Shown here: positions 1-32,000 of the stretch, piece by piece
Layout of the letters: the number at the start of each line of letters is the position of its first letter
Numbering within the stretch: position 1 is the stretch's first letter
Assembly (NCBI RefSeq): GCF_001735745.1
Contig: NZ_CP017260.1
Coordinates: 1,830,001 to 1,862,000, forward strand
Length of the DNA stretch: 32,000 nt
From: Formosa sp. Hel1_33_131
Lineage (GTDB): Bacteria > Bacteroidota > Bacteroidia > Flavobacteriales > Flavobacteriaceae
Reading direction: 5' to 3'
Translations under genes and position numbers: made by a program
Notes under the pieces: generated by a model
What the model was told of the DNA's origin: nothing
The model's input: the letters and a program-made list of their open reading frames with translations, nothing else
Database searches by the model: none

Positions 1-295
1 CCATTTCAGCAATCGCTCTGATTTCACTTTTGGCTTGTCCCAGACAACAACTCATGGTCATGGAACAGGTATCTCCTTTTTCCAGATAATAGAGCAGTAA
101 CTCGTCACCGTCAGAATCGTCTCTTAAGACTTTAATAGCACCGGATAGTAATAAAGGCATCCCTTTGATGTAGTCTCCGATTTCTATCATCTTATAGCCA
201 GCCGGAACGTCCTTAAAAGTGCCTACTTGTGAAATTTCTTCAAGTAATGCCTCTTCAAATTGATGTCCGTAACTTGCTTTTAACTCTTGAATCAT
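1..295 (-). CDS. Crp/Fnr-family transcriptional regulator, N-terminal cNMP-binding part (gene runs off the left edge)
   Basis: Hand translation of the minus strand from ATG at 295 stays open to position 1: MIQELKASYGHQFEEALLEEISQVGTFKDVPAGYKMIEIGDYIKGMPLLLSGAIKVLRDDSDGDELLLYYLEKGDTCSMTMSCCLGQAKSEIRAIAEM. The pattern is typical of cyclic-nucleotide-binding domains of Crp/Fnr regulators. It is absent from the ORF track because it is truncated. Confidence 0.75.
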   Translation of the reverse strand, partial: MIQELKASYGHQFEEALLEEISQVGTFKDVPAGYKMIEIGDYIKGMPLLLSGAIKVLRDDSDGDELLLYYLEKGDTCSMTMSCCLGQAKSEIRAIAEM

Positions 296-374
296 GTTTT
301 TTAACTTTTGTATATAATAACTAAATCAGTGCTTTTTATTTTTTACAAAACTAGAACTTAAAAACCTTCTTTGT

Positions 375-390
375 TGTAACATAGGTTACA
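375..390. promoter_or_regulatory. Candidate Crp/Fnr-type operator (perfect 16-bp palindrome)
   Basis: TGTAACATAGGTTACA (TGTAA-N6-TTACA) lies about 80 nt upstream of the Crp/Fnr-family gene start, in the divergent intergenic region. The dyad geometry matches CRP/FNR boxes (TGTGA-N6-TCACA). Confidence 0.35.
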
Positions 391-544
391 TTTAGGACTT
401 CTTAAATCGTCTGGTCCAATTGTTTTAAAACTAACCCATTTTTATGAAAACCACAATATAATGAAGCAGATTCTACGAAAGCTCATTTGTTTTTCGTAAA
501 TTTAGTATCCTTTCTACACTTAACCAATTTTAAATCAACTAGTC

Positions 545-1438
545 ATGATCTCAAAATTAAATGCACTTTTTTACAATTCAGTGCTGTCTGAAACTGTAAA
601 AAATAAGGTAGAACAGTTTATTCTTATTATTGCTATCCTCAGTTTTTTAGCACACCTTATCACTATTTATTTGGTGCAAAACCAGCTGATTGTGATTCCT
701 GAAGGGCTCAATTTTTTTGATTCTCCAATCGCAGCGATTTACACCCCCTTTTCTTTTATCCTGATCTATGAAGTTTATCTGTTAATTTTCTATTTGCCGC
801 GGTCGATCACCACCTATATTGGCAAGCAATATGAGATTATTACACTGATTGTCATCCGACGTATTTTCAAAGATTTGGCCAATTTAGAGCTCAATTCAGA
901 TTGGTTTGACATCAAAAACGATCTTAATTTCACCTATGATATTATCACCGCATTATTGCTGTTTTTTATGATCTATTTGTTCTCATTAGAACGTCAAAAA
1001 TTACACATATCAAATAAAGTAAATACGCTAGAACCTGCTCAAATTGAACAATTTATAGCCATCAAAAAGTTTATGGCAACAATTTTAGTGCCCATTTTTA
1101 TTGGGATTGGACTGGTCACCTTTGGAAGTTGGGTTTTTCAAAATACACCCGAAAATTTGTCCCTCGCCTTAAAAGATGTCAACAGTATTTTCTTTGATGA
1201 ATTTTTCGCGATTCTAATAATTGTCGATGTATTCCTGTTGCTCTTTTCATTTTTCTATACCGATCAATTTCATAAAGTCATAAGAAACTCAGGGTTTATC
1301 ATTTCAACCATTCTTATTCGTTTGTCCTTCTCTGTAGATGGACTACTGAATAATTGTTTGATTATTGGATCGATCGGGTTTGGACTCCTGATTTTATGGA
1401 TACACAACCGCTTTGAAAAAAACATTAAACCTGTATAA
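545..1438 (+). CDS. Polytopic membrane protein, family not recognised
   Basis: 297-aa ORF with an ATG start. It is very hydrophobic with several TM-like segments. No motif recognised. Confidence 0.7.
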   Translation: MISKLNALFYNSVLSETVKNKVEQFILIIAILSFLAHLITIYLVQNQLIVIPEGLNFFDSPIAAIYTPFSFILIYEVYLLIFYLPRSITTYIGKQYEIITLIVIRRIFKDLANLELNSDWFDIKNDLNFTYDIITALLLFFMIYLFSLERQKLHISNKVNTLEPAQIEQFIAIKKFMATILVPIFIGIGLVTFGSWVFQNTPENLSLALKDVNSIFFDEFFAILIIVDVFLLLFSFFYTDQFHKVIRNSGFIISTILIRLSFSVDGLLNNCLIIGSIGFGLLILWIHNRFEKNIKPV

Positions 1439-1471
1439 CTAAAAAAGCCGTTCAAAAAGTCTTTTTCTTGT

Positions 1472-1583
1472 CAAGCTGAACCTGCCTACCGTCAGGCAAG
1501 TTTACCTACCGAAAGTAGGCTTGTTTCAGCTTCTCATAGTTATTGATTTTCAATTCTTCGAGATTCTGAAATAAATTCAGAAT
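1472..1583. repeat. Nested GC-rich hairpin module between convergent genes (REP-like, possible bidirectional terminator)
   Basis: AGCTGAA (1474-1480) pairs with TTCAGCT (1525-1531). This stem encloses TGCCT-accgtc-AGGCA and CCTAC-cgaaa-GTAGG. A further hairpin ATTCTGAA-ataaa-TTCAGAAT follows at 1563-1583. Confidence 0.5.
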
Positions 1584-1619
1584 GACATGTTTATTTGTTT
1601 TTTAGACAGCCTCTTTTTC

Positions 1620-4112
1620 TTATTTCGGGTCTAAAATTAAATTGATCCGTTCCACAGCATCCCTCAAGTGAATTTTATTCATGCCATTCGAAGTTTTTGA
1701 AATGCTCGAGCTGATCAGGTTTCTCAAGGTTTTCAATTCTGCTCTTACTATCGCACGAATATCAGATTGACTGGTATTGACAGCCGTCGATTTCACATAA
1801 TCACTGCCCCGTCGTTTGCTCTGATTTTCGACAGTCATCAAATATGCCAATCGATCCATATGAGCCCGTTGTAAATTCCGTCGGTACGTGTCTATTTTTC
1901 GTCCTGAGTACAACTCACTCCAAATGCCTGTTCTCAAATCCCGCGTCATACTTCGGAGGGTATATGCATCAGAACCATTCATGGTTTCATTTTCAATCAT
2001 GCGCGCCATCTTCCCTAAACTCAAAATTGTTTTTAAGGTTCGTTCTTGCAGTCTTCGGATGCGCTCAATGGAACCGGAATATTCAATACGTTCAAAAATG
2101 GTTGGGTCAATCAACCATTCCGGAGTTTGGAATAATTGTGCGTTGATAAATTTCAACGCATTTTTTTGATGTTCCTTATCTACATAAGTATAGACTGCGC
2201 CTGCTTGATCGGCAGTTTTGTACTGCTCATAAACACCCCCTATATTGTTGGCAACATGGCCCATATAACGACTAAATTGAGAGAGCAATTGCCCGTACAT
2301 ATCATTTAAATCAGAGTAATCTTCTCCTGTTTCCGTCGTCCACTCGATGAGGTTTGGAACAATACGTTTTAAATTTTTAATCCCATAGGTACTTGCTAAA
2401 ATAGCGTCATCTCCAAGGTCTTCTGTTTGTGAACTTGGATCTACGACATCCCCCACTTGTTGATGACCAAAACGGTACATCGGATCGCCAGCATGTTCCA
2501 AAATCCAACTGTTAAGCGTCTCTTTTTCGGCTTCGGCAGTCGTATCTAAAATGGGTTTATACCCCCAAGCAATGGCATACTTGTCATACACTCCAACATC
2601 TGGCATCAAGGCCACGCCTGTATCTTCGGGTTGCGCGATGTAATTGAAACGGGCATAATCCATAATGGAAGGTGCCGTTCCATATTTTTGAGTAAAAGCA
2701 GCGTTGCGTAAATCTTCGACTTTATAGGCACAACTACTTCCCATATTGTGAGGCAGTCCCAAGGTATGACCAACTTCGTGAGCCGATACAAATCGGATCA
2801 AACGTCCCATCACTTCATCTTTAAATTCTGGCATTCGTGCTTCCGGATTGATAGCCGATGTTTGCACAAAAAACCAACGTCTTAATAAGGTCATCACATT
2901 GTGATACCAATTGATATCACTTTCTAAAATCTCACCTGTTCGTGGGTCACTTACATGAGGGCCATTGGCATTCGGAATTGGAGAGGCGAGGTAGCGCACC
3001 ACCGAATAACGAACATCTTCTGGGCTCCATTCAGGATCTTCTTCTGGGGTTGGTGGATCGGCTGCAATGATGGCGTTTTTAAAACCAGCCGCTTCAAAAG
3101 CAACTTGCCAATCCTCAATCCCTTGTTTGATGTATATACGCCATTTTTCAGGCGTCGCACGGTCCACATAATATACAATCTTTTTTTTAGGTTCTACAAG
3201 CTCACCTGCTTTGAATTTCTCTAAGTCTTCCTCTTTAACTTCCAGTCTCCAACGGTCCAAAAAGGTCACCTCTTTACTGCGGTGATCGTCCAAGCCATAA
3301 TCCACTTGACCCCTTGCAAACCAACCCACACGCTTGTCAAAATAGCGACGTTTCATCAACTTTTCAGGCAATAAAATCATAGAATTATTAATCTCTATAG
3401 AAATGGTTCCTGTACTAGAATTTGAAGGAGCATTGGTCGCCGCATAGGTTTTAACGTGGCGCGCTTCAATATTTTTAGGGTAACTTTTTACACTTTCTAT
3501 AAAGGATTTCTCACTTTCTAAACGGGTCGCTTTATAGCGTTTTCTGGAACGGGAAGACAGTCCGAGTGCTTTGACATCTTTATTAAATAAATCAGTCACA
3601 TCAATCACCGTCGCAGTAGAGTCAACACTAAATGCTTTTATAGGAAAGGTATATAAAACAGGTTCAAAATTTGAATTGACGACCGCCTCATGAACGGGGA
3701 GGGAATCGGCTGCAAAAACTTCATAAGAAACAACTCTTAAAATTACTTTTTTGTCTTTCTTTTGCCATCTTAAAACTTGTGTGTTTTGTTTTCCACCACC
3801 AAATCCAACGCCTGAAGCTGTTTTGGAGATACGCGTTACCATCAACATTTCTTTGTCAAAAAGTGTGTCAGGGATTTCATAAAAAAAGCTATCGTCTATT
3901 TTATGAACCGTAAACAATCCTTCATCTGATTGTGCGTCTTTAGTGATCACCTTTGCATAAGGCTTGATAGCGTCTTTTTTAGGTTTTGGATCTGGTTTTT
4001 TAGCTGCTTTGGCAGCTTCTGCCTTTCTTTTAGACGTTGATTTGATGCTGATACACGACTCAATAGAGACGAATGCAAGTAGCAAAAGGGTGAATAAAAT
4101 TAACTTTTTCAT
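1620..4112 (-). CDS. Secreted zinc-dependent metalloprotease (Met-zincin type, large Bacteroidota family)
   Basis: 830-aa ORF with an N-terminal signal/lipoprotein-like leader (LLLLAFVSIESC). It carries the HExxH zinc motif HEVGHTLGLPHN. Size and layout resemble the 'zinc-dependent metalloprotease' family common in Flavobacteriia. Confidence 0.85.
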   Translation of the reverse strand: MKKLILFTLLLLAFVSIESCISIKSTSKRKAEAAKAAKKPDPKPKKDAIKPYAKVITKDAQSDEGLFTVHKIDDSFFYEIPDTLFDKEMLMVTRISKTASGVGFGGGKQNTQVLRWQKKDKKVILRVVSYEVFAADSLPVHEAVVNSNFEPVLYTFPIKAFSVDSTATVIDVTDLFNKDVKALGLSSRSRKRYKATRLESEKSFIESVKSYPKNIEARHVKTYAATNAPSNSSTGTISIEINNSMILLPEKLMKRRYFDKRVGWFARGQVDYGLDDHRSKEVTFLDRWRLEVKEEDLEKFKAGELVEPKKKIVYYVDRATPEKWRIYIKQGIEDWQVAFEAAGFKNAIIAADPPTPEEDPEWSPEDVRYSVVRYLASPIPNANGPHVSDPRTGEILESDINWYHNVMTLLRRWFFVQTSAINPEARMPEFKDEVMGRLIRFVSAHEVGHTLGLPHNMGSSCAYKVEDLRNAAFTQKYGTAPSIMDYARFNYIAQPEDTGVALMPDVGVYDKYAIAWGYKPILDTTAEAEKETLNSWILEHAGDPMYRFGHQQVGDVVDPSSQTEDLGDDAILASTYGIKNLKRIVPNLIEWTTETGEDYSDLNDMYGQLLSQFSRYMGHVANNIGGVYEQYKTADQAGAVYTYVDKEHQKNALKFINAQLFQTPEWLIDPTIFERIEYSGSIERIRRLQERTLKTILSLGKMARMIENETMNGSDAYTLRSMTRDLRTGIWSELYSGRKIDTYRRNLQRAHMDRLAYLMTVENQSKRRGSDYVKSTAVNTSQSDIRAIVRAELKTLRNLISSSISKTSNGMNKIHLRDAVERINLILDPK

Positions 4113-4203
4113 TTAATTATTCTTTTAGTTTGTGAATTAAAAAGTGAATATAATAATTCTTTAACCAAAACAACAAGCCTACCCTTGTAAAGTCAAAATT
4201 AAT

Positions 4204-5901
4204 TTAGCCTAAAAACTCAACAACTAGCACATCATCAGTCTTATAGACTTTTGCGAGTTCTTTTGATGTCAGTCCTTTGATGCCTTTATCCCAACCTTTA
4301 TTACTCAGTCCAGACTGTGTTTTTAAGTCTGCTAATTGAATACCAGAATTGGATTTTAAGACCTCAAAAACCGCTTTTTCGTTATCACTTAAAACCAATG
4401 CTTGTTTCTCTGGTTTCATTTGTGGAAAAAATAACACTTCTTGAATCGATGCATTATTGGTTAGAAACATAATCAAACGGTCCATCCCGATGCCCATCCC
4501 TGAAGTTGGCGGCATGCCGTATTCGAGCGCTCTTAAAAAGTCTTCATCAATAAACTCCGTTGCTTCATCATCTCCTTTTTGCGCCAATTTTAGTTGGTGC
4601 TCAAAACGTTCGCGTTGGTCAATAGGATCGTTTAATTCTGAGTATGCATTCGCAATTTCTTTCCCACAAACCATTAATTCAAAACGTTCTGTAAGCTCAG
4701 GGTTTTCGCGATGTTCTTTACACAAAGGACTCATCTCTTTTGGATAGTCTGTGATGTACGTCGGTTGTATGTAATTCCCTTCACATTTTTCTCCAAAAAT
4801 CTCATCAATCAATTTGCCTTTCCCCATGGTGTTGTCCACTTCAACGCCTAAATCTTTAGCCGCTGCGCGAATCTCATCTTCTGTTTTTCCAGCGATATCA
4901 AAACCAGTAAATTCCTTTATAGAATCCGCCATGGTGATTCTAGCATAAGGCGCTTTAAAATCGATTTCATGCTCGCCAAAAGTCGTTTTTGTGGTGCCAT
5001 TCACGGCGATGGAACAATGTTCTAGCAATTGCTCACAAAATTCCATCATCCAATTGTAATCTTTGTAAGCCACATAAATTTCCATCGCTGTAAACTCTGG
5101 ATTGTGAGTACGGTCCATCCCTTCATTTCTGAAGTTTTTAGAAAACTCATAGACCCCATCAAATCCACCGACAATCAATCGTTTTAAATACAATTCATTG
5201 GCAATTCGCATGTACAATGGAATGTCCAAACTGTTGTGATGTGTCATAAACGGACGTGCCGCAGCACCTCCAGCAATCGGTTGTAAAATGGGCGTTTCTA
5301 CCTCAAAATAACCAGCCTCGTTAAAGAAACTACGCATGGCATTGAAAAGTTTAGTTCGTTTTACAAAAACTTCTTTGACATGAGGGTTGACCACCAAATC
5401 GGCATACCGCTGACGGTAGCGCATTTCGGGATCATTAAACTCATCGTATGTATTGCCTTCCGCATCTGTTTTTGGAAGCGGTAAGGGTTTCAATGCTTTG
5501 GATAACAGTTTGAAGTGTTTTACCAACACTGTTTTTTCGCCTACTTGTGTGGTAAAAAGTTCACCTTCAATCCCAATAAAATCACCCAAATCGAGCAATT
5601 TTTTAAAGACATCGTTATAGAGACTTTTATCTTCATCAGGACAAACTTCATCTCTGTTGATGTAAATCTGGATACGGCCTTCACTGTCTTGAAGTTCCGC
5701 AAATGCCGCTTTTCCTTGTATCTTTTTTCGCATCAAACGTCCGGCCAAAACCACTTTAGTACCTTCTGAAAAATCAGATTTGACCTTAGCACTGCTGTGG
5801 GTTACGGGGAATAAATCAGCGGGATAAGGATTGATTCCTAACGCACGTAATTTTGATAGTTTTTCTCGACGGACAATTTCTTGTTCTGAAAGCTGCGACA
5901 T
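4204..5901 (-). CDS. lysS: Lysine--tRNA ligase (class II)
   Basis: Full-length similarity to bacterial LysS: N-terminal OB/anticodon-binding part, then a class II core with FRNEG, ELNDP and GMGIGMDRL motifs. Start placed at ATG 5901 (MSQLSEQEIVRREKL). The ORF-track start at 5928 is a TTG. Confidence 0.95.
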   Translation of the reverse strand: MSQLSEQEIVRREKLSKLRALGINPYPADLFPVTHSSAKVKSDFSEGTKVVLAGRLMRKKIQGKAAFAELQDSEGRIQIYINRDEVCPDEDKSLYNDVFKKLLDLGDFIGIEGELFTTQVGEKTVLVKHFKLLSKALKPLPLPKTDAEGNTYDEFNDPEMRYRQRYADLVVNPHVKEVFVKRTKLFNAMRSFFNEAGYFEVETPILQPIAGGAAARPFMTHHNSLDIPLYMRIANELYLKRLIVGGFDGVYEFSKNFRNEGMDRTHNPEFTAMEIYVAYKDYNWMMEFCEQLLEHCSIAVNGTTKTTFGEHEIDFKAPYARITMADSIKEFTGFDIAGKTEDEIRAAAKDLGVEVDNTMGKGKLIDEIFGEKCEGNYIQPTYITDYPKEMSPLCKEHRENPELTERFELMVCGKEIANAYSELNDPIDQRERFEHQLKLAQKGDDEATEFIDEDFLRALEYGMPPTSGMGIGMDRLIMFLTNNASIQEVLFFPQMKPEKQALVLSDNEKAVFEVLKSNSGIQLADLKTQSGLSNKGWDKGIKGLTSKELAKVYKTDDVLVVEFLG

Positions 5902-6045
5902 AATACTCTGATAAAATTTAAGACACAAAGATAACGACTATTGCTTAGGATTTCAATTAAAGCGGTATAAATCCTCCATTGCTTTTGTAACGTTCTATTA
6001 AAAGATACGTCTTATAGGTATAACTTAATTTAACCCTCTTTTTTT

Positions 6046-6204
6046 ATGAGTATTTGGCGCGTTATAGTCTCTATTTTATTCCCACCCTTAGCCGTGTTTG
6101 ACAAAGGCTGTGGTTCCATAGTCATCGTATTTTTATTAACCCTTTGTGGGTGGGTACCTGGCGTGATTGCAGCACTGGTAATTTTAAACAATCCTAAGTC
6201 ATAA
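6046..6204 (+). CDS. YqaE/Pmp3-family small membrane proteolipid (52 aa)
   Basis: Found by hand because it is below the ORF-track size cutoff: MSIWRVIVSILFPPLAVFDKGCGSIVIVFLLTLCGWVPGVIAALVILNNPKS. Two TM helices and the PPLAV...LLT.CGW.PG.I.A pattern are typical of the UPF0057/Pmp3 family. Confidence 0.75.
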   Translation: MSIWRVIVSILFPPLAVFDKGCGSIVIVFLLTLCGWVPGVIAALVILNNPKS

Positions 6205-6223
6205 ATCTGTATATTTGCCGCCT

Positions 6224-6922
6224 ATGAATAAAGGCGTCAACATACAGGATCTGGGACTCAAAGATTACAAGGAAGCTTGGGATTATCAAGAGACCTTATT
6301 TAAGGAGACCATTGATATTAAAATTAAAAACCGTCGCGAATCTGCGGGTTTAAGCACTCCAAACCATTTGTTGTTTGTCAGTCATCCGCATGTCTATACT
6401 TTGGGTAAAAGTGGTGACATGTCCAATCTTTTGTTGTCCGAAGCTCAGTTAGAATCCAAAGGGGCTACTTTTTATAAAATCAACCGTGGCGGCGATATTA
6501 CTTATCATGGCCCCGGTCAAGTGGTGGGCTATCCGATTTTAGATCTAGAAAACTTTTTCACAGACATTCATAAATTTCTCCGTTTTTTAGAAGACACCAT
6601 TATTTTAACCTTAGAAGAGTACGGCCTCAAAGCCGAACGAAGCCCCGGCGAAACAGGGGTGTGGTTAGATGTTGGAACCCCTTTTGCACGAAAAATATGC
6701 GCGATGGGTGTGCGTGCAAGCCGTTGGGTGACCATGCACGGGTTTGCTTTAAATGTTAATGCCGATTTAGGTTATTTTGATAACATCATTCCTTGTGGAA
6801 TTCGCGGAAAAGCTGTCACGTCTTTGCATGTCGAACTCGGACAAACCAAGGTCGATGAGGCGGAGGTAAAAGTCAAACTTTTAAAACATTTTCTAAAACT
6901 TTTTGAGGCGACGGAAGTCTAG
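6224..6922 (+). CDS. lipB: Lipoyl(octanoyl) transferase
   Basis: NRGGDITYHGPGQVVGYPIL and IIPCGI (catalytic Cys) motifs. Start placed at ATG 6224 (MNKGVNIQDLG). The ORF-track start at 6215 is non-ATG. Confidence 0.9.
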   Translation: MNKGVNIQDLGLKDYKEAWDYQETLFKETIDIKIKNRRESAGLSTPNHLLFVSHPHVYTLGKSGDMSNLLLSEAQLESKGATFYKINRGGDITYHGPGQVVGYPILDLENFFTDIHKFLRFLEDTIILTLEEYGLKAERSPGETGVWLDVGTPFARKICAMGVRASRWVTMHGFALNVNADLGYFDNIIPCGIRGKAVTSLHVELGQTKVDEAEVKVKLLKHFLKLFEATEV

Positions 6923-9243
6923 TACAGCTGATACATTATTAAGCTGTTAGAATCTCCTTTGGTTACAAACTCAAGGGGTCTGTCTGCATCTGCATTTGCT
7001 AAATCAATAGCACTCGTTCCAAACACAGGAACGCTTGCAAGCGGTTTGGCCTGACTGTCAAACAACCAAATTTTTTGAGCTTGTATATCTGTAATCGAAA
7101 TATAAATTTTATCCCTTAAATAAAACAAACTAGGAGGGGAGTAGCTTCCGTATTCCAAATCTACAGTATAGGATTTTATAGTCAATGTATTCTCGCTTCG
7201 AGTCACCAATGTTTTCGAAGAACTTGTCATGTCGTGCTTTGAGTCAAGCCCCAATGATAGACGGCTAACGGTTCCTTTGGAGTTCACCTGAATTAAATTA
7301 CCCTTCGTATTAGTGGTGGTAAACAGAGAATTGTACAAGTAAATAGCTTCTCCGGAAAAATCAATCGACTCTTTTACCTTCACGCGAATCGCTCCACGTC
7401 GATCCAATAGTTTGAGTTGATTCCCCGAGCTGAATACAATATAGTCTTTCCCCCGAATTCGAAAATGTTTGGGTTGGCTGCCGATGGACTGTGCAGCTTT
7501 ATATTTAAATCCTTTCACAGCTTTCCCTTTAGAATCATACATCAAAAGATTTTTGTTTTGTGTGATCAAAAAACGATAGTTTCGTTGTTTGTCATAATCA
7601 AATACTGCTAATGGTTGCGTAATCTCATCCTTGAACATCAACGGAAATTGGTCAACATTTTTCCCATTCCGATCGATAATATACAGTCTGTTTAGGGTTG
7701 CAAATGCCAGTTGCAAGCGGCCGTTTCTATACAAATCCACCTGCTCCACCTTTCCTAAAATAGCCCCTTTCAGTTTCTTTTTCCAGAAAATGACCCCTTT
7801 ATTTGAAATGAGATATAAATTATGGTCAATATCCTGAACCAGAATATCTTTCTTTTTGGTTCTGTGATTGGTGACAAATACAGGATCCATCAAAATGTCG
7901 TTTGAAAGCGTCAAACTAAATGCTTCGCTAATTTGTGTTTTTGATTGTTTCGATTTTGATTTTTGGAGGATGCTATTCACATGAACGATATGATCGTCTT
8001 TGACCAATTGTAAGGCAGAAAGTTTATAGGCGCTTAAATCTTTTTCCTTAATTGTTGTATCGAAGAGTTCGTTTAAAACAGTTCCCAACGCTTTAGTGTC
8101 AAAATAAGTTTGAAAGGAGGCTTCGTCGCTCAATGCGTTTTGAATTGTTTCATAAGCATAATTGGTTTCAAGCGTATTTTTGTTCAGATAATTTGAAATC
8201 ACAAATTGCAACACCTTTTCAGAGCCTGAAAACACCAAATAATCATCGAGAATGATAAATTTAGTGGGGTTGATTGTGGTTAGTAACGGCCCAAAAGCAT
8301 CTGTGAACAAAGTAGGTTCTGTAAACTCAAACAGCGGTACCGAGCGAAAACTACTCAGCTCATTTTGGAAGCTGCTCAAGGCTTCATAGGTTGCATTTAT
8401 ATCGATAGATTTTAGAGCAATTCCAGTTCCCTCAGAAGTTTCAAAGCTGCCAATTTCTTTAGTGGTACTAAAAAATGCTTTTGCCAGAGTTGATGCTTTT
8501 GACACAAAACCTGCGGAATCAATATTTCGTGTGAGTTGCTCAAAATCGGTATAATTGAAGGAATTAATCCGTGTGCTTTCGGCAGGGATAATCGTTTGCA
8601 AACTCTGGGGTTGAGGTTCCAAAGTTTCAAAAAGAGTAAACCATTTATTTTGAGATTTTTGATCTAAGATCGTACCATTCATCGCAATACTTTCAGGAGT
8701 AATGTTAAATCCAAAATACACAGATTGAGAATTTAATAACGGAATTGATTTTAGTTCGGGAAACGTTTTACAATACACCGAAAATGTATTTGACGTTTGT
8801 TGTAGTTTGGATAATTTGGAATACTCAGAAGTCGATTGCATTTTCACAGATTCAAGAATCACAGCAGAAGTTGAAGCCACCAAAATACTGTCTAAGGTGA
8901 TGTAAGGAATTAAAAGAGTATCAGTTGAATTCAAATTTCTTTGATGCGTAATAAAGGTAAACACTTGTGACTTGGCCTCTTTATTTACACATACCAAAAG
9001 TGGACTCAAACTTTTGAGGCTGTCCAATGGGATGAGTGCTTTTTTCAAGAGTTTAAAAACGCCAGTTTTAGAAATCAAAGCATTGTTGTTAATGGCGCTT
9101 TGAAAACCTTCAAGAGAATTTATAGAGAGCACAACAGAAGCATTTTTTGGAACCAAGTCCTCGATGGAACGCGTTGATTTCTGAGTGTAATTACAACTAA
9201 AAATCGTTAAAATAATCACTAAAAAATATAAAAACTTATGCAT
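6919..9243 (-). CDS. Large secreted/lipoprotein-like protein, family not recognised
   Basis: 774-aa ORF with an ATG start and a signal peptide bearing a lipobox-like FSC. The C-terminal third is rich in short beta-strand-like repeats, possibly a beta-propeller. No named family recognised. Confidence 0.7.
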   Translation of the reverse strand: MHKFLYFLVIILTIFSCNYTQKSTRSIEDLVPKNASVVLSINSLEGFQSAINNNALISKTGVFKLLKKALIPLDSLKSLSPLLVCVNKEAKSQVFTFITHQRNLNSTDTLLIPYITLDSILVASTSAVILESVKMQSTSEYSKLSKLQQTSNTFSVYCKTFPELKSIPLLNSQSVYFGFNITPESIAMNGTILDQKSQNKWFTLFETLEPQPQSLQTIIPAESTRINSFNYTDFEQLTRNIDSAGFVSKASTLAKAFFSTTKEIGSFETSEGTGIALKSIDINATYEALSSFQNELSSFRSVPLFEFTEPTLFTDAFGPLLTTINPTKFIILDDYLVFSGSEKVLQFVISNYLNKNTLETNYAYETIQNALSDEASFQTYFDTKALGTVLNELFDTTIKEKDLSAYKLSALQLVKDDHIVHVNSILQKSKSKQSKTQISEAFSLTLSNDILMDPVFVTNHRTKKKDILVQDIDHNLYLISNKGVIFWKKKLKGAILGKVEQVDLYRNGRLQLAFATLNRLYIIDRNGKNVDQFPLMFKDEITQPLAVFDYDKQRNYRFLITQNKNLLMYDSKGKAVKGFKYKAAQSIGSQPKHFRIRGKDYIVFSSGNQLKLLDRRGAIRVKVKESIDFSGEAIYLYNSLFTTTNTKGNLIQVNSKGTVSRLSLGLDSKHDMTSSSKTLVTRSENTLTIKSYTVDLEYGSYSPPSLFYLRDKIYISITDIQAQKIWLFDSQAKPLASVPVFGTSAIDLANADADRPLEFVTKGDSNSLIMYQLY

Positions 9244-9301
9244 TGGCTGTTATCCTTTATTCGACTCCAAACAAAGATAAGACTTATAATTCAAAAGGAA
9301 G

Positions 9302-9880
9302 TTATTCTGGTAAAAGTCTAAAAGAAAGCCGGTGGTATTTGGTCGTCCCATATTTACGAATCGCTGCGCGGTGTTCTTTCGTCGGATAGCCCTTGTTTTG
9401 TTTCCAATTGTACATCGGAAATTCCTCATGAATTTTTTCCATATACGCATCTCTGTAGGTTTTTGCCAATACTGAAGCCGCAGCAATATTTTGATACTTG
9501 CCATCCCCTTTAATCACCGTCTGGTGGGGTACTTTTTTGAATGCCTTGAACCGATTGCCATCCACACTGATAAACTCCACTTTTTCTAATTTTGCAATCG
9601 CATGATGCATCGCCAAAATAGAGGCGTTTAGGATGTTTATCTTGTCAATTTTTTTAGGGTATATGTGTGCAACCCCATAAGAAACGGCTTGGGTTTCAAT
9701 GATGGGCTTTAGAAAATTTCGTTTTGTATGCGAAAGTTGTTTGGAATCGTTCAGAATTTCATTCGAAAAATCCAAGGGTAAAACAACAGCCGCCGCCGTT
9801 ACAGGGCCCGCCAAACACCCCCGACCTGCTTCGTCTGTACCGCACTCAAATTCTAAATTTGAAACATTTAAGTCCAACAT
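9302..9880 (-). CDS. rnhB: Ribonuclease HII
   Basis: [21 protein letters not shown] catalytic motif and overall RNase HII layout. Start placed at ATG 9880 (MLDLNVS). The ORF-track start at 9940 is a TTG. Confidence 0.9.
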
Positions 9881-9999
9881 AAATCGCCTCTTAAAGTTAA
9901 ATTGATTGTAAAAATCAGTCTTTATGCTGTAAAAAAACAAAATAGATTAGATATTTGCTATTTTTGTGCCAACAATAATTTGCTGTTAGAACCTTATAT

Positions 10000-11970
10000 A
10001 TGTATAAATTAGTCTTAATTCTTTTCTGTTTGCTCCTTGGAACTACTGCGTTCTCTCAAGAAAAATTCATTCCGAAGAAGTCAAAAGGGTTGCCTAAAAA
10101 CTTTGAACCCAATCGACAGGGACGAGATTCTATATCCGACCGACCGTCTAAAAAGGTGGTCAAAAATGAAAAAGCGAACATTAAGGATTATTTGATTATT
10201 TCCCGTAAAAACGACACCATCCAGTTGGACACAACCTTGTCTATATATAAGGAGTATAAATTTAATTACCTCCGAAAGGATGATTTTGAGCTTTTGCCGT
10301 TCAGTAATATGGGGCAAACCTATAACACCTTATCAGAAAACTTCAAATCAAATGAGCTTCAGCCATCATTTGGTGCACACGCCAAACACTTCAACTATAT
10401 GGAAGTGGATGATATTAATTACTACCACGTGCCCACGCCACTTACAGAGTTACTATATAAGAGTGGTTTTGAACAAGGTCATTTGTTAGATGCCTTATTT
10501 ACCGTTAACACCTCTAAACAATTTAATTTTTCAATTGCTTACAAAGGCATGCGATCTTTAGGTAAGTACGAGCATATTTTATCTAGCACAGGTAACTTTA
10601 GGTTTACAACAAATTATAAAACCAAAAACAACCGATACGTTGTGCGCACGCACATTGTCATGCAAGATATTTTGAACGAAGAAAATGGGGGACTTTCAGA
10701 CGAGGACCTCCTAAATTTTGAATCTGGCGTAAAAGAATTCTTAGACCGCCCCATATTTGACCCTGTATTTCAAGATGCTCAAAGTAGTTTGGAAGGCAAA
10801 CGATTTTACTTGGACCACTCCTATATACTAAAGGAGCGAGATTCTCTAAATTCTAACAAAATATCCGTAGGGAATATCCTTTCCTTAGAAGATAAATATT
10901 ACCACTTCACACAAGCGACGAGCAACAGCTATTTTGGAGATGCCTTTATTTCGTCCAAAGTTTCAGATAAAGTCACTCTTGAAACCTTTTATGCAGAATT
11001 TAACGCCCGCTATTCCAATAAGACTTTAGGGGCTTTTAAAGTGAATGCAGGCTATACGAACTATAATTATGGATATAACTCTGTTGTGATCCTAAACAAT
11101 CAAAGAATCACCAACCGACTTTTGGGTTCTGTCGTTTCATTTGGGGGAACCTACGAAAAAACCATCGGGGCCTTTGCTTTAAAAGGTGATGTGGGTTTAA
11201 ACCTTACGGGAGATTTAAAAGGAAATTCCCTAAATGTAGAAGCAGCTTACGCCTTTAATGAGGACATGGATATGCGTGCGAGCATCAATTCAAACTCTAA
11301 AGCCCCTGATTTTAACTTTCAGCTGTTTCAAAGTGACTATCTAAACTACAACTGGCAAAACAATTTTAAGAATCAAAATACAAAACAATTAGCGTTCACT
11401 CTTCACTCAAAAAAATTCGGAACCCTCCAATTAGATTACAATACGCTAGATAATTACTTGTATTTCACTAAAGACGCAGCCATAAACGGCGGCGTCAAGC
11501 CCTTTCAGTTTGATAAAACCGTAAACTATATAAGAGCGAAGTTGTCAAATGAAATAAGCTTTCGGAACTTTTCTTTAAACAATACCGTCCTATATCAAAG
11601 TGTCATGGAGGGTGAAGAGGTGTATAATGTCCCTCAAATAGTCACGCGACACTCCTTATACTATACAAACGAGTTCTTCAAAAAGGCTTTATTCCTACAA
11701 ACAGGAGTCACGTTTAGTTATTTTTCTAGCTATTATATGAACCGATACGATCCATTACTTGCAGAATTCTATGTACAAAACACCACAGAAGTGGGCGATT
11801 TCCCACGGATTGACTTTTTTATCAATGCCAAAATCCGCCAAACACGCCTCTTTTTAAAGGCCGAACACCTCAATTCGTCCTTTACAGGCTATAATTTCTA
11901 CTCCGCTCCTAACTATCCTTACCGAGATTTCGTAGTACGCTTCGGAATTGTGTGGAATTTCTTTCTATAA
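10000..11970 (+). CDS. Putative outer-membrane porin / beta-barrel protein
   Basis: 656-aa ORF with a signal peptide (LLLGTTAFSQE). It has alternating beta-strand character rich in Y/N/F and an aromatic C-terminus (GIVWNFFL) typical of OM beta-barrels. It resembles the Bacteroidota 'putative porin' family. Confidence 0.7.
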   Translation: MYKLVLILFCLLLGTTAFSQEKFIPKKSKGLPKNFEPNRQGRDSISDRPSKKVVKNEKANIKDYLIISRKNDTIQLDTTLSIYKEYKFNYLRKDDFELLPFSNMGQTYNTLSENFKSNELQPSFGAHAKHFNYMEVDDINYYHVPTPLTELLYKSGFEQGHLLDALFTVNTSKQFNFSIAYKGMRSLGKYEHILSSTGNFRFTTNYKTKNNRYVVRTHIVMQDILNEENGGLSDEDLLNFESGVKEFLDRPIFDPVFQDAQSSLEGKRFYLDHSYILKERDSLNSNKISVGNILSLEDKYYHFTQATSNSYFGDAFISSKVSDKVTLETFYAEFNARYSNKTLGAFKVNAGYTNYNYGYNSVVILNNQRITNRLLGSVVSFGGTYEKTIGAFALKGDVGLNLTGDLKGNSLNVEAAYAFNEDMDMRASINSNSKAPDFNFQLFQSDYLNYNWQNNFKNQNTKQLAFTLHSKKFGTLQLDYNTLDNYLYFTKDAAINGGVKPFQFDKTVNYIRAKLSNEISFRNFSLNNTVLYQSVMEGEEVYNVPQIVTRHSLYYTNEFFKKALFLQTGVTFSYFSSYYMNRYDPLLAEFYVQNTTEVGDFPRIDFFINAKIRQTRLFLKAEHLNSSFTGYNFYSAPNYPYRDFVVRFGIVWNFFL

Positions 11971-12060
11971 CCCCCTTGCTCTAACCACTTGTAATTCAGC
12001 AGATAGAAACGGGTAAAAAAAATAAACAAAAAAACACAAAAAATAAATCTTGTTTAGGGT

Positions 12061-12087
12061 AAAAAAGGTTGTATGTTTGCAGCCGCT
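12061..12087 (+). promoter_or_regulatory. rRNA operon promoter P1 (Bacteroidota -33/-7 type)
   Basis: TATGTTTG at 12072-12079 fits the Bacteroidota -7 consensus TAnnTTTG, with a TTG 19 nt upstream. It is embedded in a 27-nt block AAAAAAGGTTGTATGTTTGCAGCCGCT that recurs at P2. Confidence 0.6.
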
Positions 12088-12187
12088 AAAAAACGGTAGT
12101 AGATTATTAAAAGTTCTTTGATTAATTGTGGTGTTATAAGGTTTGAAAAAAAAGATAATTTTATTTTCAAAAAGCATTGCGATAACC

Positions 12188-12214
12188 AAAAAAGGTTTTA
12201 TATTTGCAGCCGCT
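12188..12214 (+). promoter_or_regulatory. rRNA operon promoter P2 (Bacteroidota -33/-7 type)
   Basis: TATATTTG at 12199-12206 fits TAnnTTTG, with a TTG 19 nt upstream. The block AAAAAAGGTTTTATATTTGCAGCCGCT is nearly identical to P1. Confidence 0.6.
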
Positions 12215-12393
12215 TAGGTTCTTAGGGATCTGCGAAAAAGATAAAAAGTTCATTAAACATATTGATTGACAGCGTAAAGAATTAATTGGAAACGATTAAT
12301 TTAATACAGAGAATAAACCATTTTGAGTACAACACATTAAATTTCCTTTAGTTGTTAAGAGTACAGGTTTCTTAAGAGAAACTTTAAAAATTA

Positions 12394-13914
<1,521 letters not shown>

Positions 13915-14005
13915 TAGAGAAAGACGACTAAAGGTAAATTGTGAAGGAAAGAAATTGTTTGTTCTCATAGCTGTTAATTAAAAAAGATACCAATAAAAAA
14001 AGTAG

Positions 14006-14079
14006 AGTCTCATAGCTCAGCTGGTTAGAGCGCTACACTGATAATGTAGAGGTCGGCAGTTCGAGTCTGCCTGAGACTA
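14006..14079 (+). tRNA. tRNA-Ile (anticodon GAU)
   Basis: Hand-folded cloverleaf. The acceptor AGTCTCA pairs with TGAGACT. The anticodon stem-loop is CTACA-CTGATAA-TGTAG and the T arm is GGCAG-TTCGAGT-CTGCC. No encoded CCA. Confidence 0.93.
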
Positions 14080-14204
14080 CTAGTTTTCACCAAGGGCAGA
14101 GAGATTTGCCTGGCTTGCCACGACGCAGGCGTGGAGACTACTAGTTTTCACCAAGGGCAGAGAGATTTGCCTGGCTTGCCACGACGCAGGCGTGGAGACT
14201 ACTA
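14073..14204. repeat. 61-nt tandem direct repeat (2 full copies plus a 10-nt third start) beginning inside the tRNA-Ile 3' acceptor strand
   Basis: GAGACTAC starts at 14073, 14134 and 14195, giving a period of 61. The unit is GAGACTACTAGTTTTCACCAAGGGCAGAGAGATTTGCCTGGCTTGCCACGACGCAGGCGTG, and the two full copies look identical by eye. Each unit contains the hairpin CCACG-acgcagg-CGTGG. Confidence 0.9.
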
Positions 14205-14294
14205 ATTTTTTTATATAATGGAAAATCTAGAAGTTGGGTTAGTTGCGAGTTTTTACTCAAAACTCATAACTAATAACTCATAACTTAAAGAAAT

Positions 14295-14368
14295 GGGGGA
14301 TTAGCTCAGCTGGCTAGAGCGCCTGCCTTGCACGCAGGAGGTCATCGGTTCGACTCCGATATTCTCCA
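14295..14368 (+). tRNA. tRNA-Ala (anticodon UGC)
   Basis: Hand-folded cloverleaf. The acceptor GGGGGAT pairs with ATTCTCC and includes the G3:U70 Ala identity pair. The anticodon loop is CTTGCAC and the T arm is ATCGG-TTCGACT-CCGAT. Confidence 0.93.
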
Positions 14369-14425
14369 CAACGGTTATTGTTACTGATATTATTTATCAG
14401 TGGTGATACGCCACACGATCATTGA

Positions 14426-14445
14426 CATATTGAAAAAGATACATG
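14426..14445 (+). other. 5' strand of the 23S precursor processing stem (pairs with 17424-17444)
   Basis: CATATTGAAAAAGATACATG is complementary to CATGTATTTATTTTCAATATG at 17424-17444, apart from a 1-nt bulge and one mismatch. The two strands bracket the mature 23S, as RNase III processing stems do. Confidence 0.6.
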
Positions 14446-14542
14446 AAACATTAGATATATTTTATATATATTTAATAGAAAAAGTAAATTAAAATTGTTG
14501 CGAGCTAGCAATAATTAGAGTAAACTCATTAAAAAGACAAAA

Positions 14543-17379
<2,837 letters not shown>

Positions 17380-17423
17380 GGACGTTTTTTTATATTACGT
17401 TTACTCATTATTTACTAAGACAT

Positions 17424-17444
17424 CATGTATTTATTTTCAATATG
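17424..17444 (+). other. 3' strand of the 23S precursor processing stem (pairs with 14426-14445)
   Basis: See the partner feature at 14426-14445. The complementarity was read directly from the sequence. Confidence 0.6.
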
Positions 17445-17515
17445 TTAAGAAATTGTTCAGTCAGAAGGCTGAATACTGTAACGACCCTACAAATAGTAGT
17501 AAGTTACAAATAACC

Positions 17516-17623
17516 CTAAGGTGGTTATTGCAATGGGGCTCACCTCTTTCCATCCCGAACAGAGCAGTTAAGCCCATTAGCGCCGATGGTACTACATTTG
17601 TGGAAGAGTAGGTCACCGCCTTT
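17516..17623 (+). rRNA. rrf: 5S ribosomal RNA
   Basis: Conserved CCCATCCCGAACAGAGCAGTTAAGCCC and GCGCCGATGGTACT blocks. Helix I forms between AAGGTGGT (17518-) and ACCGCCTT (-17622). Ends are approximate. Confidence 0.93.
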
Positions 17624-17629
17624 TTTGAG

Positions 17630-17664
17630 AATCCCTAACAGAAATGTTAGGGATTTTTTGTTTT
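17630..17664 (+). terminator. Rho-independent terminator of the rRNA operon
   Basis: Perfect 11-bp stem AATCCCTAACA-gaaa-TGTTAGGGATT (17630-17655), followed by TTTTGTTTT. Confidence 0.85.
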
Positions 17665-17720
17665 ATGGAAGCTTGGAAACTAACGGTAATTAAAAATCAC
17701 ATACTCACTTGTTTTTTAAA

Positions 17721-17804
17721 CCCTCACTACCACGCTAAAGCGTGGCGGCAATGGAGCACGGACTACATGTCCGCGCTAGCGGTTTTTTGGTCAGCTTTAG
17801 CTGA
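17721..17804. repeat. String of short GC-rich hairpin modules
   Basis: Three hairpins: CCACGC-taaa-GCGTGG (17730-17745), CGGAC-tacat-GTCCG (17759-17773) and TCAGC-ttta-GCTGA (17791-17804). A T6 run sits at 17783-17788. The style matches the hairpins at 1472-1583 and in the 61-nt ITS repeat. Confidence 0.5.
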
Positions 17805-17946
17805 ATTTGCTACGTGATTGTATAAGATTGGTTGCTTTGTTTAAGCAATAAAGTTAGTAAATAATTACAGACAAAGAAAATCCGCGAGGATTTTCGTAAG
17901 TAAGCAAAAAGCAAGCAATTAATTTTGTACGGTGTTACCACACGTT
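17804..17946. repeat. Structured inverted-repeat element E1 (143 nt; attC-like or MITE-like), outer left arm degenerate
   Basis: The right outer arm is GTTACCACACGTT (17934-17946). The inner 15-nt arms are GTATAAGATTGGTTG (17820-17834) and CAATTAATTTTGTAC (17916-17930). The central hairpin is GAAAATCC-gcga-GGATTTTC (17876-17895). E1 is homologous to E2 along its length and has the same length. Confidence 0.65.
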
Positions 17947-17977
17947 TTTTTCTTTCAGTTTATTATACTGTTTATAT

Positions 17978-18358
17978 TTATTCATATTGTTGACATTCAA
18001 ATATTAAGTGATTCTTAATTTCGATTGGTTTAACAACAATAGAATTCAGTTTTTGATTTGGAAATCCACCAACGAGATATTTTTCAGATTCCAATTTATC
18101 CATCCATTTTAGAAACTCTTTTAGTTCAACCATTTTCACGATACAATTTTTCCATTCAGTTTTAATTAATTCTTGTGCGAATTCCAATTCTGGCCAGATT
18201 GGAATAATCATTTCGTCATCAGTTCCACAAGTGACATAATTCCCTTTTTTGTCCGCAATCAGAAAAATCTGCTCAAAATCTGCAACTTTTCTTATGAGAT
18301 ATCCATACCGTTCTTTGGACTCAAGTTTGAACACACTTTGTAATTGTTTAATATGCAT
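17978..18358 (-). CDS. DUF2750-like small cytoplasmic protein
   Basis: 126-aa ORF with an ATG start. The pattern ...IFLIADKKGNYV......IIPIWPELEFAQ.....W......VELKEFLKWMDKLE....LVGGFPN resembles DUF2750 as I recall that family. It starts 12 nt after the upstream gene ends, so an operon is likely. Confidence 0.55.
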   Translation of the reverse strand: MHIKQLQSVFKLESKERYGYLIRKVADFEQIFLIADKKGNYVTCGTDDEMIIPIWPELEFAQELIKTEWKNCIVKMVELKEFLKWMDKLESEKYLVGGFPNQKLNSIVVKPIEIKNHLIFECQQYE

Positions 18359-18370
18359 AAAAATTAGTTT

Positions 18371-18898
18371 TCAATTCAGTTTTTTATTTTTCAAAATTTC
18401 AAAACCAAAAAATCCTTTTTGAGTTTCAAATTCAACAGTTTTATAAGAATTCATTTTTTCATAAAATTTAGCATAAAATACTAATTCCTTATTTTTTCCT
18501 TCATAGTTTATTGTAAAAACTGGTTGTTTTTCGCCTGTCGAATATTTTGATCCACCTTTTATCCAAGTTCTCCTAATTATTTCATAAGATTTTTTTTCTA
18601 CATTCTGTTCCGCAAAATAATAGTTTGTAAGTATAAAAATTGAACAAACTATAAAACCAAAACCACAGATATAATGCATCAATGAATAAATGTAAAGTCC
18701 AATTCCACTATATTCATAAGTTTTTCTATAATTTTTGAAGTCAATTATAAAACTAATAATTCCAATAGTTAAAACAATTCCAATTAAAATATTTACATCA
18801 ATAATTGTGTTTCGATAAATAATTGTCTGCCAAACCATTAAAAATAAACCCAAAATAAAAATAGTAGGATAAAATATTTTTCGTTGTTTTTTCGTCAT
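18371..18898 (-). CDS. Membrane protein (about 4 TM helices plus a C-terminal soluble domain), family not recognised
   Basis: ORF-track entry 18371..18949 begins at a TTG. I place the start at ATG 18898 (MTKKQRKIFYPTIF), which leaves the E2 left arm outside the CDS. Confidence 0.6.
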   Translation of the reverse strand: MTKKQRKIFYPTIFILGLFLMVWQTIIYRNTIIDVNILIGIVLTIGIISFIIDFKNYRKTYEYSGIGLYIYSLMHYICGFGFIVCSIFILTNYYFAEQNVEKKSYEIIRRTWIKGGSKYSTGEKQPVFTINYEGKNKELVFYAKFYEKMNSYKTVEFETQKGFFGFEILKNKKLN

Positions 18899-18905
18899 TT
18901 TCGGC

Positions 18906-19048
18906 AATGTGTGGTAACGTTTTTGTATATAGTTTGTTGCGTGTTTCAAGTACCTAATTTAGCAAATACAAACCGAATAGAAAATCCGCAGGAATTTTCC
19001 AAGTAAGCGATAACTAGCAATAAATTATATACGTTGTTACCATACGTT
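18906..19048. repeat. Structured inverted-repeat element E2 (143 nt; attC-like or MITE-like), complete
   Basis: The outer arms are AATGTGTGGTAAC (18906-18918) and GTTACCATACGTT (19036-19048). Spacers are GTTTTT on one side and GTT on the other. The inner arms are GTATATAGTTTGTTG (18925-18939) and CAATAAATTATATAC (19018-19032). The central hairpin is GAAAATCC-gca-GGAATTTTC (18980-18999). E2 fills the whole gap between two minus-strand genes. Confidence 0.7.
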
Positions 19049-19050
19049 TT

Positions 19051-19539
19051 TTATTCCATTTTTTTTAATTCTGATTTTTTTACAACAATTGTATTTCCCC
19101 AAATATCTCCTAACCGTTGATTTTTATCTGTGTTTTTTATTGTTATGAATCCGATTAGTCCAAAAAAGAACATATCGATTGGGTCAAGTAAATGTCTTTT
19201 AAAAGATTGTCCAAAAGTCAGTTTTTCGTCCGTTCCGCTAAAAGTTGTATCGTCAGATGATTTTCGGATAGACACAGGTTTTAGTCCAACTAATAAATTC
19301 CCAAGTGTTGCTCCGAACCATTGCTCAAATCCGATAGTCATTATTCCCCAAAATAGCATTGGAATTAATGCAGGAAGACCATTTAAAGAAAATCCACCTT
19401 CACCGTTTGGTTCTCCAAAAGAATAGCCAAAGTAAAAAAAGAAAGCAAAGATTATAACGTAGTCAACAATTCCTGCTAAAATTCGGTCTCCAATATTTGG
19501 TTCAGTTTTAAATTTAGTAGTTAAGTTTGTTTCGTTCAT
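19051..19539 (-). CDS. RDD-family membrane protein
   Basis: N-terminal R..AG.VD motif (GDRILAGIVDYVIIFAFFF), TM helices, and the C-terminal QRLGDIWGNTIVVKK typical of RDD domains. Start placed at ATG 19539 (MNETNLTT). The ORF-track start at 19551 is a TTG. Confidence 0.7.
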   Translation of the reverse strand: MNETNLTTKFKTEPNIGDRILAGIVDYVIIFAFFFYFGYSFGEPNGEGGFSLNGLPALIPMLFWGIMTIGFEQWFGATLGNLLVGLKPVSIRKSSDDTTFSGTDEKLTFGQSFKRHLLDPIDMFFFGLIGFITIKNTDKNQRLGDIWGNTIVVKKSELKKME

Positions 19540-19550
19540 CGTTTTTCTCA

Positions 19551-19574
19551 AATGTATGGTAACTCGTTATATGG
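19551..19574. repeat. Solo left arm of the E-element family (E3 half-site)
   Basis: AATGTATGGTAAC (19551-19563) followed by tc-GTTATATGG. I could find no matching right arm further right. On the minus strand this reads GTTACCATACATTTG, which contains a TAnnTTTG-type -7 box (TACATTTG) just upstream of the RDD ATG. Confidence 0.55.
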
Positions 19575-19631
19575 AGAACAAACCTCCTGTTTATACGTCT
19601 CTATTTCCGGATAACAGGAACTTTTGTTCTC
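19574..19631. other. Two-tier hairpin upstream of the RDD gene
   Basis: GAGAACAAA (19574-19582) pairs with TTTGTTCTC (19623-31). TCCTGTT (19585-91) pairs with AACAGGA (19613-19). The apical loop is 21 nt. Confidence 0.5.
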
Positions 19632-19937
19632 GTTTATCATTTTTCATTTTTTGTATTCATAACCTTAAGTTTATAGAAATTAATTCAACAACTATGCTGC
19701 TCAATTAACTTTTAAAAACATCACATACCCACATACCACTGCGTTAATCACAGTCCTATAATATCTTACTCTAAAGTTGAATTGGTTAAAATGAAGAATC
19801 AGATATGAGGTCTAAGTCTGGGATAAATGTACTAAAAATTGTTGAACTGCTTACAAAGGTCGTTGTAAGCCCGTGGTGTCTGGTCAGATTTGCGGTGTAA
19901 ATTTTTCACTGCAACGTATTAACTGCTTGATTTATAG

Positions 19938-19964
19938 CACAAAAGAGGGGTGTTGTAGTGCCCC
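19938..19964 (-). terminator. Probable intrinsic terminator of the PLP-enzyme gene
   Basis: On the minus strand, right after the stop codon: GGGG-cactacaaca-CCCC followed by TCTTTTG. The stem is short. Confidence 0.4.
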
Positions 19965-19966
19965 AA

Positions 19967-21817
19967 TTAAATACTGGCTACAAACTCCAAAAACACTTTT
20001 TTATGTAATTCTAAATCCATCGTAGGAGACAATGAAATACGTACAATATAATCTTTGTCACCTTCTTTTGTGGTGCCTTGGGTAGAGGTGGCGGGAATGG
20101 TCCAATAGCACCCTTGTAACTGTCCATAACTCACACAAAATTTACTTTCGTTTGGGATTTTGCTAATCATTAAATTAATTAATTTAAGATTTAAACCTCT
20201 CTTGTTCGTTTCTCTTTCTGCACTAGTAGTCCCTTTGGTGGGGAGGTCTAGTGAAAACACAGAAGGGGTAAAGCCTTGCGCTGCCAAATCTTCAGACACA
20301 AAATTGATTTTTGCACTTGGTAAAGTCTCTTTTATGAAGTTGACAAAGTCTCGCGTGTTTTTATAGGCGTCCTGAATGCGTTGATTCATGGACGGCAATT
20401 GGGAGGCCAAAATTTTATATTGAAGTGCTGTTGCTTCGTTATCACAAAGTTGGAGGTGCAACTCAATCTTGCCCATCAAGGCTTCGGATTTTTTATTGCC
20501 AACAACGTAGCCCGCCGTACATTTTCCACCACTCGGAAATTTGGACCCACTGGCATACGATAGGGTACGAACGGAAGAAAGCAAGTCATCCGCTCCTAAA
20601 AAGAGAACGTTTGGACAAAAAGTTTGGTCTAAAATAAACACAGGATCGATTGCAATGTCGCCTGTTTTGGTTTTACGGACGGTACTTAATGCATTTTTTA
20701 ATTGTATCAAATCAGGCACTTCCACTCTGGGGTTGGTAGGAATTTCTGCAATGATGTAAGGGATGGCGTCTTCGCTCGCAATTTTAGCTAAGATGGTTTC
20801 AATACTTTGTACCATTTCGTTGTCGCCATCTACGGGTAAATCGACCACTTCCACATTTTCAATACAGGCCGCCACGCGTCGTGCTTGGTCATTAGTACCA
20901 CCATAACAGTTGGGAGGTACAATAAATTTGATCGCTTTTTTGGGATGCTTTTCTTGAGCATGGTGAATGAGCCCCATCATAATCGCGTATTGAACGGAAA
21001 GTCCACTAGAGCCCACAAGGGGTTTTGTAGGACTGTGGGTAATGGTTGTAATGCTTTCTAAAACCTGTGCTTTGCTGGTTTTTAGAGTGCTATTTGTTTC
21101 ATCTGAAGTAGATCCCACTAGAGTCGATAATGCTGTCAAGCAATTGACGGGTGTCATGGCGATGGTTTCTCTTCGTCGTACATGCTGAATGTCGGATATG
21201 TAGCCTTTATTTTGGTTTCCATTTACGAGTAACACACTTCCAAGCGCTGCACTGGTTTGGAGGTAAAAATCGATGTTTGGAGAATGCTCCACCTTCCAAA
21301 GTTCTTTTTGTTGTGAGATAAAAACAGTGCTGCCTTCAAATTCAGATACGACTGTTGCATTTTCAACTTGTTTTAATTCAAATTTATAGCCATAGACACG
21401 TTTTAAGACTTCGGCATCAAAAGTGGCTGGCAACTCCCCTGTATAAACAATTTGGGTGTTTTTATGGGCTAATAAATTAGTTCTTAAAATTGCCAAAACA
21501 GGAACGGTCTGTGATGAAAAACTGATAACGTTTTCTGGGTTGAGTTGATTTAAATTGGCAATGGTCCATTCCAATACACAGGACAAAGGATGTCCTAGTC
21601 GGATGTAGTCGTAAGCGGTGGGCAAGGATTGGAGTGCCGATGGATCAGAATTATGAGTTTTATACAAGGTTTCAAACTGTTCTAAAAACTGAGTTTTGGC
21701 ACCTTTTTCATCGTAAATATCCAGTCGATGGGTGGTTAGATTCAACCAATCGATTGGTAAATTTTCTAAGACTTCTTTTAGATAGTTTAGCATTTTATTC
21801 CCTTCCATAATTTTCAT
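19967..21817 (-). CDS. Cys/Met-metabolism-type PLP-dependent enzyme (cystathionine gamma-synthase/lyase superfamily) with a long N-terminal extension
   Basis: Three features fit the fold-type I Cys/Met PLP family: IAEIPTNPRVEVPDL (compare ETPTNP), a candidate PLP lysine in ASGSKFPSGG, and GSSGLSVQYAIMMGL (compare SSGMAA). The start is uncertain: the ORF-track start at 21835 is a TTG, and in-frame ATGs occur at 21817, 21808 and 21793. Confidence 0.7.
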   Translation of the reverse strand: MKIMEGNKMLNYLKEVLENLPIDWLNLTTHRLDIYDEKGAKTQFLEQFETLYKTHNSDPSALQSLPTAYDYIRLGHPLSCVLEWTIANLNQLNPENVISFSSQTVPVLAILRTNLLAHKNTQIVYTGELPATFDAEVLKRVYGYKFELKQVENATVVSEFEGSTVFISQQKELWKVEHSPNIDFYLQTSAALGSVLLVNGNQNKGYISDIQHVRRRETIAMTPVNCLTALSTLVGSTSDETNSTLKTSKAQVLESITTITHSPTKPLVGSSGLSVQYAIMMGLIHHAQEKHPKKAIKFIVPPNCYGGTNDQARRVAACIENVEVVDLPVDGDNEMVQSIETILAKIASEDAIPYIIAEIPTNPRVEVPDLIQLKNALSTVRKTKTGDIAIDPVFILDQTFCPNVLFLGADDLLSSVRTLSYASGSKFPSGGKCTAGYVVGNKKSEALMGKIELHLQLCDNEATALQYKILASQLPSMNQRIQDAYKNTRDFVNFIKETLPSAKINFVSEDLAAQGFTPSVFSLDLPTKGTTSAERETNKRGLNLKLINLMISKIPNESKFCVSYGQLQGCYWTIPATSTQGTTKEGDKDYIVRISLSPTMDLELHKKVFLEFVASI

Positions 21818-21910
21818 CTTCAAATAGAGTAGCAAGATACATCAATCCGATTTATTTTTGAAAGGGTTCTCATGAAATCTCTAAACGATATCTAGCTGTT
21901 TCTGTAATAC

Positions 21911-21941
21911 AAAAAACCCCAAAGCTGTTGTAGCAATGGGG
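21911..21941 (-). terminator. Rho-independent terminator downstream of the 344-aa / 320-aa gene pair
   Basis: Minus strand: AAGCCCCA-ttgctacaacagct-TTGGGG followed by TTTTTTG. Confidence 0.65.
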
Positions 21942-21946
21942 CTTGG

Positions 21947-21993
21947 TTTTGTTTTTAAATCAGAAAGAACCCTATTCTTTCGGGATGTGTTTT
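21947..21993. repeat. Direct repeat DR-A (47 nt), a copy of the 3' end of the 344-aa gene
   Basis: TTTTGTTTTTAAATCAGAAAGAACCCTATTCTTTCGGGATGTGTTTT matches 23031-23077 with 3 substitutions and 2 single-nt indels in my hand alignment. The minus strand reads AAA CAC ATC CCG AAA GAA TAG = KHIPKE*. It contains the hairpin GAAAGAA-ccta-TTCTTTC-like stem. Confidence 0.8.
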
Positions 21994-22017
21994 AGAGTGT
22001 TTTTTATTTTGGCATCT

Positions 22018-22980
22018 TTAATACTCTATTCGTTTAATCATATCTTCTATTTTATTTGATTCTATATTCTTTGTCAAGCCCAATTCTCTAACTTCTTTTG
22101 TCCATTTTTTTTCGTAATCTCTTCTCGCTTTGGCATTAGTAATTGGGCGATAGTAGGGTCTTGTGTCAAATGCTGATATCAAAAGTCTATTGACTTCCTC
22201 AACATTCATTTTCGGCTTTATTGGATGACTCTGCCTTTTTTCAAGACTTAATAATATGTTTTTTTGAATTTTAGGGTCTTTAGTTTCTTCTTCTTCCCTA
22301 ACGGAGTTTAGTATTAAGAATTTTACTGGACTGGACTCGAGTTGAAATGCCATCAGTCTACAATGTCCATCAAGCACTACATATCCATCAATACAACTTA
22401 AATACCAGATAAGTACAGGGGGGCAGGAGTTTTCACGTAAGAGTTTACGGAACCATTTTACTCTTCCATTATCTGTCCTTGGTTTTTCTTTTAAAGCGAT
22501 AAGACTTCCACCTCTTCCAAAATCCCATTCCACCCATCTTGGGTTTTCTCTATCAAACACAGTATCACTGTTATTAATAAATTCTGAAGCGTTTTCTGTT
22601 TTGTTCTCTAACGAAGATCCTATTGTTATAGTCCACAGGCCTTTTGATAAAAAGCCAGATTTTTCACTACTCAATTCTTTTGTAAAAAATCGAGCCCAAT
22701 ATTTATAATACATTGATTTTTTTGATTTCTCAACGTTTGGAGCGTTTATTGGACTCACCGGCATATCACTTAATTCCCAATCCATTTTATTATTTAGAAC
22801 CCATACTCCCCAATATTCTGAACCAAAAGTACCCCACAAAATTGCTTGCTTTTGGTTGTATAATTTGAATCGACAGTTAATACCAGACTCTAGTTGGAAT
22901 TTAGGAAAAATGTCTTCATTACCATCAACTCTCATTCCAGACCATTCATCAGAATCGTTTAATATATCTATCCAATTCAT
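22018..22980 (-). CDS. ParB/Srx-fold (ParB-like nuclease domain) protein with an unrecognised N-terminal domain
   Basis: 320-aa ORF with an ATG start. The C-terminal half carries CPPVLIWYLSCIDGYVVLDGHCRLMAFQLESSPVKFLIL, which matches the P(V/I)...DGHHR..A core of ParB/sulfiredoxin-like domains. The N-terminal ~170 aa are Trp-rich and not recognised. Confidence 0.6.
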   Translation of the reverse strand: MNWIDILNDSDEWSGMRVDGNEDIFPKFQLESGINCRFKLYNQKQAILWGTFGSEYWGVWVLNNKMDWELSDMPVSPINAPNVEKSKKSMYYKYWARFFTKELSSEKSGFLSKGLWTITIGSSLENKTENASEFINNSDTVFDRENPRWVEWDFGRGGSLIALKEKPRTDNGRVKWFRKLLRENSCPPVLIWYLSCIDGYVVLDGHCRLMAFQLESSPVKFLILNSVREEEETKDPKIQKNILLSLEKRQSHPIKPKMNVEEVNRLLISAFDTRPYYRPITNAKARRDYEKKWTKEVRELGLTKNIESNKIEDMIKRIEY

Positions 22981-23030
22981 TTTTTAATTTTATAGTTTCG
23001 TATCAAGCCAGCCTCATGTAAATAGGAGTG

Positions 23031-23077
23031 TTGTTTTTTAAATCAGAAATAATCCCTATTCCTTCGGAATGTGTTTT
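23031..23077. repeat. Direct repeat DR-B (47 nt), covering the true 3' end of the 344-aa gene plus 25 nt downstream
   Basis: TTGTTTTTTAAATCAGAAATAATCCCTATTCCTTCGGAATGTGTTTT. The minus strand reads AAA CAC ATT CCG AAG GAA TAG = KHIPKE*, the actual C-terminus of CDS 23056..24090. Confidence 0.8.
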
Positions 23078-24090
23078 GCTAAAAACCGGGAGTTAGCATC
23101 GTTTAGTCCGTTAATTAATTTACTTCGTTTGCCGTTCAATTTATTGTTTGTCGCATTGTAATTTTTTACACCTTTGTTTACTTCTTTAACTTTACTATTG
23201 AAAGCATTTACTTGTTTTTTGGTTCTTTTTCTTTGAGGTGTTTTGTCGAAGGTGTTTTTAATGCTCTCAAAATCTTCATTCAGAATGATGAAATCTGTGA
23301 TTTCAGTAATTTCATTTTCGGTCTCCTCAATATAAAACTCAAACAGTTTTTGTGTGATTTTAATAAGCGAAGCATCGTTTTTATACAGCTCAACAGGTTT
23401 TAAAATTTCCAGTCCTTCCTTTGCTAATTGATTTAACGCATTCGAATTTTGCTGAATTGCGTTTACATCGTTGGTTTGTATGGCATCCATCAAGTGGGAT
23501 TCATTGATACTCACTTTAAAAAAGATGAGATACATTTCTTTGTAATGCTTAAAAACCTCATTCGAAATCTTCATTTTTTTACTTAAATCCGATTCACTTT
23601 CAATAATTTCAATGTTGTTTTTAGCTGCAAACGCATAGTAATCTATTTCGTATTCCATTTGTGACTCTTCCATTTTTTTATCGGCTAATTCCTGTGCTAA
23701 AAAATACGCTTCCATATAATCGTAGGATTGCTCAGAAACGGCTTTCATGTCAATAATTTTAGCATATTCATTTTTCAATAAACTTCTGTTCAATTTCAAA
23801 TGATCCAATACTTTGGTTTTAAATCCGTTTCCTCCAAACCCTTTTGCCTTGCTAATTTTTAAAATGGCTTTGTCAACAGTTTTTATAAGGGCACTTCTCC
23901 GTCTGTCAATCGTTCGATCACTTTTGCTGTGTGCCATGGCTTTGGTGTAACTCCACATGCTTTTTGTGATTTTTAACTGGTTGTCACTCACAAAATTTAG
24001 ATACTCTAAAGCCGTTTTATGGGATTGCGCATGGAGTGCTGTCATTTGGATGAGTAGGAATACTGAGAGTGCAATTTTTAAATGTTTCAT
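23056..24090 (-). CDS. Secreted all-alpha protein, family not recognised
   Basis: 344-aa ORF with a signal peptide (LLIQMTALHAQ). It is Lys/Glu/Asn-rich and helical in character. It begins 4 nt after the S41 peptidase stop, so the two are probably co-transcribed. Confidence 0.65.
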   Translation of the reverse strand: MKHLKIALSVFLLIQMTALHAQSHKTALEYLNFVSDNQLKITKSMWSYTKAMAHSKSDRTIDRRRSALIKTVDKAILKISKAKGFGGNGFKTKVLDHLKLNRSLLKNEYAKIIDMKAVSEQSYDYMEAYFLAQELADKKMEESQMEYEIDYYAFAAKNNIEIIESESDLSKKMKISNEVFKHYKEMYLIFFKVSINESHLMDAIQTNDVNAIQQNSNALNQLAKEGLEILKPVELYKNDASLIKITQKLFEFYIEETENEITEITDFIILNEDFESIKNTFDKTPQRKRTKKQVNAFNSKVKEVNKGVKNYNATNNKLNGKRSKLINGLNDANSRFLAKHIPKE

Positions 24091-24094
24091 ATTG

Positions 24095-26143
24095 TTAGTT
24101 GTTTAAGGGGTCTGTAAGTATGTTTGTGGCTTCTTTGATGTAGAAGTCGGTAGCGATTTCGTCTAAAATAAGAGTGTTGTGAGTGCTGTCCTCTTCATTA
24201 AATTGAATAATTTGTTGGGTAGATTTGGAGTTGGTGACTGCTAAAGTATCTGTTTTTTCTAGTTTGTTAAAAGTCATTTCTAAGTCTTCCCAGCCTCTAA
24301 CAAGTTTGTCATTATGATTATAAACACCTTCTATATTTAAGCTGAAAGAAGTGTTTTTATGAAGGTTATTTTTTAAATAAAAGGCATTCATTTTTTTCAA
24401 AAACTGGAGTCCTTCAGAAGCGATTACTCTGTTTTGAGCGTTGGCTAAAATGGTGTCTTTATTTTTAAATTCTAGCGGTCGATGTTTTAAAGAAAAAGGA
24501 ATGGAATCGGTTTTTAGAGTGTGGGGACTGTACTGTTCTCCAATTTCAAAATCGTCATAAAACGAAGGGAATATAACATCTGGTACCACTCCCGTAGATT
24601 GATGACTTTTGCCAGATACTCTATAAAACTTCTCGATTGTTACTTTGGTGTAACCCAGTGCTTCGTCATTCTCACTTATGGGGAGAATAACTTGCCCCGT
24701 TGCTTTGCCAAAGGAGTTGGTGCCCACAATAATGGCTCGGTTATAATCCTGCATCGCTGCCGCAAATAACTCGGAAGCAGAGGCGCTGAAACTGTTTACA
24801 ATCACGACGATTGGTTTTGTAAAAATGCTTCCTCTGTTAAAATCTTTTACAGTTTCTGCATCCGTTGCTTTTTGTTTTAGAATTGTAATGGGGCCTCTAT
24901 CAATAAACATTCCAACCAAATCTAAGGCCTCACCAATGGATCCTCCACCGTTAAATCGCAAGTCTAAAATTAGACCTTTAATGTGTTCTTTTTTTAATTT
25001 ATAGATTTCTTTAGCGACATCATTTGCAAGTCCTTGTTTGTTGGTAGATTCAAAACTTGTATAAAAACTTGAGATTTTTACATACCCGAATTCATTATTG
25101 ATTACAAATCCACGCACTGAATTTTCTTCCACTTTAGACACTGTTTTAGTCAGCTTTATATCTAGAATTTTCCCACTGTTCTTTTTAACCTTAAAAACAA
25201 TGGTTTCGTGCTCACTTATGAATCCTGTAATATGTTCGTTTGAAACACAATTTAGATCCAGCGTTTCTTTTTTAGAGGATAAACCTAAGACAATATCATT
25301 GGCCTCCATTCTTTGGTCTAAAAACGCAGCACCTCCAGGTTGAATGTAAGCCACAATAATATCCCCTTTTTCGTTTTTGTCGGTTACAATTCCAAAGGAT
25401 AGACTGTTACTAGAGAGCGAATTTACAAAGCTCTCTTTTTCGGAATAATTAAAAAAAGACGAATTCGGGTCTTGGTATTGAGTGATGGAATTCAAAAACC
25501 GTTCCTTGGTGAGCAGATCAATATCTTGACTTAAAAGGTCTTCTAAAAGACAGATTTCTTTTGTAATAATAGCATCCTTAATTTGAGGTTCAAATTCAGA
25601 GAAATTAGCTTTCAAATACGTCAAGGTCGAGTCTTTCTCATAGATTTTATTTAGGATGTTTAAACGAATTTTTTTAGTCCAAAATTTATCTAATCTTTTG
25701 CTGTTTTTAGCGTAAGTGTATTCTTTATCACGACGGTAAGAGATGCTGTCTAAAGATTCGTAGTCTAGCTTTTCTGTTTTTAGTTCTGATAAAAATGTAA
25801 TTCTACTTTGTATTTTAGTCTTTAAAACAGTACTGTACCTATCAATAAATGAACAGTTGTTTTGATTTATAAAATCATCTAAACTGTCTTTTTCTGTATT
25901 GAAAGTTTCAATGTCCTTTTTTGTGAATATAACTTTCTCGTAGTCTAAAGACGTGATAAATAACTCAAAAACGCCTCTTGAGAAATCATCATCAATGGGT
26001 TTAGCGTTGTAATGATTTTCTTCTAAAGTGGTATTTAGAGCCGCGATTTGCTCACAAAAACGAGGTTCTTGCTGACAGGATAGAGTTTGTATTGCGAGTA
26101 CACAAATCGTAAGGGAGGTCAGTAGGGATTGGGGTTTGTTCAT
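24095..26143 (-). CDS. S41-family C-terminal processing (tail-specific) peptidase
   Basis: LILDLRFNGGGS and VNSFSASASELFAAAMQDYNRAIIVGTNSFGKATGQ (catalytic Ser/Lys region), with a PDZ-like segment upstream and a signal peptide. Confidence 0.85.
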   Translation of the reverse strand: MNKPQSLLTSLTICVLAIQTLSCQQEPRFCEQIAALNTTLEENHYNAKPIDDDFSRGVFELFITSLDYEKVIFTKKDIETFNTEKDSLDDFINQNNCSFIDRYSTVLKTKIQSRITFLSELKTEKLDYESLDSISYRRDKEYTYAKNSKRLDKFWTKKIRLNILNKIYEKDSTLTYLKANFSEFEPQIKDAIITKEICLLEDLLSQDIDLLTKERFLNSITQYQDPNSSFFNYSEKESFVNSLSSNSLSFGIVTDKNEKGDIIVAYIQPGGAAFLDQRMEANDIVLGLSSKKETLDLNCVSNEHITGFISEHETIVFKVKKNSGKILDIKLTKTVSKVEENSVRGFVINNEFGYVKISSFYTSFESTNKQGLANDVAKEIYKLKKEHIKGLILDLRFNGGGSIGEALDLVGMFIDRGPITILKQKATDAETVKDFNRGSIFTKPIVVIVNSFSASASELFAAAMQDYNRAIIVGTNSFGKATGQVILPISENDEALGYTKVTIEKFYRVSGKSHQSTGVVPDVIFPSFYDDFEIGEQYSPHTLKTDSIPFSLKHRPLEFKNKDTILANAQNRVIASEGLQFLKKMNAFYLKNNLHKNTSFSLNIEGVYNHNDKLVRGWEDLEMTFNKLEKTDTLAVTNSKSTQQIIQFNEEDSTHNTLILDEIATDFYIKEATNILTDPLNN

Positions 26144-26290
26144 TTTTTAAATGTTAGGGACACATATATTAAACCAAGACCCATTCACAGAAGTGTATAT
26201 TATTTAAGTAAACAGATTAGTGTGAAGAAAAACGTTTGGGGCTTCGCTTCGTGAGTACGAATGTATGAAAAATAGGAATTGCTCCTACAA

Positions 26291-27268
26291 TTAGAACCTA
26301 ATATTCACACCTACCAAGGTATAGTTTCCAATTTTTGAAAAGTTATAATTGAAGTCATAAGCCGTTCGTTTTTCACCAAAAGTGGTGGTTCGGCTGTCGT
26401 GTTTTTTGATGCGTCTGTTGGCGGTAGTTTTCCCGATGACATAGCCTATCAATACAGCAATTGGATAATCGGATGCCCAATGTACTTTGCTGCTCATCAT
26501 CTGAAATGCTAGGGCGGTCATCAGTGTGTATCCAACAGGTTTAATCCATTTTATTTCTGGGTAGTTTTGAGTCAAGACGGTAAAAGTAGCCATAAAAGTA
26601 GCCACGTGCCCTGAGGGCATCGCATCATAAATGGGCGTATTTGATTGGTATTCACTAAAACTAGGAAACGGTCTCCAGTTTCCGCCATTAACCCCACTGA
26701 TCTCCGCTGTGTTTGGGGTTTCTCTCCCCGAAATACGTTTGATGGTTTGGGTCAAAACCCCCACGGATAATAGGGACTCTACGATTTGACTGGCAGTGCT
26801 CACAGCCCTGTAATCTTTGTTTATTTTTCCGAAAGCATACAAGCCACCGCCGATCAATAGTGAAAAGCCGCCATTGCCAACATAGTAAACCGCTGTATTG
26901 ATATCCTTCGGAAAGAGCCTCACTCCAGAAGCTTTCACATAAGACCCGTCGCCAACCCAACCTATTTTTTCACCCAATTCGGTGGAGTTTTCAATGATCT
27001 TTTGATCTAACGGAAGCAGCACTAAGGTGCTTCCTACCGCAGCCCCGACTTGTAATAAGTTTTCACTTTGTATGGTGTATTTTCCAAATTGGTAAACATT
27101 ATCAGGAATGTTTTTAAACATTTCAAAAAAGGTGGTTTTTGAATATTCAAATTGTAAGTTTTCATTTATCGTGTACATACTTTTGTAGGAAAGACTGTCT
27201 TTTTGTTGTCCTCGCACGCTAGAGAATACAACACACATCAACATTAGAATTTTCATTTTCAATTTCAT
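26291..27268 (-). CDS. PAP2-superfamily phosphatase-like protein (divergent) with a beta-barrel-like C-terminal tail
   Basis: KRISGRETPN, PSGHVATF and SKVHWASDYPIAVLIG correspond to PAP2 motifs KxxxxxxRP / PSGH / SRxxxxxHxxxD in degenerate form. It has a signal peptide, and the C-terminus ...YTLVGVNIRF ends in Phe as OM beta-barrels do. Confidence 0.6.
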   Translation of the reverse strand: MKLKMKILMLMCVVFSSVRGQQKDSLSYKSMYTINENLQFEYSKTTFFEMFKNIPDNVYQFGKYTIQSENLLQVGAAVGSTLVLLPLDQKIIENSTELGEKIGWVGDGSYVKASGVRLFPKDINTAVYYVGNGGFSLLIGGGLYAFGKINKDYRAVSTASQIVESLLSVGVLTQTIKRISGRETPNTAEISGVNGGNWRPFPSFSEYQSNTPIYDAMPSGHVATFMATFTVLTQNYPEIKWIKPVGYTLMTALAFQMMSSKVHWASDYPIAVLIGYVIGKTTANRRIKKHDSRTTTFGEKRTAYDFNYNFSKIGNYTLVGVNIRF

Positions 27269-27305
27269 GTACTAAATTTTAGATTTAAAAATGGTTTTTT
27301 TGTTT

Positions 27306-28055
27306 TCAGAAGGACATGGAAAAACCAATACCATATTCCTTCCCGTTGTAGAATGGCATCACGATTCCATCCCTGTCTTTTTTATCCTTAAAAAACGTTC
27401 TTTTCATAAACGGGTACATCCAATAGGCAACTTTGGTGCTTATAATTCCAAAGCCTGCTCCGGCAACCACGTCCGTAAACCAATGCCTGTTATTATAAAT
27501 TCTTAAATAGGCAACACCAGAAGCCACCAAATATCCTGAAACGCCATACCAGATAGAAACATCTTTATATTCCTGATATAAAAATTCGGCGCCCATAAAA
27601 GCGGTGGCAGTATGCCCGGAAGGAAAGGAGGTGATGTTGGAGTCATCGGGCCGATTCACTTGTGTTAGTTTTTTCATTCCGAAAACAGTTGTTCCCATAA
27701 TTATAAAGGCAGTTCCTAAAATGATGGTTCGATCTTTTAAATTATGTTTGCCTTTAATTCCGAGGGCATTTAAACCATAAACAGAAAGGGCAGGGGTGTA
27801 CTGAACCATATCGCCCACCGAAAATTCTTCATTTACATGGCCATTTAATTCTTTTTTTATCTCAGAATTAAAGTTTTTGATCCCCTTATTTTCAAGTCCT
27901 ATGACCCCATATCCAATGAGAGCGGTTGGGATAATGAGGGATTTATAATTAAACTTTGGGATCTGCTTTTTTGAGAGTGTATCGGTTTCTTTACTCTGTC
28001 CAAAGAGGGAAGTTGTGAGTAGGCTCACAATAATGAGTGCTTTAATTCTATTCAT
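27306..28055 (-). CDS. PAP2-family phosphatase
   Basis: KKLTQVNRPDD, FPSGHTATAF and LRIYNNRHWFTDVVAGAGFG match the three PAP2 acid-phosphatase motifs. A signal peptide is present. Confidence 0.8.
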   Translation of the reverse strand: MNRIKALIIVSLLTTSLFGQSKETDTLSKKQIPKFNYKSLIIPTALIGYGVIGLENKGIKNFNSEIKKELNGHVNEEFSVGDMVQYTPALSVYGLNALGIKGKHNLKDRTIILGTAFIIMGTTVFGMKKLTQVNRPDDSNITSFPSGHTATAFMGAEFLYQEYKDVSIWYGVSGYLVASGVAYLRIYNNRHWFTDVVAGAGFGIISTKVAYWMYPFMKRTFFKDKKDRDGIVMPFYNGKEYGIGFSMSF

Positions 28056-28147
28056 TTTTCGATTTGATTAGTCGCAGCGGGGGATGACGCTGGGGTATAT
28101 TTAGGCGTAAATTATCTATTGGTGTGTTTCTAGTCTCTAAATTTTAT

Positions 28148-28576
28148 TTAACATATGTACTTAAAAAGAAATTTCTTTTCAATAGCATCATACTTCACTC
28201 TCACCATAACAGTCCAAGAATTTAAGAAGCCATCTTTTTCATTTCGTTCAGTGTAATTGAATACGATAGCCACAGTACCACTATATATCGTATAATTGGG
28301 GTCTAAAGGTGCATATCCAAAAGCTGCTGCAAACCTCGATAATTCTTTAGTCCCTGCAATGTTTTTTGGGATGACTAATAATTTGTCTTGATGATAGACT
28401 TCATAAAAATTTCGTTTACCAACAGGAAAACGGTTTTCCGTCACATAATATATCTTCCAACCATAGATTGGGTCTTCAAATAATAACTTCTTGGATTTAT
28501 AATTACCCATACTCGTTAGTGCAAGCATGATGAAGGCAAATACTCCGATAAAAATTAGGCTTATTTTATTTTTCAA
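28148..28576 (-). CDS. Small membrane-anchored protein, family not recognised
   Basis: 142-aa ORF with an ATG start and a single N-terminal TM helix (LIFIGVFAFIMLALT). No motif recognised. Confidence 0.5.
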   Translation of the reverse strand: MKNKISLIFIGVFAFIMLALTSMGNYKSKKLLFEDPIYGWKIYYVTENRFPVGKRNFYEVYHQDKLLVIPKNIAGTKELSRFAAAFGYAPLDPNYTIYSGTVAIVFNYTERNEKDGFLNSWTVMVRVKYDAIEKKFLFKYIC

Positions 28577-28601
28577 ATGTTATTTGTTTAGATGAGAAGG
28601 G

Positions 28602-29126
28602 TTAAGTAGTTTTAAGTTTAATTAACTCTAATGTCTCGTATTCAAGAGCTCTTTTACCTGAGCTTGTAATCAACTCAAGTTTTCTTCTTTTTATATAAAT
28701 TTTGTTTTTTCCTTTCCCAATCGAATAGTTTATTTCCCCTAAATCATTAAAATCAAGGATTTGAGGTCTTGAACCAAAAGGAATCTCTTTAATTGTATAA
28801 TTCAAACAGTACATATAGTTTTTTCATTAGTTGGAAAGCTTTACTGTAGATGGCAGTTTTGTTTTTTTGTCCGTCAATAATACAGGCCGTCGGAACATTG
28901 TCTGGTATTCCATCGTAAATATTTCTGCAATAAGTGGTTACAAATTTATCTATATATAATTTGTTTCGCCGCATCCAGCCCCACTTGCATGCCGGGAAAC
29001 GGTGCCGACTCATCACTACTCAAATTAATTCTCCTATCATCCATTATAAAAAAGGGGGTTGAAAGTTTCGTTTTTTTTAATTCACTAATTAATTTTCGAG
29101 CTTTATTTTCAACTACTTTCCAATCA
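28602..29126 (-). pseudogene. Possible frame-disrupted gene (three consecutive minus-strand ORF fragments in different frames)
   Basis: Three fragments follow one another. Fragment 1 is about 29126-28951 (...FDWKVVENKARKLISELKKTKLSTPFFIMDDRRINLSSDESAPFPGMQVGLDAAKQIIYR*). Fragment 2 is ORF 28789..29016 and fragment 3 is ORF 28602..28814. The frame changes coincide with a (TA)4 run near 28951-28960 and an A6 run near 28818-28825. Fragment 1 has no upstream ATG. Confidence 0.3.
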
Positions 29127-29136
29127 AATAAAAGTA

Positions 29137-30225
29137 TTAATAGCTAAATGTTTCAGTAATTTTACTACTGATAAAATTGTTTTCATTGCGTTGGTCAAAA
29201 ACCTTCGCTATGGTCAATGTATAATCTTTAAAATAATGTTTGAGTTCAGCAACTTTATACATATTTGAAGCTTTATATAACACAAAATCTCGATGAAAAC
29301 GAATTTTAATCTGCCCTTTATTTTCCTTCTGTAAACAATCACATAAATACCAATAAGTTAGGGCAAAGTAAAAATCACTACTTAGTTCTAGAGGGCTATA
29401 GTCTTCTGAACTCGGTTTGAGAAATCTATCGGTATCTTCTTCCAATAAAGCCAAAGCTTTTGTAAACTGTCTTGCTTTAATACAATACAGAATCGGTTCA
29501 TGATAAGAATCTGAATCTTTTTCCTTTTCTTTAATATATTTTTCAAACATTTTTTTTGCTAATTTGATGTTATCTGATTTCATCAAAAAAGGGAGCACGT
29601 AAGCGTAAGCTCCTATAGGTACAGAGCTACAGGTGTGTTTTTTAGTGAATAGGGGTTCACCAACTTTTAATGCTGTTTCTAAAAGTTCGGTATGACAATA
29701 AAGCTTGAACTTAGCATATATCCTACAAGCTTTACAATCAGACATATTGTTTGTGGTTTGAATCTTAGTGGCACGTTTGTAAAACCCTTTGGCTTCTTCA
29801 AGCATTCCTAACTCCAAATAGACTCTAGACTTGTATTCATAAATTACTTTTTTTGAATGGCCTTCTTTTAAATATCGCTTTTCCATGTCTTTAACTGCAT
29901 CGAAAATTTGTGTTTTAGTAATGTTTGGAAAATCTGGTAAATCCATGATAACCCATTTGTATTTCCACAATAAAGAATGGTCATCTGAATATTCTGGATG
30001 TTTGTCTAATAAAGATAATAGTTGTGGAAAGATTGAAATAGAAATCAATGTATTTCCTGACCATTGAGCTGCTTTAATTAAATCGGAACCTACTTCTAAT
30101 TGCAGTTCTAAATCTTTCATAGATTGTGTTAATGCATAGGCTTTCTGTAAAAGTTCCGTTCTACGAGTCGACTCATCTTTGTAATGAGAAGCTTCACCCA
30201 AAAGTTTATTTAAATCTGTTTTCAT
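29137..30225 (-). CDS. All-alpha, TPR-like repeat protein (partner of the Hsp90 paralog)
   Basis: 362-aa ORF with an ATG start 6 nt after the Hsp90-paralog stop (TAA-ACACCA-ATG). It has no signal peptide and is helical and repeat-like. Segments such as SRVYLELGMLEEAKGFYKRA and LAKKMFEKYI resemble TPR motifs. The fold call is tentative. Confidence 0.5.
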   Translation of the reverse strand: MKTDLNKLLGEASHYKDESTRRTELLQKAYALTQSMKDLELQLEVGSDLIKAAQWSGNTLISISIFPQLLSLLDKHPEYSDDHSLLWKYKWVIMDLPDFPNITKTQIFDAVKDMEKRYLKEGHSKKVIYEYKSRVYLELGMLEEAKGFYKRATKIQTTNNMSDCKACRIYAKFKLYCHTELLETALKVGEPLFTKKHTCSSVPIGAYAYVLPFLMKSDNIKLAKKMFEKYIKEKEKDSDSYHEPILYCIKARQFTKALALLEEDTDRFLKPSSEDYSPLELSSDFYFALTYWYLCDCLQKENKGQIKIRFHRDFVLYKASNMYKVAELKHYFKDYTLTIAKVFDQRNENNFISSKITETFSY

Positions 30226-30231
30226 TGGTGT

Positions 30232-31992
30232 TTATGATTTAAGGTCAATTAAACGAACCATACTTTCTCCAATAATGTTTAATTCTTTTTTTGTAATAGG
30301 ATGATGTCCCATCATTAGTGATTGAACATAAAGGATCTTGATAAATGTTTTTGTCAATTCAGCTTTCTTCTGGCGTGTTAATTTTTGGACCAATGAATTG
30401 TTATAATTTAACACCAATTGTGCTATTGCAACAGGTTCTATTTCTTTGCTCAAATTATCCATAATATTTTTCCACGGCGTATCTTCTTCGGTTTCCTGCA
30501 TATCTCTTAGTATTTTCATTTGGTCATTAATATGAAACAAACACGGAATATCATCGGGAGCAAATTTTTTCAATTGAAAAGTACAATTATAGGGCAGTAA
30601 GGTCTCATTGCCCAAATCGACAAAATCGAAGAATTCATTTCGTTCCTCAAGACTTAATTCTTCAAAAATTTGAATCATATCATTGGCACTTACGGAACGT
30701 ACAGGCCATTCTGGGAAACAGACACTTGCTTTTTCTAACAGTTCAATACAATAGGCATAACCGGCATTGATTAGATGTTTGTTTTGAGCAATTGCAATAG
30801 GAATGAGCTGCCTGAATTCATCAACGTTGTCAACAAAATCTATATATTTTTGTGATTCAAAAAATGTAGGAAGCGTTATGTATCCCAATGTGCTAGGAAA
30901 CTCTATAAAATTAATCATCAATCGGAAAAAATCTTCATTTTCAATGGCGAGCATCTTAATGGGATTGTGATGAATACTGATGAGTTTATTGAGTTTTTCG
31001 GGACTGTGTTTTGAAAGTTCTTTCAAATAACTTTTGAGTTGCTCTCCAAAATATTCTTTTGTTTGCATTAAGTTATCATCCTCATAAAACGATTCGCGAG
31101 AGGCTGTGGGTTTTAGAGTGTTTGTATTGATGATGCAATAGGCAAATACCGCCCAGTCAGGTAGTATGCTGGCTCCACTTTCGACTACCAACATATTTTT
31201 TAAATAAATGAGGTGGTTTTTTTTTGAGGATATCCCTGTTGAATAGGGTAAGATATAAGCAACCCCTGCGTTGCTATTATCAGGGTTATAAAGTGGCACG
31301 GCATCAAAAAAATCGATCTCAAAATGCTTAGCCCCCAATTCTAGTAATTTTTCTTTGGGGGTATTATTCGCAAAAGGATTGATCTCGGCATTTATTTTAT
31401 TAGATTTAGTCCCAACACTAAGCGTAGTTGGGAGGAATTGTCCGTAGTGGCGAACAATTTCTGTTAATGAATCTATTTCAAAAAAGGACGAAGGCTCTTT
31501 CGCTTTCAAATATACTTTTGTTCCTGTTTTTATCTTTTGCTTTATTTTTTTAAGGGTGTAAGTGCCATCATTTTTTCCGTGCCACTCTAATGCGTCTCCT
31601 CCTTTTGCGGATTGTGTGATTAGAACAATTTCATCAGTTACCATAAAGCAAGAGAGAATCCCGATGCCAAATTGCCCGATATAATCATTACGTTCAAAAT
31701 CAATTTTTTTTTGATTTCGTTTTAATGAAGACCCTATTTTTGCCAAGAATTGATGGATTTCATCTTCGGTAAGTCCCTGACCATTATCTTCTATACAAAT
31801 TTGAGGATGTTGATCGTCTTCAAAAATCTCAAAATGTATATGCCCTTGAATGTTTTCAGAGTTTTTACGCATCTGAATGGCATCTACTCCGTTTTGAATT
31901 AATTCTCGGATAAACACCTTTTCTTCACTATACAAATGATTGCCAAGGATGTCAATCATTCCTCCTAAATCTACTTGAAATGTATGTTTCAT
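30232..31992 (-). CDS. Divergent Hsp90/HtpG-family GHKL ATPase paralog
   Basis: 586-aa ORF with an ATG start. Bergerat-fold motifs are present: N box FIRELIQNGVDA, G1 box IEDNGQGLT and G2 box IGQFGIGILSCFMV. The middle-domain motif LKPTASRESF resembles HtpG LPLNVSREIL. It is collinear with HtpG but shorter and much more divergent than a housekeeping htpG. Confidence 0.75.
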   Translation of the reverse strand: MKHTFQVDLGGMIDILGNHLYSEEKVFIRELIQNGVDAIQMRKNSENIQGHIHFEIFEDDQHPQICIEDNGQGLTEDEIHQFLAKIGSSLKRNQKKIDFERNDYIGQFGIGILSCFMVTDEIVLITQSAKGGDALEWHGKNDGTYTLKKIKQKIKTGTKVYLKAKEPSSFFEIDSLTEIVRHYGQFLPTTLSVGTKSNKINAEINPFANNTPKEKLLELGAKHFEIDFFDAVPLYNPDNSNAGVAYILPYSTGISSKKNHLIYLKNMLVVESGASILPDWAVFAYCIINTNTLKPTASRESFYEDDNLMQTKEYFGEQLKSYLKELSKHSPEKLNKLISIHHNPIKMLAIENEDFFRLMINFIEFPSTLGYITLPTFFESQKYIDFVDNVDEFRQLIPIAIAQNKHLINAGYAYCIELLEKASVCFPEWPVRSVSANDMIQIFEELSLEERNEFFDFVDLGNETLLPYNCTFQLKKFAPDDIPCLFHINDQMKILRDMQETEEDTPWKNIMDNLSKEIEPVAIAQLVLNYNNSLVQKLTRQKKAELTKTFIKILYVQSLMMGHHPITKKELNIIGESMVRLIDLKS

Positions 31993-32000
31993 ATTAACTT

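What the first reader, a model, noticed from the sequence alone, without database searches (positions are those of the whole stretch)
17804..19574. 143-nt attC-like (or MITE-like) structured elements bracket co-oriented small gene cassettes directly downstream of the rRNA operon
Two 143-nt elements, E1 (17804-17946) and E2 (18906-19048), are homologous along their length. A third solo arm sits at 19551-19574. Each full element has four parts: an outer 13-nt inverted repeat AAYGTRTGGTAAC ... GTTACCAYACGTT, an asymmetric unpaired spacer (6 nt versus 3 nt), a second 15-nt inverted repeat (GTATAnnnTTnnTTG and its complement), and a variable centre with its own 8-bp hairpin (GAAAATCC..GGATTTTC). 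The elements sit exactly at gene borders. On the coding (minus) strand, the ...GGTAAC arm starts 5 nt after the RDD stop codon, and the GTTACC... arm ends 10-14 nt before the next ATG. The layout R''-spacer-L''-variable-L'-spacer-R' matches integron attC sites. So do the inner AAC/GTT triplets, the ~140-nt length, and the small co-oriented genes of unrelated function (RDD; membrane protein plus DUF2750-like). No integron integrase or other recombinase is in the window, so at most this is a CALIN-like cluster. Integron-type cassette arrays are rarely reported in Flavobacteriia, and a position next to an rrn operon would be unusual. The alternative is a MITE family with 13-bp terminal inverted repeats that inserted between genes.
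Basis: partly seen in the sequence, partly recalled or inferred. Interest (0 to 1): 0.75.

Follow-up and report, generated by a model that had tools for sequence, protein, structure and literature searches.

The report
Integron-like gene cassettes in flavobacteria
The two hairpin repeats are recombination sites that bound mobile gene cassettes; they belong to an integron-like gene-capture system, apparently undescribed, that marine flavobacteria and their viruses share and that seems to use its own kind of recombinase.

Summary
E1 (17801-17946) and E2 (18906-19048) are homologous ~143-nt imperfect hairpins, and the "solo arm" (19551-19563) is the 5' end of the first cassette.

They are attC-like recombination sites, not MITEs.
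- The RDD cassette (19562-18918) recurs at 99.85% identity in three unrelated genomic contexts. Homology starts and stops at G|TT.
- Across 115 adjacent site pairs from related loci, the bases after GTT pair with the R'' arm of the next site (7.4/10). They pair with their own hairpin at about the random level (4.0/10 against 3.5/10; p=3e-17). This is the footprint of circular cassettes opened at G|TT.
- Conserved G·T wobbles let only the bottom strand fold fully (97.7% against 80.7% paired).

No IntI-type integrase was found in any fetched locus. In Aestuariibaculum, Mangrovimonas and several MAGs, arrays of these sites start at an attI-like site at the 3' end of a co-oriented Xer/XerA-like tyrosine recombinase. 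That enzyme lacks the IntI-specific insertion.

The window holds an integrase-less array behind an attI-like platform. Flavobacterial phages carry arrays of the same sites with their genes inverted.

Verdict: an integron analogue, a new variant of a known kind. The recombinase assignment is inferred, not shown.

The parts
19727..19857 (-). 'B' module: a conserved non-coding ~130-nt element at the head of the array. It may carry a promoter or leader, and it may be the 5' part of an ORF-less cassette that begins at CAG|TTCAAC.
   Evidence: Duplicated on both sides of an Abi_2 gene in L001/L003. Present at array heads and inside arrays in L012/L013 and in Formosa-clade MAGs. Resembles the native 5' region of a Sortilin/Por_Secre_tail gene. 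Its function is inferred.
19563..19631 (-). attI-like insertion site: a strong hairpin (arms 19574-19597 and 19608-19631) followed by CCATATAACGA and the crossover G (19563).
   Evidence: Hairpin. The same hairpin and ..ATAAC.AG|TT are followed by a different first cassette in L013 and L029. The layout (palindrome + GATATAC..G|TT) matches the sites at the 3' end of the recombinase genes in L118, L184, L185, L188 and L202.
18918..19562 (-).
   Evidence: 99.85% identical over 652 nt (window 19567-18916) to L012, L013 and L020, which are different genomic contexts; homology ends at G|TT on both sides. Pfam RDD E=1.8e-20.
18906..19048 (-). E2, an attC-like site: R'' AACGTATGGTAAC, spacer AAC, L'' GTATATAATTTATTGC, variable centre, L' GCAACAAACTATATAC, spacer AAAAAC, R' G|TTACCACACATT. 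The last 12 nt belong to cassette 2.
   Evidence: Fold. Covariance-model hit of 132.7 bits, but E2 was in the training set. Family alignment and covariation.
17813..18917 (-). Cassette 2: TTACCACACATT, a 175-aa membrane protein (18898-18371), a DUF2750 protein (18358-17978), and attC-like site E1 up to the crossover G at 17813.
   Evidence: Its 5' end TTACCACAC is perfectly complementary to its own R'' GTGTGGTAA in E1 and mismatches E2's GTATGG. DUF2750 E=5.7e-24. The cassette is conserved in L001-L010.
17801..17946 (-). E1, the last attC-like site of the array. Its R' side is G|TAGCAAATTCAG, which is probably the original sequence downstream of the insertion site.
   Evidence: Alignment with E2. 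Model hit of 95.6 bits, training member. The reading of the degenerate arm as the array terminus is inference.
17625..17800 (-). Non-coding tail between the array and the 5S rRNA. It holds GC-rich hairpins and a 17-nt copy of the 3' end of B (17692-17708).
   Evidence: Repeat D7. 100% conserved in L001-L007. No Rfam match. Role unknown.

Best explanation
The region 17801-19857 (minus strand) is a short, integrase-less array of two mobile gene cassettes sitting behind an attI-like platform. It belongs to an integron-like system of Flavobacteriaceae.

Each cassette is a former circle of the form TT...gene(s)...R''-L''-variable-L'-...G. E1 and E2 are the attC-equivalent sites. As single-stranded DNA, their bottom strand (the window's + strand) folds into a two-helix hairpin: an R box and an L box separated by a 6-versus-3-nt loop. 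A tyrosine recombinase cuts between G and TT of the R' arm and exchanges one strand, as in integrons.

The most likely enzyme is a Flavobacteriaceae Xer/XerA-like tyrosine recombinase of about 375-400 aa. It has a ~100-aa N-terminal extension and lacks the IntI-specific insertion. It would be encoded elsewhere in the genome and act in trans.

Shown here: the cassette boundaries, the cassette-closure footprint, the bottom-strand-specific structure, and the physical association of such arrays with this recombinase in other genomes.

Inferred: catalysis by that recombinase, the single-stranded substrate, and a promoter role for the B module.
For: 1. Mobility with exact boundaries. The 162-aa RDD protein is identical in three contexts: Cys/Met-PLP gene to rrn, DCC1-like gene to SDF, and polA. 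DNA identity is 99.85% over 652 nt (window 19567-18916) and stops at G|TT on both sides.
2. Variable content at the head of the array. L001/L003 carry an Abi_2 gene, L004 carries a DUF4160/DUF2442 pair, and L011/L013 carry 2 to 5 extra genes.
3. Closure footprint. In 115 adjacent site pairs, the 10 nt after GTT complement the next site's R'' at 7.43/10. The same-hairpin value is 3.99, the reversed control 3.38 and random pairs 3.53; Wilcoxon p=3e-17 (smaller set). In the window, cassette 2's TTACCACAC matches E1's GTGTGGTAA.
4. Structure. There are compensatory changes in both helices. The L helix is 97.7% paired on the bottom strand against 80.7% on the top strand, with an invariant G·T at one pair (22/22) and another at 19/22. 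A C·A (top) / G·T (bottom) pair sits in the R box in 177/215 sites. The bottom strand folds better for E1 and E2 and for 7/7 sites of L190.
5. Family statistics. There are 215 full-length sites in 91 loci. 196 have AAC...GTT. 55 loci have several sites, and none mixes orientations. In 104 of 108 classifiable metagenome sites, a co-directional ORF ends next to R''.
6. Recombinase link. A tyrosine recombinase is followed directly, in the same direction, by an attI-like site and cassettes in:
- L118;
- L184 and L185-187;
- Aestuariibaculum lutulentum CP136709, with at least 20 ORFs and 9 model hits;
- Mangrovimonas aestuarii, with the same upstream synteny but different cassettes and 6 hits;
- L190, which has its own attC type and obeys the closure rule in 7/7 cases.
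The enzyme lacks the IntI insertion. Its nearest solved relatives are XerA and IntI4.
Against: - No recombinase lies in the 32-kb window or in any locus of its own lineage (L001-L038). Whether this genome encodes the enzyme is unknown.
- Association is not catalysis. One homologue (L181) has no clear cassette, and a population carrying the L118 locus shows no polymorphism there.
- A classical IntI elsewhere in the genome cannot be excluded. IntI1 can recombine one related phage site (PMC9892861).
- E1 ends in GTA rather than GTT.
- The platform upstream of RDD is not recognised by the covariance model.
- The Abi_2 presence/absence is flanked by 131-nt direct repeats of B, so ordinary homologous recombination explains it more simply.
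- The model was trained on sites found with a pattern taken from E1/E2, and its E-values are rough.
Confidence: 0.75

Rival explanations
1. A classical integron remnant (CALIN). E1 and E2 are ordinary attC sites serviced by a canonical IntI integrase encoded elsewhere in the genome or brought in by a mobile element. The adjacency to a Xer-like gene in other genomes would be coincidental or secondary.
For: The architecture and crossover point match attC sites. Site-prediction software called sites in Polaribacter phage P12002L as attC. One of them (attC2), which shares the R''-AAC-AAC-GGATAAAAC left half, was recombined by IntI1 with a bottom-strand preference (PMC9892861).
Against: The only hits were Xer-like genes lacking the insertion, plus one Arm-type island integrase. 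IntegronFinder surveys report no complete integron in Bacteroidetes apart from Salinibacter (PMC9024848). P12002L_attC1, a clear short member of this family, was the one site IntI1 did not recombine. In six lineages the arrays begin exactly at the 3' end of the Xer-like gene.
Confidence: 0.13
2. A MITE or REP-like selfish hairpin element that inserted between genes. The elements themselves move, not the genes.
For: The elements are short, structured, AT-rich, intergenic and repeated. E2 has 13-nt terminal inverted repeats.
Against: The two ends of one hairpin are no more complementary than random pairs (3.99 against 3.53 of 10), whereas the distal end matches the next element (7.43). There are no target-site duplications. 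The unit shared between genomes is gene plus element, with its borders inside the element. Orientation is strictly uniform within arrays.
Confidence: 0.02
3. Conserved regulatory hairpins (terminator, RNA-processing site or promoter-stem-loop) that only look like cassette borders. On this view, homologous recombination between the conserved 16-20-nt boxes shuffles the genes between them, as proposed for the promoter-stem-loops of T4-type phages.
For: The L boxes are long and nearly identical between sites. In phages the sites lie between early or accessory genes, and the transcript there would carry the well-folding strand. Loss of Abi_2 between the B repeats looks like plain homologous recombination.
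Against: Homologous exchange inside the L boxes would not keep the variable spacer with the upstream cassette. It would not place the break at G|TT, and it would not make each cassette's 5' end complementary to its own R''. Orientation relative to transcription is opposite in bacteria and phages, yet the G·T asymmetry follows the element, which argues for a DNA-level substrate. There is no Rfam match.
Confidence: 0.06
4. Phage-derived DNA. The array would be a decayed fragment of a flavophage accessory region carried into the chromosome, with no recombination now taking place in the host.
For: The same site family is abundant in true phage contigs and in cultured Polaribacter and Tenacibaculum phages.
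Against: Gene orientation relative to the sites is canonical in bacterial arrays (104 of 108) and reversed in phage arrays (9 of 9). No cassette protein was shared between the sampled bacterial and phage arrays. Bacterial arrays are anchored to a conserved chromosomal recombinase locus. There are no phage genes in the window.
Confidence: 0.04

Closest known systems
Integron attC sites and CALIN clusters (IntI-dependent cassettes; IntegronFinder definitions, PMC4889954)
   Same: - R''-L''-variable-L'-R' layout with AAC/GTT triplets.
- Structure is conserved more than sequence, and lengths run from 66 to 215 nt.
- The bottom strand folds better.
- The crossover is at G|TT, so the R' remainder belongs to the next cassette.
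- Cassettes are co-oriented, mostly promoterless small genes, including toxin-antitoxin and Abi-type defence genes.
- The window has at least two sites and no integrase nearby.
   Different: - No IntI was found in any fetched locus.
- There are no conserved extrahelical bases. Strand asymmetry comes instead from fixed G·T wobbles and a 6-versus-3-nt loop.
- The R boxes are 13 nt and do not fit RYYYAAC/GTTRRRY beyond the triplets.
- Whether the IntegronFinder attC model detects them could not be tested.
Sedentary chromosomal integrons (for example the Vibrio superintegron with VCR repeats)
   Same: - Long chromosomal arrays with lineage-specific, highly similar sites.
- A conserved integrase locus with different cassettes in related genera (Aestuariibaculum against Mangrovimonas).
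- Many genes of unknown function, plus defence and toxin-antitoxin genes.
   Different: - The recombinase is co-oriented with the array, and the insertion site lies at or just past its stop codon. In a classical integron, intI is divergent and has an upstream attI and Pc promoter.
- The enzyme lacks the IntI insertion and has an extra N-terminal domain.
- Additional integrase-less arrays sit behind portable attI-like platforms at several chromosomal loci.
'CALIN' of Polaribacter phage P12002L (Front Microbiol 2023, PMC9892861)
   Same: P12002L_attC1 (L060 30006-30060) is a short member of the same family, with the motifs AAT-GGCTA...TAGCC-GTAGCC-G|TT. The sites flank DNA methyltransferase genes.
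   Different: That paper treated two predicted sites in one phage as classical attC sites. It did not describe the family, its chromosomal arrays, the closure rule or the associated recombinase. attC1 was not recombined by IntI1.
XerA / XerC-D / IntI tyrosine recombinases (PDB 4A8E, 5HXY, 2A3V, 1A0P)
   Same: The associated enzyme shares the catalytic residues aligned (R146, H277, R280, Y312, IntI1 numbering). It scores above the NCBIfam cut-off for 'site-specific tyrosine recombinase/integron integrase' (NF040815, 246 bits). Its best PDB matches are XerA (E=9e-40) and IntI4 (E=1e-38).
   Different: It scores below the cut-off for the integron-integrase family TIGR02249 (220 bits against 265), matching in two pieces because the IntI insertion is missing. 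It has a ~100-aa N-terminal extension with no Pfam match.
Xer-dependent single-strand integration (CTX phage at dif) and pdif modules
   Same: A Xer-type enzyme acts on a folded single strand with a single strand exchange. This is a mechanistic precedent for a non-IntI enzyme using hairpin substrates (established knowledge, not tested here).
   Different: These sites are not 28-bp dif-like sites. The arrays are cassettes in tandem, not phage genomes or inverted pdif pairs.

Membership tests
Integron attC site | Two pairs of imperfect inverted repeats (R''/R' and L''/L') with conserved 5'-AAC and GTT-3' triplets | tested here: met
   E2 has both pairs. 196 of 215 family sites have AAC...GTT. 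Both helices show covariation. Exception: E1's R' reads GTA.
Integron attC site | Crossover between G and TT of R', so each cassette's 5' end derives from, and pairs with, its own attC | tested here: met
   The RDD cassette borders fall at G|TT in three contexts. R'(i) against R''(i+1) scores 7.43/10 and same-hairpin 3.99/10, p=3e-17.
Integron attC site | The bottom strand is the better-folding (recombined) strand | tested here: met
   In silico only. The L helix is 97.7% paired on the bottom strand and 80.7% on the top strand. Fold energies favour the bottom strand for E1 and E2 and for 7/7 sites of L190. Actual strand use was not tested.
Integron attC site | Conserved extrahelical bases and an unpaired central spacer that set orientation | tested here: inconclusive
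   An asymmetric unpaired spacer is present (6 versus 3 nt). No conserved bulged bases occur in the L helix; one extra base appears in 6 of 22 sites. Fixed G·T wobbles take the place of the asymmetry.
Integron attC site | Detected by the IntegronFinder attC covariance model | not testable with these tools
   The model is not available here. Rfam has no attC family, and nothing matched.
Integron attC site | Recombined by an IntI integrase | not testable with these tools
   Literature only: the family member P12002L_attC1 was not recombined by IntI1, and the related attC2 was (PMC9892861).
Complete integron | An adjacent intI gene encoding a tyrosine recombinase with the IntI-specific insertion | tested here: not met
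   There is none in the window or in the related loci. The recombinase next to related arrays lacks the insertion.
Complete integron | An attI site next to the integrase where new cassettes enter, with a Pc promoter | tested here: inconclusive
   An attI-like site (palindrome + GATATAC..G|TT) lies at the 3' end of the recombinase gene in L118, L184, L185, L188 and L202, and, without the gene, in the window. Its orientation is the reverse of the classical one. No promoter was tested.
[quoted passage not shown] | At least two co-oriented attC sites with no integrase nearby | tested here: met
   E1 and E2 are co-oriented and 1.1 kb apart, with no recombinase in 32 kb. This holds only if the sites are accepted as attC-type.
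MITE | Terminal inverted repeats that pair within one element, target-site duplications, and scattered solitary copies | tested here: not met
   The ends of one element pair no better than random. No duplications flank E1 or E2. Copies occur in uniform arrays tied to genes.
Xer/dif-type modules | 28-bp sites with two 11-nt arms and a 6-nt spacer in duplex DNA | tested here: not met
   The sites are 66-215-nt hairpins with two helices. No dif-like site was searched for specifically.

The most novel reading that the evidence does not exclude
Flavobacteriaceae, and perhaps other Bacteroidota, have their own integron analogue. A Xer/XerA-like recombinase without the IntI domain captures cassettes at a site overlapping its own 3' end, using hairpin sites whose strand choice is encoded by G·T wobbles. 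The same sites also build inverted cassette arrays in virulent flavophages that encode no such enzyme. Host and phage would then draw on one host-run cassette exchange.
Probability: 0.5. Interest if true: 0.9.

Novelty: new variant of a known kind. Interest (0 to 1): 0.82.

Why it matters
Integrons are regarded as a system defined by IntI, and surveys have found essentially none in Bacteroidetes.

If these arrays are serviced by a different tyrosine recombinase, single-strand hairpin cassette capture either evolved or diversified beyond IntI. Current detection tools, which need the IntI insertion and use an attC model built on proteobacterial sites, would then miss a whole phylum's cassette pool.

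The cassettes seen here include abortive-infection and toxin-antitoxin genes in bacteria and DNA methyltransferases in phages. The system may therefore be a shared arena for defence and counter-defence in abundant marine bloom bacteria.

It is directly testable. Aestuariibaculum lutulentum and Mangrovimonas aestuarii are cultured and carry the recombinase with long arrays. Polaribacter phages with such sites are also in culture.

Tried and rejected
- Rfam at gathering and permissive thresholds gave only rRNA and tRNA genes; nothing matched the elements.
- The first look-up of the RDD protein failed because my coordinates included one extra codon. It worked after correction.
- Folding the B module gave no stable structure on either strand (z = +0.7 and +2.0), so B is not a hairpin site.
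- I tried to read the platform upstream of RDD as a full attC. It has only a weak R''-like match, and the covariance model does not hit it. This is left open.
- I looked for cassette polymorphism next to the L118 recombinase. All 8 places shown were identical.
- I looked for cassette proteins shared between bacterial and phage arrays and found none at E<1e-5.
- The covariance model returned nothing for phage Danklef_1 (L199), although two sites are plain in the sequence. I treat this as a tool anomaly and did not use the locus in the statistics.
- The sigma-70 promoter scan was not run because Bacteroidota promoters differ.
- Literature searches found no description of this system. The library is limited to open-access papers and preprints.
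Full report
**1. The observation**

The window carries an rrn operon on the + strand: 16S at 12394-13913, two tRNAs, 23S at 14546-17378 and 5S at 17517-17624. Immediately downstream, three small genes lie on the minus strand:
- an RDD-family protein (19539-19051, E=1.8e-20);
- a 175-aa membrane protein (18898-18371);
- a DUF2750 protein (18358-17978, E=5.7e-24).

The motif GTTACCAYACRTT occurs exactly four times, at 17934+, 18906-, 19036+ and 19551-. E1 and E2 align over their full length. E2 folds as a 13-bp stem, a 6-versus-3-nt loop, a 16-bp stem and a variable centre.

One correction matters. E1's distal arm is not a repeat of the motif; it reads GTAGCAAATTCAG.

**2. Relatives show these are cassette borders**

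The exact DUF2750 protein occurs on metagenome contigs that match the window except at the head of the array:
- some have an extra Abi_2 gene (L001, L003), which matches PD-T4-5/AbiD defence models;
- one has a DUF4160/DUF2442 pair (L004);
- others have nothing extra (L002).

The exact RDD protein occurs in two further, unrelated contexts:
- after a DCC1-like gene, with 0, 2 or 5 extra genes upstream and a PIN toxin-antitoxin pair downstream (L011-L019);
- after polA (L020).

DNA identity between contexts is 99.85% over 652 nt, spanning window 19567-18916. Upstream, the sequences diverge right before G|TTACCATACATT. Downstream, they diverge right after ...CTATATACAAAAACG|TT. The window continues TTACCACACATT, and L012 and L020 continue TTGGCAACAAGC.

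The mobile unit is therefore TT-gene-site-G. This is how integron cassettes are delimited (established knowledge of attC recombination).

**3. The family**

I scanned public collections with a pattern taken from E1, E2 and two relatives.
- The viral scan found 21 IMG/VR contigs. They are true phages with terminase, capsid, portal and many DNA methylase genes.
- BLAST found the sites in cultured Polaribacter phages Danklef_1-5 and in Tenacibaculum phage JQ.
- The metagenome scan stopped at its 120-locus limit.

I aligned 22 distinct sites on each strand. Both helices show compensatory changes (for example A-T 15 / G-C 6, and T-A 16 / A-T 6). The structure beats every shifted control.

The L helix is 80.7% paired on the coding strand and 97.7% paired on the other strand. 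The cause is fixed G·T wobbles: one is invariant in 22/22 sites and another is present in 19/22. These read as A·C mismatches on the coding strand. A further C·A / G·T position lies in the R box in 177 of 215 sites. The functional form is therefore a single strand, and it is the bottom strand, as for attC.

A covariance model of the bottom strand found 215 full-length sites in 91 further loci, with lengths of 66-215 nt.
- 196 have AAC...GTT.
- All 55 multi-site loci are uniform in orientation.

**4. The decisive test between cassette and selfish hairpin**

If each cassette was once a circle opened at G|TT, the bases after GTT in site i must pair with R'' of site i+1, not with R'' of site i. 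Over 115 adjacent pairs, scored out of 10 with the triplets excluded (first seen):

| Comparison | Complementary positions |
|---|---|
| R'(i) with R''(i+1) | 7.43 (mode 9) |
| R'(i) with R''(i), same hairpin | 3.99 |
| Reversed control, R'(i+1) with R''(i) | 3.38 |
| Random pairs from different loci | 3.53 |

The paired Wilcoxon test gives p=3e-17.

The window obeys the rule. Cassette 2 begins TTACCACAC, which matches E1's GTGTGGTAA. The RDD cassette begins TTACCATAC, which matches E2's GTATGGTAA.

This rejects the MITE reading. It also argues against shuffling by homologous recombination between conserved boxes.

**5. Which recombinase?**

No IntI-like gene appears in any locus. Among the 120 metagenome loci:
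- one (L118) has an intact 399-aa tyrosine recombinase directly followed, in the same direction, by a one-gene cassette and a site;
- three others have the C-terminus or remnants of such a gene beside arrays.

The L118 junction reads GTTCCGATATACAGTAG|TTAGCAAATATT. The cassette's 5' end matches its own R'' (ACATTTGCTAAC) at 12 of 13 positions.

Homologues are widespread in Flavobacteriaceae. Their contexts show the same arrangement:

| Locus | What follows the recombinase |
|---|---|
| L184 | The identical GTTCCGATATACAGTAG\|TT motif, one gene and a weak site |
| L185-187 | One gene and a short site, then the contigs end |
| Aestuariibaculum lutulentum CP136709 (L188) | At least 20 small co-oriented ORFs with 9 model hits in the gaps |
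| Mangrovimonas aestuarii (L202) | Same upstream synteny as L188, different cassettes, 6 hits |
| L190 (3.56-Mb genome) | 14 ORFs with a lineage-specific site type; closure rule holds 7/7 and the bottom strand is more stable 7/7 |
| L200 (Bacteroidales homologue) | One site two genes downstream |

One homologue (L181) has no clear cassette.

The enzyme:
- passes the NCBIfam cut-off for "site-specific tyrosine recombinase/integron integrase" (NF040815);
- fails the integron-integrase family TIGR02249, matching it in two pieces;
- has XerA (E=9e-40) and IntI4 (E=1e-38) as its nearest solved relatives.

The link is by position only. Catalysis is inferred.

**6. The window in this light**

Reading the minus strand from the Cys/Met-PLP-like gene (stop at 19967):
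1. The conserved B module (19857-19727).
2. A strong hairpin (19631-19574).
3. CCATATAACGA and the crossover G|TT (19563|19562).
4. The RDD cassette.
5. E2.
6. The two-gene cassette.
7. E1, ending in G|TAGCAAATTC.
8. 176 nt of non-coding tail.
9. The 5S gene, which converges on the array.

The hairpin plus ..ATAAC.AG|TT recurs in L013 and L029 in front of different first cassettes. Its layout matches the sites at the recombinase 3' ends. I therefore read it as a portable attI-like platform.

B recurs at array heads and inside arrays. It resembles the native upstream region of a secreted-protein gene. A promoter or leader role is a guess.

The Abi_2 difference is flanked by 131-nt B repeats. 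Homologous recombination between them explains it most simply.

**7. Phages**

In phage contigs the sites also form arrays: nine or more in L041 and about six each in L046 and L050. They obey the closure rule.

The genes, however, run opposite to the sites. This holds for 9 of 9 classifiable phage sites. In metagenome arrays, which are mostly chromosomal, 104 of 108 sites are canonical.

The phage windows encode no such recombinase. No cassette protein was shared with the sampled bacterial arrays.

A 2023 paper called two sites in Polaribacter phage P12002L a CALIN. Its attC1 is a short member of this family and was the one site IntI1 failed to recombine. Its attC2 shares only the left half of the family pattern and was recombined (PMC9892861).

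**8. Comparison and novelty**

It works like an integron. Membership in the IntI-defined family fails on the integrase and is untested for the attC model.

IntegronFinder 2 reports no complete integron in Bacteroidetes other than Salinibacter (PMC9024848). A tyrosine-recombinase survey notes that its "integron-like" subgroup does not always carry the insertion (PMC8138268). I found no description of this system, but the library is partial.

I class it as a new variant of a known kind.

**9. Caveats**

- The covariance model was seeded from E1 and E2, and its E-values are rough.
- The window's own genome was not available, so the presence of the recombinase there is unknown.
- The organism is inferred only as a Formosa-related flavobacterium, from the B matches.
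- One locus (L199) gave an unexplained empty model search.

Noticed in passing
window 19727-19857 (minus); L013 5483-5620, 8439-8526, 9649-9778; L012 18790-18870: The 'B' module is a ~130-nt conserved non-coding element at array heads and inside arrays. Its units begin at a G|TT (CAG|TTCAAC or AATG|TTAAAACCC). It resembles the upstream region of a native Sortilin/Por_Secre_tail gene. It may be a promoter-bearing ORF-less cassette.
   Followed up: partly
L001 2190-3122 and L003 (against window 19727): An Abi_2 gene matching PD-T4-5/AbiD defence models is present or absent between two 131-nt copies of B. This looks like gain or loss by homologous recombination rather than by the site-specific route.
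   Followed up: partly
L004 700-800 and L020 9800-9860: A second conserved non-coding module ('C': CCCCAGATCTAAATCTTCA..TTAACCGAAGTTT) related to B precedes the RDD cassette in two other contexts.
   Followed up: no
window 17625-17800: The non-coding tail between E1 and the 5S rRNA has GC-rich hairpins (CCACGCTTTAGCGTGG and GCGCGGACATGTAGTCCGTGC) and a 17-nt copy of the 3' end of B (17692-17708). It has no Rfam match. Many metagenome contigs end here because of the rrn repeat.
   Followed up: partly
L039-L059, L060, L199 (phage loci): Flavobacterial phages, including cultured Polaribacter phages Danklef_1-5 and P12002L and Tenacibaculum phage JQ, carry arrays of the same sites with genes in the reverse orientation. 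The phage contigs are rich in DNA methyltransferase genes, and these windows have no cognate recombinase.
   Followed up: partly
L167 1-4131: A four-site array lies divergently next to a 405-aa integrase that scores much more weakly against the Xer and integron-integrase models than the L118 enzyme. Its N-terminus looks to me like the Arm-type integrases of Bacteroidetes islands, and further unannotated ORFs follow it. An integrative element may have landed beside, or be carrying, an array.
   Followed up: no
L188 6442-9911 and L202 5018-7925: A divergent 438-442-aa tyrosine-recombinase-like gene (weak Phage_integrase match) and three small genes are conserved just upstream of the array recombinase in Aestuariibaculum and Mangrovimonas. 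They are absent from the other recombinase loci.
   Followed up: partly
L181 9200-9400: After the recombinase's GATATACAGTAG|TT there is a ~190-nt ORF-less stretch that begins TTGTGC and ends GCACAAC. It is followed by TTACCAAATTA, the same sequence that follows the single cassette in L118. It could be a decayed cassette or a nearly empty insertion site.
   Followed up: no
L185-L187 (ends) and L200 (end): Several assemblies break within a few hundred bases downstream of the recombinase gene, right at the first site. This is as expected if the array is repetitive or variable in the population.
   Followed up: no
L199 6480-6620 and 7213-7355: The covariance-model search returned no hit for this locus, although two clear sites are visible in the sequence. 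This is probably a tool problem with the reverse-complemented phage locus.
   Followed up: partly
L012 10625-11060: Downstream of the RDD cassette in context B there are gene fragments (a short ORF and what may be the C-terminal end of another gene) without a recognisable site. This suggests cassette decay inside arrays.
   Followed up: no

Follow-up and report, generated by a model that had tools for sequence, protein, structure and literature searches.

The window analysed, a 32,000-nt stretch of the genome of Formosa sp. Hel1_33_131 (contig NZ_CP017260.1, positions 1,830,001 to 1,862,000), carries just downstream of an rRNA operon a short array of two gene cassettes that has lost its recombinase. 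Cassette A (about 18918-19562) includes a single gene (19051-19539, minus strand; ATG at 19537-19539) encoding a 162-aa RDD family membrane protein (Pfam PF06271, 1.9e-20). Cassette B (about 17813-18917) includes two genes, also on the minus strand. The first of these (18371-18898), with its ATG at 18896-18898, 6 nt past the left box of element E2, encodes a 175-aa protein that gave only a weak sub-threshold match to cytochrome b561 and is probably a membrane protein; the second (17978-18358) encodes a 126-aa protein of the DUF2750 family (Pfam PF11042, 5.7e-24). Each cassette ends in an attC-like site on the plus strand, E2 (18905-19049) for cassette A and E1 (17800-17947), the last site of the array, for cassette B. 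A solo left box, AAATGTATGGTAAC (19550-19563, plus strand), marks the 5' end of cassette A and is followed by an array head remnant with an attI-like junction (19564-19660, minus strand), recognised from a sequence alignment (A2) and a weak tblastn match to the tail of the recombinase. A scan of 7 ORFs between 17978 and 26143 found no recombinase domain. With its two full sites, its solo box and no integrase nearby, the array is like CALIN elements, which are defined by at least two attC sites and the same lack of an integrase. A scan for sigma-70-like promoters, which does not cover Bacteroidota promoters, showed no excess in the region.

Both elements are composed of the same parts. In E2, the left box CAATGTGTGGTAAC (18905-18918), which lies beyond the crossover and so is the property of cassette B, and the right box GTTACCATACGTTT (19036-19049) enclose two spacers (18919-18924 and 19033-19035), an inner stem (18925-18940 with 19017-19032) and a central hairpin (about 18979-18999). 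The corresponding parts of E1, likewise given for the plus strand, are a degenerate left box with a terminal TAC in place of AAC (17800-17813), the right box GTTACCACACGTTT (17934-17947), spacers at 17814-17819 and 17931-17933, an inner stem formed by 17820-17835 with 17915-17930, and a central hairpin at 17876-17895.

Scripted pairing of the arms on the plus strand gave 12 Watson-Crick (WC) and 4 G:T pairs for the inner arms of E1, 14 WC and 2 G:T pairs for the inner arms of E2, and 11 WC pairs, 2 G:T pairs and one other mismatch, at the outermost position, for the outer arms of E2. As none of these three arm pairs contains an A:C pair, the original observation that all eight transition-type mismatches are G:T on the plus strand was confirmed. 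The earlier hand counts were reproduced for the outer arms of E2 (WC and G:T) and for G:T pairs throughout, and fell one terminal WC pair short in the inner stems. The outer arms of E1 are essentially unpaired (4 WC, 2 A:C and 1 G:T of 14). Folding of both strands, which had been proposed as a check, favoured the plus strand in both elements, with RNA parameters (-39.3 versus -27.0 kcal/mol for the minus strand in E1, -40.6 versus -30.3 kcal/mol in E2) as well as with DNA parameters (-19.0 versus -16.5 and -14.2 versus -10.7 kcal/mol, respectively).

An even split of transitions had been taken as the expectation without strand preference. This overstated the independence of the eight positions, given that most of the bias is fixed in the element family. 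Four of the eight G:T pairs occupy positions that are always or often G:T across the family (pairs 42:149 and 48:144 in E1, 43:148 and 48:144 in E2, numbered as in alignment A1), and another corresponds to box position 11, where T:G is fixed. Of the remaining three, two occur in E1 alone, and one arises because the two boxes of E2 derive from two different cassettes.

The family is large. About 14 copies or fragments of the element were detected in this genome by nhmmer, and blastn with E1 found matches of about 75-86% identity in 98 of 151 sampled Flavobacteriaceae genera. Alignment A1 includes 71 copies, with E1 and E2 represented by rows L030:1486-1658 and L030:2591-2760, respectively. The 16-bp inner stem is paired in 99.3% of the cells of this alignment and forms a continuous helix in most copies, a 1-nt bulge in the R'-L' arm being seen in one subfamily. 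Nine of its pairs changed on both sides, and its covariation score of 0.302 was reached in none of 500 shuffles (0.140), while partners slid out of register gave 0.072 at most; the covariation that had been proposed as a check is therefore present. Several variants of the stem occur within one genome (rows L062 and L063), hence it is the pairing that is conserved and not the sequence.

In the 68 distinct copies of the alignment, the paired columns comprise 1363 WC, 232 G:T and 11 A:C cells. G:T cells outnumber A:C cells in 16 columns, with the reverse in 2, and across the family the asymmetry is real. An equal division of mismatches between the strands in further copies, named beforehand as an outcome that would speak against strand bias, was thus not seen overall and was seen at the freely varying box positions 4-9, where the few mismatches are 7 G:T and 7 A:C. 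In a set of 114 distinct copies, the inner-stem cells are 1500 WC, 282 G:T and 2 A:C, with sporadic states accounting for 11 G:T and 2 A:C. In the small inner hairpins 61 cells are of G:T type and 10 of A:C type. Pair 48:144 is G:T in all 68 distinct copies of A1 and in 113 of 114 overall, 42:149 in 64 of 68 and 30:158 in 64 of 64, and box position 11 is T:G in 87% of the pairs formed between a cassette's own ends. Most of the G:T excess is therefore contributed by wobbles that are fixed, at five or six positions, and a lesser part by positions that vary. As judged by folding energy, the G:T-rich or bottom strand, which runs antisense to the cassette genes, is the more stable in 110 of 114 distinct copies with DNA parameters, by a modest margin of about 2.8 kcal/mol (means -21.9 versus -19.1 kcal/mol), and in 112 of 114 with RNA parameters (-45.1 versus -35.4 kcal/mol).

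Each fixed G:T could reflect descent, or bases read by the recombinase, rather than folding energy. Taken to its end, this would mean that the fixed G and T are read as sequence, in the duplex or in the hairpin, and that their location on one strand is an accident of descent from a single ancestral site rather than a result of selection for a fold of that strand. The invariant positions do supply most of the excess, the variable box positions are unbiased, and the motif GTTGC...GCAAT atop the inner stem resembles, in our reading, an inverted R-box core with one C→T change. However, every fixed wobble is on the same strand, and G:T is also favoured where columns vary, in the column tally, in the sporadic states and in the hairpins alike. 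Moreover, free covariation of neighbouring pairs is seen inside a single genome and speaks for a structure being recognised, and an account based on sequence reading with accidental strand bias seems quite unlikely.

The boxes define the cassettes as units. Comparison of each right box with the left box of the element that follows on that strand gave WC pairs at 6.4 of the 7 variable positions (n = 100), as against 2.44 of 7 for the two boxes within one element (n = 120) and 2.52 for random pairs. In the window, the right box of E1 pairs with the left box of E2 through 12 WC and 1 G:T pairs, and the right box of E2 pairs with the solo box at 19550-19563 through 13 WC and 1 G:T pairs of 14. Both window cassettes are therefore units in the sense applied to integrons, with ends that are complementary to each other. 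As read from the sequence, such complementarity of a cassette's own ends is the classical signature of integron cassettes and places the putative crossover at AAC/GTT. This core of the box does not vary, and in the copies shown it is flanked by an R; the remainder of the 7-mer consensus RYYYAAC/GTTRRRY is not kept. An unpaired spacer and a variable tip are likewise present in the element family.

The same comparison bears on whether E1 and E2 could be non-autonomous transposable palindromes of MITE, REP or BIME type that land at the 3' ends of genes. Dispersed, imperfect palindromes of about 150 nt beside stop codons would suit such elements, as would the frequent location of copies at contig ends in draft genomes. 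Movement of the whole element as a unit predicts, however, that its own ends match, and the boxes of one element are unrelated; long one-directional arrays behind a recombinase gene also do not fit. The reading was rejected, being exceedingly improbable for elements whose boxes match across the intervening gene and not within the element.

Gene orientation is equally regular. At every locus in this genome, the genes adjoining the copies are on the strand opposite to the G:T-rich one, the outer edges of the 2.5-Mb array excepted, and the stop codon of the upstream gene lies at the right box or within about 10 nt of it. In 43 of 101 copies the stop codon begins 2-4 nt ahead of the box. The arrays agree in this with integrons, whose cassettes are promoterless, mostly single-gene and of one orientation, each with an attC site right after the stop codon and a folding strand antisense to the genes.

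The T-runs that had been noted after each element are present, T7 at 17945-17951 and T6 at 19047-19052 (both plus strand), and had led to the suggestion that E1 and E2 may be long-stem terminators of an RNA made in the direction of the rRNA operon. More generally, the plus strand might be transcribed, with the elements acting as intrinsic terminators or as insulators that block read-through from the operon or shield the cassettes from antisense transcription. Folds that tolerate G:U are typical of RNA, the plus-strand RNA folds have z-scores of -4.0 (E1) and -5.0 (E2), and a T-run of at least 5 directly follows the element on the G:T-rich strand in 65% of 114 copies, and on the other strand in none. 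However, each run begins inside the conserved 14-nt box, which ends in GTTT and supplies the first three T. In T7 these three T close the right box of E1 on its outer side, the stop codon lying about 30 nt further. In T6 the box end (19047-19049) is followed by one T and by the complement of TAA at 19051-19053, the stop codon of the RDD gene, and the run continues into a stop-codon complement in many other copies too. Within arrays, the outer stem that precedes the run pairs at chance at its variable positions (2.4 of 7), leaving the run about 17 nt from the nearest stable helix. A terminator scan found no plus-strand terminator at E1 or E2, and the rRNA operon has a strong terminator of its own upstream, at 17627-17658. 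It had also been remarked that the central hairpin might, on the minus strand, terminate the cassette genes; of the two elements, the consensus scan flagged only the hairpin of E1. In Rfam, which contains no attC family, nothing was found on E1 or E2, at the gathering threshold or with E up to 10. The context of the elements in relatives is not an rRNA operon but an array that follows a recombinase gene, or a plasmid, and no rRNA gene is annotated within 7 kb of those on Tenacibaculum plasmids. The T-runs are thus not supported as terminators and are a by-product of the box end GTTT and T-rich sequence next to it. With a run derived from the box, outer pairing at chance and no plus-strand match in the scan, the terminator reading was rejected, and a role of the elements in plus-strand RNA has very little probability.

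Selection might instead act at the RNA level on the gene strand, where A:C mismatches would weaken the mRNA hairpin and let transcription and translation continue into the cassettes that follow. That the opposite strand folds better would then be a side effect, and such selection could also act together with DNA folding. The top strand is indeed about 10 kcal/mol weaker with RNA parameters, none of the 114 copies has a top-strand T-run of at least 5, and read-through would matter for promoterless cassettes that are co-oriented behind a recombinase. The relief would be small, however, given that RNA of the top strand retains a very stable fold, with a mean of -35 kcal/mol. The purpose could be served equally by transversion mismatches, as these weaken both strands, yet they are rare (24 cells versus 232 G:T), and the near-universal G:T at pair 48:144 suggests a specific geometry. 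Relief of mRNA hairpins is therefore an unlikely source of the asymmetry.

In four relatives (G006, G089, G117 and G119), one-directional arrays of 7-40 elements start 1-2 kb behind a recombinase gene. The array-adjacent enzyme is an Xer-like tyrosine recombinase of 370-400 aa that is related to XerA, XerC and XerD, nearer to XerA by sequence, lacks the integron-integrase insert, has at its N terminus an additional domain of about 95 aa and is encoded in the same orientation as the cassettes. Of 401 Bacteroidota genomes sampled, 92 have homologues that include the N-terminal domain. No conservation was seen for the ORF that follows the recombinase gene, which is therefore cargo rather than a platform gene. 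Formosa sp. Hel1_33_131 has a single recombinase of this type (C1:1281665), to which the G089 enzyme is 52% identical. It is encoded 0.57 Mb from the window, and the window's array may therefore be inert. A true integron integrase was not found in this genome, where the best match to the model TIGR02249 scored 210 bits (cut-off 265), and no match above the cut-off was obtained in 5 relatives. The match in this genome is split at model positions 178/239, and in the G089 recombinase 17 residues stand for residues 183-242 of IntI4 (2a3v).

The attI-like junction of the window reads CATATAAC-G-A, then GTT. The form CATATAAC-N-A followed by GTT is common to the three usable rows of alignment A2, namely the solo site of the window, the recombinase locus of this genome and G089, the rows for G006, G117 and G119 being left out of account. 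In the window the junction is preceded by a head hairpin that aligns with the last codons of the recombinase gene and the hairpin downstream of it, in this genome and in G089. In addition, a candidate recombinase pseudogene at 19660-19966 gave only a marginal tblastn match (E 0.006, with a stop inside) and a short tail match. The tail and attI remnant at 19564-19660 suggests, as far as can be told from sequence, decay of a former recombinase platform. Further copies of the array-head sequence occur elsewhere in this genome.

We conclude, with a probability of roughly 0.7, that E1 and E2 are attC-type sites ending two promoterless cassettes of an integron-like capture system of Flavobacteriaceae, and that the plus strand is the one that folds. 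Of the two readings offered earlier, folding of bottom-strand single-stranded DNA as in attC recombination is backed by the covariation, the box comparison, the gene orientation and the recombinase adjacency, while the terminator reading was not upheld. The same evidence supports the underlying proposal that the plus strand, which is the non-coding one, is under selection to fold. The site would most likely be used as a folded single strand, as in integrons, with a 14-bp outer (R-type) stem ending in AAC/GTT, the presumed point of strand exchange, an unpaired spacer of 6 nt against 3 nt, the 16-bp inner stem, and a tip that is variable but contains a conserved hairpin. The substrate would be single-stranded DNA rather than a cruciform or RNA, and the plus strand, as the folding 'bottom' strand antisense to the cassette genes, would presumably be the strand that is cut. 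The five or six fixed G:T pairs and the sporadic surplus would permit a full hairpin on this strand, with A:C mismatches at the same places on the gene strand. Such thermodynamic and geometric asymmetry would contribute to strand choice and therefore to the orientation of cassette insertion, with the wobbles being what the recombinase or the fold may use to tell the strands apart. The capture system is presumably still active. As the recombinase is without the domain that binds extrahelical bases, the analogy with integrons may fail in detail. A further proposal, which we regard as tentative and somewhat doubtful, is that the invariant G:T wobbles and the asymmetric spacer encode strand choice, and hence the orientation of captured genes, in place of that domain. 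If true, wobble-coded strand choice would be a second solution, independent of the flipped-out bases of integrons.

Integrons recombine the bottom strand, which is antisense to their cassette genes and whose folding is biased by sequence features (PMC6393395). The sites described here resemble integron attC sites and CALIN elements in that an imperfect palindrome follows each promoterless gene, its outer boxes end in AAC/GTT with the crossover there, and the two ends of a cassette complement each other. Also shared are an unpaired spacer that separates the outer from the inner stem, a variable tip, and a folding strand that is antisense to the genes and forms the better fold of the two strands. 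As in sedentary chromosomal integrons, an attI-like junction lies beside a tyrosine recombinase gene and arrays may hold tens of cassettes. However, the recombinase is without the insert of roughly 45 residues found in integron integrases, has the additional N-terminal domain and is encoded in the direction of the cassettes. At about 145 nt the sites are long, the outer stem measuring 14 bp and the inner one 16 bp, and their sequence is about 75-86% conserved across many genera. They have no canonical extrahelical bases, which in attC lie on the R''-L'' arm of the bottom strand and set strand choice, the asymmetry being given here by the fixed G:T pairs and the 6-against-3 nt spacer, and the extra unpaired spacer bases are on the R'-L' arm, opposite to that of classical attC.

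Among published systems, the closest relative found was that of the rAID-1 clusters (recombinase-associated acquired interbacterial defence; Ross et al. 2019, bioRxiv 10.1101/471110), which occur in Bacteroidales and so likewise in the phylum Bacteroidota. By its published description, a XerD-like recombinase lies 5' of a one-directional array of small low-GC genes, the criteria being more than 44% identity to BF9343_RS08045 and at least 2 co-oriented low-GC genes following, and the repetitive intergenic sequences are called reminiscent of integrons (10.1101/471110). Compared by this description only, rAID-1 differs in belonging to gut Bacteroidales and in carrying immunity genes, and the parts of the description consulted report no folded-site anatomy, crossover point or strand asymmetry. 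Xer/dif systems (IMEX, pdif modules) share recombinase kinship, and the folded site resembles their two arms of about 11-14 bp with a short centre; dif-type sites are, however, 28-bp duplexes and not 145-nt hairpins with covarying stems and cassette-specific boxes. Rho-independent terminators, which have a stable G+C-rich stem with a U-tract right behind it on the transcribed strand, are similar in the order of hairpin and T-run on the plus strand, but the T-run is here part of a recombination box, with or without a stop-codon complement. A search of the literature for attC sites or integrons in Flavobacteriaceae or Bacteroidota, and for G:T wobbles in attC, found no description of them; the papers bearing on the subject were those on rAID-1 and on attC strand bias.

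Surveys describe Bacteroidota as almost free of integrons, and that conducted with IntegronFinder 2.0 reported no such arrays in Bacteroidetes except one Salinibacter integron (PMC9024848), yet most sampled Flavobacteriaceae genera carry the cassette system. The strand asymmetry is the clearest sequence evidence for function as a folded single strand and also tells which strand folds. This opens the testable question of how an Xer-like recombinase without the integron-specific domain recognises the hairpin and picks a strand. For annotation, the cassettes can be recognised by 14-nt boxes, the AAC/GTT crossover and genes antisense to the G:T strand. For the window itself the practical outcome is ordinary, a two-cassette remnant without its own recombinase and T-runs that are not terminators.

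The GC skew of the genome is weak. An origin near 1.12-1.26 Mb was inferred from the skew minimum and the direction of both rRNA operons, and dnaA lies apart from it, at 0.457 Mb. With this origin the bottom strand would be the lagging-strand template at 6 of 8 loci, an observation that was not relied on. Plasmids of the fish pathogen Tenacibaculum finnmarkense are among the carriers of the cassette system.

The rRNA operon of the window (16S, two tRNAs, 23S and 5S; plus strand, 12394-17624) ends at a strong plus-strand terminator, identified by the terminator scan at 17627-17658. Downstream of it lie three small minus-strand genes, encoding a DUF2750 protein (17978-18358), a protein of 175 aa whose only match, to cytochrome b561, is weak (18371-18898) and a member of the RDD family (19051-19539). 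Two imperfect palindromes, each about 148 nt long, punctuate these genes: E1 (17800-17947) and E2 (18905-19049). A solo left-end box, found without the full element, is located at 19550-19563. Another repeat family, with units of about 150 nt that include an ACATACC-C-ACATACC motif, is represented at 19692-19850; copies occur elsewhere in the same genome (own-genome coordinates, C1: 473214, 616436, 617161, 1418670, 2353192, 2354440 and others) and in congeneric species, and the window copy matched no Rfam family and showed no obvious ORF.

Scripted pairing of the arms on the plus strand gave 12 Watson-Crick (WC) and 4 G:T pairs for the E1 inner stem, 14 WC and 2 G:T for the E2 inner stem, and 11 WC and 2 G:T for the E2 outer arms, with no A:C in any of the three. 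The hand counts of the original prediction, in which every non-WC pair was a plus-strand G:T, were thus reproduced to within one terminal pair. The E1 outer arms, which had been left out of that count, are mostly unpaired and include 2 A:C. The T7 and T6 runs were likewise found at 17945-17951 and 19047-19052. When both strands were folded, the plus strand was the more stable for each element, both with RNA parameters (E1, -39.3 vs -27.0 kcal/mol on the minus strand; E2, -40.6 vs -30.3 kcal/mol) and with DNA parameters (E1, -19.0 vs -16.5 kcal/mol; E2, -14.2 vs -10.7 kcal/mol).

About 14 copies or fragments of the element are present in the own genome, grouped in small clusters, and blastn with E1 returned matches in 98 of the 151 genera sampled from the same family; identities were about 75-86%, and the matches often lay at contig ends. 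E-type elements are also carried by two Tenacibaculum finnmarkense plasmids, CP116298.1 (four copies, 104896-119029) and CP116296.1 (two copies), where they adjoin small hypothetical genes and themselves bear no annotation. In four related genomes (G006, G089, G117 and G119), arrays of co-oriented copies, 7 to about 40 in number and 0.5-1.5 kb apart, begin 1-2 kb behind a gene for a tyrosine recombinase of 370-400 aa. An alignment of 71 copies from about 30 genera (A1) defined the order as a 14-nt left box with an AAC end, a 6-nt spacer, a 16-bp inner stem with its interior, a 3-nt spacer and a 14-nt right box with GTT at its start; the interior is variable but holds a conserved GAAAATCC...GGATTTTC hairpin. 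Selection on a fold, as originally proposed, is supported by these copies: 99.3% of the cells of the inner stem are paired, 9 of the 16 pairs show changes on both sides, and the covariation score of the stem is 0.302, as compared with 0.140 for shuffled alignments (0 of 500 reach the observed score) and at most 0.072 for slid partners. Several compensated stem variants occur together in one array with one recombinase (A1 rows L062 and L063), and hence the conserved feature is the pairing and not the identity of the bases, which favours a folded site over one that is bound as a duplex.

If crossover occurs at the AAC/GTT core, the boxes of one element come from different cassettes, and it is the two ends of one cassette that should match. 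At the 7 variable positions, a right box and the left box of the element that follows it on the same strand formed 6.4 WC pairs (n = 100), vs 2.44 for the two boxes within one element (n = 120) and 2.52 for random box pairs (n = 5000), which is the pattern predicted for integron-type sites crossing over at AAC/GTT. Within the window, the right box of E1 forms 12 WC and 1 G:T of 14 with the left box of E2, and that of E2 forms 13 WC and 1 G:T with the solo box. A MITE- or REP-type element is excluded by this box matching. Genes abutting the copies in the own genome are carried by the strand complementary to the G:T-rich one at all loci, the 2.5-Mb array being an exception at its outer edges, and the upstream gene ends at, or no more than about 10 nt from, the right box; in the relatives, the stop codon is TAA in 86 of 101 copies, and in 43 of the 101 it begins 2-4 nt ahead of the box. 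Given this gene orientation, the G:T-rich strand, which is the plus strand in the window, corresponds to the 'bottom' strand of integrons, the strand that recombines (PMC6393395). As judged by covariation, the cassette test and gene orientation, the first of two readings originally offered, single-stranded folding of the bottom strand as in attC recombination, is most likely right. At C1:2104970-2105493, overlapping small ORFs of 77 and 96 aa terminate 6 nt ahead of an E-type element and look like a cassette-borne toxin-antitoxin-type pair. Cassettes of this type are common in chromosomal integrons.

Across 114 distinct copies, the bottom strand was the more stable in 110 with DNA parameters (means -21.9 vs -19.1 kcal/mol) and in 112 with RNA parameters (means -45.1 vs -35.4). 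Their inner-stem cells comprise 1500 WC, 282 G:T, 2 A:C and 36 other states. Over all A1 helices, 97.9% of cells are pairable on the bottom strand vs 84.3% on the top strand, with G:T exceeding A:C in 16 columns and the reverse in 2. Most of the excess is fixed family-wide, and variable positions contribute a smaller surplus. In A1 column numbers, pair 48:144 is G:T in all 68 distinct copies (and in 113 of the 114 of the larger set), 42:149 in 64 of 68 and 30:158, adjoining the core, in 64 of 64; T:G is found at 35:156 in 51 of 68 and at box position 11 in 87% of cassette-own pairs, and A:T and G:T alternate at 43:148. Sporadic inner-stem states number 11 G:T vs 2 A:C and the small hairpins hold 61 vs 10; the freely varying box positions 4-9 are unbiased (7 vs 7). 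A wobble kept for so long beside covarying neighbours is not a half-finished compensation, and the alignment suggests that the fixed wobble is a G opposite T maintained by selection. Five of the eight wobbles originally counted lie at fixed or recurrent family positions and two occur in E1 alone; the last, in the E2 outer arms, is an accident of the hybrid junction and exists only because the E2 boxes derive from two cassettes with box sequences one transition apart. What is added here is the anatomy of the strand bias, which consists of a few invariant wobbles and is not a diffuse trend. Strand choice in classical attC sites is ascribed to extrahelical bases together with the unpaired spacer and the variable tip, and their bottom strands reach the canonical shape more readily on folding (PMC6393395); the attC papers searched contain no mention of G:T wobbles.

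The second reading originally offered was a plus-strand RNA, made in the rrn direction and ending at long-stem terminators. A run of at least five T directly follows the element on the bottom strand in 65% of the 114 copies, and on the top strand in none. The run opens with three T that belong to the conserved box, as its outer end (GTTT); these pair with AAA at the opposite end of that cassette. In E2 and many other copies the remaining T are the complement of the box-abutting TAA stop (19051-19053 in E2). The E1 stop is found about 30 nt past the run, and the run there extends into T-rich sequence. The stem preceding the T-run in the arrays pairs at chance level at variable positions, the nearest stable helix being about 17 nt off, and the terminator scan found no plus-strand terminator at E1 or E2. 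An RNA terminator in the rrn direction was rejected on these grounds, and the reading built on it is hence not supported. The central hairpins were also proposed as possible terminators of the cassette genes on the minus strand; of the two, only that of E1 was flagged by the scan.

On the minus strand, the segment 19553-19660 aligns with the final codons and the immediate 3' flank of the recombinase gene, both in the own genome and in G089, and a shared head motif, CATATAAC-N-A followed by GTT, is located exactly at the start of cassette A, which carries the RDD gene. This alignment is in agreement with a short match of the recombinase tail in tblastn. Together, they suggest that the window holds a decayed platform, in which the recombinase gene is gone, an attI-like junction is retained and two cassettes remain. 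On the minus strand, 19819-19968 has a marginal translated match to recombinase residues 125-173 (one stop, 31% identity, E 0.006); situated between the array head and the PLP-enzyme gene, it may also be left over from the deleted gene. The head module of recombinase tail, hairpin and attI-like junction (19553-19638) also occurs without a recombinase gene at four own-genome sites (C1:2164105-2164368, 2505937-2506013, 1764145-1764220 and 1344501-1344549), and one copy heads the 2.5-Mb cassette array; these modules look like orphan array heads.

The own genome has a single recombinase gene of the array type (C1:1281665-1282828), 52% identical over its full length to the G089 protein. Within C1:1281665-1283570, it is followed by an attI-like junction and one 199-aa gene, at the end of which lies a shorter, divergent attC-like hairpin with the distal GTT core seemingly lost; the segment is a minimal platform with one cassette. 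The best sequence matches of this type of recombinase are archaeal XerA (5hxy, 160 bits) and a XerC-like protein. The match to IntI4 (2a3v) is split, the G089 protein having 17 residues in place of IntI4 residues 183-242, the integron-specific insert. The own-genome TIGR02249 score of 210 bits is under the 265-bit cut-off. An additional N-terminal domain of about 95 aa is conserved across genera, and homologues with this domain were found in 92 of 401 sampled Bacteroidota genomes. Since the recombinase does not pass the test that defines integron integrases, the system is not classed as an integron; by analogy, it would work like one, sharing discrete cassettes, the AAC/GTT core and an antisense folding strand but differing in its recombinase without the IntI insert. 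Only In0 elements and one complete integron, in Salinibacter, are listed for Bacteroidetes in the IntegronFinder 2.0 paper (PMC9024848), and no published description of such arrays in Flavobacteriaceae was found. E1 and E2 are members of a widespread, apparently undescribed integron-like system.

The cumulative GC-skew minimum of the own genome lies at about 1.12 Mb, with dnaA at C1:456907 and 16S genes at C1:496961-498480 and 1842394-1843913, the two rRNA operons running in opposite directions. The skew minimum and the opposed operons place the origin near 1.1-1.3 Mb, far from dnaA. With the origin placed there, the strand that folds at the cassette sites would be on the lagging-strand template at six of eight loci, opposite to the placement in the Vibrio cholerae chromosomal integron.

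Follow-up and report, generated by a model that had tools for sequence, protein, structure and literature searches.

Staphylococcal cassette chromosome (SCC) elements at rlmH and the islands found at tRNA genes are inserted by integrases at a gene's 3' end, and both are flanked by att direct repeats. Gene gain has also been described at sites of a different kind, and Oliveira, Touchon, Cury and Rocha (2017, PMC5635113) report horizontal-transfer hot spots which hold no mobile elements and in whose flanking core genes recombination is seen. The displacement of gene ends when modules come in by homology-facilitated illegitimate recombination was proposed for the T6SS effector-immunity arrays of Vibrio cholerae (PMC5361080, where orphan Rhs/CDI 3' ends are also cited). 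Here we describe a small site in the genome of Formosa sp. Hel1_33_131, which was analysed as one stretch of 32,000 nucleotides (referred to as the window), where a gene for a 320-aa protein (the cargo) lies between a conserved gene for a 344-aa protein and a gene for a PLP-dependent protein (Table 1). We suggest, with a probability of roughly 55%, that the interval between the stop codon and the terminator of the 344-aa gene is a hot spot for gene gain which varies from strain to strain and is free of mobile-element genes, and that the 47-nt direct repeat seen in the window is a scar of recombination.

The site is like the hot spots of PMC5635113 in that the content between two conserved genes varies among close strains, the interval has no integrase or transposase, and a clear homologous-recombination tract is seen in the flanking core gene of one allele (L015, described below). 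It is unlike them in being very small, with one gene per allele placed exactly between a stop codon and a terminator, and in having one allele which retains a duplicated gene end of 47 nt as a scar. With the arrays of PMC5361080 it would share the anchoring of new DNA on a conserved upstream gene, the survival of the resident 3' end downstream and the lack of a recombinase. However, no toxin is encoded by the conserved gene at this site, only 22 coding nt are left in the remnant, and there is a single event rather than an array, for which we infer the mechanism.

Table 1. Positions in the window of the variable interval, its flanking genes and the elements within it.
Feature	Position	Strand	Basis or description
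PLP-dependent (Cys/Met-metabolism family) gene, 613/622 aa	19967..21835	-	Downstream flank of the hot spot
Intrinsic terminator hairpin	21909..21952 (core stem ~21915-21943, U-run 21911-21916)	-	Fold compared with shuffles
DR-A	21946..21993	-	Non-coding copy of the gene end and spacer, contiguous with the terminator as at the empty site
Tail, 24 nt	21994..22017	-	Cargo stop codon to DR-A
Cargo gene, 320 aa	22018..22980	-	ORF; stand-alone
Leader, A-rich, unstructured, ~50 nt	22981..23029	-	From DR-B to the start codon of the 320-aa gene
DR-B	23030..23077	-	Last six codons and stop codon of the 344-aa gene plus ~25 nt of spacer
Conserved gene, 344 aa, LIC11966-family surface protein	23056..24090	-	NCBIfam NF047958, E = 9.5e-15

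The direct repeat proposed in the initial annotation was recovered by a repeat search as an imperfect pair of 47–48 nt, with the single 320-aa gene between the two copies. DR-A and DR-B are 73% identical in an ungapped comparison, a low value caused by one indel, and 90.7% identical over 43 columns when gaps are allowed (blastn-short, 500 nt against 500 nt, E = 3e-9), and the 24-nt core AAAACACATYCCGAARGAATAGGG is found in exactly two copies in the window where 0.00 were expected (100 shuffles). The two-repeat arrangement was reproduced in ten independent metagenome contigs at 99.7–100% identity (JGI, ENA and Logan). The sequence around the A-runs is AT-rich and of low complexity, as might be expected if the repeat were a chance match or an assembly artefact, but this explanation is refuted by the E-value, the core count and the ten independent assemblies. 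The 344-aa ORF ends with the coding part of DR-B (AAA CAC ATT CCG AAG GAA TAG), which reads K H I P K E stop, and DR-B is the real 3' end of the gene plus ~25 nt, as first annotated; its counterpart in DR-A (AAA CAC ATC CCG AAA GAA TAG) differs by two changes, ATT/ATC and AAG/AAA, which are synonymous as had also been claimed. Over 47 nt the copies differ by five substitutions and one or two indels (~87% identity, with a longest common run of 15 nt), which is too divergent for a recent duplication given that conspecific flanks differ by only ~0.3%. No inverted repeats were found at the ends of the insert by the repeat search. A small palindrome in DR-A, GAAAGAAT-AGG-GTTCTTTC, was considered as a XerCD/dif-like site and rejected on inspection, as it has arms of insufficient length and a 3-nt spacer, and neither DR-B nor the sister-lineage contig L016 keeps it.

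A terminator directly after DR-A had also been claimed, and both the hairpin and the U-run were confirmed by folding (-24.9 kcal/mol, z = -3.2, with 0/200 shuffles folding equally well; the region ~21909-21952 is the A/U-extended stem). In L016, too, the single repeat leads into a matching element (-28.9 kcal/mol, z = -4.5). The 100 nt separating the 344-aa gene and the 320-aa ORF are unstructured (-8.3 kcal/mol, z = +0.36), and as there is no terminator in the leader, read-through from the 344-aa gene is possible. We consider that the cargo gene is probably transcribed by such putative read-through, which would then stop at the old terminator, and this terminator would now serve the 344-aa and 320-aa gene pair. 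No RNA family was found at the ends of the insert, and the sole Rfam match was far below its gathering score. We note that the tail holds GATGCCAA, which is in register with GATGCTAA upstream of DR-B.

Comparison with relatives, as suggested in the initial annotation, revealed three alleles of the site: empty (L016, L027 and L028), with the 320-aa gene (the window and L001–L010), and with a TonB-dependent receptor (L015). The empty allele was found in metagenome contigs of a sister lineage in which the 344-aa gene is followed by a single repeat, the terminator and the PLP gene without any insert, and this is the ancestral order that had been claimed. The flanks of L016 are 92% and 87% identical to those of the window, with the two matches overlapping at L016 positions 6014-6055, and those of L027/L028 are 94% and 86% identical; the PLP gene was also found past the empty site in L016 and L027. 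As empty single-repeat sites exist, the 320-aa gene is an accessory insertion and not a core gene carried with two repeats by all relatives. Empty sites were found only in this 92–94% lineage, with no empty allele of the same species recovered from JGI metagenome contigs by a gapped exact-pattern search, and a scan of genome contigs returned only 60% relatives. The more distant L013, L014 and L026 have no 320-aa gene and carry other genes after their 344-aa gene. The 344-aa gene, which is the upstream flank of the hot spot, encodes a protein with a signal-peptide-like N-terminus and has 420 homologues across the Flavobacteriaceae, nearly all of 341–347 aa; no further contexts came from searching for exact copies of the two flank proteins (344 aa and 613 aa).

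The third allele comes from a conspecific contig whose flanks are 99.0% and 99.1% identical to those of the window. The L015 insert of 2465 nt encodes a 793-aa TonB-dependent receptor, starts directly past TAGGG and finishes at CAAAACC, with no duplicated repeat and with the spacer removed (homology between the L015 post-stop spacer and DR-B plus leader of the window was not significant, p = 0.1-0.4). L015 and the window have only 4 differences between 25071 and 23569, 14 differences in the 127 nt from 23194 to 23068, and 4 differences in 40 nt spanning the terminator, and this shows that the last 127 nt of the L015 344-aa gene are a sharp imported tract. The ends of two metagenome contigs, L005 (k141, 23335) and L006 (k127, 23320), imply a branch upstream at ~23194, and k141 and k127 contigs whose ends lie at 21775 and 21790 point to a branch of the graph near 21916, such that the short-contig ends from the same species agree with L015-type polymorphisms. 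L001 and L015 share the polymorphism of the downstream flank, which is clustered and mosaic. In the window allele, the right junction (CTCT/AAAACAC) shows no extended homology, and the 12 differences from L016 in the last 70 nt before the insert fall at the 8th percentile of 70-nt windows, with no significant donor tract in a sliding divergence test against L016.

No member of an integrase or transposase family was matched among the scanned ORFs of at least 120 aa in the 32-kb window, a scan that covered all but one ORF located inside the rRNA region (16789-17247). Signs of an integron cassette were also lacking, with no inverted repeat at the insert ends, an unstructured upstream region and no integrase in the window. 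The context of the cargo gene is the same in all contigs which encode the identical protein (16/16), and the nearest other homologue, at 69% identity, is located elsewhere. Homologues in seven other loci have different neighbours each time, and DNA similarity among these loci starts 0–9 nt before the start codon and never passes the stop codon, so that homologues share only the ORF. The initial annotation had raised the possibility that the insert travels with the same repeat, but the 47-nt repeat is missing from these loci. No arrangement of a 344-aa gene followed by the 320-aa gene was found in another lineage that might represent the donor.

We interpret the interval as an ordinary recombination hot spot and not as a new kind of mobile element. 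In the window lineage, one horizontally acquired 320-aa gene would have entered the hot spot, with the donor probably a relative in which the cargo gene came after an intact 344-aa gene. Of the incoming DNA, one end would have been resolved by homologous recombination with the 344-aa gene, either within it or at its end, and the other by illegitimate joining 22 nt before the resident stop codon, in an event of homology-facilitated illegitimate recombination or an equivalent one-sided event. The products would have been an intact gene that took its end from the incoming DNA (DR-B), the cargo, and a displaced DR-A still on the resident terminator, and alleles of the interval may afterwards have been swapped among strains when the flanking genes underwent ordinary homologous recombination. 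DR-A has 3 substitutions and no indel when compared with the empty-site copy (L016/L027), and DR-B has 4 substitutions and 2 indels; as DR-A is the nearer of the two, we read it as the displaced resident gene end, which the sequences suggest, weakly, is more likely than the donor allele proposed in the initial annotation. Two points count against a recombination scar, namely that a direct repeat containing a gene 3' end is also the classical footprint of integrase-mediated insertion, and that neither a donor tract in the window allele nor the donor arrangement could be demonstrated. The locus offers a clean and small natural example of how a gene may be added harmlessly, past a stop codon and before a terminator, where it would borrow both transcription and termination, and all three states of the site are visible in environmental populations. 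From marine Flavobacteriia it brings a further case in which gene gain, as is often so, would proceed by recombination in flanking core genes and not by dedicated mobile elements, and it leaves current understanding unchanged.

The initial annotation had offered att-type integration or a cassette gained by recombination, and of these claims the insertion itself has been substantiated. Integration at an att site would call for a recombinase encoded elsewhere in the genome, acting on a small circular cassette, whose attP would be a copy of the 344-aa gene's 3' end, and on a chromosomal attB, and we regard this as unlikely. Pseudo-SCC at the rlmH 3' end lacks a recombinase and integrase-less satellites exist, and these would be suitable analogues; furthermore, the locus is like the integrase elements in having direct repeats that hold the target 3' end and rebuild an intact gene, with a clean empty site of one copy, and the appearance of DR-B as foreign and DR-A as resident over their full lengths would fit a crossover located at the repeat's far left. 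However, it is unlike them in having an insert of 1 kb with a single non-mobility gene and no recombinase in the insert or the window, in the low identity of the repeats and the shortness of their longest common run, and in the second cargo of L015, which occupies the site with no repeat and the spacer removed. There are also no conserved cassette ends among the homologue loci, a flanking repeat is absent in 6/7 of them, and a scan of IMG/VR found no member of the cargo family in viral contigs. An older insertion, with duplication in situ before the sister lineage split off and with the empty sites arising secondarily through precise deletion between the repeats, seems to us quite improbable. 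The divergence of the repeats (11–13%) is of a similar order to that of the sister lineage (8% overall and 13% in intergenic sequence), and a single DR-A-like copy, as is seen, is what recombination at the repeat's left end would leave behind, but this history requires both a 47-nt duplication at insertion by an unknown mechanism and a precise loss in the sister lineage. It is also at odds with the lack of the gene in L013, L014 and L026, where other genes follow the 344-aa gene, and with DR-B having most of the changes that are unique to one copy, despite being partly under coding constraint.

Two further explanations give the cargo gene an active part. It might be an ORF-only selfish or conflict gene whose ParB/Srx-fold enzyme, which would have a new Trp-rich N-terminal domain, either promotes its own insertion by terminators or serves on its own in defence or immunity; we think this very doubtful, though if true it would explain the patchy spread across Bacteroidota and Gammaproteobacteria without a linked mobility gene. 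It is extremely unlikely that the protein is a ParB/Srx-fold nuclease which cleaves empty sites, with its gene then copied into them by repair, in the manner of a free-standing homing endonuclease gene. Some ParB/Srx proteins are nucleases, and homing would account for travel as an ORF alone, with nucleotide similarity limited to the ORF in eight loci, for the patchy spread over Flavobacteriia, Cytophagia and distant Gammaproteobacteria, and for there being no other mobility gene nearby. In contrast, the target context is different at every occurrence, at odds with site-specific homing, the same site has taken another cargo in L015, and a 47-nt duplication is not a product of homing; we also know of no nuclease activity in the 320-aa family.

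The cargo protein was predicted to have a Trp-rich and beta-rich N-terminus, a ParB/Srx-fold core (~170–230, with DGHxR at 204–208) and a helical C-terminal region. The AlphaFold2 (AF2) model, built on a deeper alignment from a profile search of 1.84 billion proteins, had a pLDDT of 95.5 and a pTM of 0.91, compared with a pLDDT of 54 from 27 close homologues alone. The top 23 matches in a Foldseek search of the PDB were all ParB/Srx-fold proteins (E 0.015–0.2), including Noc, ParB, PadC, SerK, 1vk1, sulfiredoxin (probability 0.98) and KorB, and most of the top matches in BFVD were labelled ParB/Sulfiredoxin or ParB-like (best E 9e-4); these E-values are modest because the alignment takes in no more than about a third of the cargo protein. 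Across 120 diverse members of the family, residues D204, G205 and R208 never vary and conservation of H206 is at least 90%, and the family profile aligns the motif with 1vk1 and SerK at marginal E-values (0.08–0.25). The ParB/sulfiredoxin domain of the initial annotation is thus supported at the level of the predicted fold, where the core belongs with the ParB/Srx-fold superfamily and would probably be nucleotide-binding, and is not recognised by any of the sequence-profile libraries. Pfam gave no match for the cargo protein even at E <= 10, nor for its 26 close relatives, and among the 120 diverse members there were three weak Parb-CE matches (best E 0.02) and one to ParBc_2 (0.008). NCBIfam, PADLOC and PHROGs had no match for the cargo protein, one distant family member had a single sub-threshold match to SerK (E 0.037), and a sequence search of the PDB found nothing with the single protein or a shallow profile. 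The cargo gene had also been described as AT-rich, but its composition is not distinct from that of its flanks (32–36% GC for the insert and 31–34% for the 344-aa gene).

The cargo protein is like the ParB/Srx-fold proteins (the ParB/Noc/KorB CTPases, PadC, sulfiredoxin, the archaeal free serine kinase SerK and Pyrococcus furiosus 1vk1) in the predicted fold of residues ~170–230, and like 1vk1 and SerK (PxL...DxYxIxDGHHR) in that its invariant D-G-H-x-R comes after a hydrophobic strand. It is unlike the partition ParB proteins in having no Pfam ParBc match, helix-turn-helix (HTH) or dimerisation domain, and unlike the wider group in its Trp-rich N-terminal region of ~165 residues and in standing alone, with no parA, dnd or ibrA partner. 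This N-terminal region had no structural match, in keeping with the earlier view that this half of the protein resembles nothing known. The family is broad and uncharacterised, with 509 clusters at 50% identity, and is patchy in the Flavobacteriia and Cytophagia with distant members in the Gammaproteobacteria. It is a sizeable family which joins a confidently predicted ParB/Srx core to a domain that matches nothing known, although, like the hot spot, it does not alter current understanding. The company of toxin-immunity arrays, a restriction enzyme and toxin-antitoxin genes at some loci hints at a role in conflict or defence, and the family may merit inclusion in screens for defence or interbacterial conflict. 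No toxin was found at the cargo-family loci other than L011 (eight loci in all), and in L011 the homologue closes an array that is preceded by an RHS-repeat ORF, an Imm7-like gene and a CPCC gene.

The initial annotation's description of a single repeat-flanked gene lying between a gene and its terminator was confirmed by a repeat search of the window, which recovered the two copies of the direct repeat around the 320-aa gene, DR-A and DR-B, at 90.7% identity over 43 columns with one gap allowed (E = 3e-9 for 500 nt against 500 nt), and by the recurrence of the arrangement in ten independent metagenome contigs at 99.7–100% identity. The 24-nt core of the repeat occurs twice in the window where no occurrence is expected. 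DR-B holds the genuine K-H-I-P-K-E-stop of the upstream 344-aa gene (named as a LIC11966-family surface protein) and DR-A has the same codons with two differences, which are indeed synonymous as had been claimed. DR-A is directly continued by a hairpin and U-run (-24.9 kcal/mol, z = -3.2), overlooked by a simple terminator scan presumably because its loop exceeds the allowed length, while the 100 nt separating the 344-aa gene from the 320-aa ORF are unstructured. The insert contains one ORF, and we found no compositional difference between it and its flanks, contrary to the earlier view that it was AT-rich.

Features at the 320-aa gene site (positions within the window)
Feature	Position	Strand
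S41 tail-specific protease	24095–26143	minus
344-aa gene	23056–24090	minus
GATGCTAA	23093–23100	
DR-B	23030–23077	
320-aa ORF	22018–22980	minus
GATGCCAA	22009–22016	
DR-A	21946–21993	
PLP-dependent enzyme (613/622 aa)	19967–21835	minus

It should be noted that GATGCCAA and GATGCTAA are placed alike, each exactly 15 nt ahead of its repeat copy with no similarity within the intervening 15 nt, and the pair could reflect chance, microhomology or what is left of a longer gene end that was displaced. At 613–622 aa the PLP enzyme is of unusual length, with a Cys/Met-metabolism PLP domain covering only residues about 255–505; it scores far under every NCBIfam equivalog cut-off and Pfam and NCBIfam profile searches assigned no family to its N-terminal 250 residues.

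Other alleles of the site came from JGI metagenome contigs, among which a search with the 344-aa protein gave the two loci L015 and L016. The latter, from a sister lineage, is 92% identical to window positions 28105–23035 and 87% identical to 21993–20819; with 42 nt shared between these matches, the repeat is present once and leads into the terminator and PLP gene, which is an empty site. Two ENA contigs (L027 and L028, 94% identity) have the same empty site, and these real examples bear out the proposal that a gene–repeat–terminator arrangement was ancestral and received an insertion. The conspecific L015 (flanks 99.0% and 99.1% identical to the window) has a different insert of 2465 nt, located between TAGGG just past the stop codon and CAAAACC just ahead of the terminator, which codes for a 793-aa TonB-dependent receptor and is accompanied by no duplicated repeat. 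More distant relatives retain the protease and 344-aa gene pair with different genes after it, including a 248-aa ORF in Hyunsoonleella and Jejuia (with an N-terminus that looks yebC-like by eye) and a convergent ORF in L026 (presumably resembling tsf, elongation factor Ts, judging from its translation), and the 3' side of the 344-aa gene is therefore a recurrent breakpoint.

Differences between L015 and the window are clustered, with only four positions from 25071 to 23569, 14 in 23194–23068, and four more in 40 nt that include the terminator. The receptor allele was therefore imported by homologous recombination with about 10%-divergent flanking DNA, and L015 is the imported allele because the window allele matches the sister lineage within the divergent tract. 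The end positions of short same-species contigs fit the L015–window polymorphisms: k141 and k127 contigs that stop at 21775 and 21790 point to a branch of the assembly graph near 21916, and the upstream ends of L005 (k141, 23335) and L006 (k127, 23320), both with the window arrangement, point to another at about 23194. These contig ends suggest that the sampled populations contain the two alleles side by side.

Compared with the lone repeat copy at the empty site, DR-A has three substitutions and no indels and DR-B has four substitutions and two indels; states found in DR-B alone sit at both of its ends, and the empty-site copy does not combine a left DR-B with a right DR-A. These sequence comparisons fit weakly with DR-A being the resident gene end still joined to its terminator and DR-B a copy that arrived with incoming DNA, for which a donor in which the cargo simply followed an intact 344-aa gene would be the more natural source. 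In a sliding-window test no tract of the window allele stood out significantly as donor DNA. The best-supported reading is that the site is a recombination hot spot of the same kind as those described by Oliveira et al. (PMC5635113), in which mobile elements are absent. A one-sided event, both homologous and illegitimate, would have left the repeat as its scar, analogous to the way gene ends are proposed to be displaced at T6SS and Rhs loci (PMC5361080). We regard the site as a neat case of flexible-genome dynamics, but not an unusual one, involving a member of an uncharacterised protein family.

The att-site reading of the initial annotation is unsupported, with no repeat in the receptor allele and no match to integrase or transposase families among the scanned window ORFs of at least 120 aa (a set excluding the ORF at 16789–17247 in the rRNA region), and neither an inverted repeat nor an RNA family was found at the insert ends. 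Integration by a recombinase whose gene lies in another part of the genome would agree with the flanking repeat, and we consider it unlikely. The repeat copies differ by 11–13% compared with about 0.3% between conspecific flanks, which disfavours a recent target-site duplication; an old insertion would suit such divergence and, with the empty sites then explained by deletion in the sister lineage, is rather less probable again. Self-promoted mobility is the least likely of the three and highly improbable. The initial annotation had asked whether the insert travels elsewhere with the same repeat. DNA similarity among homologue loci begins 0–9 nt ahead of the start codon and never passes the stop codon, with all seven other loci having different neighbours and six of them no flanking repeat.

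The exception is the Flavivirga jejuensis locus L012 (JAUOEL010000001.1), where a leader of roughly 300 nt is repeated ahead of three consecutive genes, a phenomenon different from the direct repeat of the window. Here the homologue of the 320-aa gene is one of three unrelated genes in an array (196, 320 and 346 aa), and each has ahead of it one repeat (4719–5018, 5700–6001 and 7013–7314; 86–96% identical) containing a perfect 24–26-nt palindrome, ATATAGTTACCATGGTAACTATAT. With a small 104-aa ORF upstream and a group II intron reverse transcriptase and ParDE downstream, this looks like a cassette array sharing a leader or operator. In L011 (ENA ERZ928339, a 364-kb contig; 3379–6963), the homologue is the last gene of a tight same-strand array. 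A 147-aa ORF lies just 7 nt upstream of it, and the other members are an RHS-repeat ORF, an Imm7-like gene and a Cys-rich CPCC gene, which together give the layout of a polymorphic-toxin immunity array. Neighbours in individual loci (the RHS/Imm7 array, an Mrr restriction enzyme, ParDE toxin–antitoxin genes and UmuCD-like genes) give only a hint that the cargo family is conflict-related.

The 320-aa protein has 29 close homologues in the Flavobacteriia (Flavivirga, Olleya, Kordia) and Cytophagia (Marivirga, Fulvivirga), with the full-length ones 52–69% identical. When 1.84 billion representative proteins were searched with a profile, 509 clusters of this uncharacterised family were found at E <= 1e-3, the 150 best being mostly full-length proteins of 300–350 aa; named members include Pseudoalteromonas and Brenneria proteins. 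The ParB/Srx domain proposed earlier was not recognised in sequence libraries (PDB, Pfam, NCBIfam, PADLOC and PHROGs) and is supported by predicted structure, as all of the top 23 Foldseek matches in PDB to an AlphaFold2 model built from 120 diverse members (pLDDT 95.5, pTM 0.91) are ParB/Srx-fold proteins, and a viral structure library agrees. In the family profile, the P-x-L...D-x-Y-x-I-x-D-G-H-x-R segment aligns to 1vk1 and an archaeal serine kinase with marginal E-values. Across the 120 members D204, G205 and R208 are invariant, and H206, R173, K175, R178, K179 and five tryptophans (W49, W95, W116, W152 and W293) are at least 90% conserved. For the N-terminal half, which had been called unrecognised, structure searches of the model likewise gave no match.

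The remaining window is core chromosome, including a class II aminoacyl-tRNA synthetase, lipoyl ligase, RNase HII and a probable rRNA operon. The latter is most likely the region at about 12000–16800 (plus strand), which has no long ORFs and the usual spacer tRNAs, tRNA-Ile(GAT) at 14006–14080 and tRNA-Ala(TGC) at 14295–14369. We note a second strain-variable junction at about 19727, 240 nt downstream of the PLP gene, where L015 and L001 (a contig with the window arrangement) both cease to match the window and carry an Abi_2 (abortive-infection-like) gene; past this point the window continues with an RDD-family gene, a cytochrome-b561-like match that is weak and sub-threshold, and a DUF2750 gene. 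At the other side, 29137–31992 (minus strand) encodes a 586-aa HATPase_c_3 protein followed by a 362-aa protein without a family, and this side is possibly variable too because the L016 match stops at about 28105.

Follow-up and report, generated by a model that had tools for sequence, protein, structure and literature searches.

A distinct clade of bacterial Hsp90, which probably corresponds to the hsp90C group, was found to be almost always accompanied by one specific, uncharacterised TPR-like protein. The pair was identified in the 32,000-nucleotide stretch of DNA analysed here (the window), where the gene for a 586-aa Hsp90 paralog is followed by that for a 362-aa partner (Table 1). Both open reading frames share one frame and the junction between them reads TAA-ACACCA-ATG. 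The ORF list and the junction sequence confirmed the gene positions and the 6-nt spacing given by the first-pass annotation. No terminator-like site was detected between the two genes. The scan for promoters and terminators was uninformative, with counts no higher than in shuffled sequences; moreover, promoters of Bacteroidota differ from the sigma-70 type. The two genes are presumably co-transcribed. Their GC and GC3 contents are 0.345 and 0.307 for the Hsp90 gene and 0.315 and 0.251 for the partner gene, compared with 0.379±0.032 and 0.373±0.044 for the remaining large ORFs in the window. The earlier impression, gained by eye, that the region is more AT-rich than the core genes was partly true.

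Table 1. Positions of the gene pair, its putative functional sites and the adjoining upstream gene in the window.
Feature	Position	Strand	Description and basis
Upstream gene end	31994..32000	-	VOC/glyoxalase family, 160 aa; stop TAA at 31994-31996; continues past the window
Hsp90-paralog gene	30232..31992	-	586 aa, from ORF list; N (GHKL ATPase), middle and C-terminal domains
E30 codon	31903..31905	-	Putative catalytic glutamate of RELxxN motif; invariance and TRAP1 alignment
R299 codon	31096..31098	-	Putative middle-domain Arg of (T)ASRE motif; aligns with TRAP1 'NLSRE'
Intergenic spacer ACACCA	30226..30231	-	6 nt; Hsp90 stop TAA to partner start ATG
Partner gene	29137..30225	-	362 aa, predicted TPR-like, all-helical; from ORF list
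Cys-triad segment	29629..29736	-	(S/N)DC164-x-A-C167 at helix N-terminus; C199-x3-P203-(H/E/Q)-x-T; helix boundaries from AF2 model
C-terminal signature	29176..29199	-	F-D-x-R-N-(G/E)-N, residues 343-350; highest conservation of any linear motif in the partner family

Judged by profile matches, the 586-aa protein is a full-length Hsp90 with intact catalytic motifs that belongs to the NCBIfam NF010683 clade ('HSP90 family protein') and is not a canonical HtpG. It scored 625.5 bits against NF010683 (cut-off 455) and matched this profile end to end, with residues 1-584 on profile positions 4-594 of 604. The score with the HtpG equivalog NF003555 was only 167.9 bits, far below the cut-off of 371, and the match covered only residues 2-381. 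Because of this difference in scores, the first-pass description of the protein as divergent from housekeeping HtpG is correct. The GHKL/Bergerat motifs are kept, as had also been noted: among 46 family members R29, E30, Q33, N34 and D37 are invariant, as are G71/G73 and G106-x-F108-G109-x-G111; D69 is shared by at least 90%. The middle domain has an invariant R299 and E300, with T296, A297 and S298 each conserved at 90% or more. From the TRAP1 alignment and established knowledge of Hsp90, we take E30 to be equivalent to E34 of E. coli HtpG and E33 of the yeast protein. R299 would be the equivalent of yeast R380, which contacts the gamma-phosphate of ATP.

A sequence search of the PDB with the 586-aa protein retrieved TRAP1 at 8e-25, and similarity to solved Hsp90s ended after approximately residue 336. 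The AF2 model (pLDDT 86.5) aligns from end to end with the structures of HtpG, Hsp90 and TRAP1, with TM 0.6-0.74 over ~620-650 columns; for the HtpG chain of 9a6t the TM was 0.72. The model thus predicts the N-M-C architecture of three domains, the same fold as in canonical HtpG, with the same ATPase motifs. We propose that the protein is an ATP-hydrolysing, dimeric-type Hsp90 chaperone.

The NF010683-type clade is an ancient second kind of bacterial Hsp90 that was known already and is unstudied. It is probably the clade described as Group C or hsp90C (PMC1525184, PMC3708813; PRK14083), an equation that we infer. The 586-aa protein would then be an ordinary member of that group, with no difference in the Hsp90 itself. 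In the literature found, hsp90C is treated only phylogenetically (Chen, Zhong & Monteiro 2006, PMC1525184), and Press et al. 2013 (PMC3708813) explicitly ignored both hsp90B and hsp90C. The reported distribution of hsp90C (Bacteroidetes, Firmicutes including Listeria, and Actinobacteria) fits our data. The clade is present in Bacteroides fragilis (PMC1525184), whose HTPG2 has 588 aa compared with 586 aa here; B. fragilis and S. coelicolor each possess two Hsp90 copies, from different groups.

The constancy of the pairing was analysed from both sides. The Hsp90 profile found 80 genome loci, 77 of which were evaluable, and a partner homolog was present directly downstream on the same strand in 71 of them (64 complete partners and 7 reaching the contig end). 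Conversely, a partner profile derived from a 10-sequence alignment found 80 metagenome loci; where there was enough upstream sequence (72 contigs), Hsp90 was directly upstream in 68. The exceptions are six genomes with Hsp90 but no adjacent partner and four contigs with a partner but no Hsp90. The pair occurs in Bacteroidota, Planctomycetota, Acidobacteriota, Myxococcota and Bacillota, and also in Listeria seeligeri. In at least 33 of the 64 complete pairs the distance between the two ORFs is -4 to +15 nt, with many ATGA overlaps. Clustering of neighbours revealed no third gene family conserved across phyla near the pair, and no natural Hsp90-partner fusion was seen among the best 120 Hsp90 matches or the best 150 partner matches. 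The partner is therefore conserved beside Hsp90 homologs, and the adjacency is near-obligate, bidirectional and same-strand across at least five phyla. The first-pass idea of a dedicated, uncharacterised module that pairs an Hsp90 paralog with a TPR-like protein is supported, more strongly than that annotation could tell. No description of the pair, or of a conserved neighbour of hsp90C, was found in full-text searches of the literature accessible without subscription.

The two proteins also co-diverge, following taxonomy. Their pairwise-identity matrices correlate with r=0.91, and with 0.63 among distant pairs, while the highest value in 500 permutations was 0.16. The partner is the faster-evolving of the two, with a mean pairwise identity of 35% compared with 50% for Hsp90. 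At three loci (L183, L184 and L084) one Hsp90 gene is followed by partner duplicates in tandem, as would be expected for diversifying adaptors.

A locus of L. seeligeri (L007) carries the same pair. Here a gene for a 602-aa HATPase_c_3 protein is followed by one for a 320-aa partner homolog (23% identity, E 4e-19), beside fri. In L. monocytogenes, lmo0942 adjoins fri (PMC3534079), and lmo0941 is a hypothetical protein of unknown function (PMC6901971). The matching flanking genes suggest that the L. seeligeri locus corresponds to lmo0942 (HtpG)/lmo0941. The Listeria partners are ~40 residues shorter than the 362-aa protein and do not have its beta-hairpin insert.

The AF2 model of the 362-aa partner (pLDDT 89.3, pTM 0.86) is all-alpha with ~18 helices. 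Its top Foldseek matches in the PDB were the TPR domains of LGN/Pins and OGT, designed CTPR and PPR proteins (prob 1.0, E ~5e-4, TM 0.3-0.5); because TM reached only these values, the partner has no close solved relative. On this model we are confident in predicting an all-helical, TPR-like solenoid of helix-turn-helix repeats, in agreement with the helical-repeat protein proposed in the first-pass annotation. Sequence matches to Pfam TPR models were below cut-off (TPR_8, 19.4 bits vs 25.7), and TPR_8 was matched at E<=0.01 by 8 of 29 members of the family. The family comprises 2,329 representatives at E<=0.001 (clusters at 50% identity). There is no curated model for it in Pfam or NCBIfam, and all the named copies that were looked up are annotated as 'hypothetical protein'. 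The family is uncharacterised and merits a name and a model of its own. One partner (P0145, 675 aa) carries an unrelated C-terminal extension with no Pfam match.

Domain searches of the partner found no output domain (DNA-binding, enzymatic or signalling), and the protein appears to be a non-enzymatic solenoid scaffold with invariant polar and cysteine positions. C164, C167 and C199 are present in all 62 locus partners and in all 29 representatives. Such invariance suggests a metal or redox site, which would bridge adjacent repeats. Nearby, D158 is found in 59 and P203 in 60 of the 62 locus partners; position 204, the would-be fourth ligand, is His in 36 of them and Ile in the 362-aa protein of the window, a point against the proposed metal site. 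In the C-terminal signature, R346 is present in 61, N347 in 60 and D344 in 56 of the same 62 sequences.

Based on these observations we consider it probable, with some reservation, that the pair constitutes a dedicated chaperone module of two components, in which the partner binds the Hsp90 directly as a co-chaperone or adaptor. The Hsp90 paralog and its obligate partner would be made from the same transcript, and the partner would dock directly on the Hsp90. It could then recruit or select clients through the groove of the solenoid, or tune the ATPase cycle. The invariant Cys3(+His/Glu) site might hold a structural or regulatory metal or serve as a redox switch. Because the pairing is near-constant in at least five phyla, the partner is so far the strongest candidate for a co-chaperone of bacterial Hsp90.

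Eukaryotic TPR co-chaperones (Hop/Sti1, PP5, FKBP51/52, Cyp40, CHIP and Tah1) are likewise helical-repeat proteins dedicated to Hsp90, and the role in clients or cycle proposed for the partner is similar. However, they dock through a three-repeat carboxylate-clamp TPR on the C-terminal MEEVD. The C-termini of the 46 Hsp90-family members consist of ...LLNxGLLxLIExG, in an amphipathic helix, followed by a variable tail, and no conserved EEVD-like motif was present in them. Since the clade has no acidic C-terminal tail, the mode of binding cannot be that of the eukaryotic EEVD/carboxylate-clamp system, and since an EEVD-like motif is missing, the likeness to eukaryotic co-chaperones is functional at best. 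The partner also differs from them in being a single solenoid of ~360 aa that contains a Cys3 site and lacks any attached enzymatic domain. In sequence, the link consists of isolated sub-cut-off matches to TPR motifs; any likeness would be one of analogy, not homology.

Precedents exist in bacteria for the separate elements of this proposal. Hsp33 is a holdase with a Zn-Cys redox switch, in which a cysteine/zinc centre switches chaperone function under oxidative stress. The chaperedoxin CnoX/YbbN, composed of Trx and TPR parts and working with GroEL/DnaK, is a bacterial TPR helper of a major chaperone (PMC10490939). The partner contains neither a thioredoxin nor an Hsp33 domain, and its resemblance to both is conceptual only. 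For canonical bacterial Hsp90 no co-chaperones have been identified, as stated in PMC7926864, whereas the hsp90C-type clade has an almost obligate neighbour. It is possible, although we put this forward tentatively, that the partner family represents the first bacterial Hsp90 co-chaperone: TPR-like, switched by cysteines or metal, docking independently of EEVD and co-inherited since before the major bacterial phyla diverged.

The adjacency data would be the same if the partner were a dedicated client or matured product of the Hsp90, for example a Cys3 metalloprotein that needs loading or reduction, or a stress sensor or regulator held inactive; gene adjacency alone is equally compatible with a client or regulator relationship. 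Hsp90 holds signalling clients inactive, which provides a model for the sensor or regulator variant. The invariant Cys triad and the faster evolution of the partner would suit a client, as would the stress or detoxification genes that adjoin the pair in some lineages. However, the retention of a chaperone for a single client in five phyla would be unusual, the partner contains no output domain, and the stress genes nearby are not conserved from phylum to phylum. We therefore regard a client relationship as unlikely, if still worth consideration.

It is quite improbable that the Hsp90 and its partner are merely co-expressed and act independently in the same stress response, with no contact between them. 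The evidence for the pair is that of genomic linkage, and the ten exceptions to adjacency could be read in this way. Nevertheless, adjacency above 90% in both directions over phylum-level divergence, frequent overlap of stop and start codons and the retention of no other gene constitute a pattern typical of subunits or obligate partners, not of loosely co-regulated genes.

The surroundings of the pair were analysed on both sides. The first-pass annotation had suspected that the operon continues upstream past position 32000, and in this lineage it does: 1 nt separates the end of a VOC/glyoxalase gene from the start of the Hsp90 gene, and the end of the window reads ...TAA T ATG. Contigs with an identical Hsp90 (L001, L090-L093) show this 160-aa gene, with matches to Pfam Glyoxalase_2 and Glyoxalase. 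It was rejected as a third member of the module, the upstream copy being absent in L183 and L184 and the gene lineage-specific. Other stress or detoxification neighbours are DJ-1/PfpI here and Dps/ferritin in Listeria; in Myxococcota, aldo-keto reductase and MBL-fold genes are found near the pair. Downstream, the tandem duplicates in L183 and L184 led to the idea that the small ORFs at 28148-29016 are a decayed second partner. This was also rejected: tblastn gave one weak match (28.5 bits), and the score of a clade-specific profile, -1.1 bits, fell inside the range obtained with shuffled sequences (95th percentile 1.0). The partner profile found nothing beyond shuffle level in 28060-29136, and the view of the downstream ORFs as 'frame-broken' was not upheld.

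The placement of the pair in an accessory islet, with a possible role in defence or stress, was not supported by the data. The window flanks encode PAP2 phosphatases, a tail-specific protease, a class II aaRS, LipB and RNase HII and contain an rRNA operon, all housekeeping functions. In PADLOC-DB v2, the Hsp90 gave weak matches to TmtA (Tiamat) and to a restriction enzyme of type II (E 4e-14 to 1e-2), confined to the generic GHKL domain in its N-terminal ~120 residues, and the partner had no match. The NCBIfam BbrUII/HgiDII model gave 41.7 bits with the Hsp90, against a cut-off of 550. A scan of 2.9 million viral contigs found one true homolog, located at a contig end. An Abi_2 gene lies ~9 kb from the pair on related contigs. 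That the pair is a conflict or anti-phage system made of a GHKL ATPase and a TPR sensor is highly improbable and already largely refuted by context, for although the weak GHKL matches, the somewhat low GC3 and the distant Abi_2 gene might be cited in its favour, the 586-aa protein has all the Hsp90 domains (N, M and C) and is not a MORC or paraMORC, neither protein has an effector domain, the flanks are housekeeping or metabolic here and in other phyla with no recurrent defence or other third gene, homologs are nearly absent from viral contigs and divergence tracks taxonomy.

Overall, the data provide a handle on the function of a widespread, unstudied chaperone clade. They also define a new protein family, marked by an invariant Cys triad and numbering more than 2,000 clusters at 50% identity, whose members are concrete and testable candidates for the role of co-chaperone or adaptor of a bacterial Hsp90. 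The chaperone clade is present in tractable organisms such as Listeria (probably lmo0942/lmo0941), Paenibacillus, the myxobacterial Corallococcus and Archangium and, according to PMC1525184, Bacteroides fragilis. The pairing bears on whether dependence of Hsp90 on co-chaperones arose in eukaryotes only. If the partner is indeed a co-chaperone, the partnership of Hsp90 with a helical-repeat helper would not be a eukaryotic invention, and where a lineage has several partner paralogs for one Hsp90, these would correspond to different sets of clients.

The first-pass annotation had placed the gene of a divergent 586-aa Hsp90 paralog immediately ahead of that of a 362-aa TPR-like protein, and the ORF table confirmed both the coordinates and the tight coupling of the two genes. 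The junction reads TAA-ACACCA-ATG: the spacer is 6 nt long, the two genes share a common reading frame, and they are separated by no terminator-like site.

Features of the window referred to in the text
Feature	Position	Strand	Remarks
VOC/glyoxalase-family gene (160 aa), stop codon TAA	31994-31996		
Hsp90 paralog, 586-aa ORF	30232..31992	-	ORF table
TPR-like partner, 362-aa ORF	29137..30225	-	ORF table
Three small ORFs (142, 70 and 75 aa; last two overlapping)	28148-29016	-	predicted as genes in every related contig
AT-rich patch	17978-19551	-	directly after the 5S rRNA gene
Complete rRNA operon (16S, two spacer tRNAs, 23S, 5S)	12394-17624	+	
830-aa protein gene	1620-4112	-	

Over its whole length the 586-aa protein matched the equivalog NF010683 (PRK14083, 'HSP90 family protein'), at 625.5 bits versus a cut-off of 455. 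The HtpG equivalog NF003555 gave 167.9 bits versus a cut-off of 371, and this match was confined to residues 2-381. Pfam recognized the GHKL domain HATPase_c_3 (2.4e-10), with the HSP90 model below threshold; the best PDB sequence matches, TRAP1 (8e-25) and HtpG (3e-17), covered the N-terminal and middle domains. An AF2 model built from a 46-sequence alignment (pLDDT 86.5, pTM 0.75) superposed on full-length HtpG, cytosolic Hsp90, TRAP1 and GRP94 over ~620-650 columns (TM 0.6-0.74), and this full-length superposition demonstrated that all three Hsp90 domains are present. Catalytic residues of the N-domain are conserved in the family, namely R29-E30 (E30 being the RELxxN glutamate), N34, D37, D69, G71/G73 and G106-x-F108-G109-x-G111, as is S298-R299-E300 of the middle domain. 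Taken together, the profile scores, fold match and conserved catalytic residues identify the protein as a bona fide Hsp90 of a clade distinct from canonical HtpG, presumably ATPase-competent.

More than 2,500 homologs of this Hsp90 were found at E<=1e-10, with ~40-45% identity across Bacteroidota, Planctomycetota, Acidobacteriota and Bacillota. Ancient bacterial Hsp90 paralogs have been recognized before: Chen et al. (2006; PMC1525184) distinguished Groups A, B and C, placed Bacteroidetes in the last two and both Firmicutes and Actinobacteria in the first and third, and listed a B. fragilis HTPG2 of 588 aa. Press et al. (2013; PMC3708813) confirmed hsp90B and hsp90C as long-branch clades, then omitted them from functional analysis. 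NF010683 probably corresponds to Group C. The Hsp90 of the pair belongs to a known clade that is functionally unexplored.

TPR models remained sub-threshold on the partner (TPR_8, 19.4 bits versus a cut-off of 25.7), and TPR_8 was matched at E<=0.01 by 8 of 29 diverse members of its family. None of the 29 matched a dedicated Pfam or NCBIfam family, and the partner belongs to no curated family. Its AF2 model (pLDDT 89.3, pTM 0.86) is all-helical; it comprises ~18 helices, with a small beta-hairpin inserted near residues 305-324. Foldseek comparison with the PDB returned TPR/PPR solenoids (LGN/Pins, OGT, designed CTPR/PPR) at E ~5e-4 and TM 0.3-0.5. The confident helical model and the solenoid matches bear out the original description of the protein as TPR-like, although no solved structure is closely related to it. 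An exhaustive profile search yielded 2,329 representatives of 50%-identity clusters, 1,849 of them at E<=1e-10. Nearly all members are stand-alone proteins of 320-400 aa, and the named copies looked up in NCBI and UniProt are called 'hypothetical protein', 'Uncharacterized protein' or, generically, 'Tetratricopeptide repeat protein'. Among the best 150 matches a large extra region was seen only in the metagenomic protein P0145 (675 aa), where the partner domain (residues 18-355) is followed by a C-terminal extension of ~320 aa without a Pfam match.

Three cysteines of the partner, C164, C167 and C199, were present in 62/62 locus proteins and 29/29 representatives; K90, G140, P203, R346 and N347 are also invariant family-wide. 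The family motifs are LLWxYKW, (S/N)DCxAC(E), CxEVP(H)xT and FDxRN(G/E)N; W87 and W91 likewise count among the invariant residues. In the AF2 model the N-terminal end of helix 165-179 bears the CxxC, and C199 immediately precedes helix 201-209; within the solenoid these are corresponding ends of consecutive 'A' helices. The modeled geometry is compatible with a putative metal site bridging the repeats. Position 204, which would supply the fourth ligand, is His in 36/62, Glu in 11/62 and Gln in 5/62 proteins, and Ile in the partner from the window.

The pairing was analyzed in both directions. One genome per GTDB species was scanned with the Hsp90-clade profile and 80 loci were kept, of which three without downstream sequence were left out. 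In 64 loci the partner-family profile recognized a full-length homolog that directly follows the Hsp90 gene on the same strand, and in 7 further loci a truncated homolog that runs into the contig end, so that the partner is adjacent in 71 of the 77 evaluable loci. The six loci without a partner, about 8% of those evaluable and each with at least 2.2 kb downstream, are L014 (Flexithrix), L025, L029, L043 (Limnoglobus), L065 and L085. In the reverse test metagenome contigs were scanned with the partner profile; 80 loci were kept, 72 of them with at least 170 nt upstream, and the Hsp90 clade was located directly upstream on the same strand in 68/72, the exceptions being L113, L132, L134 and L144. 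Together the two scans supplied ~140 adjacent pairs. The central proposal of the first-pass annotation, a dedicated and uncharacterized two-gene module, is greatly strengthened by these counts.

The pair occurs in Bacteroidota (Tenacibaculum, Chitinophaga and others), in many Planctomycetota, in Pyrinomonadaceae and Blastocatellia, in Corallococcus, Archangium, Hyalangium, Vitiosangium and Bradymonadales, and in Paenibacillus, Saccharibacillus, Tumebacillus, Thermoactinomycetaceae, Tissierella and Clostridiaceae. The distance between the two ORFs is -4 to +15 nt in at least 33 of the 64 complete pairs. Clustering of all flanking ORFs revealed no third family common to several phyla, only local synteny (Myxococcota, Paenibacillus, Pyrinomonadaceae) with functionally mixed neighbors: alpha/beta hydrolase, M14 peptidase, AraC regulator, MBL-fold protein, Ser/Thr kinase and aldo-keto reductase. 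One Planctomycetaceae MAG (L076:7819-8922 and L076:4975-5777) has the partner behind its Hsp90 gene broken into two ORFs, either through a frameshift or through an assembly error, and shows weaker partner-like matches upstream of the Hsp90 gene as well.

In L. seeligeri a 602-aa Hsp90 gene is followed by that of a 320-aa partner beside the ferritin gene fri, and from the flanking genes we infer that this pair is lmo0942/lmo0941 of L. monocytogenes. lmo0942 adjoins fri (PMC3534079), and lmo0941 is a hypothetical protein with no function assigned (PMC6901971). The Dps-like ferritin gene of Listeria lies upstream of the Hsp90 gene in divergent orientation; at L007:9075-9824 (L. seeligeri) a SUKH/SMI1_KNR4-family gene directly follows the partner gene, and then a low-molecular-weight phosphotyrosine phosphatase gene. 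Flanking-ORF clustering did not find these neighbors conserved outside Listeria.

Pairwise-identity matrices of the two proteins (62 loci) correlated at r=0.91, and at 0.63 for distant pairs only; the highest of 500 label permutations gave 0.16. The partner evolves faster, with a mean identity of 35% versus 50% for Hsp90. Two partner paralogs stand in tandem behind a single Hsp90 gene in the loci most closely related to the window's pair (L183:5044-9020 and L184:6235-10210), and the same arrangement is present at L084:8469-10770. The paralogs in L183 and L184 are 362 aa long and 55-57% identical within a contig, with orthologs 76-81% identical between contigs; the single partner in the window is about equidistant from both (57-59%).

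The pair consists of an intact Hsp90-type ATPase and a non-enzymatic solenoid scaffold. Retention of two genes in the same order and strand, mostly abutting or overlapping, across phyla and with nothing else retained, is the pattern typical of one machine. The two genes would be co-transcribed and translationally coupled, and the partner would bind the Hsp90 as a co-chaperone or adaptor that tunes its ATPase cycle or else uses the solenoid groove to deliver or select clients. The invariant three-cysteine center might hold a metal or act as a redox switch gating this function, and the tandem paralogs behind a single Hsp90 gene would be compatible with adaptors of differing specificity. The C-termini of 46 Hsp90-family members end in an amphipathic ...LLNxGLLxLIExG helix and a variable tail; none carries an EEVD-like acceptor, so docking in the eukaryotic mode is impossible. 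The same linkage could be explained by a partner that is a dedicated client or a held regulator of the Hsp90, which we consider unlikely. That the two proteins are merely co-expressed seems distinctly improbable.

The context beyond the window was read from contigs carrying identical proteins. The operon had been suggested to continue upstream past position 32000, and here it does: the VOC/glyoxalase-family gene (Pfam Glyoxalase_2) ends 1 nt ahead of the Hsp90 start. Neither the relatives L183 and L184 nor other phyla have this gene, and it is therefore a lineage-specific addition. Directly upstream of it the contigs vary at the strain level (L090:4898-7718 versus L091:7230-7650 and L001:86-505): in some there is a 500-aa ORF together with the gene of a 419-aa Por_Secre_tail (T9SS-cargo) protein, in others just a 139-aa ORF or pieces of it. 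About 4 kb beyond this stretch comes a DJ-1/PfpI gene.

Downstream of the partner are three small ORFs, two PAP2 phosphatases and a tail-specific protease, and farther on the rRNA operon, which is responsible for the GC peak (0.45-0.52) of the window's composition profile, and housekeeping genes. The small ORFs, earlier described as orphan or frame-broken, gave no Pfam match and did not detectably resemble the partner family, and the frame-broken reading is not supported; the 142-aa product begins with a hydrophobic segment. GC3 is 0.307 for the Hsp90 gene and 0.251 for the partner versus 0.373±0.044 for other large ORFs of the window. The suspected AT-richness is thus real, if moderate, and at most hints at past transfer; the accessory-islet reading attached to it is not supported. 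PADLOC matches were restricted to the generic GHKL N-domain, 2.9 million viral contigs contained a single true homolog, at a contig end, and the neighbors are housekeeping genes. The locus bears no defense-island marks, and a defense role, initially called conceivable, is highly improbable.

Elsewhere in the window, the AT-rich patch (ORF GC 0.24-0.33, GC3 down to 0.17) encodes DUF2750, weakly cytochrome b561-like and RDD-family proteins. On the corresponding side the related contigs L090-L093 carry Abi_2 and DUF3800 genes instead, and this flank of the rRNA operon therefore appears variable. The 830-aa protein (DUF5118-DUF5117-DUF4953, Met-zincin; 424 bits on DUF4953) is predicted to be a large metalloprotease and has no connection with the Hsp90 pair.

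CnoX, a TPR protein that assists a major chaperone, and Hsp33, a chaperone with a Zn/Cys redox switch, are conceptual precedents only. With respect to eukaryotic TPR co-chaperones the system is at best an analog, and their defining EEVD-clamp feature was looked for and not found. The field's stated view is that no co-chaperone of bacterial Hsp90 has been identified (PMC7926864), and a full-text literature search, with subscription-only papers outside its reach, found no published account of the gene pair. What is new relative to known chaperone and helper systems is that a bacterial Hsp90 is combined with a new partner family in what would be a non-EEVD mode.
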